Positions 1 to 64,000 of a DNA stretch of 64,000 nt are shown here, one piece after another. Positions within the stretch are counted from its first letter, which is position 1. The number at the start of each line of letters is the position of its first letter. Position numbers and translations under genes: made by a program. Origin of the DNA: an uncultured Chlamydiae bacterium (GTDB lineage Bacteria; Chlamydiota; Chlamydiia; Chlamydiales; JAJFMB01); the NCBI GenBank assembly GCA_963696295.1, contig CAVOJR010000001.1, forward strand, positions 2,656,001 through 2,720,000, given 5' to 3'. The notes beneath the pieces were generated by a model. That model had not been told where the DNA came from. It saw only the letters and a list, made by a program, of their open reading frames with translations, and ran no database searches.

Positions 1-1
1 G

Positions 2-1903
2 ATAATCCCTCCCTCTGAAAGTGACCCCTACAATGCCGCTCTCTTGATCCGCAATGCCCGCAAGAATGATGCAGTGCTGCAATACCGCGATCTTGTGCTT
101 AAGGGTGAGCTGCCCGGCAGGATAAAGGCTGCCAAAGTGGATCCGGTTCCAGCCTATGTCCTCGACGAGCTTGGAATCGATTCCGACATGAAGAATCTGG
201 CAGAAGCCCTCTACAACCAGACGCGCACCGACGCTTTTACCCCTGAAGTGAACACCCTTCGCGGCTGGAAAGACGGCAAGCCCTTCCTCATCGAAGTGCC
301 GGAAGATATATACAAAGTTTTTTCAACGCTGGCCCCGCAGGACCGATCCGGACTTGCGCAGATATTCAGCACCACCAACAGGCTCTTTTCCCGCGGCATA
401 TCGATGGCACCGCGCAAGTTTGTCTCCATCATGAGCCGGGACGCCCTCTCTTCACTGGTCTACTCAAAGACAGGCAGCAACCCTCTCAGTGTTGTGGAGG
501 CCCTCTCTGACATTCACAAAGCAAGCCCCGTCTATAAGGAGTTTCTTGCTATGGGCGGCGACGTGTATGCCTCCCGCCTGGCTGAGCGCATCGACCGGGC
601 CAAGAAGATCGAGGACCTGATCACCCCCGGCAAAGAGGGCATACTGGTGCCTTTCGAGAAGATGGGCGACTACCTTCGCAAATATAGCGAGAGTCTCGGC
701 GATATATCCCTGGCAGTTCCGCTTGGCGAGTACAAAAGGGCGCTTGCCAAGTATGGCAGTACACCGGAAGGGCGCATCATGGCAGCGATGGAGGCCCGTC
801 GCGTCACCTATGACCCTACCCGAAAAGGGGGCAGCAAGATAGTCCGGGACATTGGAAATTTCGTGCCGTTTTGGAATGTCAGCCTTCAAGACATGTCCAT
901 GCTCGGGCGCAACCTGGACACGCCATCAGCCTGGGCGAAGGGGATCGTCGCTATTTCCACCCCTACTCTTCTCCTGAAAATGGCCAACGAAAACAACCCA
1001 GACTATCAGGATCTGAATGCCGTGGACAAAGCCGCTTTCTGGCACCTCTACTTCGGCGACAAGCATTTGCGCGTCCCGATCCCCTGGCTGCTTGGAACGA
1101 CCTTTAAAGTGGCAGCTGAGGGTTTCTATGAGACTGTACAGGATATGAGGAACAAGGGCGATAAGAGGGCAGCAGAGGCATGGAAAGGGCTGTACAGCAA
1201 CTTTACTGAGAACCTGTCTGGCTCACTCCCCCCTATCGCTAAAGCATACATAGAAACAGCAACAGGCAAATCCCCGATGTCGCCATTATCAGCGATTTTG
1301 GGCACGGAAAGCCGCGCTCCCGACGTCATTCCCCGCCGCCTGGAAAACCTTCCTGCAAAGTACCAGGTCACCGCTAAGACAAGCCAGCTGGCAAGGCAGT
1401 TTGGCGATCTGTGGGGTGTTTCCCCTGTCAAACTGGAGCGGATGATCAAGAACTTCGGCGGCAATGTGGCAACGGATCTGCTTGCCCTGACCGATGAGAT
1501 CGCCTACTTCAGCGGCATGGCCGAGGATGAAAGACCGGAGCAAAGAGAGGCCAATTATCTCCTGCTCGGCAACTTTGTGTCGAACAGCCCCACCTCAAGA
1601 ACGAAGTACGCTAATGAGTTCTACAGCTTATTGAATGAAGCCCGAGAGAGCAAGGCAGCGGAAAGGTTGATCAAAAGCAAAGGCATCATAGATCCTGAAT
1701 TGAATGAAATCCAATACCGTGGCACTCCTCTTTTCAAATACAACAGCGAAATTTCGAAGCTATTTAAGGCGATGCGCGCAGCAGAGGAAAACAAAGCCCT
1801 GTCAGGTGCAGAGAAAAAAGAGAAACTGGATGGCTATCAGGTTAAGATCAATGCCCTCTACAAAAAGGCCGTTGAGCAAGCTCGCAAAGCTGCAAAGGAT
1901 TAA
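2..1903 (+). CDS. Large polyvalent protein, C-terminal part with LPD38-like domain (phage/prophage); 5' end runs off the window
   Basis: Frame is open from base 2. Motifs FVPFWNVSLQ, KAAFWHL..LRVPIPWLLG and VSPVKLERMIKNFGG match the LPD38 pattern. GC-richer than the downstream island and followed by an att-like tRNA fragment. Confidence 0.7.
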   Translation: MIPPSESDPYNAALLIRNARKNDAVLQYRDLVLKGELPGRIKAAKVDPVPAYVLDELGIDSDMKNLAEALYNQTRTDAFTPEVNTLRGWKDGKPFLIEVPEDIYKVFSTLAPQDRSGLAQIFSTTNRLFSRGISMAPRKFVSIMSRDALSSLVYSKTGSNPLSVVEALSDIHKASPVYKEFLAMGGDVYASRLAERIDRAKKIEDLITPGKEGILVPFEKMGDYLRKYSESLGDISLAVPLGEYKRALAKYGSTPEGRIMAAMEARRVTYDPTRKGGSKIVRDIGNFVPFWNVSLQDMSMLGRNLDTPSAWAKGIVAISTPTLLLKMANENNPDYQDLNAVDKAAFWHLYFGDKHLRVPIPWLLGTTFKVAAEGFYETVQDMRNKGDKRAAEAWKGLYSNFTENLSGSLPPIAKAYIETATGKSPMSPLSAILGTESRAPDVIPRRLENLPAKYQVTAKTSQLARQFGDLWGVSPVKLERMIKNFGGNVATDLLALTDEIAYFSGMAEDERPEQREANYLLLGNFVSNSPTSRTKYANEFYSLLNEARESKAAERLIKSKGIIDPELNEIQYRGTPLFKYNSEISKLFKAMRAAEENKALSGAEKKEKLDGYQVKINALYKKAVEQARKAAKD

Positions 1904-2220
1904 AACTCCCAGCCACAGGATCGTTTTACAAATCCAAAAGAGATCATTGAGGCAGCAGCATAACTCCATCTTCCCAACAATGAATCAAGCATTTCGCCTA
2001 CAGACATATTTTGGCCGATAAAATGGCCGATATCTGGCTGCCCTGGCCAATAATACCGCACGATCTCGAGGAAGTCACAGAGCTTTTCCCCAAAAATTCC
2101 CCACTCAAGTGGGACAGTTTGCGACAAATGAAAAAAAACGACAAATGATAAATTTATCTAAACAATTAATCGTATTGTTGTTATGATTCGCGTAATGTTG
2201 TGCTAAATTGGGTTTTGGAA

Positions 2221-2273
2221 GACTGTAAATCCCTCGACTTCGGTCTTCGCTGGTTCGAGTCCAGCCGCCCCCA
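2221..2273 (+). mobile_element. att site: 3' half of tRNA-Tyr(GTA), not a complete tRNA
   Basis: GACTGTAAATCC anticodon loop, long variable arm, T-arm GCTGG-TTCGAGT-CCAGC and acceptor 3' strand CGCCCCCA. No D-arm or GGGGGCG 5' strand upstream. Confidence 0.85.
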
Positions 2274-2460
2274 ACTCTCTTAGAATCAATAACTTACAAG
2301 AAGTTGTTAACCAGAAGAAAATTGTGGTAAGCGCTTTTTGTCCAACCACTCTCCAACTTTTTCAAGTTGTCAAGACAGGCCTTAAATGGGAAAAGTCAGG
2401 GTTATTAATGATGAAGTCGATCTATATGCAGTTTTTCTTTAAGTTATCAAGGGCATAAAA

Positions 2461-2916
2461 ATGGATGTAGCTTCGGGCTTGGCAGCAATTCAAGGAGCAA
2501 TGACTTGCCTTAAGGCCATTTCTGCTGCATTAAAGACGGTCAAAGAAATTGATCAAAAACTTGCTCTTCTCGGCGTGCGTGAGCAGCTCGTAGAGCTCCA
2601 AGAGCGCTTATTAGATGCAAAAGACTATACCAGTGACTTAATAAGCCAAAATCAAGAATTGCGTCAACAACTTACCATTAAAGAAGAGATCCAACACCAG
2701 GAAGACGGTAACATTTTGTGGCGCGTTGTAGATGGACAAAATAAGGGGCCATATTGTTCTACTTGCTACGGTGCTGAAAGTAAGCTAATTTCCTTAAGTG
2801 GAAATAAGCCGGGTGCATGGCATTGCCCAAAGTGTCAAAATCATTTTCACACTCGACAGTGGAGCGAAGAACAAACGCGAATGTATGAGCAGCTCACTCG
2901 ACGGCATTATCGTTAG
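2461..2916 (+). CDS. Hypothetical protein: hydrophobic N-terminus, coiled coil, C-terminal Zn ribbon
   Basis: 151 aa; CSTC...CPKC motif. Confidence 0.7.
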   Translation: MDVASGLAAIQGAMTCLKAISAALKTVKEIDQKLALLGVREQLVELQERLLDAKDYTSDLISQNQELRQQLTIKEEIQHQEDGNILWRVVDGQNKGPYCSTCYGAESKLISLSGNKPGAWHCPKCQNHFHTRQWSEEQTRMYEQLTRRHYR

Positions 2917-2970
2917 TCTATGGTAAAAGTTGTTTACTTAAGAGATTGCTGTCTCAGATACGTATCTTCA

Positions 2971-4107
2971 TTAGCGCTTTAGTCGGTTAATAGGTATTGC
3001 ATTCTGAATTTTTTTGAATTCTTCAAGAATTCTTTTTTCTTCTTCAGCTGAAGGTCGTGCTCCTGCTTTGGGCGGTTTTGGTCTCATCCTTTTTTTCCAT
3101 ATTTTAGAAGTATGACATCCTTGTAAGACCGGTGGGTATTGGCCGTACTTTAAGTGAAATTCTTCTAATTGTTCATTTGAAAGAGTGTTAAAAAAATTTT
3201 CGAGGAGGTAGGAGTCATTTTTCAATTGAGACAAAGATATGAAACTTTGATTTTTTCTTAAGAAGAATGGAGCGATTTTTCTTAGCTCTTTATCGCCTGA
3301 GGTAAAAACCATAGAAAAGGGAAGGTAATAAACATATTGGATATCAAGATGAGTTTTTGATTTTTTTCCTTTTTTTATTAATTCAAAACTTATCCCAAGA
3401 ATATAGAAGAGATTGACCTTGTAGAAATAAATAGAGTATGGGGCAAATATATCAAGTGGCGGACATCCTTTAGCTTTCCAACGAAGCAGCGTAGGTTGTA
3501 TATGTTCTGGCCTTAGGATGAAATTTGCTGCATTTAACAAAAGTTGTTGTGGGCCAATTTTAGCGAAGAGATCGTCAATCCAATAAATTAACTCGTCTAG
3601 CGATTTAAATTTTGGAAAATCGATGAGATCTCCTGCAACGTCTTTGCAAAGCCAATCTAAATCAACCTCGCTATCGATTTTTCGATGCTCTCTACCTGTT
3701 TCAATATCATCTTCTTTAAAGATATTATCACCCCAGTTTCTTAGCAAAGTGACTTCCGGAGGTTCGTCTAAAACCCACCCCTTACTCCCATCTTCAGTTA
3801 CACAATATGTGCCACCTTCAAAAGGTAAACTCCCATCCATCGGAACGAACTCTCCCATCAAATTGTTGTAAGCCAGTTTTTCTGCAGAAGGAATTAGATG
3901 TACTGGACCAAAGGTTGATTTAGCAGCAAGAAGGCTAACTTTTTTCTTAAGATCCTCAAGATCTTCCTCCTTTTTTCCAAGCATAGAAGATAACTCCCTA
4001 AGCAAAATAGGCGTTATCACATGTGAGTAATATCGACGTAAAGAGTTGTATTCTTTAAAACTAAGACCTTGAATAGTCGATTTGTCCATCTGTGTGAATG
4101 GCCCCAT
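2971..4107 (-). CDS. Hypothetical protein, possible PIN-like nuclease fold
   Basis: ~378 aa from ATG at 4107. Acidic motifs in PIN order: MDKS, LLRE, HLDIQY, FTSGD. Confidence 0.5.
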   Translation of the reverse strand: MGPFTQMDKSTIQGLSFKEYNSLRRYYSHVITPILLRELSSMLGKKEEDLEDLKKKVSLLAAKSTFGPVHLIPSAEKLAYNNLMGEFVPMDGSLPFEGGTYCVTEDGSKGWVLDEPPEVTLLRNWGDNIFKEDDIETGREHRKIDSEVDLDWLCKDVAGDLIDFPKFKSLDELIYWIDDLFAKIGPQQLLLNAANFILRPEHIQPTLLRWKAKGCPPLDIFAPYSIYFYKVNLFYILGISFELIKKGKKSKTHLDIQYVYYLPFSMVFTSGDKELRKIAPFFLRKNQSFISLSQLKNDSYLLENFFNTLSNEQLEEFHLKYGQYPPVLQGCHTSKIWKKRMRPKPPKAGARPSAEEEKRILEEFKKIQNAIPINRLKR

Positions 4108-4179
4108 GAAATTTAACTCCAATGATTTTTCTTGTTTTGCAACCGCTTATAATTTATAACATATGATATAATAAATATC

Positions 4180-4497
4180 TTGATGAAAGGCAAGCTGATG
4201 TTCCAATTTACAGACATGTCAAATTCAGAAGAGCAAATTGCTCAACATGTGCTCGAAATTCGACTTGAAATGGGTCTTACACAAGAGCAGTTCGCAGCAA
4301 AACTTGGTGTTTCTTTTCCTACCGTAAATCGCTGGGAAAACAAAAAAACAAAACCTTCTCCTCTTGCTATTCAGAAGCTACAAAAGTTTCTATCAGCTCT
4401 GAAGAAAAAGAAGAATGCTTCCCAGGAGAGTATGGAAGAAATAGAGGCGAGTGATGCGCCACAACACACAAAAATTGTAAATAAGGCTACAGTATGA
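4180..4497 (+). CDS. XRE-family helix-turn-helix regulator
   Basis: LTQEQFAAKLGVSFPTVNRWENKKTKP. Stop overlaps the next start (ATGA). True start may be 4198 or 4216. Confidence 0.9.
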   Translation: MMKGKLMFQFTDMSNSEEQIAQHVLEIRLEMGLTQEQFAAKLGVSFPTVNRWENKKTKPSPLAIQKLQKFLSALKKKKNASQESMEEIEASDAPQHTKIVNKATV

Positions 4498-5885
4498 CCG
4501 CGCTACCTATTAATATTGATGAGCTACTGAGAGGACAGATTGTTGAATGGGAACGTCTTGAGTTCAAAAAAGGATGGAATCCCGAAGAAATCATTCACAC
4601 CATTTGCGCTTTTGCAAATGACATCAACAATTGGGGTGGGGGTTATCTAATTATAGGAATAGAGGAGGATAAAGGCCAGCCGATTTTTCCGCCAATAGGC
4701 ATATCAGCCAATAAAATAGACGAAATTCAAAAAGAGCTTGTCAACTTAAGTTATAGGCTGCGTCCAAATTATCATCCAATAGTTGCGCCTGTCGTTTTTC
4801 AAGAAAAAATGATTCTGTTGATCTGGTGTCCTGGCGGTCAAACGCGACCTTATCAAGCTCCTGATACTTTAGGTAAGAATGCACCTTATTCTTATTTCAT
4901 AAGGCGCAATTCTACAACTGTAAAGGCTCAGACAAAAGATGTTCAACGACTTCATGAAATGGCAAATCAAGTGCCTTTTGACGATCGAATTTGCCATCAA
5001 GCTAGCCTGAAAGATCTTCAGGTAGGTCTCATTAAAGACTTTTTGAGAGACGTGAAGAGCGACCTCATATCAGAAGTTGATAAGATTGCTCTTGAGCAGC
5101 TCTGTCGTCAAATGCAGATTGTGCAGGGACCAGAGGAATATCTTAAACCATTAAATATTGGTCTAATGATGTTCAATAATAATCCAGAGCAATTTTTTCC
5201 CTATGCTCGGATTGAAATCGTTGATTTCCATGACGAAGTAGGCGATAGCTTTTCTGAAAAGATTTTCAAAGGACCCATCCATATTCAGCTTAGAGAGGCA
5301 TTGAGATATCTTCAGTCGATGTTTATCAAGGAGGAGATTCGTAAAAGACCTGATCGTGCCGAAGCTGATCGATTTTATAACTATCCTTACGTTGCCTTAG
5401 AAGAGGCTTTAGCTAATGCTGTCTATCATAAAGACTATGCCCAAAGAGAACCGATTGAAATCAGCATTAGGCCAGATCGTATTGAAATTTTATCATTTCC
5501 AGGTCCATTACCTCCCTTGAAAATTGAAGATTTAAATAAAGGATCTGCCCACGTTCGGACTTATAGGAATCGGCGAATTGGAGACTTTCTTAAAGAGCTT
5601 CATCTGACTGAAGGGCGTTGCACTGGAGTGCCCAAAATTCATAAAGCTATGGAGGCAAATGGGTCGCCTCCGGCAATTTTTGAAACAGATGAAGAGTCTC
5701 ATTACTTTCTTACGGTTTTGCCTATTCATCCCGAAGCAGGAAGAAGAGCAACAGCTGCAAGTCAAAACACACCGGTAGAGGAGCAAACACACCCGTATAC
5801 CGGTGTGTTTGGTACCGAAACACACCCGTATACCGGTGTGTTTCCAATAGAAACCTTGCCACAAGAGCTTACAAATGTTAATTAA
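4494..5885 (+). CDS. Schlafen/AlbA_2 domain + RecG-C/HATPase_c_4 domain protein, lacking its C-terminal wHTH
   Basis: EWERLEFKKGW..ICAFAND..GGGYLIIGIEE; YPYVALEEALANAVYHKDY; YRNRRIGDFLKELHLTEGRCTGVPKI. Confidence 0.85.
   Translation: MTALPINIDELLRGQIVEWERLEFKKGWNPEEIIHTICAFANDINNWGGGYLIIGIEEDKGQPIFPPIGISANKIDEIQKELVNLSYRLRPNYHPIVAPVVFQEKMILLIWCPGGQTRPYQAPDTLGKNAPYSYFIRRNSTTVKAQTKDVQRLHEMANQVPFDDRICHQASLKDLQVGLIKDFLRDVKSDLISEVDKIALEQLCRQMQIVQGPEEYLKPLNIGLMMFNNNPEQFFPYARIEIVDFHDEVGDSFSEKIFKGPIHIQLREALRYLQSMFIKEEIRKRPDRAEADRFYNYPYVALEEALANAVYHKDYAQREPIEISIRPDRIEILSFPGPLPPLKIEDLNKGSAHVRTYRNRRIGDFLKELHLTEGRCTGVPKIHKAMEANGSPPAIFETDEESHYFLTVLPIHPEAGRRATAASQNTPVEEQTHPYTGVFGTETHPYTGVFPIETLPQELTNVN
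5785..5843. repeat. Two copies of a 26-bp near-perfect palindrome (AAACACACCCGTATACCGGTGTGTTT), 33-bp period
   Basis: Copies at 5785-5810 and 5818-5843; partial third copy near 5765-5776. Confidence 0.9.
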
Positions 5886-6136
5886 TAAATTTAATAAACG
5901 CTCTAGTATAAAAGACTTACGTTTATTAATTCAAAAACTCTGTGCATGGCAACCACTAACAGCTCAGCAATTAGTAGAATCTTCTGAAAAGAAAAGATAA
6001 AAAACACTTCGTTAGAAGCCATCTTACGCCAATGATTAAAGAAGGGACGCTAAAATACTTATTTCCCGAAGATGAGGACTCTCCTAATCAAGCATATACC
6101 TGTGAAAAAGGAGATGGCGATGAAGGCTCAAAATAA
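5875..6136 (+). pseudogene. Frameshifted C-terminal winged-helix remnant of the AlbA/HATPase gene
   Basis: Two shifted frames read LIQKLCAWQPLTAQQLVE and LLKRKDKKHFVRSHLTPMIKEGTLKYLFPEDEDSPNQAY, the usual wHTH tail of this family. Confidence 0.7.
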
Positions 6137-6556
6137 ACTAATTTTGCACATTCTTCAAAAGGATCTGACAGGTAGATGGCTTCCTGTTTGCGTCAAAGGA
6201 AGCTATTGCGGAAAGACGAGCTATTCGCGAAATGATTATTGGGTGTAAAGATCTATCGCGTCATTTTGAGAAATAAGCAGAGAAAAGGAATGGTCTCTAT
6301 AAACAAGTTATGAAATTGGCAAAGGCTCGTAATCATGATTATTTCTTAATATAAGTCGATTTCATCATGTCTTTCACGCTTTTTTGACTAATCTTCCTTG
6401 AAAGAGTAATCCTGATTGAAAAATAATCCTGCATTCGAAATGCATATTGTTCCAAAAAAATATAAAAAATTTGGTGAACTTAAATTAAGTTTTATATCTT
6501 GTTGTTAATTTTCTTTTGATCTATACTTCCATTTTTATTAAAATGGTGAATTTAAA

Positions 6557-7609
6557 ATGATAAAGTTGTTGTTTATTTTTTTGACAACTATTTCTTTTGT
6601 TTCTTCTGTAGAATTGCCAAAGTATAGAATGATCGACCTAGGATTATTTGGAATAGATGAGAGTTGTGCTATTTCAATCAACGAAAAGGGACAGATTTTA
6701 GGAAGATGTGAAGAAGGAGGTTGTTCTTTCGTATTTATATGGGATAAATTTAATGGTCTTAAATTAATTGATTTACCTGAAGGATGTGAATATTGGGGAT
6801 TCAAGTTTAATAACAAAGGACAAATAGCAGGAATAGTTCGTTCAGATTCTATTTTTAGGGTTTTTCTTTGGGATCCTAATTTAGGTTTATGGGAGGTTGA
6901 AACTTCAAAGAATAACATATATTTAGCTGCACTTAATGATCAAGGACAAATTTTATTCAATGTAGATGAGCAAATGATTTTTTTTGACCATGGGAAGAAA
7001 ACCAACTTAACAACTCTATTTAAAAAACAAGTACCTGGGCAGTGGAATTCATGTTTTCCTGTTGCTCTTAACAATTATGGTCATGTAGCTTTCAATACCA
7101 GTATATCCAATTCGAACCAACACCATCTAGGATGTAGATCATTTTTATGGAAGGATGACTCGTTCAAAACGGTTGTTTCAGAAAATGAATGGAAAACTTT
7201 AGTAAACATAAAGTGTGTAGATAATGATGTAAACGTCGTGTGTATGGATGACGAAGGGAACATGATTTTAACTCTTTATTCGTATCTAGGAGGTGGTTCA
7301 TTTGCACATTTGCAATACTTTATTAGTCCATCTAGAAATGTTAATTTTTCTTGTCAAGGGTGTTACTGTATAAGAAACGGTCTTCCTATTGCAATAGATT
7401 GTTTGCATGGAAAATTAAAAAAAGACAATCAAGATAAATTATACATTTCAAAAGGTCTTCAAATCAAAAAATTGTTGAAGGATGAGTATCCATATTACAA
7501 TGTCTCTTCTGCTGATGTATCAGATCAAAATTCTAAGGGATATGTGGTAGGACAGATTGACACGATGTTTCCAGGAAGACATGCTTTTTTAGCAATTCCT
7601 GAAGAATAA
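6557..7609 (+). CDS. Secreted HAF-repeat-like (beta-propeller) protein
   Basis: Signal peptide; repeats of the type AISINEKGQILG, ALNDQGQI, ALNNYGHV; C-terminal RHAFL. Confidence 0.7.
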   Translation: MIKLLFIFLTTISFVSSVELPKYRMIDLGLFGIDESCAISINEKGQILGRCEEGGCSFVFIWDKFNGLKLIDLPEGCEYWGFKFNNKGQIAGIVRSDSIFRVFLWDPNLGLWEVETSKNNIYLAALNDQGQILFNVDEQMIFFDHGKKTNLTTLFKKQVPGQWNSCFPVALNNYGHVAFNTSISNSNQHHLGCRSFLWKDDSFKTVVSENEWKTLVNIKCVDNDVNVVCMDDEGNMILTLYSYLGGGSFAHLQYFISPSRNVNFSCQGCYCIRNGLPIAIDCLHGKLKKDNQDKLYISKGLQIKKLLKDEYPYYNVSSADVSDQNSKGYVVGQIDTMFPGRHAFLAIPEE

Positions 7610-7646
7610 AGGGGAATAGTGCTTTAGTCAGCAATGCTATTTATTA

Positions 7647-8186
7647 TTGAAAAAATTTAATATATATAAAATAATGCCATCTCCATCAATCAAAACCATA
7701 AGAGATCTAATATTTTATCAATATTCCAAAATAATAGCTGATTCTGTTGGATTGTCTAAAACAGGATCTACCAAGAGCGAATATTTTAGCTTTGTTATGG
7801 ATCGTGTAAATAAGCTACGTAGTGGTGAAATTAATATGAGCACTATATCTCGGGAAATAAAAATGCAAATCCTCTCAGAACAAAAGTGCTGTGAATATTG
7901 TGGTAAATTAGATGGGTTATCTTGGGATCATCTCATACCCCGAAGTAAAGAAGGTCCTGACGATGTTGAGAATTTGGTTTTATGTTGTCGGAGCTGCAAT
8001 TCCTCTAAAGGTAATAGAGGGCTTTACGCTTGGTTTGGGATTAAAAATAAAGACAATTTCCCAAGGATTGTCGCAGGTAAGTATCTAAAGCTTCTTTATG
8101 ATCTCCATAATGAACGAGGAACCCTAGATGCTCGTGATCTAAATGGGGATGGAAAACTTGATGTTTTAGATCTGGAAATTTACTAA
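7647..8186 (+). CDS. HNH endonuclease with C-terminal EF-hand/dockerin-like loop
   Basis: CEYCG..WDHLIPRSKEG..ENLVLCCRSCNSSKGN; tail DLNGDGKLDVLDL. Confidence 0.85.
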   Translation: MKKFNIYKIMPSPSIKTIRDLIFYQYSKIIADSVGLSKTGSTKSEYFSFVMDRVNKLRSGEINMSTISREIKMQILSEQKCCEYCGKLDGLSWDHLIPRSKEGPDDVENLVLCCRSCNSSKGNRGLYAWFGIKNKDNFPRIVAGKYLKLLYDLHNERGTLDARDLNGDGKLDVLDLEIY

Positions 8187-8380
8187 TAAGTTGCAAGTGT
8201 ATTTTAAATTAATAATTTTATTGATATAAGTGTTTAATAATGCTCTTTCCATGGAATAATGGGCCGGAGAATGAGGACTATAATCCGGTTGTGTTTGATC
8301 AAGATAGAATCCTTATTCGCTGGGGGCGTTTTTATGAACAGCGATTGAGCAAACACTAACTCACAATACTCGAGGTAATC

Positions 8381-8971
8381 ATGAAAATTTTCGCTAGTAT
8401 GATTTTATGTATGTCATATTGTATTCCTTTACAAGCAGATTGTAGATGGTCTGAATTAGAGAATGGAAAGATTTGTATTTCTTCTCATCTTGAGAGGTTA
8501 ACAAATGGAAGGAAGGATTCAACATTCATTATATTAAAAATGTGGTTAAGCAAAGATGGTAAAATGAACGTCAAACTTGATAAAATAGAGGCTATCTGGT
8601 TTTCGGTTCATGGCTCGCCGGGTGATAAATGCGCTTTTATTACGGTAGGCGATAACGCTGGCGGACTCATTAATGGTGCTAAAGTAGAAGAAGCAAAGGT
8701 GACTTATCTTGGGTGCATTATTGAAATTGATTTTCCCTCTCAATGGCCTGGATGCTATTCAAATACAAAGATTATTGCAAAACGAAAAGGAAAGGATAGA
8801 GAAAATAATATCAAAGGAGAGTACGAGTGCGATGTAGTAATTTCATATAGAGAAAGTTTATCTCATGAAGATGTAGACGGAAAAATTCAGCTAGAAGTTG
8901 GAAAAAAAAGCAACGAACATGAATATAGACCGATAGAGACTTTGATACTCCCTAGTTTAAAAGTCATATAA
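8381..8971 (+). CDS. Hypothetical exported protein
   Basis: 196 aa, GAGG RBS, signal-peptide-like N-terminus. Confidence 0.6.
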   Translation: MKIFASMILCMSYCIPLQADCRWSELENGKICISSHLERLTNGRKDSTFIILKMWLSKDGKMNVKLDKIEAIWFSVHGSPGDKCAFITVGDNAGGLINGAKVEEAKVTYLGCIIEIDFPSQWPGCYSNTKIIAKRKGKDRENNIKGEYECDVVISYRESLSHEDVDGKIQLEVGKKSNEHEYRPIETLILPSLKVI

Positions 8972-9263
8972 AATTTTCAAAATCGCATTTACGCAAATTT
9001 TACGCACTAGACTTCATAAAGTGATTTAGAGTTAAAAGACGTAAAAGGCGGCGTGTTGGCACCAGGATTAGCAACAAAAAAAGGGTCCGGTAATTGTGAA
9101 ATTGCAGCTGCTAGACTAGTCAAATTACCATCAGATAATTTTGTTGCTGCCTGATTTGGAGGAACATGATGCCGACATGCAGTAGCAGGAGTAAGATAGT
9201 ATATTTTTGAAATGATATTTGTGATGCCGTTTCTCAGGAAGTTTATTTTTTCTTGCTCTTTTT

Positions 9264-11723
9264 CTACCCCGCAATCGCCTGCCTAAAATCATCCATAGTC
9301 ACATGACCAAGCGAATGGCTGCCGGCCTCTTCAAGGCTGATATTCGCTTGATCCAAACGCTCCAATGCGTAGGAGGAAGCTTCTTTGACTATCCCTTCAA
9401 TATCTGCGCCGGAGTAACCTTCAGTTAAGTTGGCTAATTGCTCGAGATTGAAGTCCGGCAGCACATTCGCTTCTTTCAACCCTTTGGTATGAATGGCGAA
9501 AATCTCCTTTCTCCCTTGCAAGCCGGGAAGGGCCAGTTCCAGATGCAGCTCAATCCGTCCCGGACGCAAGAGGGCCTTGTCGATTATATCGGGCCTGTTC
9601 GTCATGATGATCACAAAAATATTATCGAGCTGTTGCAATCCATCGAGTTTGCCCAAAAACTGGTTCACCCAGGAATTGTACCAGGGATGTTCGCTCCCCT
9701 CTTGACGGGTGCCCAAGATCGATTCCGCCTCGTCGATAACCACGACATACATCCCTTCTTTCCCTTTTTTCTTTGCTTCCTCAGCGGATTGGAAGAGAGC
9801 GCGGATCTTCTCTTCAGTAGCCCCAATAAATTTATTGGTCAATTCGGAGGCGTTAAGCAACTGAAACCGCTCTCCTTCCCCGCAGCCAAAAACTTTGCCG
9901 ATATTCCGCGCCAGGGTCGTCTTCCCGGTTCACGGAGGACCGTACAGCATCATCCCCTTGATCGGTTTAAGCCCTCTTTTCTCAAACTCCTTTTTTGAGG
10001 GGCCCCCGCGAGAGGATCACCTTGTGCAAAAGGGTTTTCAATTGCTCTGATATACCCCCGACGACCTCTTCCAGCTTAGTGATATCCATTTGTTCCGCGG
10101 CTTGCGCCAACAAAAGCTGATCGTCCATATCAAACTCTATCTTTGTTTCAGCGGTAATTTCCCCGATAATTCCATACTTTTGTCCAGCAGGCTTTGTCTC
10201 AAAGTCCGTCTTTTTGGCTTCCAGAGTAAGGTTGATTTTCTTGAAGTTAGCATCCAGGCAAGTGATGGAAATCCGCTGATTGCTGAAGATTTTACCTTGC
10301 AAAGCTTTCCTGGCCTCTTTCTCAAGAGCCTTCTTTGAAAAAGTGAATGGCTCCTTGAAAAATCATGCTGACTCGACTTTCAAGGTCAGCTTGAGGACTT
10401 TATACATTGACGAGTCATCGACAATATAAACTTTCTCTTTTTTGCTGCTGACACTAAGATCTGTTGCCTCGAGAATTTGGCCATAGGAATTGGAATTTCC
10501 ATCGCAATCGAGATTTTGGACGCGCAGAAAGAATACGCTCGTGGAGAGCGTCACGGAAATGCCTTGCTTACGCACCAGTTTTTTCTGCAGAAGATACTCC
10601 TTCAGTTCTTTGACCGGGAGCCAGGCTATTTTGTCACCTTTTTTCTCCTCCGGCATCCCTTCAATCTCCATTTCCATGCTTTTGGCTGGGGCTTCTCCTT
10701 TGCATAAGAGGAGATGCATCTGCAAGTTCGGGGCTATTTCTACACTATAATTGGCCCCCCCTTTAAGTTGGTACGATTTGTGATACGCCTTCTTCTCACC
10801 GTTTTTGTTTACATCTAGGACTTTTTGAACTTTGATATCAAGCTCCTTTCCGTGCCATTTTGCGGCAAATACTTCCCTTTTGCAAAAGGGGCCTGCTCTC
10901 AGAGCATTAGAGATTAATTCCCGAATTTCAACCGAATCAATCACTAAAGAGGGCACATAGGGTTTCTGGAAAATTTTGTCGATCTGTTTGGAATTGACCA
11001 AAAGTTTTATCTTCTGATTTTCGTTTATTTCGTAGGTGCGATCATAAATCGCTAAATTCTTTTCCGTTTGGAAATCCAGATCCGTTTCTTCAGTCAAACG
11101 GCAAAAAAGGCCTGAATTAGCCGGCTCCCAATTTGTGAGCTTTGCAAGGAACTTCCATTTCTTGTAAGGGAATACAAGGGTATGCCCCTTTGAGTAAATC
11201 TGCTCATTATTCTTCAGATAAACGCCTGTTTTATTTCATGCAGAGGAAGGGATACTTGCCCCTCTTCGTTATTTTCGAGCAGGGTCAGGCTGAAATGAGC
11301 CTTTGTCGCCAAGGGAAAATCTGCAAAAGCTTTCATCACAGGATTTGCCAAAATAGAACGATTCTGATTAAACATGAAAATGCCTTTTGCGACCTCGTCT
11401 ACCTGGCGCAAAGAGAGCAGAAGGGTGCCCGGGGGGATCGAATCGACCCCTTGAATGGGATAGATGTGATCGGCCAGCCGGATCCATTTGGCTTGACAAT
11501 TAGCGAGGTCTTGAGAGGGCATTCCCACGCAATTTAAATCCCCCCAATCCGATTCAGCCGAGATGGCGATGCGGGCGATTTTTGACACCCCATCTTCCGC
11601 TATTTCCTGTTTGATAGGGTTGACATTGTCATCAAACGAACGTTTCTCACTGACATTCATGCTGTAAGCTCCGAATAAAAAAGATGAAACAATACTCTGC
11701 AAAGCTATTTTTTGCAATGACAA
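9264..11723 (-). pseudogene. Disrupted NSF/Sec18-like (vesicle-fusing) AAA+ ATPase, ~820 codons
   Basis: Four co-oriented fragments can be joined. KGMMLYGPP*TGKTTLARNIGK (TGA at 9930-9932), Walker B VVVIDEAE, VNQFLGKLDGLQQLDN, TNRPDIIDKALLRPGR. Second in-frame TGA at 10363-10365; frameshifts at ~9995 and ~11218. Confidence 0.8.
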
Positions 11724-11740
11724 GCCTTTTATTCAACCAG

Positions 11741-11769
11741 TTGCAAAAAAGGGGGTTTTTGATTACAAT
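11741..11769 (+). promoter_or_regulatory. Sigma70/sigma66-type promoter
   Basis: TTGCAA-17 bp-TACAAT just upstream of the ATG at 11778. Confidence 0.5.
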
Positions 11770-11777
11770 TGTAAACT

Positions 11778-12545
11778 ATGAATCAAAATATTCTAAGCAT
11801 CCTTTGCGATCCAGGCAGCCATCGATCTTTAACTGAACAGAATGGAAGCCTAATCGGAGAAGATCAAGTTTATCCCATTGTTGGAGGCATTCCCATCTTT
11901 TTAAAAGAAGGCGATGTTACCGGCGATAACGAAAAGTATCAAAAGTTTTATGATAAAGTGGGTCGCTTTACGGGTTCTGTATTTTGGTTTATCTGCCGCC
12001 TTTTTCGATGGGATATGGTTTCCCAAAGAAAAAATTTGTTGTCTGATTTGCAGGTGAAACCCGGTGACAGAGTGCTGGAAACATCGATTGGCGCTGGAGC
12101 CAATATTCCCGCGCTCGATCCCCTCGCATGCTATGTTGGAGTCGATATTTCTATGGGCATGCTCAGGGCTTGCCAAAAATATCACCTCCTTCAGCCTTAT
12201 AATTTACAGCTCATTCAGGCTAATGCCGAATTTTTACCGTTTAAAGATGATTCTTTCGATGTGGTTTTTCATTTTGGGGGAATTAATTTTTTTAATGATA
12301 AAAGCCGGGCAATAAGAGAAATGATCCGCGTCGCCAAGCCGGGTGCAATGATTCTGATTGGCGATGAGACTCAAAAGCATGTGGATTCCTGGTATAAAAA
12401 AGTTCCATTCATAAAGCGGTATTTTAAAGATGTAGAACCTGTTGCCATACCGATAGATCTGATTCCCTCAAACATGCATAATCTAAAAGTTGATTATAAA
12501 TGGGATGATTCGATGTATGTCATCACCTTCAATAAACCAGCTTAG
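11778..12545 (+). CDS. Class I SAM-dependent methyltransferase with Trm112-like N-terminus
   Basis: LCDP...YPIVGGIP; RVLETSIGAG, GVDIS, ANAEFLPFKDDSFDVV, RVAKPG. Confidence 0.85.
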   Translation: MNQNILSILCDPGSHRSLTEQNGSLIGEDQVYPIVGGIPIFLKEGDVTGDNEKYQKFYDKVGRFTGSVFWFICRLFRWDMVSQRKNLLSDLQVKPGDRVLETSIGAGANIPALDPLACYVGVDISMGMLRACQKYHLLQPYNLQLIQANAEFLPFKDDSFDVVFHFGGINFFNDKSRAIREMIRVAKPGAMILIGDETQKHVDSWYKKVPFIKRYFKDVEPVAIPIDLIPSNMHNLKVDYKWDDSMYVITFNKPA

Positions 12546-12560
12546 CACCGAGAGGTTTCT

Positions 12561-13499
12561 ATGAATTACGATGTCGTCGTTATCGGGGCCGGGCCGGTCG
12601 GGATAGCTACTGCCTGCTCCATCAAAGCCGTCAACAATTCCATCCAAATTTGCGTGCTTGATAAACTCGCGAGGAGAGAGCGACATCATGAGGTGTTGGT
12701 TAAGGCGGATACCATAGAGAAAATTCAATATGTGCTTAGCGAGGCTCAGAAAAATTATTTCTCTGCCAATGACAATGTGGACCGCTTAATGGGCGTTATC
12801 CGGAACTGGAAGGATCGTGTTATTCCAATAAGCAAAATTGAAGCGGATTTAGCCGGTGAGGCTCGCCGGATGGGTGTTAAAGTCTTGCGCGGTAAAGAGT
12901 ATGAGGTTGGAGAAGCATTGCTGGATTCTGAAGGATTGGAAAGAATTTTTAGCGCAGCCAAAGTGATCATCGGAGCTGACGGCCCGGATAGTGTTGTGCG
13001 TAGAGTGGTTATGCCGGTTGATGTCAAAAAAGGCCATGCGGTCGCACTAAGTTATAAGACAGAAGGAGGGGCATCGCATATTTTGCAAGTTTCTGTGAAA
13101 AAAGAGACATTTGACGCCTTATGCCTGAAGAACTCCTGGACGCTTGAGGAGCTTAGAGCTGAAGAGGAACAGAATATCAAAGAGATTTATCAGCGGCTTC
13201 AAGCTTATACCAATGGCATGAAAGCGAGGATGATACAATGTTTGGAAGAGAAAGTGTCTACGCTGGAGATGAGCATTTTTCGCAGTGAGCCCTGCGCTAT
13301 GTTTTACCGGGGCAAGTGGGTGCTCCTTGTCGGGGATGCGGAATCAAGGGCGGCCTTGGGAAATGGATTTAGTAAAGGATTAAGAGGGGCTGCCGCATGC
13401 GCTAACACTGTAACCACTTTTTTTTCACCAAATTATGTGGATGAGACCCTTTTCAAAGAGCACAAGCAAATCATGAAGCGCATTTTCGAGGAATCATAA
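12561..13499 (+). CDS. FAD-dependent oxidoreductase/monooxygenase-like protein
   Basis: DVVVIGAGPVG, IIGADG, VLLVGDA. Confidence 0.75.
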   Translation: MNYDVVVIGAGPVGIATACSIKAVNNSIQICVLDKLARRERHHEVLVKADTIEKIQYVLSEAQKNYFSANDNVDRLMGVIRNWKDRVIPISKIEADLAGEARRMGVKVLRGKEYEVGEALLDSEGLERIFSAAKVIIGADGPDSVVRRVVMPVDVKKGHAVALSYKTEGGASHILQVSVKKETFDALCLKNSWTLEELRAEEEQNIKEIYQRLQAYTNGMKARMIQCLEEKVSTLEMSIFRSEPCAMFYRGKWVLLVGDAESRAALGNGFSKGLRGAAACANTVTTFFSPNYVDETLFKEHKQIMKRIFEES

Positions 13500-13557
13500 G
13501 GCTTGAGAAATTTTTAATGAACGGTTATTTTAGCAGGACATATTTTTAGGTGTATCT

Positions 13558-14004
13558 ATGAGAATTCTATTATTTTTAGTATTAACATCTCCTCTTGCCG
13601 CTGTCCTGACGCCCGCTCTTAAGACAGAATTGGTCCAGGAAGCCGCTTTGGCCCGGAAGAATGCTTACGCCCCCTATTCCCAATACCTGGTTGGCGCGGC
13701 TCTTTTGACAAAATCGGGAAAAATCTACAAGGGCTGCAATGTGGAAAATGCCTCTTACGGCCTGTGCAATTGCGCAGAGCGGACGGCTATTTTTAAAGCC
13801 GTTTCCGAAGGGGAAACGGATTTTGCAGCTATTGCTCTTGTCACAAGAGATGGAGGGATGCCTTGCGGCGCCTGCCGGCAAGTGTTGAATGAATTCGGAC
13901 CCAAAATGGTTGTGCTTGCAGCCGATGAACATGGAGTGATTCATCGGGAATACACGTTGGATCAGCTTTTACCAAACTCTTTTGGCCCTGCCAATTTGGA
14001 TTAA
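13558..14004 (+). CDS. cdd: Cytidine deaminase
   Basis: AYAPYS..VGAA, GCNVENASYG..CAERTA, PCGACRQ. Confidence 0.95.
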   Translation: MRILLFLVLTSPLAAVLTPALKTELVQEAALARKNAYAPYSQYLVGAALLTKSGKIYKGCNVENASYGLCNCAERTAIFKAVSEGETDFAAIALVTRDGGMPCGACRQVLNEFGPKMVVLAADEHGVIHREYTLDQLLPNSFGPANLD

Positions 14005-14005
14005 T

Positions 14006-14626
14006 ATGGTTCAAATTGCGGCCACCTCAGATTTTCACGGTGAGCTTCCGGAGATACCTGATTGCGATTTGCTGCTGCTCGCGGGCGATATGTGCCCGGA
14101 TGGGCCCCCATTGATGCAGGCGAAATGGCTCGATGGGCCTTTCCGGAACTGGTTAGAGACTATCCCTGCCAAAGAGGTGGTGATGGTGGCGGGAAACCAC
14201 GATCTGATCTATGAGAAGGACAAGAATTTGGTGCCTAAAGGCTTAAGATGCCATTATTTGGAAGACAGCTCGGTGGAATTGTACGGATTGACCATCTACG
14301 GCACTCCCTGGCAGCTCCCCTTTTGGGGTTCGTTTAACCTCAATGAGGAGGCCCTGGCAGAAAAATATCGCCTGATTCCCCCTAAAGTGGATATTTTGAT
14401 CAGCCATTCCCCTCCTTACTGTATTGCAGATCTGGTTGAAGAATCCATTCACACAGGGTCTGTTTCCTTAAGGAAGAAAGTGTTTGAAGTCAAACCCAAG
14501 TTCTTTGTCTGCGGCCATATCCACTCGGCTTTTGGGGTATACAAGATCAATGATATCGTATTTGCCAATGTGAGCCTGCTGAATGACGATATGATAGCCG
14601 CCAATCCGCCCGTCGTTCTAGCTTGA
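14006..14626 (+). CDS. Metallophosphoesterase (calcineurin-like)
   Basis: SDFHG, AGD, AGNHD, SHSPP, CGHIH. Confidence 0.9.
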   Translation: MVQIAATSDFHGELPEIPDCDLLLLAGDMCPDGPPLMQAKWLDGPFRNWLETIPAKEVVMVAGNHDLIYEKDKNLVPKGLRCHYLEDSSVELYGLTIYGTPWQLPFWGSFNLNEEALAEKYRLIPPKVDILISHSPPYCIADLVEESIHTGSVSLRKKVFEVKPKFFVCGHIHSAFGVYKINDIVFANVSLLNDDMIAANPPVVLA

Positions 14627-15661
14627 AACGGAAAAGCATTTTTCGGCATTTTCGAGGATGCGGTTAATGGTATCGGGATTAACCTTCAGTTCATCCTCGC
14701 CAAACTCGTAGACGCCGCCTAAAATAAGCCGGTCGTTCCAGGGATAGATGAAAACAAAATAATTATTGTCAACTTCTTGAAAGAACAAATAGTCAATCTC
14801 CTCCTGGTGTTTGAAATAGATTATTTGTCCGCGCGCCGGAATGAATTCCTGATCCTGGAAAAGATTCATCGAACCTATGCTGAGGCAATTTATGATAGTA
14901 GGCTCTTCCAGGTTGAGGATCTCTTCCAGATTTTCAAAATGGCATTGCTGCCAGATGACTCCCTTATCTTTGACTTTGGCGTTCAAGTCTTCAAGAAAGA
15001 ATTTCCCGTTCAATCCCACCTCGTAGACTCTTTGGCAATTTTTAATCGTTCCATTATCGAAGTGGAGGATGACTTCGTCCCCTGCTTTTTTTTGTCTACA
15101 GCTATAAGCGGTGATGAGCTTCACGCCGGCAAACTCAGGCGTATCGGTTGTGCTTTTCAGAAAACGGATTTCCGAAGTTTCCAGCAACTGTTGATGCAGC
15201 TTTTTCTTCTCTTCAGGAAGATCTTTTGGCAAGGAAAGGGGGCTCCAGATCCCGGCGGCAACATTTGAGGTCAGATAGGGATTCCAGTTATCGGCATAAA
15301 GATGCACATCATAGCCTTGCTCTAAGAGATCGTAAGCCGCGGCCAATCCAACCACACCCGCCCCCAATACGGCTACACTTTTGGATGAGGGCTTTTCCTG
15401 ATTCAATAGGTCAAGCACTTGTTCTGCGCCGCCAAAGGCGAGAGTCAGCCCCGATCCTCCATAGCCATAATTATGTATAATCAGCTTATCCTGAATCTTT
15501 TCCGCTTCTATACGGACTCCGCTCTTTCTAAACGGGCGGATCCCCACATTGGTTCCGATGATATTATCCCGGGATATGTTCGGCGTTTTGAGAAATACAT
15601 GCTCGGCGCTGAAAAGCGAGAAACAAAAAAGAGAGGCGAAACAAATCCGGTAAAACATCAA
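14618..15661 (-). CDS. D-amino-acid oxidase-like flavoprotein, circularly permuted
   Basis: GIRPFR...IHNYGYGGSGLT lies before the Rossmann motif VAVLGAGVVG; also TSNVAAG and PARGQ. Confidence 0.8.
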   Translation of the reverse strand: MMFYRICFASLFCFSLFSAEHVFLKTPNISRDNIIGTNVGIRPFRKSGVRIEAEKIQDKLIIHNYGYGGSGLTLAFGGAEQVLDLLNQEKPSSKSVAVLGAGVVGLAAAYDLLEQGYDVHLYADNWNPYLTSNVAAGIWSPLSLPKDLPEEKKKLHQQLLETSEIRFLKSTTDTPEFAGVKLITAYSCRQKKAGDEVILHFDNGTIKNCQRVYEVGLNGKFFLEDLNAKVKDKGVIWQQCHFENLEEILNLEEPTIINCLSIGSMNLFQDQEFIPARGQIIYFKHQEEIDYLFFQEVDNNYFVFIYPWNDRLILGGVYEFGEDELKVNPDTINRILENAEKCFSVSS

Positions 15662-15945
15662 AGACTCCTTCAGGGATTATTTTCAGAGAACTTTACGCCT
15701 GATTGCCATTTTCATTCAAATGCTTTTTAACAAAGGCGCGGTCGTATTTCAGCGAAGGATTTTCAGAGCTGTTTTTACCTTATTGCCAATCCGGAAATTT
15801 TCAGCTGTTCGTAATAACAAATATACCCAACCAACTCTTCAAGTTTTAGCGGCAGTTTGTGCTACTTAGAGACATGATATTTTTCTGCTAATATCATAAC
15901 GGATTGAACTCATAAATTTATTAGTCAATTGGCTGAATTCCAAGG

Positions 15946-16458
15946 CTATACTTTAGGTAATTTAGAAATGTAATAAACCAAAGCCAATAGATTTACTCCT
16001 ACCAATCCTGCCAATGCCAGCTTTCGGTAAGTTTTCGATGAAGAAGAACCGGCTGCAGGCTTAAATGAAACAGCCCGTTGAACGGAAGCGGCAAGGGCTT
16101 TAAGGGTGGCTCCGGCAGAGTCTAGACCGTTCATGATGTTGGTGTAGATTCTACTTCTTAAGCTTTTTTTATTATCATCAGGAATGCTGTTATTGTTGTT
16201 ACTGTTGTTGGCGTGGTCATAATTATTATTGTTGGCGTGGTCACAATTATTATTGTTGGCGTGGTCACAATTATTATTGTTGGCGTGGTCACAATTATTA
16301 TTGTTGTTTTTGCCTGTGTAGTGTCCGTCCTCTAGATTATTGTTGTTGTAAAAACCTGTGTCCTGCCCTTTTTGCTTTTTTACGAGAAGCTTCTCATGAT
16401 AATGTCCCGCCGCTTGCTGGTTTTCAAAACGCGCGACTTTTGATGTAACGTTACCCAT
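15946..16458 (-). CDS. Asn-rich repeat protein with C-terminal transmembrane helix
   Basis: Starts MGNVTSK; (CDHANNNN) repeats; C-terminal LALAGLVGVNLLALVYYI; GGAAGGG RBS. Confidence 0.7.
   Translation of the reverse strand: MGNVTSKVARFENQQAAGHYHEKLLVKKQKGQDTGFYNNNNLEDGHYTGKNNNNNCDHANNNNCDHANNNNCDHANNNNYDHANNSNNNNSIPDDNKKSLRSRIYTNIMNGLDSAGATLKALAASVQRAVSFKPAAGSSSSKTYRKLALAGLVGVNLLALVYYISKLPKV
16206..16302 (-). repeat. 24-bp tandem repeat, four copies (coding CDHANNNN)
   Basis: TGTTGGCGTGGTCACAATTATTAT units on the + strand. Confidence 0.9.
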
Positions 16459-16547
16459 AAACCCTTCCTTTTTATTATTATTAATATGTTGTCATTATAT
16501 TAATAAATTTTAAATTTTATATTAAACTTATATTAAGATTGTGTAAA

Positions 16548-17153
16548 TTATTTGATATAATTATAGATACTCGCACGGGAGGTGCTTAATTTTTGAGCGA
16601 TGAAAGGAGCCGCGTTTTTATAATTGAATATCCCTTTGCGATAAAGATGCTGCACCAGCTCTTTTTTTTGATCCCGGTTGAGGCGGCTGAGCAGCAAGCG
16701 GTTTTCCTCCAGGTATTGCTGGATCAGGGCGGTCGCCTGGCTTTCCAGCTGGCCGCCAAAGAGTTCTATGGGATTTTCCGCGCCTTCTTTAATACCCAGG
16801 AACAATTCCAACAAACGGTGCCCCTCTTGAAAGGCGCTGACATCCACATTGATGCAGATCAAGCCGACCGGCTTTCCCTTTTCATTTCTTATTGTGATCG
16901 AAGTGCACTTGAGAGGACGCCCGTCATGGTTTTGTTTGTAGTAGGGTGTAAAATAGGCGGGAAACTCCTCGGCGCTGATTTTCAGTTCTTTTAGCGGCGA
17001 GGCCTCTCCCACTTTCCTTTGCGAAATAGGATGGTAGAGGGCCACAATTTCCCCTTTTTCCAGATCGTGGACGGCGGCTTCAGCGAAGGGATGAAAAAGC
17101 TCCACAATCGCTTTTAACATGGGTTCATACTGGGAGAAGTGAGATTTTTCCAT
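16548..17153 (-). CDS. YheO/DauR-like PAS + HTH transcriptional regulator
   Basis: EAAVHDL, DGRPLKCTSITIR..GLICINVD, KKELVQHLYRKGIF..SRASIYNY. Confidence 0.9.
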   Translation of the reverse strand: MEKSHFSQYEPMLKAIVELFHPFAEAAVHDLEKGEIVALYHPISQRKVGEASPLKELKISAEEFPAYFTPYYKQNHDGRPLKCTSITIRNEKGKPVGLICINVDVSAFQEGHRLLELFLGIKEGAENPIELFGGQLESQATALIQQYLEENRLLLSRLNRDQKKELVQHLYRKGIFNYKNAAPFIAQKLSTSRASIYNYIK

Positions 17154-17199
17154 AAGCCTCTATTTTACAAAAACATTGGATAATTGTACACTTGGGAAT

Positions 17200-18372
17200 A
17201 TGGATGTAGAAAGAGCGCGAAGAGAAACACCCGGCTGCCGGCACGTTTTGCACTTCAATAATGCCGGAGCCGCCCTGATCCCTCAACCTGTCCTGGAGGC
17301 TGTCACCCAATATCAGCTGCTCGAGGCAGAAAGAGGGGGTTATGAAGCCGCGGCCATCGAAGAGGCGAAAATCAAAAACTTCTATCAGGCGGCGGCCAAA
17401 CTGCTGAACGCTCAGCCAAATGAGATCGCCTTTCTGGAAAATGCCACACGCGCCTGGGACATGGCTTTTTATAGCCTGGAATTTAAGCCGGGCGACCGGA
17501 TCTTGACCGCGCAAGCGGAGTATGCCAGCAATTACATCGCCTTTTTGCAGGTGGCGAAGCGCACCGGAGCGGAAATTGGGGTCATACCCAATGATGAGCA
17601 GGGGCAGCTTTCTCTATCCGCTTTGGAAAAGAGTATTGACGCCAGGGTTAAGCTGATTGCGATCACGCATGTGCCTACCCAAGGCGGTTTGATCAACCCG
17701 GCTGAAGAAGTGGGAAAAATAGCCAATCAGGCCGGCATTTTTTATCTGCTCGATGCCACTCAATCGACGGGGCAGCTTCCCATTGATGTCAAAAAGATCG
17801 GCTGCGATGCGCTTTGCGCCACCGGGCGAAAATATCTCCGGGGACCGCGCGGAACGGGATTTTTGTATGTGAAGCAAAGCGTGCTTGAAAACATGGAACC
17901 CCCTTTTTTGGACCTGCATGCCGCCCAATGGACGGAGAAGAACGCCTACACCATTATGCCGGATGGACGGCGGTTTGAAACCTGGGAGACGAGCTATGCT
18001 AATAAAATCGGGCTCGCCGCCGCTATCGATTACGCCCTATCCTTCGGCATTGAGGCTATTTGGGCCCGCATCCAGCACCTCGCCGCTGAGCTTCGCGCCA
18101 GGCTTTCAGCCGTACGGGGAGTTACATTGAGGGATTTGGGACGGCATAAGTGCGGCATCGTGACCTTCACTCTGGATGGGTGGGACCCGAAGGAGCTTTG
18201 TCTCGCGTTGCGAAAAAGAGATATCAACGTGTCGGTGTCATGGCAGGAATACGCGAAATTGGACTTTGAGGCGCGCGGCCTTTCCAAGCTGGTGCGAGCC
18301 TCCGTCCATTATTATAACACTCTCGAGGAAATTGAGCGGTTTTGCCAATTTTTATTGACAAATGCCCCTTAA
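17200..18372 (+). CDS. Class V PLP-dependent aminotransferase (cysteine desulfurase-like)
   Basis: HFNNAGAA, LDATQS, TGRKYLRGPRGTG, VRASVHYYN. Confidence 0.9.
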   Translation: MDVERARRETPGCRHVLHFNNAGAALIPQPVLEAVTQYQLLEAERGGYEAAAIEEAKIKNFYQAAAKLLNAQPNEIAFLENATRAWDMAFYSLEFKPGDRILTAQAEYASNYIAFLQVAKRTGAEIGVIPNDEQGQLSLSALEKSIDARVKLIAITHVPTQGGLINPAEEVGKIANQAGIFYLLDATQSTGQLPIDVKKIGCDALCATGRKYLRGPRGTGFLYVKQSVLENMEPPFLDLHAAQWTEKNAYTIMPDGRRFETWETSYANKIGLAAAIDYALSFGIEAIWARIQHLAAELRARLSAVRGVTLRDLGRHKCGIVTFTLDGWDPKELCLALRKRDINVSVSWQEYAKLDFEARGLSKLVRASVHYYNTLEEIERFCQFLLTNAP

Positions 18373-18391
18373 ATTTTAACAATCGTGAGAT

Positions 18392-20158
18392 ATGGAAACA
18401 GAAGATTACGATCTCCTCGTGCTGGGCAGCGGCGAGGGGGGTAAGTTTATCGCCTGGACACTCGCAAAAAAAGGGCAGAAGGTCGCCGTCATTGAGCGAA
18501 AATACATCGGCGGTTCCTGCCCGAACATTGCCTGCCTTCCGAGCAAAAATTTCATTCAGAGCGCCAAAGTCGCTTCTTACTTTCTCCGCAGCGAAGAGTT
18601 TGGAATTACCAAGGACAACTGGAAAATCGATATGCAGGCCGTGCGGGAACGGAAGCGCAAAATGGTCGCGGGTCTCGTCGACATGCACCTCGATCTCTAC
18701 AAAAAAAGCGGAGCCGAGCTGATCGTCGGATCGGGCAGCTTTGTCGCGCCTAAAACGATCGAGGTGGCTTTACCTGACGGAGCGAAGCGCCGTCTGGTCG
18801 GAAAACAAGTCGTCATCAATACAGGCAGCCGCTCGAAAATCGACAATACGCCCGGCCTGGCTGAGGCGAATCCGCTGACCCACATTGAAGCCTTGGAGCT
18901 GGCCAGGATTCCCGAACATCTGCTGATCATCGGCGGCGGCTACATAGGCCTTGAGTTTGCGCAAGCGATGCGCCGGCTCGGCAGCCGGGTGACTCTTGTG
19001 GAGCGGAACGACCGCCTGGCCCACCGGGAAGATCCGGACATTTCGGAAGCTTTGCAAGAGCTTTGCCAAGACGAGGGAATCGGCGTGGTCACAAATGCTA
19101 AAATTGTGCGGGTCGAGGGAAAGTCAGGGGATGCGGTCACTCTTCACCTAAATGGCGGCACTACCCTGAAAGGCACTCATCTTCTGGTTGCCGGAGGCAG
19201 GACGGCCAACACTCAAGGCATTGGTCTTGAGCTGGCCGGGGTAGAAGTCACCGACAAGGGTTTTGTCAAAGTCAATGAGCGGCTGGAAACAACCGCGCCG
19301 CAAGTTTTTGCGATGGGCGATTGCGCCGGAAGCCCCCACTTTACCCATATTTCCTTTGACGATTTCCGCATAGTCAGGGACAATCTGGCCGGAGGCAGAA
19401 GAGTGACTACGGGGAGGCAAGTTCCCTTTTGCCTGTTCACAGACCCGGAGTTTGCCCGCGTCGGACTTAGCGAAACCGAGGCGAAAAAGCAGGGTATTGC
19501 CTATCGGCTGGCAAAGATCCCAATGAGTGATGTGCTCCGCACCCGGACCCTATCGGAGACGAGAGGTTTCATGAAAGCGCTCATCGATGCAAACAGCGAT
19601 CGCATTCTCGGCTTCACCGTTTTTGGGGCGGAGGCGGGAGAAATCATCGCCGCTGTCCAGGTCGCTATGCTAGCCGGTCTGCCCTATACGGCTTTGCGCG
19701 ACGCGATCTTTACCCATCCTACTATGCTGGAGGGGCTTATCCCTCTCTTTTCCTCACTGCAGCCTTTAAAGCCGGATGAAAACGGCATCGCTTCCCTTCC
19801 AAGCCCCTACTCTTACAGCGCTACAGTATCTAAGCTGAAAACAGCCATTGAAAGCAAAGGGTTGACTCTTTTTGCAGAAATCGATCATGCCGCCGGGGCT
19901 AAAGAGTCAGGTTTGCAGATGCAGCCGGCTCTCGTACTTATCTTTGGCACGGCAAAAGCCGGCACTCCTCTCATGGCGGCAAATCCGCTGCTCGCCCTCG
20001 ATCTTCCCCTCAAAGTCCTGATTTGGGAAGATAGCGATAAGAAAGTTTCCGTGAGTTACAACTCCCCTCAATTCCTGGCCGCGCGCTATGCGATCCCGGC
20101 AGGCCTGTTGAAAAATATTTCCGGCGTGGAAGGGCTTGTCAAAACGGCGCTTGCTTAA
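18392..20158 (+). CDS. Pyridine nucleotide-disulfide oxidoreductase (MerA/RclA-like) fused to C-terminal DUF302
   Basis: GGSCPNIACLPSK, IIGGGYIGLE, IFTHPT; tail FAEIDH..GTPLM..LDLPLKVLIWE. Confidence 0.85.
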   Translation: METEDYDLLVLGSGEGGKFIAWTLAKKGQKVAVIERKYIGGSCPNIACLPSKNFIQSAKVASYFLRSEEFGITKDNWKIDMQAVRERKRKMVAGLVDMHLDLYKKSGAELIVGSGSFVAPKTIEVALPDGAKRRLVGKQVVINTGSRSKIDNTPGLAEANPLTHIEALELARIPEHLLIIGGGYIGLEFAQAMRRLGSRVTLVERNDRLAHREDPDISEALQELCQDEGIGVVTNAKIVRVEGKSGDAVTLHLNGGTTLKGTHLLVAGGRTANTQGIGLELAGVEVTDKGFVKVNERLETTAPQVFAMGDCAGSPHFTHISFDDFRIVRDNLAGGRRVTTGRQVPFCLFTDPEFARVGLSETEAKKQGIAYRLAKIPMSDVLRTRTLSETRGFMKALIDANSDRILGFTVFGAEAGEIIAAVQVAMLAGLPYTALRDAIFTHPTMLEGLIPLFSSLQPLKPDENGIASLPSPYSYSATVSKLKTAIESKGLTLFAEIDHAAGAKESGLQMQPALVLIFGTAKAGTPLMAANPLLALDLPLKVLIWEDSDKKVSVSYNSPQFLAARYAIPAGLLKNISGVEGLVKTALA

Positions 20159-20610
20159 ATTTGGAGCAGCTCTTTAATTTCTTCCATTAATTTTTGGGTG
20201 TCCTGGATTGTTTTGGGAACGACAAAAATCGTGTCGTCACCCGCAATAGTCCCCAATATTCCCGTCGCAATTTGATTGTAATCGAGCAGGCGGGCTACCA
20301 TGGATGCCGATCCCGGACTGGTAAAGATCACGACCATGGCTTCATTTGACATCACATTAAAAATCAAATCTTTCAGAGGTGTGTTCATCGAAGGGGGAGC
20401 CGGCTCCCTTGCCAGGGAATAAACCGCTTGTCCCTTTTCATTGACTACCTTGACCGCCCCGATCTTCCGCAGCAGCCTGGAAGCCTTCGACTGGTTGATA
20501 TCATAGCCGAGCTGTTCTAAAGCCGAGCAAATATCCTCCTGTGTGCTGGCCTTTCGACCCATCAACAGCAGGCGCAGCGCGGAAATCAGATTTTGAGCGT
20601 CTTTAGCCAT
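20155..20610 (-). CDS. argR: Arginine repressor
   Basis: TQEDI..INQSKASR, TSPGSA, LGTIAGDDTIFV. Confidence 0.9.
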   Translation of the reverse strand: MAKDAQNLISALRLLLMGRKASTQEDICSALEQLGYDINQSKASRLLRKIGAVKVVNEKGQAVYSLAREPAPPSMNTPLKDLIFNVMSNEAMVVIFTSPGSASMVARLLDYNQIATGILGTIAGDDTIFVVPKTIQDTQKLMEEIKELLQI

Positions 20611-20668
20611 GATCCATCCTTTGCCGCATGTTACCAAACACGTAAATTTAAAGACAATAATAATTTAA

Positions 20669-20697
20669 TTGAAATAAATTCTAAAAAATAGTATAAT
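20669..20697 (+). promoter_or_regulatory. Sigma70-type promoter
   Basis: TTGAAA-17 bp-TATAAT upstream of the ORF at 20724. Confidence 0.65.
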
Positions 20698-20723
20698 TAC
20701 ATTATTAACTAGAGGGGTTTATT

Positions 20724-21239
20724 ATGATTTCGTTTCATGGTGGATATCAGGAACTTCCCAAAGATGTGGCTTCAGATGAATTCGATTTGACGACACTCGA
20801 CCAATATTTTGAGGAATGGAAAAAGAAGGCCGCCTCCAAAAATATTAATATCGATGGTTACACATACTTTTATTTGGCAGCAAAGGCTGGCGGAGAAGCG
20901 TTGCGCGATCCTAAAACACTGCGTCTGCCCAAAGCCACCTTCGAAAATCAGAAGAAAGTGCGCACCATGGTGGTGAACAACATCATATACAGAATCGCCC
21001 TGAGCGAGATCGAGGAAACGGAAAAAGCGGCCTTGGCCGACCCCCGTTTCAAAAAATTGAGCTCTGAGATAAAAGATGATGCCAAGTACTTACGCAGGAT
21101 GCTTTCACCGAAGCCCTCGGCAGATGAACCCGATCGGTTAGCTGAACATCCCATTGTGGCGGAAAGCCGCTATTACAGAATGAACAGCGAACTTAAGCGT
21201 ATAACCGAGAAAGTGCTGGACAAAATTTCCGGCGTTTAA
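20724..21239 (+). CDS. Hypothetical protein
   Basis: 171 aa with GAGGGG RBS and a consensus promoter. Confidence 0.65.
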   Translation: MISFHGGYQELPKDVASDEFDLTTLDQYFEEWKKKAASKNINIDGYTYFYLAAKAGGEALRDPKTLRLPKATFENQKKVRTMVVNNIIYRIALSEIEETEKAALADPRFKKLSSEIKDDAKYLRRMLSPKPSADEPDRLAEHPIVAESRYYRMNSELKRITEKVLDKISGV

Positions 21240-21297
21240 GGCCGTTCTATAGGTTAGCGTTGTAGACAAAAAGATGTCTTCACGCTAACATCCGGTT

Positions 21298-22674
21298 ATG
21301 ATGAGTAACTTCAATACATTGAGCGAAGCGGCAATCACTCAGGAAAATATCCATGACTATGTCGAACAGCTGAACACCCTGCCCGTGCGCGATCTGGTCG
21401 ATCTGATCGAACACTATTCGTATGGAAAAAGGTTGTTGATTTTCAACGCCTTATCCCAAGAAAAGGCTGTGCGTGTTTTCGAATACCTCTCTCCTCCCAT
21501 TCAGAAGGGAATTTTGCTTGCGATGCCCTCGGAGCGTGTGGCCTATCTGCTGAACTTTATGTCCCCCGACGACCGCACAGCGCTCCTGCAGGAACTGCCC
21601 GATGATCTCAAAAATCAGCTGCTCAAGTATTTATCGCCCGTCGAAAGAGCGATGACCACAAAACTTCTCGGCTATCCCGAGAATAGCGTGGGAAGGCTGA
21701 TGACCCCCGACTACCTGGCCATCAAAATGGATTGGACGGTGCGGGAGGTTTTGGATTACATCAGGGAGAAGGGGCGGGACAGCGAGACGATCAACGTCAT
21801 CTATGCTGTGGATGATCAAGGCGTTTTGCTCGATGATTTTAATATTCGCGAATTCTTATTTGCATCGTTAGATACTAAGGTTAAGGATCTCGCCGACAAT
21901 AAGTTTATATGTTTGCGGGTAGATGAGGATGAAGAGACCGCTGTGAGCCTTTTCAGAAAACATGAGCGCGTCGCTTTACCGGTTGTGGATGCGAAAGGGG
22001 TTCTGCTCGGAATCGTTACCTTTGACGACATTATGGCTGTCGCTGTACGGGAAGACACTGAGGATATGCAGAAAATCGGGGGTGTCGCCGCCTTAAACCG
22101 CCCCTATATGGAAGTCCCTCTTTTTACCTTATTCCGCAAGAGGATAGGGTGGTTGGTGATTCTATTCGTGGGAGAGATGTTTACGGCCACAGCCTTAGGG
22201 TATTTTGAAGATGAGATTTCCAAAGCCGTGGTGCTGGCCCTCTTTCTTCCCCTGATCATTTCCAGCGGCGGTAATGCCGGGTCGCAGGCGTCGACTTTGA
22301 TTATTCGCGCGATGGCTCTTGGAGAAGTAAAGCTCAGGGATTGGTGGAGAGTGATGCGGCGGGAACTTATCTGCGGCCTTTTGTTAGGGGTGGCCTTAGG
22401 ACTCATAGGCTTTTTCCGCATCGCCTTGTGGAGTCTATTCTCCACCATGTACGGCGCTCATTCTTTTCTAGTGGCTGTCACGATATTTTTGGCCCTGATC
22501 GGCGTGGTGTTGTGGGGCTCGCTGATGGGTTCGATGCTGCCATTGATCTTAAAGAAGTGCGGGTTGGATCCCGCGGTCTCTTCCGCCCCCTTTGTGGCCA
22601 CCCTGGTGGATGTGACCGGGCTTGTGATCTATTTTACGATAGCGATTTTTGTCTTACACGGGACATTGCTTTAA
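21298..22674 (+). CDS. mgtE: Magnesium transporter MgtE
   Basis: MgtE N domain, CBS pair, SGGNAGSQ, DPAVSSAPFVATLVDVTG. Confidence 0.95.
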   Translation: MMSNFNTLSEAAITQENIHDYVEQLNTLPVRDLVDLIEHYSYGKRLLIFNALSQEKAVRVFEYLSPPIQKGILLAMPSERVAYLLNFMSPDDRTALLQELPDDLKNQLLKYLSPVERAMTTKLLGYPENSVGRLMTPDYLAIKMDWTVREVLDYIREKGRDSETINVIYAVDDQGVLLDDFNIREFLFASLDTKVKDLADNKFICLRVDEDEETAVSLFRKHERVALPVVDAKGVLLGIVTFDDIMAVAVREDTEDMQKIGGVAALNRPYMEVPLFTLFRKRIGWLVILFVGEMFTATALGYFEDEISKAVVLALFLPLIISSGGNAGSQASTLIIRAMALGEVKLRDWWRVMRRELICGLLLGVALGLIGFFRIALWSLFSTMYGAHSFLVAVTIFLALIGVVLWGSLMGSMLPLILKKCGLDPAVSSAPFVATLVDVTGLVIYFTIAIFVLHGTLL

Positions 22675-22675
22675 A

Positions 22676-23005
22676 ATGGTTGAGAAGAAACCTTTATCTA
22701 AGCGCTTATTTTATAAGCGGTTAAGAAATAGTGTGATTGCCGGGTCGGCTATTATGCTGCTTTCGCTTGGCGCCGGGATGCTGGGTTACCACCATTATGA
22801 AAAAATGACGTGGATCGACGCCTATGTCAATGCCGCGATGATATTATCGGGAATGGGGCCTGTGGGTAATTTACAAACTGATGGGGGCAAAATCTTCGCC
22901 GGATCCTATGCTCTTTTTAGCGGGATCATTTTTCTGGTAGCAGCGGCTGTCGTATTCGCTCCGGTCCTGCATCATTTCGTTCGTCAGTTCAATCTAGAGG
23001 AATAG
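22676..23005 (+). CDS. Small membrane protein, ion-channel-like two-TM family
   Basis: GMLGYHHYE..WIDAYVNAAMILSGMGP..GKIFAGSYALFSG. Confidence 0.65.
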   Translation: MVEKKPLSKRLFYKRLRNSVIAGSAIMLLSLGAGMLGYHHYEKMTWIDAYVNAAMILSGMGPVGNLQTDGGKIFAGSYALFSGIIFLVAAAVVFAPVLHHFVRQFNLEE

Positions 23006-23113
23006 ATTGAATATCAACAAGATGTAAAATAGATACTAAATAATTTAATATTATGCAATAATTAACTTCAGTAGTCGATGTTGGCTGCTTTTTTGTAATA
23101 AAAGGAGTTATTC

Positions 23114-23491
23114 ATGAATAAACTAATATATATTTGTTTTCTTAGTTTGCCTGTCCTTACGTTTGCCTGCGGGGGAAGCAACAGCAACAATATGAGCCAG
23201 AACAATATTGCAGCTCAGCCATATGTGGCAGATGAAACGACTAAACCTTTAAGCGATGACGATTTAAGAGATAAAATTAAAGACAAGCTGGCTACGGGCT
23301 GGTTCGGCAAAACCTTCAGCGATGTCGACGTAGATGTGATCGACGGCGTTGTGACTATCAGCGGTACGGTGGAAACCGATCAAGACAAACAGGATGTGGA
23401 AAAGAAAGTAAAAGAATTTCCTGAAGTGAGTAAAGTGAACAATCAATTGCAAGTCGCCCCAGCGAAAACACCTGCTACAAGCAACGCTTAA
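23114..23491 (+). CDS. BON-domain (OsmY-like) lipoprotein
   Basis: Lipobox TFAC; VDVIDGVVTISGTV..VSKVNNQLQV. Confidence 0.85.
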   Translation: MNKLIYICFLSLPVLTFACGGSNSNNMSQNNIAAQPYVADETTKPLSDDDLRDKIKDKLATGWFGKTFSDVDVDVIDGVVTISGTVETDQDKQDVEKKVKEFPEVSKVNNQLQVAPAKTPATSNA

Positions 23492-23494
23492 CGT

Positions 23495-23872
23495 TCAAGG
23501 ATCGCAGCAAGCCCTTTTGCTGCGATCTCTATCCCTCTTGACCTTCTGCACCATTTTTTCCATCTCTTCCAGCTCTTCATCCGACAGCTCCGATTCTATA
23601 AGATGGCTCAGCAGAACGGAAGGTTTGATTCCAAAGAATTTTTTTAGCTTTATCAGGAATGTAGGGGAATTCGAACCCAGCCAATAGGTATACTGAAGGC
23701 CGGTTTTTTCTCTTTCCAGCTGCTTTTTGGCCGCCAGCCGGCTCATCACCGTCATAACAGTATTATAACTGCCTCCCAAGGCAGCATGGACTTCTTTTAC
23801 GGTTTTCCTTTCACCGGTTCTCAGGAAGTGCAGAATTTCTGCTTCCAATTCTCCAAAAGCTCGTTTCGTCAT
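23495..23872 (-). CDS. BlaI/MecI/CopY-family repressor
   Basis: FGELEAEIL..TVKEVH..SYNTVMTVMSRLAAK..LSDEELEE. Confidence 0.9.
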   Translation of the reverse strand: MTKRAFGELEAEILHFLRTGERKTVKEVHAALGGSYNTVMTVMSRLAAKKQLEREKTGLQYTYWLGSNSPTFLIKLKKFFGIKPSVLLSHLIESELSDEELEEMEKMVQKVKRDRDRSKRACCDP

Positions 23873-23883
23873 AGGGGGATACT

Positions 23884-23897
23884 ACTACAAACGTAGT
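23884..23897. promoter_or_regulatory. Probable BlaI-type operator palindrome ACTAC-AAAC-GTAGT
   Basis: Inverted repeat about 11 bp upstream of the repressor start, matching TAC-N-GTA operators of this family. Confidence 0.6.
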
Positions 23898-23921
23898 GGC
23901 AAAGCAAGTAAAATATATTAG

Positions 23922-23951
23922 TTGACACTATCTTAAAAATATTGTTATTAA
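23922..23951 (+). promoter_or_regulatory. nuo operon promoter
   Basis: TTGACA-18 bp-TATTAA with extended TG; GGAGG RBS before nuoA. Confidence 0.6.
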
Positions 23952-23977
23952 AGGTACTTTAGCAAACTTTCGGAGGC

Positions 23978-24340
23978 ATGGCTTTGTCAAGCTTACTTTC
24001 AGTGTATGTTTACTTGGGGTTGGTTCTGCTGGTCACCTTGATCGTCTTAGGCGTTTCCTCATTATATTCTTCAGCAAAATCGACTAAGATCAAGTACCTG
24101 CCTTACGAATCGGGCATTCAAACCAAAACGCATCTGCTTCAGGAGCGCTTCCCGATGCGACACTATCTGGTCGCTTTGCTGTTTCTGGTTTTCGATATCG
24201 AAGTGATTTTTCTCTATCCCTGGGCCGTCATTGGAAAAGCGATCGGCCCATTTGCTTTTTATGAGATGCTTTTTTTCTTAATCGCGATTTTGATTGGATT
24301 TGCCTACATTTGGCGTAAAGGAGGATTGGAATGGGAGTGA
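23978..24340 (+). CDS. nuoA: NADH-quinone oxidoreductase subunit A
   Basis: [28 protein letters not shown]. Confidence 0.95.
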
Positions 24341-24843
24341 CACCGCAAGAAAGAACCCCTTTTTTGTTTGCTCCATTAGAGATGCTGATCAACTGGGCGC
24401 GCGAAAGCTCCCTTTGGCCGGCTCAGTTTGGCCTCGCCTGCTGCGCGATCGAGATGATGTCGACAGCCGCCAGCCGCTACGACGTCTCCCGCTTTGGCAT
24501 GGAGGTGTTCCGCGCCTCGCCCCGACAAAGCGATGTGATGATCGTCGCCGGACGGGTCAGTCAAAAGATGGCGCCCGCCTTAAGAACTATCTACGACCAG
24601 ATGCTGGAACCCAAGTGGGTGGTGGCGATGGGAGACTGCGCATCGAGCGGCGGCATTTACAATAACTACGCTATTGTGCAAGGGGTCGATAAGATTGTCC
24701 CTGTGGATGTTTACGTTGCCGGCTGCCCGCCCCGCCCTGAAGCCTTGCTGGATGGTTTGATCATGCTCCAGCAGAAAATTAAGACCGAGCAACCTCTCGC
24801 AGATTTGTGGAGCAAAAAAAAGAGGGAATATGAAAACGGTTGA
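24331..24843 (+). CDS. nuoB: NADH-quinone oxidoreductase subunit B
   Basis: [27 protein letters not shown]. Confidence 0.97.
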
Positions 24844-25384
24844 AGCGGTAGAGGCCTACAAAAAAGTGGGCGCTTTGATTTCTGAGAAAGAGATGTATGG
24901 CGAAATCACCATCGAGGTGGCCAAAGAGGATTTGCTTAAGGCGCTCAACTTTTTCAGAAAAGAGTATGAAGTGTTAATGGATTTGACCGGAGTCGATTAT
25001 CTCGCTCCGAAAAAAAGCACCAAAGTCGTTTACTGGCTGCAAAACCCGACGAACTTCGAGCGTTTGCGCGTTGTGGTTTTTGCCGACCGCGATGAAATGC
25101 TGCCCTCGGCGACAGGGCTTTGGAATGGGGCCGACTGGTATGAGAGGGAGCTTTATGATTTATTCGGGGTGAGATTTCACGGCCATCCCGATCTGAAGCG
25201 GATTTTGATGCCGGATGACTGGATAGGCCATCCTTTGCGCCGCGACTACGCGCTGACCGAGGAACCGGTGGAGTTCAAACATGGCGTGCAGCCCAAAGTG
25301 CCTTCTGAAATTATCCCCAATGTGCGCAGTGAAAATTGTTTTAACCAGCTAGGAACTTATGCCAAAAGCCATCAAAAACCTTGA
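24830..25384 (+). CDS. nuoC: NADH-quinone oxidoreductase subunit C
   Basis: [34 protein letters not shown]. Confidence 0.95.
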
Positions 25385-26564
25385 TAAGCTAGGAATTACA
25401 GGCGATGTCATGGAGCTCAATCTTGGGCCTCAGCACCCTTCGACGCACGGTGTTTTGCGGATCAAGCTTCGCCTCGACGGAGAGCTGATCCTTTCGGCCG
25501 AGCCTGTCATCGGCTACCTGCACACCGGCATTGAAAAAGAGTGCGAGACAAGAACGTATCATCAAATTTTTACCCTCGTCGACCGCCTCGATTACTTGTC
25601 GGGACCGGCCGAAGAGCAGGCTTATGCGCAGACAGTAGAAAAGCTCATGGGCATTGAAGTGCCCGAGCGGGCCCAGACGATCCGGCTCATCCTTTTGGAG
25701 CTGGCCCGTATTTCCAGCCACTTGATTTGGGTCGGAACGAGCGCGCTTGAGCTGAACATGTCATCCGTTTATATGTACTGCTTCGCCGAGCGGGAAAAAA
25801 TCCTCGACCTTTTCGAGGCGCTCTCCGGAGCCAGGATGTTTCCCTCCTACTGGCGGATCGGCGGACTGCATCGCGATTTGAATCCCGAGTTTGAAGCCCG
25901 CACAAAAGCCTTTTTGAAAAGCTTTCCCGCTACCTGGAAAGATCTGAACAATTTGTTGACCAATAATTACGTCTGGTGCGAGCGCTTAAAGGATGTTGCG
26001 ATCATCGATAAAGAGCTTTGCCACCAGTATATGTGCACAGGGCCCGTTATCCGCGGCGCCGGCGTCCCTTACGATATCCGCAAAGTTTATCCCTATCTTG
26101 GTTATGAAAATTACCGCTTTGATGTGCCGACCTATCCGGAAGGGGATTCTTACGCCCGTTATCTGGTGCGCATGGAAGAGATGCTCCAAAGCGCTTCGCT
26201 CGTCCAGCAGGGATTGGATAAATTAACCCCGGGTCCCATTATCACAAAGGACCGGAAAGTCGCTTTGCCCCCGCGCGCGGAGCTTGCGCGCAGCATGGAA
26301 GCGGTGATCCATCAATTCAAGTTAGTCAGCGAAGGACTCCATCCTCCGGCCGGCGAGCTTTACACCTGTGTGGAATCCGCCCGCGGCGAGCTCGGGTATT
26401 ATCTCGTCAGCGATGGAGGCAACCGCCCCCACCGGCTGCGCGTGCGTTCCCCCTCTTTCCCTCACGTTGAGGTGTTGAAAGAGGTGATACCGGGACATAT
26501 TTTATCAGACGTAATCGTAGCGATCGCCAGTGTCGATCCCATATTAGGAGACGTAGATCGCTGA
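25359..26564 (+). CDS. nuoD: NADH-quinone oxidoreductase subunit D
   Basis: NLGPQHPSTHGVLR, IGYLHTGIEK, DPILGDVDR. Confidence 0.97.
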   Translation: MPKAIKNLDKLGITGDVMELNLGPQHPSTHGVLRIKLRLDGELILSAEPVIGYLHTGIEKECETRTYHQIFTLVDRLDYLSGPAEEQAYAQTVEKLMGIEVPERAQTIRLILLELARISSHLIWVGTSALELNMSSVYMYCFAEREKILDLFEALSGARMFPSYWRIGGLHRDLNPEFEARTKAFLKSFPATWKDLNNLLTNNYVWCERLKDVAIIDKELCHQYMCTGPVIRGAGVPYDIRKVYPYLGYENYRFDVPTYPEGDSYARYLVRMEEMLQSASLVQQGLDKLTPGPIITKDRKVALPPRAELARSMEAVIHQFKLVSEGLHPPAGELYTCVESARGELGYYLVSDGGNRPHRLRVRSPSFPHVEVLKEVIPGHILSDVIVAIASVDPILGDVDR

Positions 26565-27070
26565 TGCTTAGTGAAAAATCAAAAAAAGCCATTTTGGAAT
26601 TGCAGAAACGATATCCGGAAAAGCGTTCGGCGCTGATACCGGCCCTGCACCTCGCTCAAGCGGAAAAAGGGTATTTGCCAAGTGAAATACAAAACGAGGT
26701 GGCAGAGCTTTTTGACATTGCCCTCAATGAAGTGCATAGCGTTGTCACTTTTTACGATATGTTTCATGAGGAACCGGTCGGAAAGCACATCGTGCATATC
26801 TGCAAGAACGCCTCCTGCATGCTGCGGGGAGGGGATGAGCTCATGGCCGCCCTTTGCCAAAAATTGCGCGTTCCCCCTGGAGGCACTACGGCTGATGGAG
26901 AATTTACGGTGATTCCAAGCGAGTGTTTGGCCAGCTGCGATTTGGCGCCCATGATGCTGGTTGATGATAAGGTCGTCGGTCCTGTGAAGCCTGAGGATCT
27001 CGAGAAAATTTTAGAGACCGCAAAAAAAGGTCCCGGACACCCGGCTCCGGTGGAGGTGGATCATGGCTGA
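26564..27070 (+). CDS. nuoE: NADH-quinone oxidoreductase subunit E
   Basis: VVTFYDMF, CKNASCMLRG, ECLASC..APMM. Confidence 0.95.
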   Translation: MLSEKSKKAILELQKRYPEKRSALIPALHLAQAEKGYLPSEIQNEVAELFDIALNEVHSVVTFYDMFHEEPVGKHIVHICKNASCMLRGGDELMAALCQKLRVPPGGTTADGEFTVIPSECLASCDLAPMMLVDDKVVGPVKPEDLEKILETAKKGPGHPAPVEVDHG

Positions 27071-28349
27071 GAAGCGCATTTTGATGGCTCATACCGACAA
27101 CCCACGCCAGTTTGACATAGACACCTACGAAAAGAATGGAGGCTATCAGGCCCTCCGCAAAGCGATTCCCCATATAGCCCCGGAAACCCTCAAGGAGATG
27201 GTCAAACAGTCGGAACTGCGCGGGCGCGGGGGCGCCGGCTTTTCTACCGGCATGAAGTGGGGCTTTCTGCCAAAAGATCCCTCCCTTCCCAAATATCTGG
27301 TCTGCAATTGCGACGAGAGCGAGCCCGGCACTTTCAAAGATCATCTTATTATCATGAAAGATCCCCATCAGCTGATTGAGGGGATGATAATATCAAGTTA
27401 CGCGATCGGAGCCAAGCAGGCCTTTATCTACTGCCGCGGTGAGTTTTATGCCGGAATTGCCAGTTTGCGCGCGGCTGTCAAACAGGCCAAAGAGCGAGGG
27501 TTATTAGGATCTTTAGATCTTGTCGTTCATCCGGGAGCCGGCGCCTATATCGCCGGCGAGGAAACCGCCCTCTTAAACTCCCTGGAAGGGTATCGCGCCA
27601 CGCCCCGCATGAAGCCCCCCTTTCCGGCAGTCTCTGGTCTTTATGGGATGCCGACGATCATCAACAATGTCGAGACCCTTTGCAACGTCGTGCATATCGT
27701 CAATATGGGGGTAGAGGCTTACAAAGCGATAGGCAAGCCGAAAAATACCGGCACAAAAATCTTTCAGCTCAGCGGGCATATCCAAAAACCCGGATGTTAT
27801 GAGTTTCCCTTGGGCGTGACTCTCCGCGAAGTGTTTGAGACAGCCGGCGGGATGCTGCCCGGCCGCAAATTTAAGGCCTGTTATCCCGGAGGCTCTTCCT
27901 GCGCCCTGTTGACAGCCAAGGACATCGATATCTCGATGGATTTTGAGACGCTGATGGCGCGCGGGACCGCCCTTGGCACCGCTTCGATCATCGTCATGGA
28001 CGATTCGGCCGACATGGTCAAGGTGGCTCACCGGCTGATGCAGTTTTATCAGAATGAATCGTGCGGCAAATGCACCCCTTGCCGCGAAGGGACCCGCTGG
28101 ATGGTGCAGGTGCTCGCAAGGATTGAAGCGGGAAAAGGCACTTATGACGATCTCGACGTGATCGACCAGGTGTGCACCTCGATGGCCGCCACCTCCTTTT
28201 GCCCTTTAGCGGTAGGCGCGGCGCCCCCTGTCATCAGCGCGGTGAAAGAATTTAGGGAGGAGTTTGAAGCCTACATCCGGCGAAATCCCGATCCTGACCG
28301 GCGGCCGGAGATGAAAATAGTTTATCCTTATTTGAGAGTGACGAAATGA
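27063..28349 (+). CDS. nuoF: NADH-quinone oxidoreductase subunit F
   Basis: LRGRGGAGF, DESEPGTFKD, ESCGKCTPCREG. Confidence 0.97.
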   Translation: MAEKRILMAHTDNPRQFDIDTYEKNGGYQALRKAIPHIAPETLKEMVKQSELRGRGGAGFSTGMKWGFLPKDPSLPKYLVCNCDESEPGTFKDHLIIMKDPHQLIEGMIISSYAIGAKQAFIYCRGEFYAGIASLRAAVKQAKERGLLGSLDLVVHPGAGAYIAGEETALLNSLEGYRATPRMKPPFPAVSGLYGMPTIINNVETLCNVVHIVNMGVEAYKAIGKPKNTGTKIFQLSGHIQKPGCYEFPLGVTLREVFETAGGMLPGRKFKACYPGGSSCALLTAKDIDISMDFETLMARGTALGTASIIVMDDSADMVKVAHRLMQFYQNESCGKCTPCREGTRWMVQVLARIEAGKGTYDDLDVIDQVCTSMAATSFCPLAVGAAPPVISAVKEFREEFEAYIRRNPDPDRRPEMKIVYPYLRVTK

Positions 28350-30619
28350 TCCATTTAACTATCGACGGAAAAGAGATCACTGTCCCAAAAGGGACAACCG
28401 TATTCAAAGCCGCACAACAACTCGGCGTGGAAATTCCGGTTTTTTGCTACCAGGACCGCATGCCTCCCTTTGGCGCCTGCCGCGTCTGTCTGGTTGAAGT
28501 GGATAAAATGGGAAAGCTGCAGACCTCCTGCTCCCTTGAGGCGACCGAAGGGATGGTCGTTAAAACAGAAAGCGCTCTTGCGAAAGAGGGGCGGAATAAC
28601 ATTATCGAATTTTTGCTGATCAACCATCCGCTCGATTGCCCCATCTGCGATCGGGGCGGCGAGTGCCCTCTGCAGGAACACACCATGGAAGCCGGACGGG
28701 GGAGCAGCCGCTTTTATGAAGAGAAGCGCCATTTTAAAAAGCCGATTCCGCTTGGGTCCGTGCTGATGCTGGACCGGGAGCGGTGTATCACTTGCGCCCG
28801 GTGCACCCGCTTTGGCGATCTGGTCGCCGGCGATCATGCCCTTGAGTTTATCGACCGCGGCTATAGATCCGAAGTAGGAACGCCGGGCGGCCGGCCGGTC
28901 GAATCGAAATTTATCGGCAATACGATCATGATCTGCCCTGTAGGAGCCCTGACCAGCCAGGTTTACCGCTTCCGCGCGCGCCCCTGGGATAACGATTCAA
29001 GCCCAAGCACGTGTACCTTATGTCCGGTCGGCTGCAGCCTCATGCTCGATTCGCGGGACGGGGAAATCGTCCGCACGCGGGCGCAGGAAAACCGGGAAGT
29101 GAATGACATATGGCTTTGCGACAAAGGGTGGTTTGGCTATGAGTTTACCGATCATCAAAACCGCTTGCAGCAGCCCTACGTTCGCAAAAACAACGAATTG
29201 CAGCCGGCCACCTGGGATGAGGCGCTTTCGCTGGTGGCTGAGAAAATTTTAGAGACGAAGCGCGAAGGCAAGATAGCTGCTTTTGGCGGAAATCCGCTGA
29301 CCTTGGAAGAGAATTTCCTCTTCCAGAAGCTCTACCGGACCGGGGCCGGGGTGAATAATCTCGATCACCGGATCGGGATGCCGCTCCATACTTTAGACGA
29401 GGAGGGGCTGTCCGCAGGGATGGAGATGACCATCGGTGAGACTGAAGACCTCTCTTTTGCTCTTTTGCTCGGCCTCGATATCACCGAGGAATTTCCGGTG
29501 GTGTGGCTTCGCTTGAAGCAGGCGATCAATAAAGGCGCGAGAGTCCAATTTATCGGACATTTCGCCCCCGAAGTCGCTCCCCATCTAGCCAAGACCCTTA
29601 TCCATCCTCCCGGAAAAGAATTGGAGAGCATCAGAGAGTGGGCTCAATCCCTCGAGAGCTCGCAAAAAGGGGCCGTCTTTATCGGAAGGCAGTATTTGTC
29701 CATGCCGAACCGCAAGGGGATTTTGGCTGAACTCATGCATTTGAGAGAAAGATTCCCCAATTTGAAACTCAATATTATGGAAGGGCAGGGCAATAGCATG
29801 GGCGCCAGGCTCGCCGGGATGCATCCGGAGCTTGGGGCAGATGGCGTGCGATTAAGGCAGCCGGGGCTTAACTATTTAGAAGTGCTTCAGAGCGCTGCGG
29901 CCGGCGGTTGGGGCCTGCTGCACGTAGCAGGAGCGGATCCTGCCAAAAAATGCCCAAAACTTTGGGAAAAAGCGCGCGCCAACCTCGATTTCCTGGTCGT
30001 TCAGGATCTTTTTTTGACAGAGACAGCCAGACAGGCCGATGTCGTGCTGCCGACGCTCGCGTATGTAGAAAAATCGGGCTCGTTTATCAATATTGAAGGG
30101 CGCGTGCAGCCGCTGAATCCCGGGAAAAAGATCCCTGACAATCTCTTATCCGACGGGCAGATTTTTGAAATCCTCGCAAAAAGGCTCAACCTTCCCGATT
30201 TTGCAAGACAAGGCGAATTTAGCGGAAAAAGGGAATGGAGCATGCCTCGCGGGGAAGTAAAAGAGGCCAAGTCAAAGAGCGATGCTTTCGCAGCCACCTT
30301 CGCCGCCGCTCTCTTTGACCGCGGCGTCCGGATGAAGCACAACCCCCATGTCAAACAACTGGCGAAAGAGCCGTTCATCCGCCTGCACCCTCTCGAGGGG
30401 AACAGACTGGGGATTCAAAATGGAGATAAAGTCCATTTAAGCGCAAACGGAGGGGAGATAAGCGCCAAAGTCAAGCTTGATGAGCGGGTGGCCGAAAAGA
30501 CCGTTGTTTTGCCCCTTGGCTTTGAGCAAGTGCCGGTTCAGGAGCTGGCGCCGGATTTGCTAAACGGATTTCCGGTTGAAATAAAGAAAGACTTGGAAAA
30601 CAGATTTTTATTGATGTAG
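28346..30619 (+). CDS. nuoG: NADH-quinone oxidoreductase subunit G
   Basis: GACRVCLVE, NHPLDCPICDRGGECPLQ, CITCARC, CTLCPVGC (N7 motif). Confidence 0.95.
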   Translation: MIHLTIDGKEITVPKGTTVFKAAQQLGVEIPVFCYQDRMPPFGACRVCLVEVDKMGKLQTSCSLEATEGMVVKTESALAKEGRNNIIEFLLINHPLDCPICDRGGECPLQEHTMEAGRGSSRFYEEKRHFKKPIPLGSVLMLDRERCITCARCTRFGDLVAGDHALEFIDRGYRSEVGTPGGRPVESKFIGNTIMICPVGALTSQVYRFRARPWDNDSSPSTCTLCPVGCSLMLDSRDGEIVRTRAQENREVNDIWLCDKGWFGYEFTDHQNRLQQPYVRKNNELQPATWDEALSLVAEKILETKREGKIAAFGGNPLTLEENFLFQKLYRTGAGVNNLDHRIGMPLHTLDEEGLSAGMEMTIGETEDLSFALLLGLDITEEFPVVWLRLKQAINKGARVQFIGHFAPEVAPHLAKTLIHPPGKELESIREWAQSLESSQKGAVFIGRQYLSMPNRKGILAELMHLRERFPNLKLNIMEGQGNSMGARLAGMHPELGADGVRLRQPGLNYLEVLQSAAAGGWGLLHVAGADPAKKCPKLWEKARANLDFLVVQDLFLTETARQADVVLPTLAYVEKSGSFINIEGRVQPLNPGKKIPDNLLSDGQIFEILAKRLNLPDFARQGEFSGKREWSMPRGEVKEAKSKSDAFAATFAAALFDRGVRMKHNPHVKQLAKEPFIRLHPLEGNRLGIQNGDKVHLSANGGEISAKVKLDERVAEKTVVLPLGFEQVPVQELAPDLLNGFPVEIKKDLENRFLLM

Positions 30620-30630
30620 GTTGAAATATA

Positions 30631-31608
30631 GTGGACGTTATTATTGCTCTCATTAAAGGATTAGTCTTGATCGGGGTGCTCTTTGGCGCCGCGGCTTACA
30701 TGACCCTCTGCGAAAGAGTGGTCATGGCGTGGATGCAGCTTCGCTTAGGCCCGAACCGCGTCGGTCCGTTGGGGCTGCTGCAACCCATCGCCGATGGGAT
30801 TAAGCTTCTTTGCAAAGAGGGCTTTCAGCCGGCCGGCGTGGAGAAATTCACCTATTGGCTCGCTCCCGGAATTTCCCTTTTTGTCGCCCTGTTTGTTTTT
30901 GTGCTGATTCCCGTGGGCGGAACGGTGCAGATCTTCGGGCGCCCGGTCACTCTGCAGATCGCCGATCTCAATTCAGGCATACTATTTCTTCTGGCTTGTT
31001 CATCCTTAGGTGTTTATGGGATTGTGTTGGCGGGCTGGGGTTCGAACAACCGCTACTCTCTCTTAGGGGGCTTACGGGGGACGGCGCAGATGATCAGCTA
31101 CGAAATCCCCATGGGGATCTCGCTGCTCACAGTCGTGCTCGCCGCCGGGACTTTAAGCTTATCAAAAATCGTTGACGCTCAAACCAATCATTGGTTCATA
31201 TGGACCAACCCAATCAGCTTTATCATCTACCTGATCTCCGCTTTTGCCGAAACCAACCGCTCTCCATTCGATCTGCCCGAAGCGGAACATGAGCTGACAG
31301 GGGGGTATCACACCGAATACGGGGGATTGAAGTTCGCCGTCTTTTTCCTCGCCGAATATGTGAATATCCTGGCCGTCTCATCCATTGCGGTCACCCTCTT
31401 CTTTGGAGGGTGGCATGGACCCTGGGATCTGCCCGTAGTGTGGTTCGTTTTGAAGGTGGCGCTTTTTGTCTTCTTCTTTATTTGGGTGAGGGCCACCATG
31501 GCGCGCTTCCGCTACGATCAGCTGATGAGCTTTGGCTGGAAAGTGTTGATCCCCATAGCTATCGCTAATTTGATTATCACCGCATTTTTTAGACTAGGAG
31601 TGAAATGA
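30631..31608 (+). CDS. nuoH: NADH-quinone oxidoreductase subunit H
   Basis: [34 protein letters not shown]. Confidence 0.97.
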
Positions 31609-32078
31609 AAAAGCAGTTCTACAGAGTCTTGTCGGTATTCAGCGGCCTTTTCATCGTCTTCAAGTACCTCTTTAAGAGGCCGGTGACCATCCGCTATCCC
31701 GAAGAAAAACGAAAGCTGCCCATGCGTTCCCGCGGGCGCCACTATCTGACGAAGTGGGAAGATGGACAGGAGCGGTGCGTCGGCTGCGAACTTTGCGCGA
31801 TCGTCTGCCCGTCTCAGGCAATCTATGTGAAACCGGCCCAAAACGATCCTCAAGCCCCTCACTCCCACGGCGAGCGCTATGCCTCCGACTTCCAGATCAA
31901 TATGCTGCGCTGCATTTACTGCGGCTACTGCGAGGAAGCCTGCCCAACCGGAGCCATTATCCTCAGCAATGAGTATGAGCTCTCGGGCTACTCCCGCGAA
32001 TCGCTGATCTTTACGAAAGAGAAGCTCACCGAAGTCAAACCCGGCGATTCCGGCCGCGATCCCAAAAGGGAGATTTAG
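31605..32078 (+). CDS. nuoI: NADH-quinone oxidoreductase subunit I
   Basis: CVGCELCAIVCP, CIYCGYCEEACP. Confidence 0.97.
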   Translation: MKKQFYRVLSVFSGLFIVFKYLFKRPVTIRYPEEKRKLPMRSRGRHYLTKWEDGQERCVGCELCAIVCPSQAIYVKPAQNDPQAPHSHGERYASDFQINMLRCIYCGYCEEACPTGAIILSNEYELSGYSRESLIFTKEKLTEVKPGDSGRDPKREI

Positions 32079-32079
32079 C

Positions 32080-32592
32080 ATGATACCCTTTGCCACTCCG
32101 GCTCAATGGATCATCAGCCTCTTGCTGATTTTATCGGCGCTAGGCGTCGTTTTAACGAGAAAGCCTGTGCACGCCTGCATCTCCTTTCTGTTCGCTCTGC
32201 TGATGCTGTCGGCGCTTTACTTTCAGCTCGATGCGCAATTCATCGGCGTCATGCAAGTGCTCGTCTATGCCGGCGCGATTCTCGTGATATTCATGTTCGT
32301 CATCGTGCTTTTCCAGGATGCCTACCTGCAAATTGAGAAAACAAAAGGGCAGAGCGACCCCTTCTTCCTGATAGCCTCCGCCTCAGTTTTTGTATTGACT
32401 TTGTTTTTTTTAGCGCTCCGGCTGTTCGGCGCCACTGCCGCCAAGTCTGCCCCGGAGGATTTCGGGACGGTGGAAGCCTTGGGAAAAGCCCTTTATGTGG
32501 ATTACTTCTTCCCGTTTGAAGCTGTGATTTTATTATTTTTGATCGCCCTTATCGGCACTCTGTATATCGGAAAAAAAGAGAAGGTAACTTAA
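32080..32592 (+). CDS. nuoJ: NADH-quinone oxidoreductase subunit J
   Basis: QVLVYAGAILVIFMFV, YFFPFE. Confidence 0.93.
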   Translation: MIPFATPAQWIISLLLILSALGVVLTRKPVHACISFLFALLMLSALYFQLDAQFIGVMQVLVYAGAILVIFMFVIVLFQDAYLQIEKTKGQSDPFFLIASASVFVLTLFFLALRLFGATAAKSAPEDFGTVEALGKALYVDYFFPFEAVILLFLIALIGTLYIGKKEKVT

Positions 32593-32892
32593 ATGGATAT
32601 TTCGCTTTTCCTGTTTGTCAGCATGGCGATGTTTGCTATAGGCATCATCGGGGTATTAGCCAAGCGCAACACCCTGGTATTCTTTTTGTCTATTGAATTG
32701 ATGCTCAACGCGGGCAATCTGCTTTTTGTCGCCTTTGCCAGGTATTGGGGCAATGTGACCGGACTTGTGTGGGTCTTCTTTGTCCTGGTCGTCGCCGCCG
32801 CCGAAGCCGCCGTCGGCTTGGCCATTATTATCAATTTATTTCGCTCTAAGCAAGTGGTTGACGTGGATCAGTACGATAGTTTGAGAGGATAA
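32593..32892 (+). CDS. nuoK: NADH-quinone oxidoreductase subunit K
   Basis: SIELMLNA, VAAAEAAVGLA. Confidence 0.95.
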   Translation: MDISLFLFVSMAMFAIGIIGVLAKRNTLVFFLSIELMLNAGNLLFVAFARYWGNVTGLVWVFFVLVVAAAEAAVGLAIIINLFRSKQVVDVDQYDSLRG

Positions 32893-32894
32893 AA

Positions 32895-34766
32895 ATGGAA
32901 TATGTCGTTTATATAGGGCTTTTCGCTCCCTTGCTCGGCTTTTTAATCTTGATGACCTTTGCAAACCGGGTCGGAAGGGTGGAAACCGGCATCATTGCCT
33001 GCGGGACTGTTTTTATCTCGTTTCTTTGTTTTTTAAGCCTCCTTTACTCTTACAATCACCTCAGCTGGCACCCGCACCAGTACACGCTTTTTAATTGGAT
33101 TCCCGTCAAGGATATCGACGCCAAATTCAGCCTGCTGCTCGACCCGCTCTCCATCCTCATGACATTGGTGATCACAGGCGTTGGTTTTTTGATCCACGTT
33201 TACTCCAACGGCTACATGGATCACGACGAAGATTATGCGAGGTTTTTCGCCAGCATGAATTTCTTCATCTTCTCGATGCTTTTGCTTGTGCTCGCAGGCG
33301 ATATTCTTTTACTCTTTGCCGGCTGGGAAGGGGTGGGGGTCGCTTCCTACCTTTTGATCGGTTACTATTATGAACGCCCGACCGCAGCCGCAGCCGCCCT
33401 GAAAGCCTTTGTGGTCAACCGAATCGGCGACGCAGGCTTTTTGATAGGCCTGCTGCTCACATTCTTTTTGTTTAAGACCGCCAATATCCAAGAAATCACT
33501 GAGAAGGCCGTAGCGGCCTATCCTGTAGGAGCGCCTCTGATGCTCCTCTTGACTTTCCTTTATTTCATCGGGGCAACGGGTAAATCGGCGCAGCTGCCGC
33601 TCCACACGTGGCTTCCTGATGCCATGGAAGGTCCGACACCTGTCTCCGCCCTGATCCACGCCGCCACCATGGTGACTGCCGGCGTCTATCTCGTGGTAAG
33701 GATGCACGCTGTCTATATGCTCGCTCCCGGAACGCTCCATGTGGTCGGTCTGATCGGCGCCATCACCTCCCTTTTCGCCGCTCTTTGCGCCGTCGGACAA
33801 ATCGATTTGAAGCGCGTGCTCGCCTACTCTACTGTCAGCCAGCTCGGCCTGATGTTCCTCGCCTGCGGGGCGGGCGCCTTTTATGCGGCGATGTTCCACC
33901 TCGTCTCACACGCCTTCATCAAAGCCCTTTTGTTCCTTTCAGCCGGTAACGTCGTCCATATGCTGCACGGGCTGACCGATATGCGGAAAATGGGGGGCCT
34001 CCGTCACTATTTTACCAAAACCCACTGGCTCTTTCTCATTGGCGTGCTCGGCCTGGCCGGGATCCCTCCCATGTCGGCCTTCCTTAGCAAAGATCTGATT
34101 TTGGAACAGGAATACCTGATGGGCTTTAAGACCCTCTTTTTTGTCGGCCTGGCCGCTTCGATTTTAACCGGCTTTTATTTGACAAGAGCCTATGTCATGA
34201 CGTTTATCGGAACTTCCCACTTGGAAGAAAGTTTGAAAAAAATCGTAAAAGAGGCCCCTGCTATCATGCTGATTCCGGTGGCCATACTCGCCCTGCTCTC
34301 GTTTTTAGGCAGCCTTCTCGGCTATTCCTTTACCAAACAGACCCCGCCGCTTGAGGAGTTTTTGGAAAAAGTCGATGTAGGCCTGCCCGTGCCCGAACCC
34401 GGCGGATTTGTCCTTTCCACACAAGTGGAGATGTCGATTATCGGCGCCGTTTTTGCTGTTCTGCTCGCCGCCTTCATATATATCCGCTTCGCCGGCCGCC
34501 TCGGCAGCCCTTTGACCCTGCTCAGAAAGGCGTTTTTTTTCGACCAGATCTACGACTTTCTTTTTACCCGCCCGCTGAAAGCGCTGGCCGCCTTTATCGA
34601 CCGGTTCTTAGAACCTAAAGTTTTCGACGGCTCGATCAAAGCCGCCGCCGGAGGCGCCCAAGGCACAGCCGGGCTGCTTCAGTTAATCCAAAGCGGCCAG
34701 ATCCGCTCCTATGTCGCCTGGATGGCCCTCGGCATGGGATTATTAATCGCCTATTTTGTCTTATGA
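32895..34766 (+). CDS. nuoL: NADH-quinone oxidoreductase subunit L
   Basis: GKSAQLPLHTWLPDAMEGPTPVSALIHAATMV. Confidence 0.97.
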   Translation: MEYVVYIGLFAPLLGFLILMTFANRVGRVETGIIACGTVFISFLCFLSLLYSYNHLSWHPHQYTLFNWIPVKDIDAKFSLLLDPLSILMTLVITGVGFLIHVYSNGYMDHDEDYARFFASMNFFIFSMLLLVLAGDILLLFAGWEGVGVASYLLIGYYYERPTAAAAALKAFVVNRIGDAGFLIGLLLTFFLFKTANIQEITEKAVAAYPVGAPLMLLLTFLYFIGATGKSAQLPLHTWLPDAMEGPTPVSALIHAATMVTAGVYLVVRMHAVYMLAPGTLHVVGLIGAITSLFAALCAVGQIDLKRVLAYSTVSQLGLMFLACGAGAFYAAMFHLVSHAFIKALLFLSAGNVVHMLHGLTDMRKMGGLRHYFTKTHWLFLIGVLGLAGIPPMSAFLSKDLILEQEYLMGFKTLFFVGLAASILTGFYLTRAYVMTFIGTSHLEESLKKIVKEAPAIMLIPVAILALLSFLGSLLGYSFTKQTPPLEEFLEKVDVGLPVPEPGGFVLSTQVEMSIIGAVFAVLLAAFIYIRFAGRLGSPLTLLRKAFFFDQIYDFLFTRPLKALAAFIDRFLEPKVFDGSIKAAAGGAQGTAGLLQLIQSGQIRSYVAWMALGMGLLIAYFVL

Positions 34767-34776
34767 GGAATTGTTC

Positions 34777-36180
34777 ATGTTGATCGCCCTATTCGTTATC
34801 CCCTTTATCGCCGCGCTTATAGCCTTTACCATGCCTAAAATTACGAAGAGCTTCGCAGTCGCATTAAGCCTCGTACCGCTCCTGCTGCTCTTGTGGAATC
34901 ACAACAGCTGGATCGGTTCTTACGAAAAACTGAATTGGCTGCCTACCCTCTCGATCGATTTTCATTTGAGCTGCGATGCTCTCTCGCTGCTCTTCCTCTA
35001 CCTGACAGCCGTGATCGTGCCGGTCAGCCTGCTCGCCGCAAATAATATTTCCCTGCCAAACAGCTTCTACGGCCTGGTGCTTTTATTGCAAGGGCTGCTC
35101 ATCGGCTTTTTTACCGCCCGAAACCTTTTCCTCTTCGTCCTCTTCTGGGAAGCAATGCTGGTTCCCCTCTACTTCATAATCGGCTATTGGGGCGGCTTGC
35201 AGAGAAAAGAGGCCTCCATGAAATTTATGATCTATATGATCGCGGGATCGGTCCTGATGGTGGTCGCCATATTGGCTCTCTACTTTTTCGGCCCCCACAC
35301 CTTTGACCTCGACCAGCTGAAAAATATCACGGTCGCTTACGCCCCCTGGCTTTGCGGGATTTTTCTCCTCGCCTTCGCCGTAAAAACGCCTCTTTTTCCC
35401 TTCCACGCCTGGCTGCCGGACGCCTATTGCGAAGCGCCCGTCACGGGCACCATCCTTCTCTCGGCGCTCCTTTCCAAAGCGGGGATCTACGGTATTTTGC
35501 GGATCTCCCTGGAAATTTTCCCCGACATTATGAAAGCGTGGAGCCCATGGCTTCTTGGCCTTGCCATCGCCGGGGTCTTTTATGGAGGCCTCGCCGCGTG
35601 GCGGCAGAGGGATTTCAAACGCCTGATCGCCTATTCCAGCTTCTCCCACGTGAATTTCATCCTCGCCGGCCTCTTTATCTGGAGTCAGACGGCTCAGTCA
35701 GGAGCCATTTTGCAATCGATCAACCACGGGTTGACAATAACGGCCCTGTTTCTTGTCGCCGGCTGGCTTGAGGAGCGGCTCGGCACGCGAGAGATCTCGC
35801 AAGGCAGCGGCCTGACAAAATATATGCCCAAGCTCGCCTGGTGGACGCTTTTCTTTGTTTTGGCCTCCGTAGCCGTTCCCGGCACCAACAGCTTTGTCGG
35901 GGAGCTGATGATTTTGTACGGGCTTTTTGTGAAGCACCCCTGGACAGCCTCCTTTTTAGTTTTAAGCATCATCTTATCCGTAATGTATATGCTCCGCTGG
36001 TTGGAGAAAGTCTATTTTGGCAACCCCAGCCTTTTGCGCAAAAGCTTCCTCGACATTCAAGGCAAGGAGGTTTGCCTGGCTCTTGTGCTGGCCGCCCTGA
36101 TTTTGTGGATAGGGATCTATCCGACGCCTTTTATAAAACTCACCCAGTCCGCCGCTGAAAAAATTGTAGGTTTGTCATGA
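34777..36180 (+). CDS. nuoM: NADH-quinone oxidoreductase subunit M
   Basis: AFAVKTPLFPFHAWLPDAY, KRLIAYSS; ATG at 34777 after GAGGA. Confidence 0.95.
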   Translation: MLIALFVIPFIAALIAFTMPKITKSFAVALSLVPLLLLLWNHNSWIGSYEKLNWLPTLSIDFHLSCDALSLLFLYLTAVIVPVSLLAANNISLPNSFYGLVLLLQGLLIGFFTARNLFLFVLFWEAMLVPLYFIIGYWGGLQRKEASMKFMIYMIAGSVLMVVAILALYFFGPHTFDLDQLKNITVAYAPWLCGIFLLAFAVKTPLFPFHAWLPDAYCEAPVTGTILLSALLSKAGIYGILRISLEIFPDIMKAWSPWLLGLAIAGVFYGGLAAWRQRDFKRLIAYSSFSHVNFILAGLFIWSQTAQSGAILQSINHGLTITALFLVAGWLEERLGTREISQGSGLTKYMPKLAWWTLFFVLASVAVPGTNSFVGELMILYGLFVKHPWTASFLVLSIILSVMYMLRWLEKVYFGNPSLLRKSFLDIQGKEVCLALVLAALILWIGIYPTPFIKLTQSAAEKIVGLS

Positions 36181-37613
36181 ATATTGCCTTGCATTTAAAC
36201 GATCTGTTCGCGCTAAGCCCCCTCCTCATTCTGCTCGTAACCGCTTTGATCCTTCTGCTTGTCGAGACCTTTGCCGAAAAGGCTGCCAAGGAAGGCTCTT
36301 TTTGGATCGCCATGGCGGGCCAGGTGCTTGCGCTGCTCGCAGCTCTCTATGCCCCTGCGAGCGATAATCCGCTCTTGACCCCCTGGCTCAAGTTCGATTC
36401 CCTCGCCCGTCTCTTTAGCGTCTTTTTTCTATCGATCGGCATCGGCACTACTCTGCTCGCCGCCTCTTTTTTCGAGCGCTTTCACGCCACCCGCGGCGAG
36501 TATTACTTTCTGCTGCTCTCGGCTGTTTTCGGCCTGATACTGATCGGGGCCGCCGCAGATTTCCTGACCCTGTTCTTAGGGATAGAAACCCTTTCGATTT
36601 CGCTCTATGTGATGTGCGGCTATATGAAAAAGTGGGAGATGTCCCATGAATCTTCCCTAAAATACTTTCTGATGGGCGCCCTGGCCGCCGCTTTTCTGCT
36701 CTACGGCATCGCCCTGATTTATGGAGCGACAGGCACGACCCGCCTAAGCGCCCTTCTGCCGGCCTATCAGGCGCTGACATCGACGCAAGGCACGGTCCTC
36801 TTTTTAAGCGGCATCGCGCTGGTGACCTTGGCTCTTTGCTTCGAAGCGGCCGTCGTCCCCTTCCACGTTTGGGCGCCCGACGTTTATGATGGCGCGCCGA
36901 CCCCGGTCACCGCCTTTATGGCCGTCGGCACCAAAGTAGGGGCCTTTGCCGCCTTCGCCCGCGTGTTTTTGGACGCCCTGCCGAACTTCAATCCCCTATG
37001 GAATGAAACTATCGCGCTCCTCGCCTATCCCACGCTGATTTACGCCAATTTTGTCGCCTTGAAACAGACGCAGCTCAGACGATTCTTCGCCTATTCCGGC
37101 ATCTCGCACGCAGGCTTCCTGCTCATTCCTCTGGCTGCCGGCACGCCCGACTCGCTCACCGCCCTGCTCTTTTATCTTGTGGTCTATGCTCTTGCTACTC
37201 TCGGCTGCTTCGCCGTGCTCGCCCTGCTTGACGGGCGAAGAGAAGGGGTGATGCTGAACGATCTGCATGGCCTCTTTCGCCGCTCGCCGTTTTTGTCCAG
37301 CTTCTTTGCCCTCTGCCTGCTCACCTTGGCCGGCATCCCGGGCACTCCCGGATTTTTCGCCAAGTTTTACCTCTTTAAAGTCGCTTTTGAAGCCAAATAT
37401 TACGCCCTGATTGTAGTGGCCCTGCTGACAACGATCCTGGCGGCCTATTATTATCTTCGCATCATAGCGCTCATGCTCAGCGAAGCGCCCCACGAAGAAA
37501 CAGCGCCCCGCTCCCTCTGGCCGGCTACCGTGGTCGGAGCCCTCGCCCTGGCCGGCATCGTGTGGCTCTCCTGCTATCCGGAGCCGCTGCTTTCCATGAT
37601 CGCGCTGAAGTAG
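36177..37613 (+). CDS. nuoN: NADH-quinone oxidoreductase subunit N
   Basis: ESSLKYFLMG, VPFHVWAPDVYDGAPTP, YYYLRI. Confidence 0.95.
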   Translation: MNIALHLNDLFALSPLLILLVTALILLLVETFAEKAAKEGSFWIAMAGQVLALLAALYAPASDNPLLTPWLKFDSLARLFSVFFLSIGIGTTLLAASFFERFHATRGEYYFLLLSAVFGLILIGAAADFLTLFLGIETLSISLYVMCGYMKKWEMSHESSLKYFLMGALAAAFLLYGIALIYGATGTTRLSALLPAYQALTSTQGTVLFLSGIALVTLALCFEAAVVPFHVWAPDVYDGAPTPVTAFMAVGTKVGAFAAFARVFLDALPNFNPLWNETIALLAYPTLIYANFVALKQTQLRRFFAYSGISHAGFLLIPLAAGTPDSLTALLFYLVVYALATLGCFAVLALLDGRREGVMLNDLHGLFRRSPFLSSFFALCLLTLAGIPGTPGFFAKFYLFKVAFEAKYYALIVVALLTTILAAYYYLRIIALMLSEAPHEETAPRSLWPATVVGALALAGIVWLSCYPEPLLSMIALK

Positions 37614-38167
37614 ACCTTTTCAAAATTGCCGATAAGCAGTTTGTAAACTCCGGCTGATAGTCCTAATTGAATGTAAGATTTTTACTAGGCCGAGAACCAA
37701 TACCTTAATGACTCACGCAATATTTCAAAATATATCGGATTTTTCAAATCTTTTATCAGACAATAATAGATGTCATTATTAGCGAAGCGGGTCAAATCCT
37801 TAACAAAGAAGTTGTCACCATGCTCTTGATTTAACTCAATTAACTCGTTGGGGTATTTTTTCTGCATGTATGAAAAGAAAGCTCTATTTTCCAAGATTTC
37901 TTATGCGCAGATTGCTGCTAGTTTCAATATTCAGTCCCTACGATGAAAAGGACAAAGCTATGTTGAAATAATATCCCAATCGTCTTTAGGGCTAAACCCG
38001 CTAAAATCGAGTTAATTGGGAGATAGGTTATAAAGGGCTAGGATAGGAGATTCCACAAAGCTGATTACAAGATTAAAGTCGCCAGTTTTGAGGCGGGAGA
38101 TCATAATTTTTTCCAAGGGCCCTTCGACTCCGGGGAATTTCCCTTTGGGCTTGGTTTGCAGCCTGCT

Positions 38168-38779
38168 CTAAAATTTACTCCTCGTCTGCTCCAGTACACT
38201 TAATTGTTTACTCAAGGCCTCTACGCAATTCACTGAACTTACATAGTCAAGCATTAAACGCTCCAAATCTGCCTGATCTTGGATCAGTGCCTCAATATTA
38301 GCGTCGTTAGTTTTTATGGCACTATCAACATCCTTCATTTGCATCGAAATTACATCCATTTCATTCTTAAGTTTCTTCAGTTCTGCCTTTTGTTCATTTG
38401 TAGACCATGATCCCAGCGACTCCAATTTCTGGTATTTAGGCGCTTTCAATTGAAGGTCATCAACGAGTGTACCGTACCGATACCGTAACCGCATACCCTC
38501 ACTGGCCAATGCCAACTGTTTTGTCGCTTGAAAGTCAATTTTCGTTTTAAGTTTCTGAATTTGTTTATTTAGACTGACCTCGTTTTTCTCTATTGCATCG
38601 CGCATTTTTCTTATCTCTTCTATATCCTCCTCAAAATCTTCCTTGCTCTCATAGGAAATTGCAGAAAGCTTAGGAGTATGAATCTCTTCTTGCCCTCCGA
38701 ACTCTAAAGGTGGAGTACTCTGACGCTCACTTGGCCAATAGCCATCAGTATTCACAATAACCCCCTCTATTATGTACAA
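38168..38779 (-). CDS. Hypothetical coiled-coil protein
   Basis: ~200 aa heptad-rich ORF; start uncertain. Confidence 0.6.
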   Translation of the reverse strand: MYIIEGVIVNTDGYWPSERQSTPPLEFGGQEEIHTPKLSAISYESKEDFEEDIEEIRKMRDAIEKNEVSLNKQIQKLKTKIDFQATKQLALASEGMRLRYRYGTLVDDLQLKAPKYQKLESLGSWSTNEQKAELKKLKNEMDVISMQMKDVDSAIKTNDANIEALIQDQADLERLMLDYVSSVNCVEALSKQLSVLEQTRSKF

Positions 38780-38941
38780 TTATAATTATAATTATAATTT
38801 AATTAAAATAACATGAGTTTTAAAAATAAATGGGCAAATTAGAAATTTCCGGATGCAGGCATTAAGACATTATTAAAATAGACAGCTCTTCGACTAAATA
38901 GATGAGAGACATCCCCCATTATCGAAATTAATCGGTGACCT

Positions 38942-39068
38942 CTGACAAAGTTAGCGCCTCTATCCTCTAACCAACAAAAAGAAATCCCGTCTGTCATAAA
39001 CAATATGAAAAGCTTCACACATATTGATCTCTCTAAGAACTACCCAAATCAAATAGGGGAGCTTCTTT
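38942..39068 (+). pseudogene. Degenerate copy of the 3' part of the LRR gene (41830-41974)
   Basis: Shared sequence CTGTCATAAACAATATGAAAAGCTT..ATATTGATCTCTCTAAGAAC..TACCCAAATCAAATAGGGGAGCTTCTTT with a 12-bp deletion. Confidence 0.85.
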
Positions 39069-39330
39069 CACTTTTTCCGGTTTTTCCATATAAGTTTATA
39101 AATTCGATTTATAACATAAACATTTCTCAAAGTTAATTGTTTACATTTTATAGATAATTTAGGCAGCCTCTCCTCTTGAATCGCTTTAGCGAGATAATTG
39201 GTTTATATATTCAAACGATAGGAAATTCAAGAGTGGTCCGTTCTGCATTCCCTCGGTTCGCAGACCGGACCCCAATTTCCTATCCTTTTGAGGGTGTTTG
39301 GGGTATATGCAAAAACGCCCAAGTCAACTT

Positions 39331-40254
39331 TTACGTCTTTCTGCGCTTATGGGTATTCGGAACTTTTAAAGCTGTTTTAATGTCTTTGTCTTCCAATTGA
39401 TAAATACGTTGCTCAAGATGGTCATGATTCAGATAACTATCGATGATATGGGTATCAGATTTCAGAAGATAGGGTAGGCTTTTGTACAGATATTTTATAC
39501 AATCTTCATCTTTTGAATATTTAGGTACATTAGAAATATTTCCCTTTAGTAAATGGACTTGATCGGGGTTTTCCAGACGCAGGCAAGCGAGCAATTCCAG
39601 CACTTGAAGATCGTGTTGCCCCCGATCCGTATAATCCCCCAAGAACACGAGCTCTACTCCAGGCTGGCACTTGAATTTTTCATCGAGAAGACCCGCTTTC
39701 TGGATCTCGTTGAGATTTTCCAATAAGCTTTTTAAATCAGCATGCAAATCGGCGCGCACAAAAATCCTGGAAGCAGGCTCCAGGTCCTTTTTCATGATGA
39801 AACCGTAGTGGGCTTCCTCAAAATCCTTGTCATCCAGATCGATGCCAAGCTTTTTGATTTGATTCCGATACCGACTGATGCTTTTGTTCAAAACTTTTTC
39901 CACCCTTTCTATATTCACTGGGATATCATCAAAACACTTCTCAGCAGCATTCCAATTGGAGTTGTATTCCGCCACTAAAGAGGCGACTGATGACAGCTTG
40001 ATTCGGGGCTTTTCGATGAGTGGATTATTTAGAACAGGTTTCGTAGCTGGCTGAGAAACTAATTGAGAACCGGAGGCGGCATTGAGCTGATCTTCAGTGA
40101 TTTTGAGTTTTTTTACATCGGCGCGCTTTAAAGCCTCGCTAGTGGAAATATTCTGGCATTTATTCATGACATAGCTTCTGAGCGTCGCCACAACCTCTTC
40201 ATCATAGTCTGTGATATCGGCACAGGTGAGTTCTTGGCCCCGACGCTCATGCAC
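39331..40254 (-). CDS. Chimeric ORF: internal PPP-phosphatase segment fused in frame to the C-terminus of the 42444-43244 protein
   Basis: 39538-40239 matches 45676-46377 (about 11 substitutions counted by eye); 39322-39539 matches 42435-42652; junction reads LLKGN|ISNVPKY. Confidence 0.8.
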   Translation of the reverse strand: MHERRGQELTCADITDYDEEVVATLRSYVMNKCQNISTSEALKRADVKKLKITEDQLNAASGSQLVSQPATKPVLNNPLIEKPRIKLSSVASLVAEYNSNWNAAEKCFDDIPVNIERVEKVLNKSISRYRNQIKKLGIDLDDKDFEEAHYGFIMKKDLEPASRIFVRADLHADLKSLLENLNEIQKAGLLDEKFKCQPGVELVFLGDYTDRGQHDLQVLELLACLRLENPDQVHLLKGNISNVPKYSKDEDCIKYLYKSLPYLLKSDTHIIDSYLNHDHLEQRIYQLEDKDIKTALKVPNTHKRRKT

Positions 40255-40302
40255 TTCAGCGTGGATGAAGCGCTGGCGTTTTCGCGGCGTGTCGGAGCTG
40301 AG
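40240..40302 (+). pseudogene. Short fragment resembling the C-terminal part of a PhnP-like metallo-beta-lactamase-fold hydrolase
   Basis: Translates PTLMHFSVDEALAFSRRVGAE; GC-rich relative to the flanks. Confidence 0.5.
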
Positions 40303-40443
40303 CCTGAACCAAATTTTCCAGTGAAAAAGTGTGTTTTCTTGAAGAATCCATCAGAACTTATGGTGTATTAATTAAAACTTTAATCAATGTTAATATTCAA
40401 GTTGTATAATTATTTTTTAAATAAACGAGCAGGAGTAAGTATT

Positions 40444-42135
40444 ATGGTAAAATCAATACACAGCAACAGCTTTCCTCAACCAACACAAGCTGGCAGCATA
40501 GAAACTAAGAGCATTTCCTTTAAAGATGCCCAGAAAATGTTTGCACCTAAACCTCAAGAAACCCACGCTATAAAGAAGCTCATTCCTCCTGCAAAGAAGC
40601 TAGAGATTCCGGCCGTTATGACTGCAGCTCCGGTTGTAAAAGAATCAAATACCGTAAAAGCAGCCGAGCTAGCCCCTCGATCCTATGGGGATTTACCGCC
40701 GCCGCCCGACCTAAGTACTCTTCCAAACTATCCTATTCCAACAGAGACAGCCGAACCCCTTCTGCCTCCACCTCCAGTATTTGATGAAACTCAACACAAG
40801 GAAGTTAAAATTTCAGAAGTAAAATTACAAACACCTGAGGAGCGGGCAAAAACTGCAACAGCTAGTCAAATGGCACAAATCCCTGCAACGGTTCAGCAAT
40901 GGTTTACGAAAGCAGTCAACGGTGTAACGAGTGCAGTAGGCTTGCTCCATCGCGGTCCATCTGTAGAAACTGCAGAGACTACTACAAAAGAACAGCAATG
41001 GAAAGAAAAGGCCATCAAAAGCCTGGATGACTGGAAGCCTAAAGGAAACGCCGAAGAGGCAAAAAAGCGTATTATTCAAGCCATAGAGAAAGAGATGAGC
41101 TATAGATCGAGTTGGTTAAATTTAATAAATACTAATGATTTAGATTTAAGCAATCTAGATCTCGATACTCTTCCGTCGGTCATCTGGGAACTCTCAAGTT
41201 TAACCCGCCTCAATTTGGCCAATAATTCCCTTACCATCCTCCCGCCTACAATAGGAAATCTTAAAAGCTTAAAAAGCGCGGAATTGGACAATAACAAACT
41301 CAAATCGATTCCCCAGGAACTAGGCAATATCAAGGGCTTGGAAGGAGTCAACATTGCTTACAACCCGCTCGAATCCCGTCCACCTAAATTAGGGCAGCTC
41401 AAGTATTTTTATTTTGGCTCAACAGAAGTTTACACAACCGAAAAAGCTATTTACATGACATTTTTTGTGATGGGTTTATCTTCAGAGGAGGCTCAGCGCA
41501 TGGCTCAACAGGATTACAAGTATGTAGATGAATTCGCTGAATCTTCAGAACCGGAAGATCAGTATAAACAGTGGGCGGATAAGGCCATAAAAAGCCTGGA
41601 TGACTGGAAATCGGAAGGTGATATAGATAAAGCCAAAGAAATCATTATTCGTGGTATTCGCAGGGAAAGTTCTTGTAGAAGAGATAATCAAAGTTCAGGG
41701 TGTACTTTTATAGATTTAACAAATTGCGGTTTAAATAACCTCCCTCCGGTACTATGGGAATTGACAAGGTTAGAAGATCTAAACCTGTCTGGCAACAAAC
41801 TCACATCCCTATCTCCGCAAATAGGCCAACTGACAAAGTTAACGAGTCTCAACTTATCCTCTAACCAACTAAAAGAAATCTTGCCTGTCATAAACAATAT
41901 GAAAAGCTTAACACATATTGATCTCTCTAAGAACCCGATCCTATCCTACCCAAATCAAATAGGGGAGCTTCTTTATTATTCTGACGATAATCAAGAAGTG
42001 AAATATCTTAAAAAATCATTTGTAGAATTGCTGAATTCGTCACTTTCTCATCAAATCAAAGAGGGGAAGATAAATAAAGAACAATTTGAGGAAGATCGTC
42101 TAAAAGATCTGGCCCAGGATTTTCGACGAGGATGA
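40444..42135 (+). CDS. Leucine-rich-repeat protein with Pro-rich N-terminus (candidate effector)
   Basis: LxxLxLxxNxLxxLP repeats in two modules, each preceded by QWxxKAIKSLDDWK; LPPPP tracts; GGAG RBS before ATG 40444. Confidence 0.85.
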   Translation: MVKSIHSNSFPQPTQAGSIETKSISFKDAQKMFAPKPQETHAIKKLIPPAKKLEIPAVMTAAPVVKESNTVKAAELAPRSYGDLPPPPDLSTLPNYPIPTETAEPLLPPPPVFDETQHKEVKISEVKLQTPEERAKTATASQMAQIPATVQQWFTKAVNGVTSAVGLLHRGPSVETAETTTKEQQWKEKAIKSLDDWKPKGNAEEAKKRIIQAIEKEMSYRSSWLNLINTNDLDLSNLDLDTLPSVIWELSSLTRLNLANNSLTILPPTIGNLKSLKSAELDNNKLKSIPQELGNIKGLEGVNIAYNPLESRPPKLGQLKYFYFGSTEVYTTEKAIYMTFFVMGLSSEEAQRMAQQDYKYVDEFAESSEPEDQYKQWADKAIKSLDDWKSEGDIDKAKEIIIRGIRRESSCRRDNQSSGCTFIDLTNCGLNNLPPVLWELTRLEDLNLSGNKLTSLSPQIGQLTKLTSLNLSSNQLKEILPVINNMKSLTHIDLSKNPILSYPNQIGELLYYSDDNQEVKYLKKSFVELLNSSLSHQIKEGKINKEQFEEDRLKDLAQDFRRG

Positions 42136-42247
42136 GGAGGCCTGGACCGCTTGGGGTTAATTGAGAGCCGCTCAGTCCAGATCTATCGACTTCCCCTACA
42201 GAGTTTGTATTTTGTAAAAGGGGTAACAGGGCATTTCGATCGCATTA

Positions 42248-42376
42248 GCGAGCCTCAAGTCGCGGTTAAATTGCCAAACCGCTTCGGTAATTGGAGTTGG
42301 GGATCAGGATCGAAGATATTTAGGATGTTTTGGGGCGAACTTTCTTGATTTACTGTGACTTTCACCTTCGATTCTT
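42248..42376 (-). repeat. Dispersed copy of the giant gene's 3' end (copy A)
   Basis: 42265-42376 aligns with 47415-47526; 42248-42303 aligns with 44698-44753. Confidence 0.9.
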
Positions 42377-42443
42377 CTGAGCCCTTACTTTTTCAGGACC
42401 GACTAAATAGCGCAACACCCAAGTATTGAATGTGAGTCAACTT

Positions 42444-43244
42444 TTACGTCTTTCTGCGCTTATGGGTATTCGGAACTTTTAAAGCTGTTTTAATGTCTTT
42501 GTCTTCCAATTGATAAATACGTTGCTCAAGATGGTCATGATTCAGATAACTATCGATGATATGGGTATCAGATTTCAGAAGATAGGGTAGGCTTTTGTAC
42601 AGATATTTTATACAATCTTCATCTTTTGAATATTTAGGTACATTAGAAATATAGAGAATATCCAAACCTAATTGGTGCGTTTTTAAAAGGCTACCGATTT
42701 TTTTCATTGCTTCCCAATCAGATATATCTACCTGCTTGATAGAGAATCGTTGGGATATCAAAAGGGATCGAACGCGCTTATATTTTTCCTCAGTTGATAG
42801 AAAACTAACCCCATTATCAAATTCTTCTTTCAAACATTTCAATCTATAAAGAGCAGAATCATAAGCGGAAATTTCCTCATCATCAGAGGAAAAATAGGTT
42901 TCATGGTCTTTAATAATGTGATTTTTTAACGATTCAAGGGCATCCTTTGGGCGCTCAGTTTCTTTTATTATTTCTAGCGCTTTATTCCAAAAGATATTCA
43001 CTCTACTTCCTCTGTCTACAATAAGAAGATAATCCAAATTCTTTCTTACAGCGTACACATTGAGAGCAAAAAAGCAAGAGACGGCAATCATCAAATTCCC
43101 ATGGGGAGGAAGGCTTTCAATTTTTTGTAAATCATAATTCTCGTTTGTCGCTATACAGGGTTGATGTGCAAAATCATCAAAATCATCTAAAATTTCAAAA
43201 TCGGGTATAATTTGAGATAATTTTATGCTTTCTGATACGTTCAT
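42444..43244 (-). CDS. Hypothetical protein, possibly Rossmann/methyltransferase-like fold
   Basis: 266 aa, AGGAG RBS; ATNE, LLIVD and LDILYISNV motifs. Confidence 0.55.
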   Translation of the reverse strand: MNVSESIKLSQIIPDFEILDDFDDFAHQPCIATNENYDLQKIESLPPHGNLMIAVSCFFALNVYAVRKNLDYLLIVDRGSRVNIFWNKALEIIKETERPKDALESLKNHIIKDHETYFSSDDEEISAYDSALYRLKCLKEEFDNGVSFLSTEEKYKRVRSLLISQRFSIKQVDISDWEAMKKIGSLLKTHQLGLDILYISNVPKYSKDEDCIKYLYKSLPYLLKSDTHIIDSYLNHDHLEQRIYQLEDKDIKTALKVPNTHKRRKT

Positions 43245-43459
43245 TGTACTTCTCCTTTTTTAAGCAGATTTCCCCTGCCTACCTGCCAGCCCTCAGCGCC
43301 CCGCGAATCTCGGCTCTTTCCGGAAACCTAAAACAGATTATCCCGGGACAATAAAGCTCGTCTTTAGTTCTCGAAAAAAGCAACAAAAGGGTGCGCTCAA
43401 ACCGACTCAAAGGCTGTTTGTGCATAGAATTGTTAAAAGGTCACAAAAAGCTGGCTTAT

Positions 43460-44617
43460 TTATTTTTTTTCGAGCGCTTCGACGGCTTTTCTGGCTAGAC
43501 TCTCAGCTGCTAATGCCTTCTCCAGCTCCAAAGTAGCGGATTTTAACCTTTCCTCTGCCTGTGAGATATGGGATGCATAAAACTTCTCCACCTCCAAAGT
43601 AGCGGATTTGGACTCTTCCTCTGCCTGTGCGATTTCGGGGGCAAGATTTTTCGAGGCGAGTTGGGCCGCTTTTACAGCTTCTTCCGCTTTCTTATATTCT
43701 GTCTCTAATTTGGCGATTTCAGCGTTTATCGAGCGTGTCACTTGATTCTTTTCTGAATAAAATTCAAAATGTTTCTGTTTTCTTTTTTCTTTATACTCGG
43801 ATAACTGCCTTTGGCAGCTATCGATCTTTTGCTTAAGTTCCTTAAGAGCCTCTTCGTTAGCTGGATTATTTTCTTTCCTTAAGGCAGTTTGCCTGTCGGT
43901 CGCAGCTTTTAATTCCTTCTCTTCATATTCGATCTGGTCATCATATGATTTTAGTCGGGGTTCCATCTCATCACGCGCAGCGTTAAATTTTTTTAACCTC
44001 TCTTTAGCCAAATCTATACGAGTCAGAAGTTGTTCCGCTGTCCTTTTAAGATCGGCAGGATTCGTTTCATCCTCAGAGTCATTATCAACAGCCGTTCTAA
44101 TGGATTCCTCGTGTTGTTCTTTTTGTTTTTTTAAATGTTCAAGAGCAGTTTTTGCCAGTTGCTGATTATCTCTTGCGGATTGAGTCTTCGCTTCGGCTTC
44201 TTTTAATGCTGCTCTAGCATTATCATCATTACTTGACCCAACCTTTTGATTATTGTCGGCAAAGCGGACAGCAAACGCAAAGTCGCGGGCAAAAGGAACT
44301 AGAATCCCGAGAAACAATGCCGTAAAGGCACAGAAATTTCCCAAGGTCAGATTGGAAACTCTTTTGGCAAGATTGATAAGTGAGGGGTTATTCTTCTGTT
44401 GAAACGCTTGGCGTGCAGCAGTACAACTCGCATAAATATCAAAGAAAATATTAGAGATTGTCTTAAGAAAAGCTTGAGGAAAGCCGCAGATACCCTCATA
44501 AAAGACGGCAGTGGTATAAGCTTTAACATAGCGCCCTTTGTATACCCCTTCTAGTCCTAAGACCTCGTTCATCCGTTTTTTTGCAGGAGCAAAGTCAAAT
44601 TCTATTGCAGGAATCAT
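43460..44617 (-). CDS. Hydrophobic N-terminal region plus long coiled coil (Inc-like candidate)
   Basis: LTLGNFCAFTALFLGILVPF followed by ~250 aa of heptads; 22-aa duplication at the C-terminus. Confidence 0.6.
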   Translation of the reverse strand: MIPAIEFDFAPAKKRMNEVLGLEGVYKGRYVKAYTTAVFYEGICGFPQAFLKTISNIFFDIYASCTAARQAFQQKNNPSLINLAKRVSNLTLGNFCAFTALFLGILVPFARDFAFAVRFADNNQKVGSSNDDNARAALKEAEAKTQSARDNQQLAKTALEHLKKQKEQHEESIRTAVDNDSEDETNPADLKRTAEQLLTRIDLAKERLKKFNAARDEMEPRLKSYDDQIEYEEKELKAATDRQTALRKENNPANEEALKELKQKIDSCQRQLSEYKEKRKQKHFEFYSEKNQVTRSINAEIAKLETEYKKAEEAVKAAQLASKNLAPEIAQAEEESKSATLEVEKFYASHISQAEERLKSATLELEKALAAESLARKAVEALEKK

Positions 44618-44697
44618 ATAACTACCTTAGTTTAATGGTTAAATTTAATCATAAATTGCAATAAAAGTCAAATGTAAATCATATTATCATGCCGTCG

Positions 44698-44753
44698 GCG
44701 AGCTTCAAGTCGCGGTTAAATTGCCAAACCGCTTCGGTAATTGGAGTTGGGGA
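44698..44753 (-). repeat. Dispersed copy of the giant gene's 3' end (copy B)
   Basis: GCGAGCTTCAAGTCGCGGTTAAATTGCCAAACCGCTTCGGTAATTGGAGTTGGGGA, one mismatch to copy A. Confidence 0.9.
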
Positions 44754-44847
44754 CTCGCCAAACGAATTTAAAAGGGCTTAGGAGAGGGGTATGAAAAAGA
44801 CTGGACCATTGTTTTAGATGACGACTTTCTCTTACGTTTGGGTAAAT

Positions 44848-46983
44848 TTATGCCTCATCGCTTGAGATGGAAACAACCTCTGTCAAGATGGATGTTGATG
44901 CTCCAGCCTGACGCAAAAGACCCTGTTTTTGCCACCCTCCATGAACCTTAGGACCCGTCGTAAGAATATACGCCCGCTCTAATTGATTACTGAATTTGCT
45001 TTGATAACCCGGATGCTCCATGGCGACGGTTAGCGTGGTCATGATGACTTTATCCTGGACTTTATAATGATTGTAATGCTCATGCTTATGTTGATGCCCG
45101 CGGATGACCATTTTGACTTTTGATTTTTCACCCCCGCAAAGACGCATATAATGCTTGACATCTTCGGGACTGAGCAACCAGGATCTATTGCCGGGGAAGC
45201 CCATATAAGATTCATCGCCTACATCTCCCCAATTGTAGGTAGAGAGATATTGCTCACCATATTCTTCAACGAATTGTGGACGGTTTAGTAGGTATGTATA
45301 AGCTAAGTCTGAAATGACTAAGGCGGCTTTTTGAAGCTTTATAAACCTTCGTTTTTGCTTTTTACTCATATTTTCAGGCTTTTCAGAATCAGTAATTTCT
45401 TTTACCCTGCTGCTGAACTCCTGCTCTTTAGGGATAGGCATGGCAGCCACGCTCTTCTTTTTATCCAGCAGGTCGCTCGGATCTGTCATAAGTTCAAATA
45501 AGCCGTGGGTGAAATGGACGTATTGCCTTTTGCCTTCCCGCTTTTCACTCATATAAACGGTCAATGGCAGGGTGTTATAAAAGTCGTTTAATAATGACGA
45601 GGTATCCTCTCCATCAATAAAGTCTTTGAGTTCTTGACTTTCTGTAAACGCTTTATTTATCATTAAATCTTCGTGATTTCCCTTTAGTAAATGGACTTGA
45701 TCGGGGTTTTCCAGACGCAGGCAAGCGAGCAATTCCAGCACTTGAAGATCGTGTTGCCCCCGATCCGTATAATCCCCCAAGAACACGAGCTCTACTCCAG
45801 GCTGGCACTTAAATTTTTCATCGAGAAGACCCGCTTTCTGGATCTCGTTGAGATTTTCCAATAAGCTTTTTAAATCAGCATGCAAATCGGCGCGCACAAA
45901 AATCCTGGAAGCAGGCTCCAGGTCCTTTTTCATGATGAAACCGTAGTGGGCTTCCTCAAAATCCTTGTCGTCCAGATCGATACCAAGCTCTTTGATTTGA
46001 TTCCGATACCGACTGATGCTTTTGTTTAAAACTTTTTTCACCCTTTCTATATTCACTGGGATATCATCAAAACACTTCTCATCAGCATTCCAATTGGAGT
46101 TGTATTCCGCCACTAAAGAGGCGACTGATGACAGCTTGATTGGGGGCTTTTCGATGAGTGGATTATTTAGAACAGGTTTCGTAGCTGGCTGAGTAACTAA
46201 TTGAGAACCGGAGGCGGCATTGAGTTGATCTTCAGTGATTTTGAGTTTTTTTACATCGGCGCGCTTTAAAGCCTCGCTAGTGGAAATATTCTGGCACTTA
46301 TTCATGACATAGCTTCTGAGCGTCGCCACAACCTCTTCATCATAGTCTGTGATATCGGCACAGGTGAGTTCTTGGCCGCCGCGCATGCAATTTAAATCAT
46401 CACCCATTAATTGGAACACTTTTGGGATGCCAATCTGGTAATCCACCGATGATAAAGGGAAATAATCCTTTAAAATTTGAGATTTACATTTTTTGCGAAG
46501 CTCTGCCTTATTTGAATCGTCGAGTTCGAAGGCTAGCTGATTGTTGAGTTTTAACCCGTCTCTTATGGTTGTGTAGTTACCGCTGCCGGCGATATAAGAC
46601 CGGAATAGCTCATTGAGAACCTCTTTGCTCTCAAAGAGTTTATCTGGAAGGGGCAATTTTTTAAAATCGAGGTAGCTTAAGGCTCCATCTTTCACCTTTT
46701 TTACGACATCCAGTCCTTTTTGGATTAGCTGTTTGGAATCATCACTGCTTTTTAAGAAATAACTTATTATAGCGCATGCGGCAGTCAGACCCACTTGGAC
46801 CGGAGTAATGGTATATTTCTTCCAAAAGCATACGGCCATCGATAGGCCCCCAAAAAATGCCGCTGTGGAAAAAATATCCTTGACAAAGGCGCGGATCTTC
46901 TCGCGGGACTCCCACCCTTTCGGCTTCGAACTGTTTAATTGTAGCTCCCAATGATTTTTATAAAAGTTTGTGTTAACTTGCAT
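44848..46983 (-). CDS. PPP-family Ser/Thr metallophosphatase with N-terminal hydrophobic hairpin (candidate effector)
   Basis: ADLHAD, FLGDYTDRG, LKGNHE, FTHG, IRGHQ. Confidence 0.85.
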   Translation of the reverse strand: MQVNTNFYKNHWELQLNSSKPKGWESREKIRAFVKDIFSTAAFFGGLSMAVCFWKKYTITPVQVGLTAACAIISYFLKSSDDSKQLIQKGLDVVKKVKDGALSYLDFKKLPLPDKLFESKEVLNELFRSYIAGSGNYTTIRDGLKLNNQLAFELDDSNKAELRKKCKSQILKDYFPLSSVDYQIGIPKVFQLMGDDLNCMRGGQELTCADITDYDEEVVATLRSYVMNKCQNISTSEALKRADVKKLKITEDQLNAASGSQLVTQPATKPVLNNPLIEKPPIKLSSVASLVAEYNSNWNADEKCFDDIPVNIERVKKVLNKSISRYRNQIKELGIDLDDKDFEEAHYGFIMKKDLEPASRIFVRADLHADLKSLLENLNEIQKAGLLDEKFKCQPGVELVFLGDYTDRGQHDLQVLELLACLRLENPDQVHLLKGNHEDLMINKAFTESQELKDFIDGEDTSSLLNDFYNTLPLTVYMSEKREGKRQYVHFTHGLFELMTDPSDLLDKKKSVAAMPIPKEQEFSSRVKEITDSEKPENMSKKQKRRFIKLQKAALVISDLAYTYLLNRPQFVEEYGEQYLSTYNWGDVGDESYMGFPGNRSWLLSPEDVKHYMRLCGGEKSKVKMVIRGHQHKHEHYNHYKVQDKVIMTTLTVAMEHPGYQSKFSNQLERAYILTTGPKVHGGWQKQGLLRQAGASTSILTEVVSISSDEA

Positions 46984-47165
46984 TTTGCCTCAATGAATGA
47001 TCTGATTAAATTTAACAAATTAACATATTAAAATCAAATAAAAAAAAGACAAAGCTGTGCTTCCTGAAAGAGCTGTTGAAACAATCTTCAATGAGGCAAT
47101 TCTAAAATAATGCCTAAGGATTAAACGCTATTCCCACTACTCCACTTACACCATTTCTTCCACAA

Positions 47166-47330
47166 ATGAATCCCGATATCGCTTTTGCCATCCATTCCGT
47201 CGGCAAAGTTTTTACCGGCATGCTCGATCAACCCTTTCAACTCGACCAGAAAGTGGTTGACGCCCTGCCGAAGAAAGTTAGAGACCAGCTTTCGAATACC
47301 ACCTTGCGGCAAGTGATGCATCATCAAGGG
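47166..47330 (+). pseudogene. Fragment of a serine hydrolase/class C beta-lactamase-like gene
   Basis: FAIHSVGKVFTG (SxxK) and TTLRQVMHHQG, with the intervening helix shortened. Confidence 0.55.
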
Positions 47331-47398
47331 CGTTACGTTAGAGGAGGCAGTCCCCTATTTTTAGGAATAAGATTTTCCTAGCGGTATTATTGCATCTC

Positions 47399-50300
47399 TT
47401 ACATCGAATAATTCGTTAAATTGCCAAACTGCTTCGGTAATTGGAGTTGGGGGGCAGGATCGGGGATTTTTAGGATGTTTTGGGACGAGCTTTCTTGATT
47501 TACTGTGACTTTCACCTTCGACTCTTTGGGAATGGGTTGCTGGAATAGGCGCTCATAGATGAGGTCGATGGTTCTGGTTTTGAAGGCGGTGCCATCTTGG
47601 ATGGTCGAGGTGGCTTTCAACGAATTCCATAAGGCGCGGAACTCCTCTGGCTTGGCCTGGATCCACTTTTCTAAAAGGGGGATGTTTTCGACAATGCCAT
47701 TGGTCAGATTCACTGAGGCCAGTACTTCTTGAAACCAAGGATCTGAGTTTATAACCAATTCCGAACTGTTTGGGTATAGTTCTAAAGAACCATTTTGATA
47801 GAGATTGCCATCGGGGGTGAAGAGGGCAGCGCGACAGCTAGGGTCTTTTCTCAACTGCTCCAGATAGTGATGGGCGTCGTCATTGGAAACCACGGCGGCG
47901 CATCTCTCGCCCTTTCTCTCATGGATCAAAATGGTGTAAGCAGGCTTTCTGATTGTTTGACCCGAAAAGAGGTTCAGGGCGTTTTTGCTGATGTATAAAT
48001 TTTTCGGAAAGAAGGGATTGTCGGAAAGAGGGGAATAATTAGAGGAGCTCTTAATGTCCAGATTTTTTAGGCAATCTTCGTTTTTGGCGTAATCGAGGAT
48101 CTCTTTGACTTGTCCGCTCTGAGTTTTTTGCTGCAGGAGGGATTGTTGTTTGACCTCTTCTACTGTGACGCGATAACCGACTTGGCGCGCGGTGGCGGTA
48201 AAATCGTAGAGAGGGCTTTCGGTTTTAGCCACCAGCTTGCTCGCCCGCTCAATGATTTGATTGGCCAGTTTCCATAAATCCTCTTGGCTTTCATCTAGGT
48301 ATTTATTGGTAAAAGCTGTCAGGAAAAGTTTCGTGTCGATCTCCTCAATGGGTATGCCGTAGGCCAGCACAGGGTCTCTTGGCATGGGAAATTCGAAGCA
48401 TTTTTTATATTTTTTATAATTAGCGGGGGTTTTCGCGATTTGCTCTTTGGCAAAGTGCCTCGCGAGAAACTGGATATCTTGCTGCGCTGTAGCCAGGATC
48501 GTGCTTTTGAGCTTCTTCGCTTCGTTTTCGGCAATCCATCCGAACAAACCTTTCACGTCTTCCGTTCCGCTCGATGCTTTAATGAGGGTGCGGATCTTTT
48601 CGGGTAATACCCATAAAGTGGTCTGCCCTTGCGGGTCGATCGGATTTTTTAAGAAGCTTCTCATGCGCATAACGGCTTGGGCGGCGGCGGAGAGGGTGGT
48701 GTTTTCCCCAATCGAGACAATCATCTTGGCGTGATCTGAGAGGGTGAGGTCGGTCCCGGTGGTTTCATCGGCGCCGTAAATTTTGAAGATCCGCTTGCCG
48801 GTGAGGCCCAATGTGGCCAATTCCCTTTTTAAATTGGTGGAGGGAAGCTGAGTCACTTTCTTATCTTTGTCCATGTAGTAGAGCCGCTTTTCTTTCCTCT
48901 CATCGAGATCGAAGTAGATCGCTCCGGCGTAGTCGAGGTCTTTGGCAAATTCGCAAAACGCCTCTGCCCAGGATTTTGGCTGGTGCCCTTTGCTCCAATA
49001 GCCGAGATCGATGATCCCTTCAATGGTTTTAAAGTTTTCCGGGTTTGCCTTATAGAGATCCTCAAAGAGTTTCTTTGGGGTAGATGGCTCAAAATAGTGG
49101 TGCTGCCCGTTATGCGGCAGGCAGCAGCGCTGAACCACATCGGCCAGAAATTCGAGATCGGGCCAATAGGAGTAGCTGTCGTCGAGACCAAAGGGGTAGA
49201 GTTCCTTTTCTCCCAGGGTGGCTGAAAATTGCACGGTGGCAAACGAGCCTGAAACCAAATCGGCACCTGTCGAGGTCATCTTTTCCGGGAAATGCAATAC
49301 TTGAGGGAGAGCGAGGTAGCGCAGATATCTCGTAATCACTTCCGGTTCCTTACCGATCCGCTCGATCATCATTTGCAAAAATTTAGGGTTGTAGAGATCG
49401 GATTCGGTGATCTCCTTTAATTCTATGGGGTCATTTTTCTGCCAGGCTCTAAATCTTAAGGCCAAATCGGTGTCTTCTTTCGCTTCATTCTGCAATTGGA
49501 GGAGGAGTTCTCTCATGGAGCTTTGATGCTCCACGCCTCTTTGCCAGGCGCCTTGACAGGTCAGTGTGGCGGCGATATCGGCGCTTTCAAACTTGGCAGA
49601 GGTCGGCGTTTTCTGATCGCGCGGCGCTTCCACCAGATCGGTTTCGAGGATAGAGGGGCCGTAATCCATCTCACCTACTTTGCTCAAATTGCTGGGCAAG
49701 ATTTTCAGGTAGAGCCCGCGCACGAAAGCAATCTCGGGCTGCAAGCTGGCCGGGAGACTTTTCGGATAGGAGAGTTTTTGATCTTTGACATAAGCCAAGG
49801 CAGCCGGATCGCTCACCTCCAGATCTTTCAGCAACTGCTCGGCAATAGCATCCAGGCACCTTTTTTTCTCCGCTTCCAATACCTGGGCTTGACCATTTTC
49901 CCTTAAGCGTAAAGAGGGTTGATCGACCATCAACTGATACGCGCGGATGAGGATCTCCCGCTGCTTCTCTTCAATCGGTTCGGGCGTGCCTTCAGCTTTG
50001 TTCGCCTGTAATAAACTATCGACGTTGCGGTGCGATTCATCGATCAGGAAGAGGCAATCCTTTTTTAATGTCTTTAAGAATTGATCCAGCTCCCAGAAGA
50101 GCAGTATCTGGTTTTCTTTTAGCGCTCTTTGCCAGGCGAGGTGAACCGCATGGTAGGTCTCGGGCTTAAAGATCAAGCAGGCTTTATTTTGCTTTAGAGA
50201 TTGATTGAGGTCGCGCATCTTTTGCACGTCAAACTGGTACTGCAGATCGATGTCTATATGAGCCGCGTTTTTTTGAAACACCTGGACCAGCACCTCTCTT

Positions 50301-52858
50301 AAGTCTTGCCGCACCACATCAAAAAGGGAGGGGAGGCTGAAGAAGACGGGCGTTTTTCCGTAGCTCAAGCCTTTGGCGGCTATGATGGCGGATATCACCT
50401 TCGTCTTGCCGCCGCCCGCCTGAAATTCGAAAGCGATCCGCTTTAACTGATCATTATCGGGATTTTCTTGGAATAATTGTGTGAACATATCGATCAGGAG
50501 TTTGGCTTGATCGGGCTCGCTTCGCAGCATAAAACCAGTAGAGTATTCGTAAAAGAGGAGCTCCGGCCATGCCTTGGGGTTAAAGGTGCGCGTCTTATTC
50601 AGGATGACGGCCACATCTTGATCGGAGCCGCTGCCTATTTTATTGAACGCCTCTTTCAATTGGTCGAGCCGGGAGGCGCCGAGCATATACTCAATAGCCA
50701 AAGCATGGAGCGCGTTATAGGCGTTTTGATCGAGCAAGGGGTTTTTCAGCAGAGCGGGATTTCCCGTTCCCACCGAAAGCAGAACCTCTTCGAGGGAGAT
50801 CGTTTCTTCCGCTGTGCGAATCTGTGCCATTTGCTCGAAAGAGCGAGCCGTGCTTACCGGATTGGCGAGCTTCTCTATCTCTAGTTTTATTTTTGTGAGC
50901 TTTTCCTCTTGCGCTTTTTGTTCTTTGACAAGGGTTGACGCTAATTCCTCATTCTTTTTATGGAATACAGCAACTTTTACTTTTTTTAAGTTTTCGAAAG
51001 CGCCTTTTAATTTGGCAAAAATCCGCTTGGAAAGGGAAGAATGACCTTTCAAATCGAGCGCAAAGGGGGCGTTGGAAAATACCGGCTTGGTCTCTTTCGT
51101 AAAATAGGCCTGCACGAGCCCAAGGCATGGCGTTTCTTTGCGGGGTGTGCTTTCTTTGGGATAAGTGAAAGGGCAGACTTTGACTGGCGGCTTATTAGGG
51201 ACGGGGAAAGTCGTCTCGGGAATTTCTAATTTATTTTCCGCAGCTTTTAGGGTTTTCGCTAGTTCTCTCGCAATATCGAAAATATATCCGATTTCTTTAT
51301 CATTATTTCCAAGTTGAAATTCGATATGGGCAAACACTTCAGGGTAGTGCCTGACCAGATAGAGCACTTGAACCACCGGGAAGTAGTTTGCGTCCTTTTT
51401 CACAGCATTCCATAAGGTTTGCAAATCCAAATCGAAAGGATGGGCTCCCACCCGTTCCTTATTCTTTAACTGATCCCATTCGCTGACATGGAAAGCGATC
51501 TCCGATTTGCAATGCCGCGCTCTTAAAAAGAGGGGGATGAATTGCTCATATAACTCACCTTGCGAGACTCCCGGCTTAATTCCGAGCGGAGCCTGTGCGA
51601 GATATGTATTATTACCCCAATAAGATGCAGACATAGGAATAGTGGGGGCACATATAATGGAATTGTAGATAGCGTCATGCAGGAATAAGTCTTGAGTAAG
51701 GGGGCCGGGTTTAGCGTGAGACAAAGCATACGCTTTGGCGCCAAGTCCTAGTGTGTTGCCCAAATTGTCCTTTTGCAGGTAGATGAGCAGCTTTTTTTGT
51801 TCCTCATCGGAGAGGCGGAGCTCAAGGGGCAGCGTTTCTGCATCCAGGTGGGAATAGAGAGTGAACTTATCAAAGCATTTGGCAAAATTTTTCCTGAAAT
51901 CTCCCGAGAATACCCATTTATCTTCCAGCCCTTTTAAGACGACTTTGCAGAGGAATGCCAAGGCCTCTGGCGAGGTATCCTTCATCTTGGCCATCTCATC
52001 TAATATGCGCGGATCTAAGGGCTGATGGAGAAGCTGATTCAGATAATGCATGGCCATTTTGTACTCTCCGATCATTTGATAGGCGTAGGCCAGATAGAGA
52101 AGGGCGGAGGGATCTTCAGTGTAGTAGTGACCGTTTTTTTCGATCAGGTCGTACTCAAAGTAGCCTATCTCTATATTCAGGGCTTCATGGGTGAAATATT
52201 CTTTTATATCGAGGGGATGGGCGTTTGATATGACTTTGGCCGGGAGTATCAATTTTTTCACGCGCGGGTCGTCCAGTTTTTCCAATTGCCAAGCCCCGGG
52301 GAAATTCACTCCGTCCAGATAGCCTTGTTTGGAACTGAGGATATACCCTTTATGCTGCTGCGACTCCCACGCTTCCCCTTTTTTTACAAAGGTGAGGCCC
52401 AAATCGCGGCACTCAAAAGAGGTCATTTCTTTATCTTTTGCAAAGAAGAGCGTGCTATTGGCGCTTTGCTCAAAGAAGAGGCGAAAGGGATTGGCTCTGC
52501 CAAGCGGCCTTCTCAGGAGATATTCGCCTCTTTGATTTCGGATTGTTCCCTCTGCGGCATTGACAGTGGCTACGAGGGTGCCATCTTTCTCTGTCACAAA
52601 CCACTCCTTTTCACCCACCCACAAATTCCGTCCTTCCATGAGTTGCTTAAATTCCCCGGCGGCATCTTTGACTTCTTTGGCATTATCGAGTTTAAGCAGC
52701 TCCCCATGACTGAAGGGATGCTTTTTATAGATGCCGTTTTTTGTTATTCTAAAAGAGCCGTCAGCCGCGAGCACTTCATTTTCGCTGACCAGAATTTTGC
52801 TATCTCGACTAATACCGACCTCGGCTAATCCTTTTACCCAATTGGGCCAAGAGGGCAT
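47399..52858 (-). CDS. C-terminal part of a giant protein, DUF3638-like/SF2 helicase-like P-loop domain
   Basis: FYEYSTGFMLR..Q, FEFQAGGGKTKVI, LIDESH, FSATLG, TTGTDL, QAVMRMR. Frame is open upstream to the frameshift at ~52935. Confidence 0.7.
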   Translation of the reverse strand: MPSWPNWVKGLAEVGISRDSKILVSENEVLAADGSFRITKNGIYKKHPFSHGELLKLDNAKEVKDAAGEFKQLMEGRNLWVGEKEWFVTEKDGTLVATVNAAEGTIRNQRGEYLLRRPLGRANPFRLFFEQSANSTLFFAKDKEMTSFECRDLGLTFVKKGEAWESQQHKGYILSSKQGYLDGVNFPGAWQLEKLDDPRVKKLILPAKVISNAHPLDIKEYFTHEALNIEIGYFEYDLIEKNGHYYTEDPSALLYLAYAYQMIGEYKMAMHYLNQLLHQPLDPRILDEMAKMKDTSPEALAFLCKVVLKGLEDKWVFSGDFRKNFAKCFDKFTLYSHLDAETLPLELRLSDEEQKKLLIYLQKDNLGNTLGLGAKAYALSHAKPGPLTQDLFLHDAIYNSIICAPTIPMSASYWGNNTYLAQAPLGIKPGVSQGELYEQFIPLFLRARHCKSEIAFHVSEWDQLKNKERVGAHPFDLDLQTLWNAVKKDANYFPVVQVLYLVRHYPEVFAHIEFQLGNNDKEIGYIFDIARELAKTLKAAENKLEIPETTFPVPNKPPVKVCPFTYPKESTPRKETPCLGLVQAYFTKETKPVFSNAPFALDLKGHSSLSKRIFAKLKGAFENLKKVKVAVFHKKNEELASTLVKEQKAQEEKLTKIKLEIEKLANPVSTARSFEQMAQIRTAEETISLEEVLLSVGTGNPALLKNPLLDQNAYNALHALAIEYMLGASRLDQLKEAFNKIGSGSDQDVAVILNKTRTFNPKAWPELLFYEYSTGFMLRSEPDQAKLLIDMFTQLFQENPDNDQLKRIAFEFQAGGGKTKVISAIIAAKGLSYGKTPVFFSLPSLFDVVRQDLREVLVQVFQKNAAHIDIDLQYQFDVQKMRDLNQSLKQNKACLIFKPETYHAVHLAWQRALKENQILLFWELDQFLKTLKKDCLFLIDESHRNVDSLLQANKAEGTPEPIEEKQREILIRAYQLMVDQPSLRLRENGQAQVLEAEKKRCLDAIAEQLLKDLEVSDPAALAYVKDQKLSYPKSLPASLQPEIAFVRGLYLKILPSNLSKVGEMDYGPSILETDLVEAPRDQKTPTSAKFESADIAATLTCQGAWQRGVEHQSSMRELLLQLQNEAKEDTDLALRFRAWQKNDPIELKEITESDLYNPKFLQMMIERIGKEPEVITRYLRYLALPQVLHFPEKMTSTGADLVSGSFATVQFSATLGEKELYPFGLDDSYSYWPDLEFLADVVQRCCLPHNGQHHYFEPSTPKKLFEDLYKANPENFKTIEGIIDLGYWSKGHQPKSWAEAFCEFAKDLDYAGAIYFDLDERKEKRLYYMDKDKKVTQLPSTNLKRELATLGLTGKRIFKIYGADETTGTDLTLSDHAKMIVSIGENTTLSAAAQAVMRMRSFLKNPIDPQGQTTLWVLPEKIRTLIKASSGTEDVKGLFGWIAENEAKKLKSTILATAQQDIQFLARHFAKEQIAKTPANYKKYKKCFEFPMPRDPVLAYGIPIEEIDTKLFLTAFTNKYLDESQEDLWKLANQIIERASKLVAKTESPLYDFTATARQVGYRVTVEEVKQQSLLQQKTQSGQVKEILDYAKNEDCLKNLDIKSSSNYSPLSDNPFFPKNLYISKNALNLFSGQTIRKPAYTILIHERKGERCAAVVSNDDAHHYLEQLRKDPSCRAALFTPDGNLYQNGSLELYPNSSELVINSDPWFQEVLASVNLTNGIVENIPLLEKWIQAKPEEFRALWNSLKATSTIQDGTAFKTRTIDLIYERLFQQPIPKESKVKVTVNQESSSQNILKIPDPAPQLQLPKQFGNLTNYSM

Positions 52859-52901
52859 TTTTAAGGGGGTTCCATTCCGGAAAATATCTCCCTTGCTAAG
52901 G

Positions 52902-55900
52902 TCAATAGTATATTCTTTGGAATATAAGCCGGGGTAAGCTGACTGTCGACCAGCTTTGGGATGTTGCCATATTCAGTTTTTGTAAAATGGAGTTTCCAAT
53001 CAACTCCTTATTTTCAGACAAATAGGCCTGGAAATGGGCCTGCTGGGCTATTTCACGTATAACATACTCATTATCAGAGATATTCGTTTCATAGAATTTA
53101 GCGCAGGTGTTGTAGATGAGATAGTTGATAAATTGCTCTTTTTTCCATGGGGAGGGGTAGAGTTCCAAAGCCGCCCGGCATTCAAATAGCTCCCCTAGAT
53201 TATCAGACCCATTATTAATCTTAAGATCGAGCCTCTCTTTTAGAGAGTCGACAAAGGACTGATTGAAGGCATGTCCGGCCTGATGTGCCTGCGTTTCACA
53301 GTAGAGGGCTAATTTGATCCACTTTATCGCTTCCATGTGGGATCTAGGACTTAAACTGTTCAGCTGCCTGAGCACCATCTCTTCGATATTTTTTTGGATA
53401 GCCGGCTCTGCTCGCAACGCCTTTAACAGGGCGTGATCGCGGAAAAATCCCGTCTTTACTTCATCAAAAACTTGGATTGCTTCTAAGGGGTGCTGATTGA
53501 CCCAGTTAATCAGGTAAGGGATCCTCATTTCGGGATAGGCATCGAACTGGGCAAAGCTGTTTGCTAGCGATTCGGCAGTGCCGTGATAGATCTCATTTTC
53601 TTTTTTTTCTTGAACGGTATCGTTTTTGAAATAATTTCCCAAAGGCTTGATTTTCTGCTTTAAAGGCGCTGCCACCTTTCGTAAGCCCGATAATTCGATA
53701 CTCTCGTTTATATAGGTCCCAAGAACCCCTTTTTCCTCCCAAGTTCTATGTTGTGTCCTTATAGCATTAATATCGAAGTGGTTGACGGAATCATCTTTTT
53801 GTTTGGGGAGCATGATTTGGTAATGGCGGCTCATCAATTTCGCCAGATTCCTAAATGACTTTGGCAGATGGTCTTCCTCGTTGCAGTTTACGTAAGCTTT
53901 CCAATCTGTAAATCCATATTCCGTCGAGAGCAAACGATAAAGCATCTCCTGTTTGTCTTTGCCGGTTTTTGTGTTGTATTTCGTGATTTTATCTTTGAAT
54001 TGGTAAAGGTAATCGTAAAGATCTTTCACGCAAGGATTTTGAACAGCTGCGAATCTCGCCTCAATGCAGGCGTCAAAATCTTGAATAAAGTCGTTGCTAC
54101 TTAAATTGAGGAACCCGAACAGATCATTTTTTGCGTTAACTGACCGGAAATAGTCGGCAATTTTTTCAAATCGCACAGCCGTATCGCCATAGCGCAGGTC
54201 CAGTTTATGCTGAATGCCATCGAGTAGGGGAACGATATGAAAACCCTTTGGCAGGGTACTGCACAAATGATCGCAAATGGCTAAAGCGTGCAAATTGAAA
54301 AGCACCGTTTCCGGGTCGTTTGAGGGGAGTTTCATATTTGCTTTGGTTAATACGTTGATACATTTCTCTTTTTCCTCATCGGTCAAATTCCACCCCTCAG
54401 TAATAGGCAGTGTGCGCATTAGGGCGAAAATGCCTTTCGTTTTTTCTTCTTCGGTCTCTTTCTGGTATTGCCCGAAAATTTCATCAGCAGATAATCTGTC
54501 CAGCAAGGCGATTTTCTCTTTTAACTCAAGTTTACTATAATCGGGGGTTTTGATGGAGTTTATCGGATTATAATGAGTATCTTTTGTTTCCTTGCTAGCC
54601 CAAGATGTCACTTTGAGCCGGTCAAGCGGCTCTCCCATGTTGGGTAAATCCTGCCCAAGCGGTGGTGTTTTCACTTCAATTCTCTTTAACAACTGGTGAG
54701 TAAAGTCGAGCTCATCTTGGTTGATCATCTTATTTTCGAAGGCTTTTGTAAAGGAATGGGCCGCGGCTTGCCGCAATCTGGCTACGAGCTTTGCCGGCAG
54801 GACATTTGCCATTTTTTCCAAATGCTTAGATGCTTCGATTTTCCCGCTGAGAATCACGCGCTTATACTGTGTTTTATCATCTAGGTGGTCTAGCATGACC
54901 AGGCGGGCCAGCTGCTCTGAGCAGGTGCCGCTCCGTTGCGGGGTAGCAGCCTGAATTTTGCCTTTTTGATTGGGTTTTGAAACGGCAAAAAACATCCCTT
55001 CTAAATCTGTACTTGTCCACTCTCCATTTTTCGGTTCCAAATTCGTAAAGCCGATCAATTTTTCCGCTAAAGCCAGGTCTAATTCCCGATTTTCATGTGA
55101 AAATAGCCGTCTGTCAAGAGTGTGGCCAAGCGATCTATAGCTTGGGCACGGTTTTCCCTCGATTGAAGCCGTCGGGAAAATTTCAGCTCCGTCCCCTTTA
55201 TTTAAAAAATAGTAGGCGAGGCTGCTGCTTTTTTTCTCTATAACTACCCCAAAGACGTGGCCAGGGGATCCGGCTGTTCCTTTGACGCTTAAAGTGAGGA
55301 CGACTCGTTTTCTCTGCTCTAACCGGTCATAGACATAATTGATAAATTCTTCCCCTTTTCCTCCCCTTAGGAGGGATTCCGTTGCGGCCAAGTCCTCAAA
55401 ATCAGCCAGTATTTCCTTTTTTTTCTCTTCTTCGACAAAGGTTTGTAAATTTTTATCCCCTTCAATCACCTGTTTCCAATAAGAGACGGAGTCTTTAGCC
55501 ATCCCGCCTTCATAAGAGGAGTTGCCAATTTGCGTATCGCCTAGGACAAGGGCGATTCTCCTGGCATCGACACCAGTAGCTGAGCATTCCGCCGCGGGCA
55601 ATTGGGTCTTCTCTGGCACCAATGTATTGACGCGCTCCTCTTTTAGCATTTGGATATGGAACCCCTTTTCGGGCCTGGGGATGGAGGGCGCGATCTTTTC
55701 GGCCTTTTGCTGCTTGGGGGGTTTTTCACCTTCCCGGGCAATTTCTTGCACTTGGGCATTTGCTCCCAGAAAAGTGAGTCCGCCGATGACCGGCAGAGCC
55801 GTTCCTACCAGACATTGGCCAAGCCGATTGAAATCCTCGAAGAGCATAGAGGTCAGATTTATTCGCCAATTTCTTAAATCCCGGTCCTCAGACGTATAAC

Positions 55901-56444
55901 CAACCAGATCGACAAAAAACAGCTTTAGCACAATTAACCCCGCGATGCCGGCGACCTCCAGCCCCATCTTGCCAAGGCAGACAGCTCCGAGTACCACCCC
56001 GCCTCCTGGAATGGCGAGGATGAAGTAGGCGACTTTTTCCCTGCTCGTCAGGTGATTTTGGTAGCGGTCGTAAATCTGTTTGATTCTGATGTCGTCCTGG
56101 TTCTTTATAAATTCATACTTCCTTTGGGGGACGGCTTTCGTGGACCAGAGGGTCAATCCCCCCAGAATGGGCAAAGCAAACCTCACTATCCCGATGCCGA
56201 TGTAGCTGATGTGGTAAATAAAGCGCTCTTTGGCTTCCACGCGCAGGACTTGACTATTCTTTTTGGCCAGACTTGCCCCGACGTAGGCGCAAGCCGCCCC
56301 TAACACATGAAAGGTGTTTACTGCCACCGTATAGATCCCGATCGCCTGTCCGACGATTGGCAAGGCGGCGTAGAGATTGGTCGAATTTGGATCTTTATTA
56401 AAATTAACCATTTTTACCAATTTATTAGTTATTAGTATGGTCAT
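52902..56444 (-). CDS. N-terminal part of the same giant protein: hydrophobic hairpins plus putative cysteine protease
   Basis: GHVFGVV..YFLNKGDG..PQRSGTC; joins the 47399-52858 ORF through one frameshift. Confidence 0.6.
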   Translation of the reverse strand: MTILITNKLVKMVNFNKDPNSTNLYAALPIVGQAIGIYTVAVNTFHVLGAACAYVGASLAKKNSQVLRVEAKERFIYHISYIGIGIVRFALPILGGLTLWSTKAVPQRKYEFIKNQDDIRIKQIYDRYQNHLTSREKVAYFILAIPGGGVVLGAVCLGKMGLEVAGIAGLIVLKLFFVDLVGYTSEDRDLRNWRINLTSMLFEDFNRLGQCLVGTALPVIGGLTFLGANAQVQEIAREGEKPPKQQKAEKIAPSIPRPEKGFHIQMLKEERVNTLVPEKTQLPAAECSATGVDARRIALVLGDTQIGNSSYEGGMAKDSVSYWKQVIEGDKNLQTFVEEEKKKEILADFEDLAATESLLRGGKGEEFINYVYDRLEQRKRVVLTLSVKGTAGSPGHVFGVVIEKKSSSLAYYFLNKGDGAEIFPTASIEGKPCPSYRSLGHTLDRRLFSHENRELDLALAEKLIGFTNLEPKNGEWTSTDLEGMFFAVSKPNQKGKIQAATPQRSGTCSEQLARLVMLDHLDDKTQYKRVILSGKIEASKHLEKMANVLPAKLVARLRQAAAHSFTKAFENKMINQDELDFTHQLLKRIEVKTPPLGQDLPNMGEPLDRLKVTSWASKETKDTHYNPINSIKTPDYSKLELKEKIALLDRLSADEIFGQYQKETEEEKTKGIFALMRTLPITEGWNLTDEEKEKCINVLTKANMKLPSNDPETVLFNLHALAICDHLCSTLPKGFHIVPLLDGIQHKLDLRYGDTAVRFEKIADYFRSVNAKNDLFGFLNLSSNDFIQDFDACIEARFAAVQNPCVKDLYDYLYQFKDKITKYNTKTGKDKQEMLYRLLSTEYGFTDWKAYVNCNEEDHLPKSFRNLAKLMSRHYQIMLPKQKDDSVNHFDINAIRTQHRTWEEKGVLGTYINESIELSGLRKVAAPLKQKIKPLGNYFKNDTVQEKKENEIYHGTAESLANSFAQFDAYPEMRIPYLINWVNQHPLEAIQVFDEVKTGFFRDHALLKALRAEPAIQKNIEEMVLRQLNSLSPRSHMEAIKWIKLALYCETQAHQAGHAFNQSFVDSLKERLDLKINNGSDNLGELFECRAALELYPSPWKKEQFINYLIYNTCAKFYETNISDNEYVIREIAQQAHFQAYLSENKELIGNSILQKLNMATSQSWSTVSLPRLIFQRIYY

Positions 56445-56582
56445 TGTATCAAATTATTATTAATATTATATAAAGATTTTAAGGGGGTCCCGGCAAAGTT
56501 TGATCCCCTAAAAGTAGACCTTTTCCAAAAAGGGAAACTCTGTTATTATCTCTATCTTTTAATAAATTAGGAAATAATAATT

Positions 56583-64000: not shown

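Follow-up and report, generated by a model that had tools for sequence, protein, structure and literature searches.

The Broken Gene and Its Lesions

The window, i.e., the whole 64-kb stretch of DNA that was analyzed, carries a pseudogene on its minus strand with a maximal open-frame span of 9264..11723 (six-frame translation and tblastn colinearity). The locus is very probably a recently inactivated 'Type 2 NSF-like' AAA+ ATPase gene of an environmental chlamydia. Six-frame translation, together with tblastn using the intact homologs P0008, P0005, P0003, and P0007, identified a single colinear gene that starts in frame 2, continues in frame 1, returns to frame 2, and ends in a stop codon at 9266-9264. 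The intact homologs are 718-862 aa in length, and the pseudogene is colinear with them when read through with X. The open pieces are 169, 244, 106, and 198 aa long, and the protein ends in ...RQAIAG. A C-terminal 162-aa fragment of the locus (P0121) already exists as a public gene call. Before it was broken, the gene specified a product of about 800 residues: an NSF/Cdc48-type double-psi barrel, followed by four tandem beta-clam units of the Nc (CDC48_2-like) kind and, after a linker, by an NSF-D1-like AAA domain with its lid. A previous reading of this DNA, made from the sequence only, placed the start at 11723. The open frame indeed has its first TTG at this position; judged by homology, the ATG at 11660-11658 is the more probable start.

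Two frameshifts and two in-frame TGA codons interrupt the gene. Lesion 1 (11214..11235, minus strand) shifts the reading by a single base, out of frame 2 and into frame 1, within the first Nc-like unit; frame 2, if continued, meets a TGA at 11216-11214, and homology to P0008 resumes in the other frame. Lesion 2 (10363..10365, minus strand) is an in-frame TGA in a loop of the fourth unit (six-frame translation). Lesion 3 (9991..9996, minus strand) shifts frame 1 back to frame 2 in a run of six A within the linker between the N-terminal region and D1, as seen by translation and tblastn. Lesion 4 (9930..9932, minus strand) is a TGA in place of a Walker A glycine, a residue found in 40/40 other family rows of the AAA alignment. 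The sequence-only reading had described one broken gene with four lesions, one of which turns the Walker A motif GPPGTGKT into GPP*TGKT, and both statements agree with the translations and with the tblastn colinearity. It had also proposed that the loss was recent. The decay does look recent, because the lesions are few and 45/47 of the family-conserved AAA columns are kept (the range among intact members is 0.91-1.0).

AAA Module

The last open piece encodes a AAA core (PF00004; residues 16-155 of the piece, 9534..9953, minus strand, E 9.5e-30) followed by a AAA+ lid (PF17862/AAA_lid_3; residues 182-222, 9333..9455, minus strand, E 6e-14). An aromatic pore loop (KFIG), the Walker B motif (IDEAES), a sensor asparagine, and the RPGR arginines are all readable. 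We found no D2 ring. The frame stops right after the lid, at 9264-9266; P0006 and P0008, the intact proteins most closely related to the pseudogene, likewise end after the lid. The best single-stretch matches in the PDB are the D1 domains of Sec18 (191.6 bits) and NSF (186 bits), with VAT D1 and D2 at 126.7 and 118.3 bits, and each Cdc48 domain scores 146 bits or less by per-domain phmmer. Whole-protein PDB scores place VAT and p97 first, as a sum over two domains. A single AAA module resembling NSF D1, with D2 missing, is what had been read from the sequence, and the per-domain scores and the end of the frame bear this out.

N-terminal Region

The N-terminal region of the pseudogene comprises about 550 residues, made up of a barrel and four Nc-like units. 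The barrel (residues 45-131 of the first piece, 11331..11591, minus strand) is a double-psi beta barrel of the NSF-N/Sec18-N/p97-N type, modeled by AF2 with pLDDT >90. A Foldseek search of the PDB gave 48 matches at E ≤ 1e-3, and all 27 of the matches listed are NSF/Sec18. The VIA Z-scores are tied (Sec18-N 10.7, NSF 10.6, MSMEG_0858 10.6, p97-N 10.2), so that the mycobacterial AAA protein MSMEG_0858, p97-N, and NSF-N are not separable by structural Z-scores of the barrel.

Four Nc/NB-like units follow on the minus strand. Unit 1 (approximately 10993..11321) is split by lesion 1 and was delimited from the secondary structure of the models and from hhalign (96.2% with unit 3, 94.7% with unit 4). 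Unit 2 (approximately 10717..10992; the AF2 model that contains it has an overall pLDDT of 84.4) aligns with unit 4 at 94.0% and with unit 3 at 81.2%; taken by itself, it yielded no structural match. Unit 3 (10417..10716, model residues 168-267) superposes on p97-N (model 168-265 against p97-N residues 91-187; VIA-align Z 9.1, rmsd 2.1, 76 aligned). Unit 4 (10102..10416, model residues 268-372), which contains lesion 2, superposes on NSF-N (model 269-372 against NSF-N residues 85-197; Z 10.4, rmsd 2.4, 91 aligned). Units 3 and 4 align with each other at 95.8% over 84 columns. The four units are thus mutually homologous, with hhalign values of 81-96% in 5/6 pairs and 20.5% for units 1 and 2. 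Both the NSF N-domain-like start and the repeated N-subdomains suspected from the sequence are therefore present.

None of the three N-terminal pieces has a Pfam match at E ≤ 0.1, and at the same threshold CDC48_2 is found in 9/33 aligned family members. As a single-sequence query, the 244-aa middle piece matched none of 40 relatives; its detection needed the family profile. By tblastn, P0008, P0005, and P0003 cover every N-terminal piece.

NSF/Sec18 is the eukaryotic SNARE-disassembly ATPase, built as N-D1-D2 with a D2 oligomerization ring and a single N-domain of about 200 residues. The pseudogene resembles it in the AAA module, which is closest per domain to D1, and in the barrel and unit 4, which superpose on NSF-N with Z 10.4-10.7 at an identity of only 10-17%. 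It differs from NSF in having no D2 ring and in having four Nc units in place of one. Cdc48, p97, and VAT share the N-domain fold family (a double-psi barrel plus a beta-clam) and, like the pseudogene, have classic-clade AAA domains, but they have two AAA rings as opposed to the one found here. Pex1 and Pex6 carry duplicated N-domains ahead of their AAA rings, and in this they are similar to the repeated units of the pseudogene; a Pex1/Pex6 entry is the top Foldseek match of the middle region, although a weak one (TM 0.18), and PEX1-N gives Z 8.6. In Pex1/Pex6, however, the duplication takes in the entire N-domain and there are two AAA rings, whereas the pseudogene repeats the Nc half only.

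Placement among NSF-like and Cdc48-type ATPases

The closest intact relatives are metagenome proteins. The AAA domain of the pseudogene is 59-67% identical to those of the intact, colinear, single-AAA proteins P0003, P0005, P0006, P0007, and P0008. With the Tupanvirus proteins P0086 and P0091 and with other members, identity is 48-50%. The family alignment extends over the N-terminal region and takes in the Tupanvirus proteins. A search for related loci with P0008 gave one match, an unrelated Syntrophaceae AAA gene. In a careful tree of 63 AAA domains, the pseudogene belongs to a six-row clade with support of 100/100. A split supported at 100/99 separates 34 rows of Type 2 and NSF-like domains, including the pseudogene, Tupanvirus P0086, and chlamydial loci, from 29 rows of Cdc48 D1/D2, FtsH, PAN, and TPR-AAA; the pseudogene is thereby set apart from 20 Cdc48 domains. 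A quick tree of 95 rows agrees. Both trees were built without canonical NSF, and 'NSF-like' rests on scores, fold ranking, and the HMM classification in the portions of PMC9546365 available.

The gene family is already described. According to the available text of PMC9546365 (Traffic 2022), 'Type 2 NSF-like' proteins are D1-only and probably monophyletic, occur in Mimiviridae with homologs in chlamydiae, and are detected by NSF-specific HMMs; the same text describes a conserved N-terminal region common to the viral and chlamydial members, to which that text assigns no domain. We assigned the pseudogene to this family by architecture and by the taxa in its clade, as matched to the description in those portions of the paper. 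It shares with the published family the D1-only AAA module and the conserved viral-chlamydial N-terminal region, which we resolve as a barrel plus four Nc-like units. It differs in its four breaks and in the C-terminal aromatic tail, which is present in most members but absent from its subclade (with P0003, P0005, P0006, and P0008). The pseudogene is a dead member of a known and poorly understood family.

On a different placement, the likeness to NSF would be superficial and the gene would belong either to the prokaryotic ATPases of the Cdc48/VAT type or to a classic-clade AAA lineage of its own; 'NSF-like' would then be a misnomer. VAT and p97 do lead by whole-protein score, though with two domains summed; the barrel ties structurally with p97-N, VAT, and MSMEG_0858; p97-N is the best match of unit 3; most family members have an HbYX-like tail, as do archaeal Cdc48 proteins; and canonical NSF is missing from the trees. 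We nonetheless consider this placement unlikely. Per domain, the 186-192 bits of Sec18/NSF D1 exceed the 127 and 118 bits of VAT D1 and D2 and the scores of Cdc48, a 100/99 branch lies between the family and both Cdc48 D1 and D2, the listed best Foldseek matches of the barrel are NSF/Sec18 only, and NSF-specific HMMs picked up the family in the available text of PMC9546365. The sequence-only reading had named grouping with prokaryotic Cdc48/VAT-like ATPases as the result that would speak against it; the AAA module falls outside that group.

The label 'eukaryote-type NSF' given in that reading has to be dropped, and we attach next to no probability to a canonical eukaryote-type NSF acquired directly from the host: the D1 motifs and the N-domain fold are NSF-like, and canonical 'Type 1' NSF genes occur in one Legionella species, L. 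santicrucis, and some giant viruses (PMC9546365, available portions), but D2 is absent, the N-terminal region, with its four Nc-like units, runs to about 550 residues where NSF has about 200, the nearest relatives, Type 2 NSF-like proteins from chlamydiae and giant viruses, share this odd architecture, and no canonical NSF architecture was found among the best 150 of the 309 cluster representatives obtained with an N-region profile. All of those 150 have the long N-terminal region. One Walker A motif is present in 98/118 complete family representatives. Three protein searches returned no canonical NSF and mostly two-ring Cdc48 proteins. P0123 and P0125, which are labeled 'vesicle-fusing ATPase', and their relatives P0148 and P0149 were considered as canonical NSF and rejected as merely NSF-like, having matched only Sec18/NSF D1 in the PDB search.

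Host Genome and Distribution

The host genome is that of an environmental chlamydia; its NuoD is 71-84% identical to NuoD of Parachlamydiaceae and Chlamydiae MAGs. No relatives of the 1180-aa ORF were found. With the family threshold set by eye at E < 1e-60 (the family profile still admits FtsH at E ≤ 1e-45), about 32/399 other sampled genomes have a family-level match, including 0/2 of the other genomes of the host's own family. The family is patchy within the order. No second family copy was detected in the host genome, of which roughly 2.6% is unassembled.

Authenticity of the Lesions

Homopolymer runs are typical sites of sequencing error, and lesion 3 sits in one. The gene might be intact in the organism, with all four lesions being errors of sequencing or assembly. 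Lesion 3 in its run of six A and the single-base lesion 1 are both of kinds that long-read assemblies produce, and the catalytic motifs are all intact apart from the lesions. Two of the lesions, however, turn a codon into TGA by base substitution, an atypical kind of error, and it would be unusual to find four errors within 2.4 kb of a window whose 29 long ORFs are open. Independent sequence also bears on this. Contigs from two soil-metagenome runs of one study match lesions 3 and 4 letter for letter, at 100% identity. Two records contain lesion 3: one from run X1 (record 2, spanning 9872-10022) and one from run X2 (record 4, spanning 9789-9997), the latter extending just one base beyond the A run. 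Both also contain lesion 4, at a depth of about 2 each. The assembly is unlikely to derive from run X1 or X2, because each has under a tenth (7-9%) of the words of the locus. The identical contigs span only 9745-10022 and 10054-10231, along with two short unlike pieces, and so the independent check advised in the sequence-only reading succeeded for lesions 3 and 4 and leaves lesions 1 and 2 outside its cover, a point in favor of error at those two sites. The search of public runs found no sequencing run with the whole locus and no RNA run among the listed holders. On balance, an intact gene is a very unlikely explanation.

It is even less probable that the locus is still of use, either as separate N- and C-terminal polypeptides or as a full-length protein obtained through programmed frameshifting plus read-through of the TGA codons. 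In favor are the length of the open pieces, the identity of both in-frame stops (TGA), and the public gene call for the C-terminal fragment. Against this, four separate recoding events would be required, TGA is an ordinary stop in the window, no P-loop is left in the AAA fragment that follows the Walker A stop, and no stop interrupts a full-length family gene in any of the 32 family-bearing relatives (0/32), the only other interrupted match being a 372-aa fragment in genome G292. Recoding of TGA alone, which the two in-frame TGA codons (one at a glycine) might suggest, was rejected: TGA ends 8/29 long ORFs in the window, and the two frameshifts would remain.

Possible Function and Its Loss

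By analogy with other classic-clade AAA+ proteins, the intact protein would have formed a single hexameric ring. The enlarged N-terminal array would bind a partner or adaptor, and ATP hydrolysis would pull the substrate through the pore. Since the family is confined to giant viruses and intracellular chlamydiae, the substrate would probably be some protein complex of the host cell, with SNARE complexes as the obvious candidate. The host origin and the membrane-fusion role proposed in the sequence-only reading would be candidate explanations, and PMC9546365 itself takes no position on SNARE binding or disassembly by this type. The two frameshifts and two TGA codons cut the gene into four pieces, and the Walker A stop by itself would abolish nucleotide binding in anything translated downstream. 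Since the gene cannot make the protein and no second copy was found, the function of the family appears to have been lost in this lineage. This is a modest find: an environmental chlamydia caught losing its only copy of a family common to intracellular bacteria and the giant viruses of protists, and thought to act on host membrane traffic. To the published description it adds the composition of the N-terminal region (an NSF/Cdc48-type barrel, then four repeated Nc units), the patchy occurrence within the order, and a proteasome-activator-like tail that most members have and that is missing from the decaying subclade.

The HbYX motif is the C-terminal hydrophobic-Tyr-X of proteasomal ATPases. 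A similar hydrophobic-Tyr-X tail ends 71/118 and 37/48 of the family members examined. The pseudogene protein and its subclade do not have an HbYX-like C-terminal motif. A 20S proteasome is not known from either Chlamydiae or giant viruses. Speculatively, and with rather low probability, the family may consist of unfoldases, encoded by pathogens and docking on the 20S proteasome of the host, rather than of SNARE disassemblases. This suggestion draws on the conserved hydrophobic-Tyr/Phe-X tail of most chlamydial and giant-virus members, on the single D1-type ring with its aromatic pore loops and enlarged Nc array of the adaptor-binding type, and on the lack of a known proteasome in these bacteria and viruses. 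In the literature searched, no paper linked HbYX to Mimivirus, and the 12 papers listed for giant viruses, Nucleocytoviricota, or Chlamydia do not use the term HbYX. The tail may provide the family with an alternative to the SNARE hypothesis that can be put to the test. If the proteasome reading were true, the subclade would have lost the tail first and this lineage the gene thereafter, i.e., a host-manipulation function would have been abandoned. The HbYX tails of PAN/Rpt and archaeal Cdc48 resemble that of most family members, as opposed to the pseudogene and its closest relatives, from which it is absent. The archaeal Cdc48 proteins that were among our similarity matches also end in an HbYX-like tail.

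A gene in decay

The gene for an NSF-like AAA ATPase on the minus strand at 9264-11723 is split into four open frames. Six-frame translation of 9200-11800 places piece 1 at 11723-11214, piece 2 at 11097-10363, piece 3 at 10302-9982 and piece 4 at 9860-9264, all on the minus strand. A single protein can be read across them with two frame changes and two stops passed. Intact homologues among the retrieved proteins (P0008, 772 aa; P0005, 805 aa; P0003, 862 aa; P0007, 845 aa) cover the locus colinearly in tblastn, from about homologue residue 20 to the C-terminus. Homology favors the ATG at 11660 over the TTG at 11723 as the start. The C-terminal end is natural, the stops of the closest relatives lying only a few residues away.

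The four lesions read from the sequence alone were all recovered on the minus strand. They are a frameshift between 11235 and 11214 (lesion 1), an in-frame TGA at 10365-10363 (lesion 2), a frameshift within a run of six A at 9996-9991 (lesion 3) and a TGA at 9932-9930 (lesion 4). Alignment with the other family rows puts lesion 4 at a Walker A glycine, a column that is G in 40/40 of those rows. TGA is a normal stop codon in the window, where 29 long ORFs end in TAA (17), TGA (8) or TAG (4). That the lesions are assembly errors is very improbable. The whole locus is present in no public sequencing run searched, the runs listed include no RNA run, and each of two soil-metagenome runs from the same study contains only 7-9% of its sampled words. 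Contigs from these two runs, at a depth of about 2, match 9745-10022 identically and therefore bear lesions 3 and 4, the two of the four with independent contig cover. P0121, a publicly available gene call of 162 aa, lies on the C-terminal fragment that follows the Walker A stop (9264-9860); pipelines thus annotate this relic as an AAA protein.

The gene is dead in its host genome, and the loss looks recent, as first proposed. Across 40 other family AAA domains, 47 columns are at least 90% conserved, and the locus retains 45 of them. It departs at the Walker A stop and by a D-to-E change where 36/40 other rows have D. Intact members reach 0.91-1.0 by this measure, so decay has only just started.

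Domain architecture

Pfam AAA (9.5e-30) and AAA_lid_3 (6e-14) match in the last piece only, where the protein also ends, which agrees with the sequence-only reading of one AAA module and no D2. The AlphaFold2 model of piece 1 (169 aa, 35-row alignment) is a double-psi beta barrel with a mean pLDDT of 77.9, above 90 over residues 45-131. Foldseek against the PDB gave 48 matches at E <= 1e-3, and 27/27 among the matches listed are NSF/Sec18 N-domains, in keeping with the NSF-N-like start noticed earlier. Z scores from VIA-align are tied (Sec18-N 10.7; NSF 10.6; MSMEG_0858, a mycobacterial AAA protein, 10.6; p97-N 10.2), and because of this tie we assign the predicted fold to the NSF/Cdc48 N-domain barrel generally. 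A preference for NSF appears in the sequence-aware ranking only.

The middle region (409 aa, with X placed at the stop) was modeled with a mean pLDDT of 84.4. In superposition, model residues 269-372 match NSF-N residues 85-197 (Z 10.4, rmsd 2.4, 91 aligned), and residues 168-265 match p97-N residues 91-187 (Z 9.1). The family alignment was split into four blocks, U1-U4 from N- to C-terminal, and these were compared by hhalign. Probabilities were 96.2% for U1-U3, 95.8% for U3-U4, 94.7% for U1-U4, 94.0% for U2-U4, 81.2% for U2-U3 and 20.5% for U1-U2. Together with the superpositions, this bears out the suspected repetition of N-subdomains. Units 1 and 2 found no structural match of their own among the matches listed, because units 3 and 4 occupied them. 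Pfam CDC48_2 is detected at E <= 0.1 in 9/33 aligned family members (best 3.7e-6).

Placement in the Type 2 NSF-like family

VAT and p97 top the whole-protein PDB ranking because two domains are summed (VAT 126.7 + 118.3 bits). Over single stretches, Sec18 D1 (191.6 bits) and NSF D1 (186 bits) score far above single VAT domains. Per-domain phmmer gives family members 161-357 bits vs. 98-146 for Cdc48 domains. In a tree of 63 AAA domains (IQ-TREE, LG+C20+F+G4; 32 near-duplicate or long-branch rows dropped), the locus forms a six-row clade at 100/100 with P0003, P0005, P0006, P0007 and P0008. This tree, built without canonical NSF, is divided by a 100/99 branch, and the locus does not group with prokaryotic Cdc48/VAT. 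On one side are 34 rows of the locus's family, among them Tupanvirus P0086, loci from chlamydiae and five "NSF-like" metagenome/Cafeteria proteins. The other 29 rows comprise Cdc48 D1 and D2 from archaea and eukaryotes, FtsH from chlamydiae, PAN/Rpt and TPR-AAA proteins. A quick tree of 95 rows had the same outcome.

Two NSF types, found with NSF-specific HMMs, are described from giant viruses (Traffic 2022, PMC9546365). By its description in that paper, Type 2, a D1-only AAA family of Mimiviridae and Chlamydiae, matches the family of the locus. The family is therefore known, and the locus is a degraded further member of it. The sequence-only observation is confirmed and its interpretation supported in part, as to separation from Cdc48/VAT and recent decay. 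The authors leave SNARE binding or disassembly by this type undecided and note that the Mimivirus protein was found in viral factories (PMC9546365). A full-text literature search for NSF-like proteins with Chlamydiae gave no other work.

P0123 and P0125 (the latter a Cafeteria roenbergensis record) carry the source label "vesicle-fusing ATPase" and, like P0148 and P0149, near relatives of P0125, have non-canonical lengths. In the PDB all four match the D1 of Sec18/NSF only (173-249 bits), with N and D2 unmatched. A third NSF-like type, or viral insertions, may explain these proteins. P0125, P0148 and P0149 branch as sister to the Type 2 clade. A second AAA domain is present in some chlamydial members, among them L019 (G039:C13, 1214-aa frame) and P0004 (Waddliaceae MAG, 1504 aa). 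The quick tree places such second domains within the Type 2 D1 clade, on long branches, which suggests an internal D1 duplication, not an NSF-type D2.

Distribution

The host is an environmental chlamydia, its NuoD sharing 71-84% identity with NuoD from Parachlamydiaceae, Parachlamydiales and Chlamydiae MAGs. No second copy was found in its genome, where matches are the pseudogene pieces and FtsH only. We ran the family profile on 400 scored genomes of the order, with family level set by eye at E < 1e-60. FtsH-level matches occur in nearly all 400 and family-level matches in 32 beyond the host, 27/32 extending into the N-region. The full-length genes in these 32 genomes are all free of stops. 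Within the host's own taxonomic family, 0/2 other genomes have a family-level match. Genome G292 carries an intact copy and, at C1:29796-30656, a 372-aa AAA-only fragment with one internal TAA, which may be a second decaying copy. An N-region-only profile searched against 1.84 billion cluster representatives matched 309 proteins at E <= 1e-3, of which 166 reach <= 1e-10 and 120 reach <= 1e-30. The best 150 of the 309 are nearly all 740-1500 aa; a minority are shorter, apparently fragments.

Possible mechanism and C-terminal tail

Translation shows the domain order directly, with the catalytic wording intact in the pore loop (KFIG), in Walker B (IDEAES) and at the RPGR arginines. If it worked like other AAA+ proteins of the classic clade, the protein would form one hexameric ring, grip a partner via the N-array and thread it through the pore. 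The family's distribution points to a host-cell complex as the probable target.

Most family members from chlamydiae and giant viruses end in hydrophobic-Tyr-X. This C-terminus occurs in 37/48 members of a first set and in 71/118 complete representatives, 14 more having Phe (tail examples MYI, MYL and LYT; members P0007, P0060-P0120, L014-L031 and P0265-P0400). It is absent from the window's subclade, and the locus protein ends at 9267. The HbYX tail is the proteasome-docking motif of proteasomal ATPases, and the resemblance of the family tail to it is no more than a lead. No paper in the literature searched mentions both HbYX and Mimivirus, and the word HbYX is absent from all 12 papers listed by a wider search that paired it with giant viruses, Nucleocytoviricota, Chlamydia and effectors.

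Genomic neighborhood

The low-coordinate side beyond the pseudogene stop (44-8186) has a low G+C of 0.33-0.39 and resembles an accessory or mobile region. It encodes an LPD38-domain protein (44-1903), a Schlafen AlbA_2/HATPase_c_4 protein (4494-5885), an HNH endonuclease (7647-8186) and ORFs without a family match. Two very large minus-strand ORFs, of 1819 aa (47399-52858) and 1180 aa (52902-56444), have no NCBIfam match; peptide patterns found no relatives of the 1180-aa protein in the genome collection. A 582-aa leucine-rich-repeat protein at 40387-42135 bears a weak likeness to LRR type III effectors (XopAC, XopAE and XopL models), all far below cut-offs.
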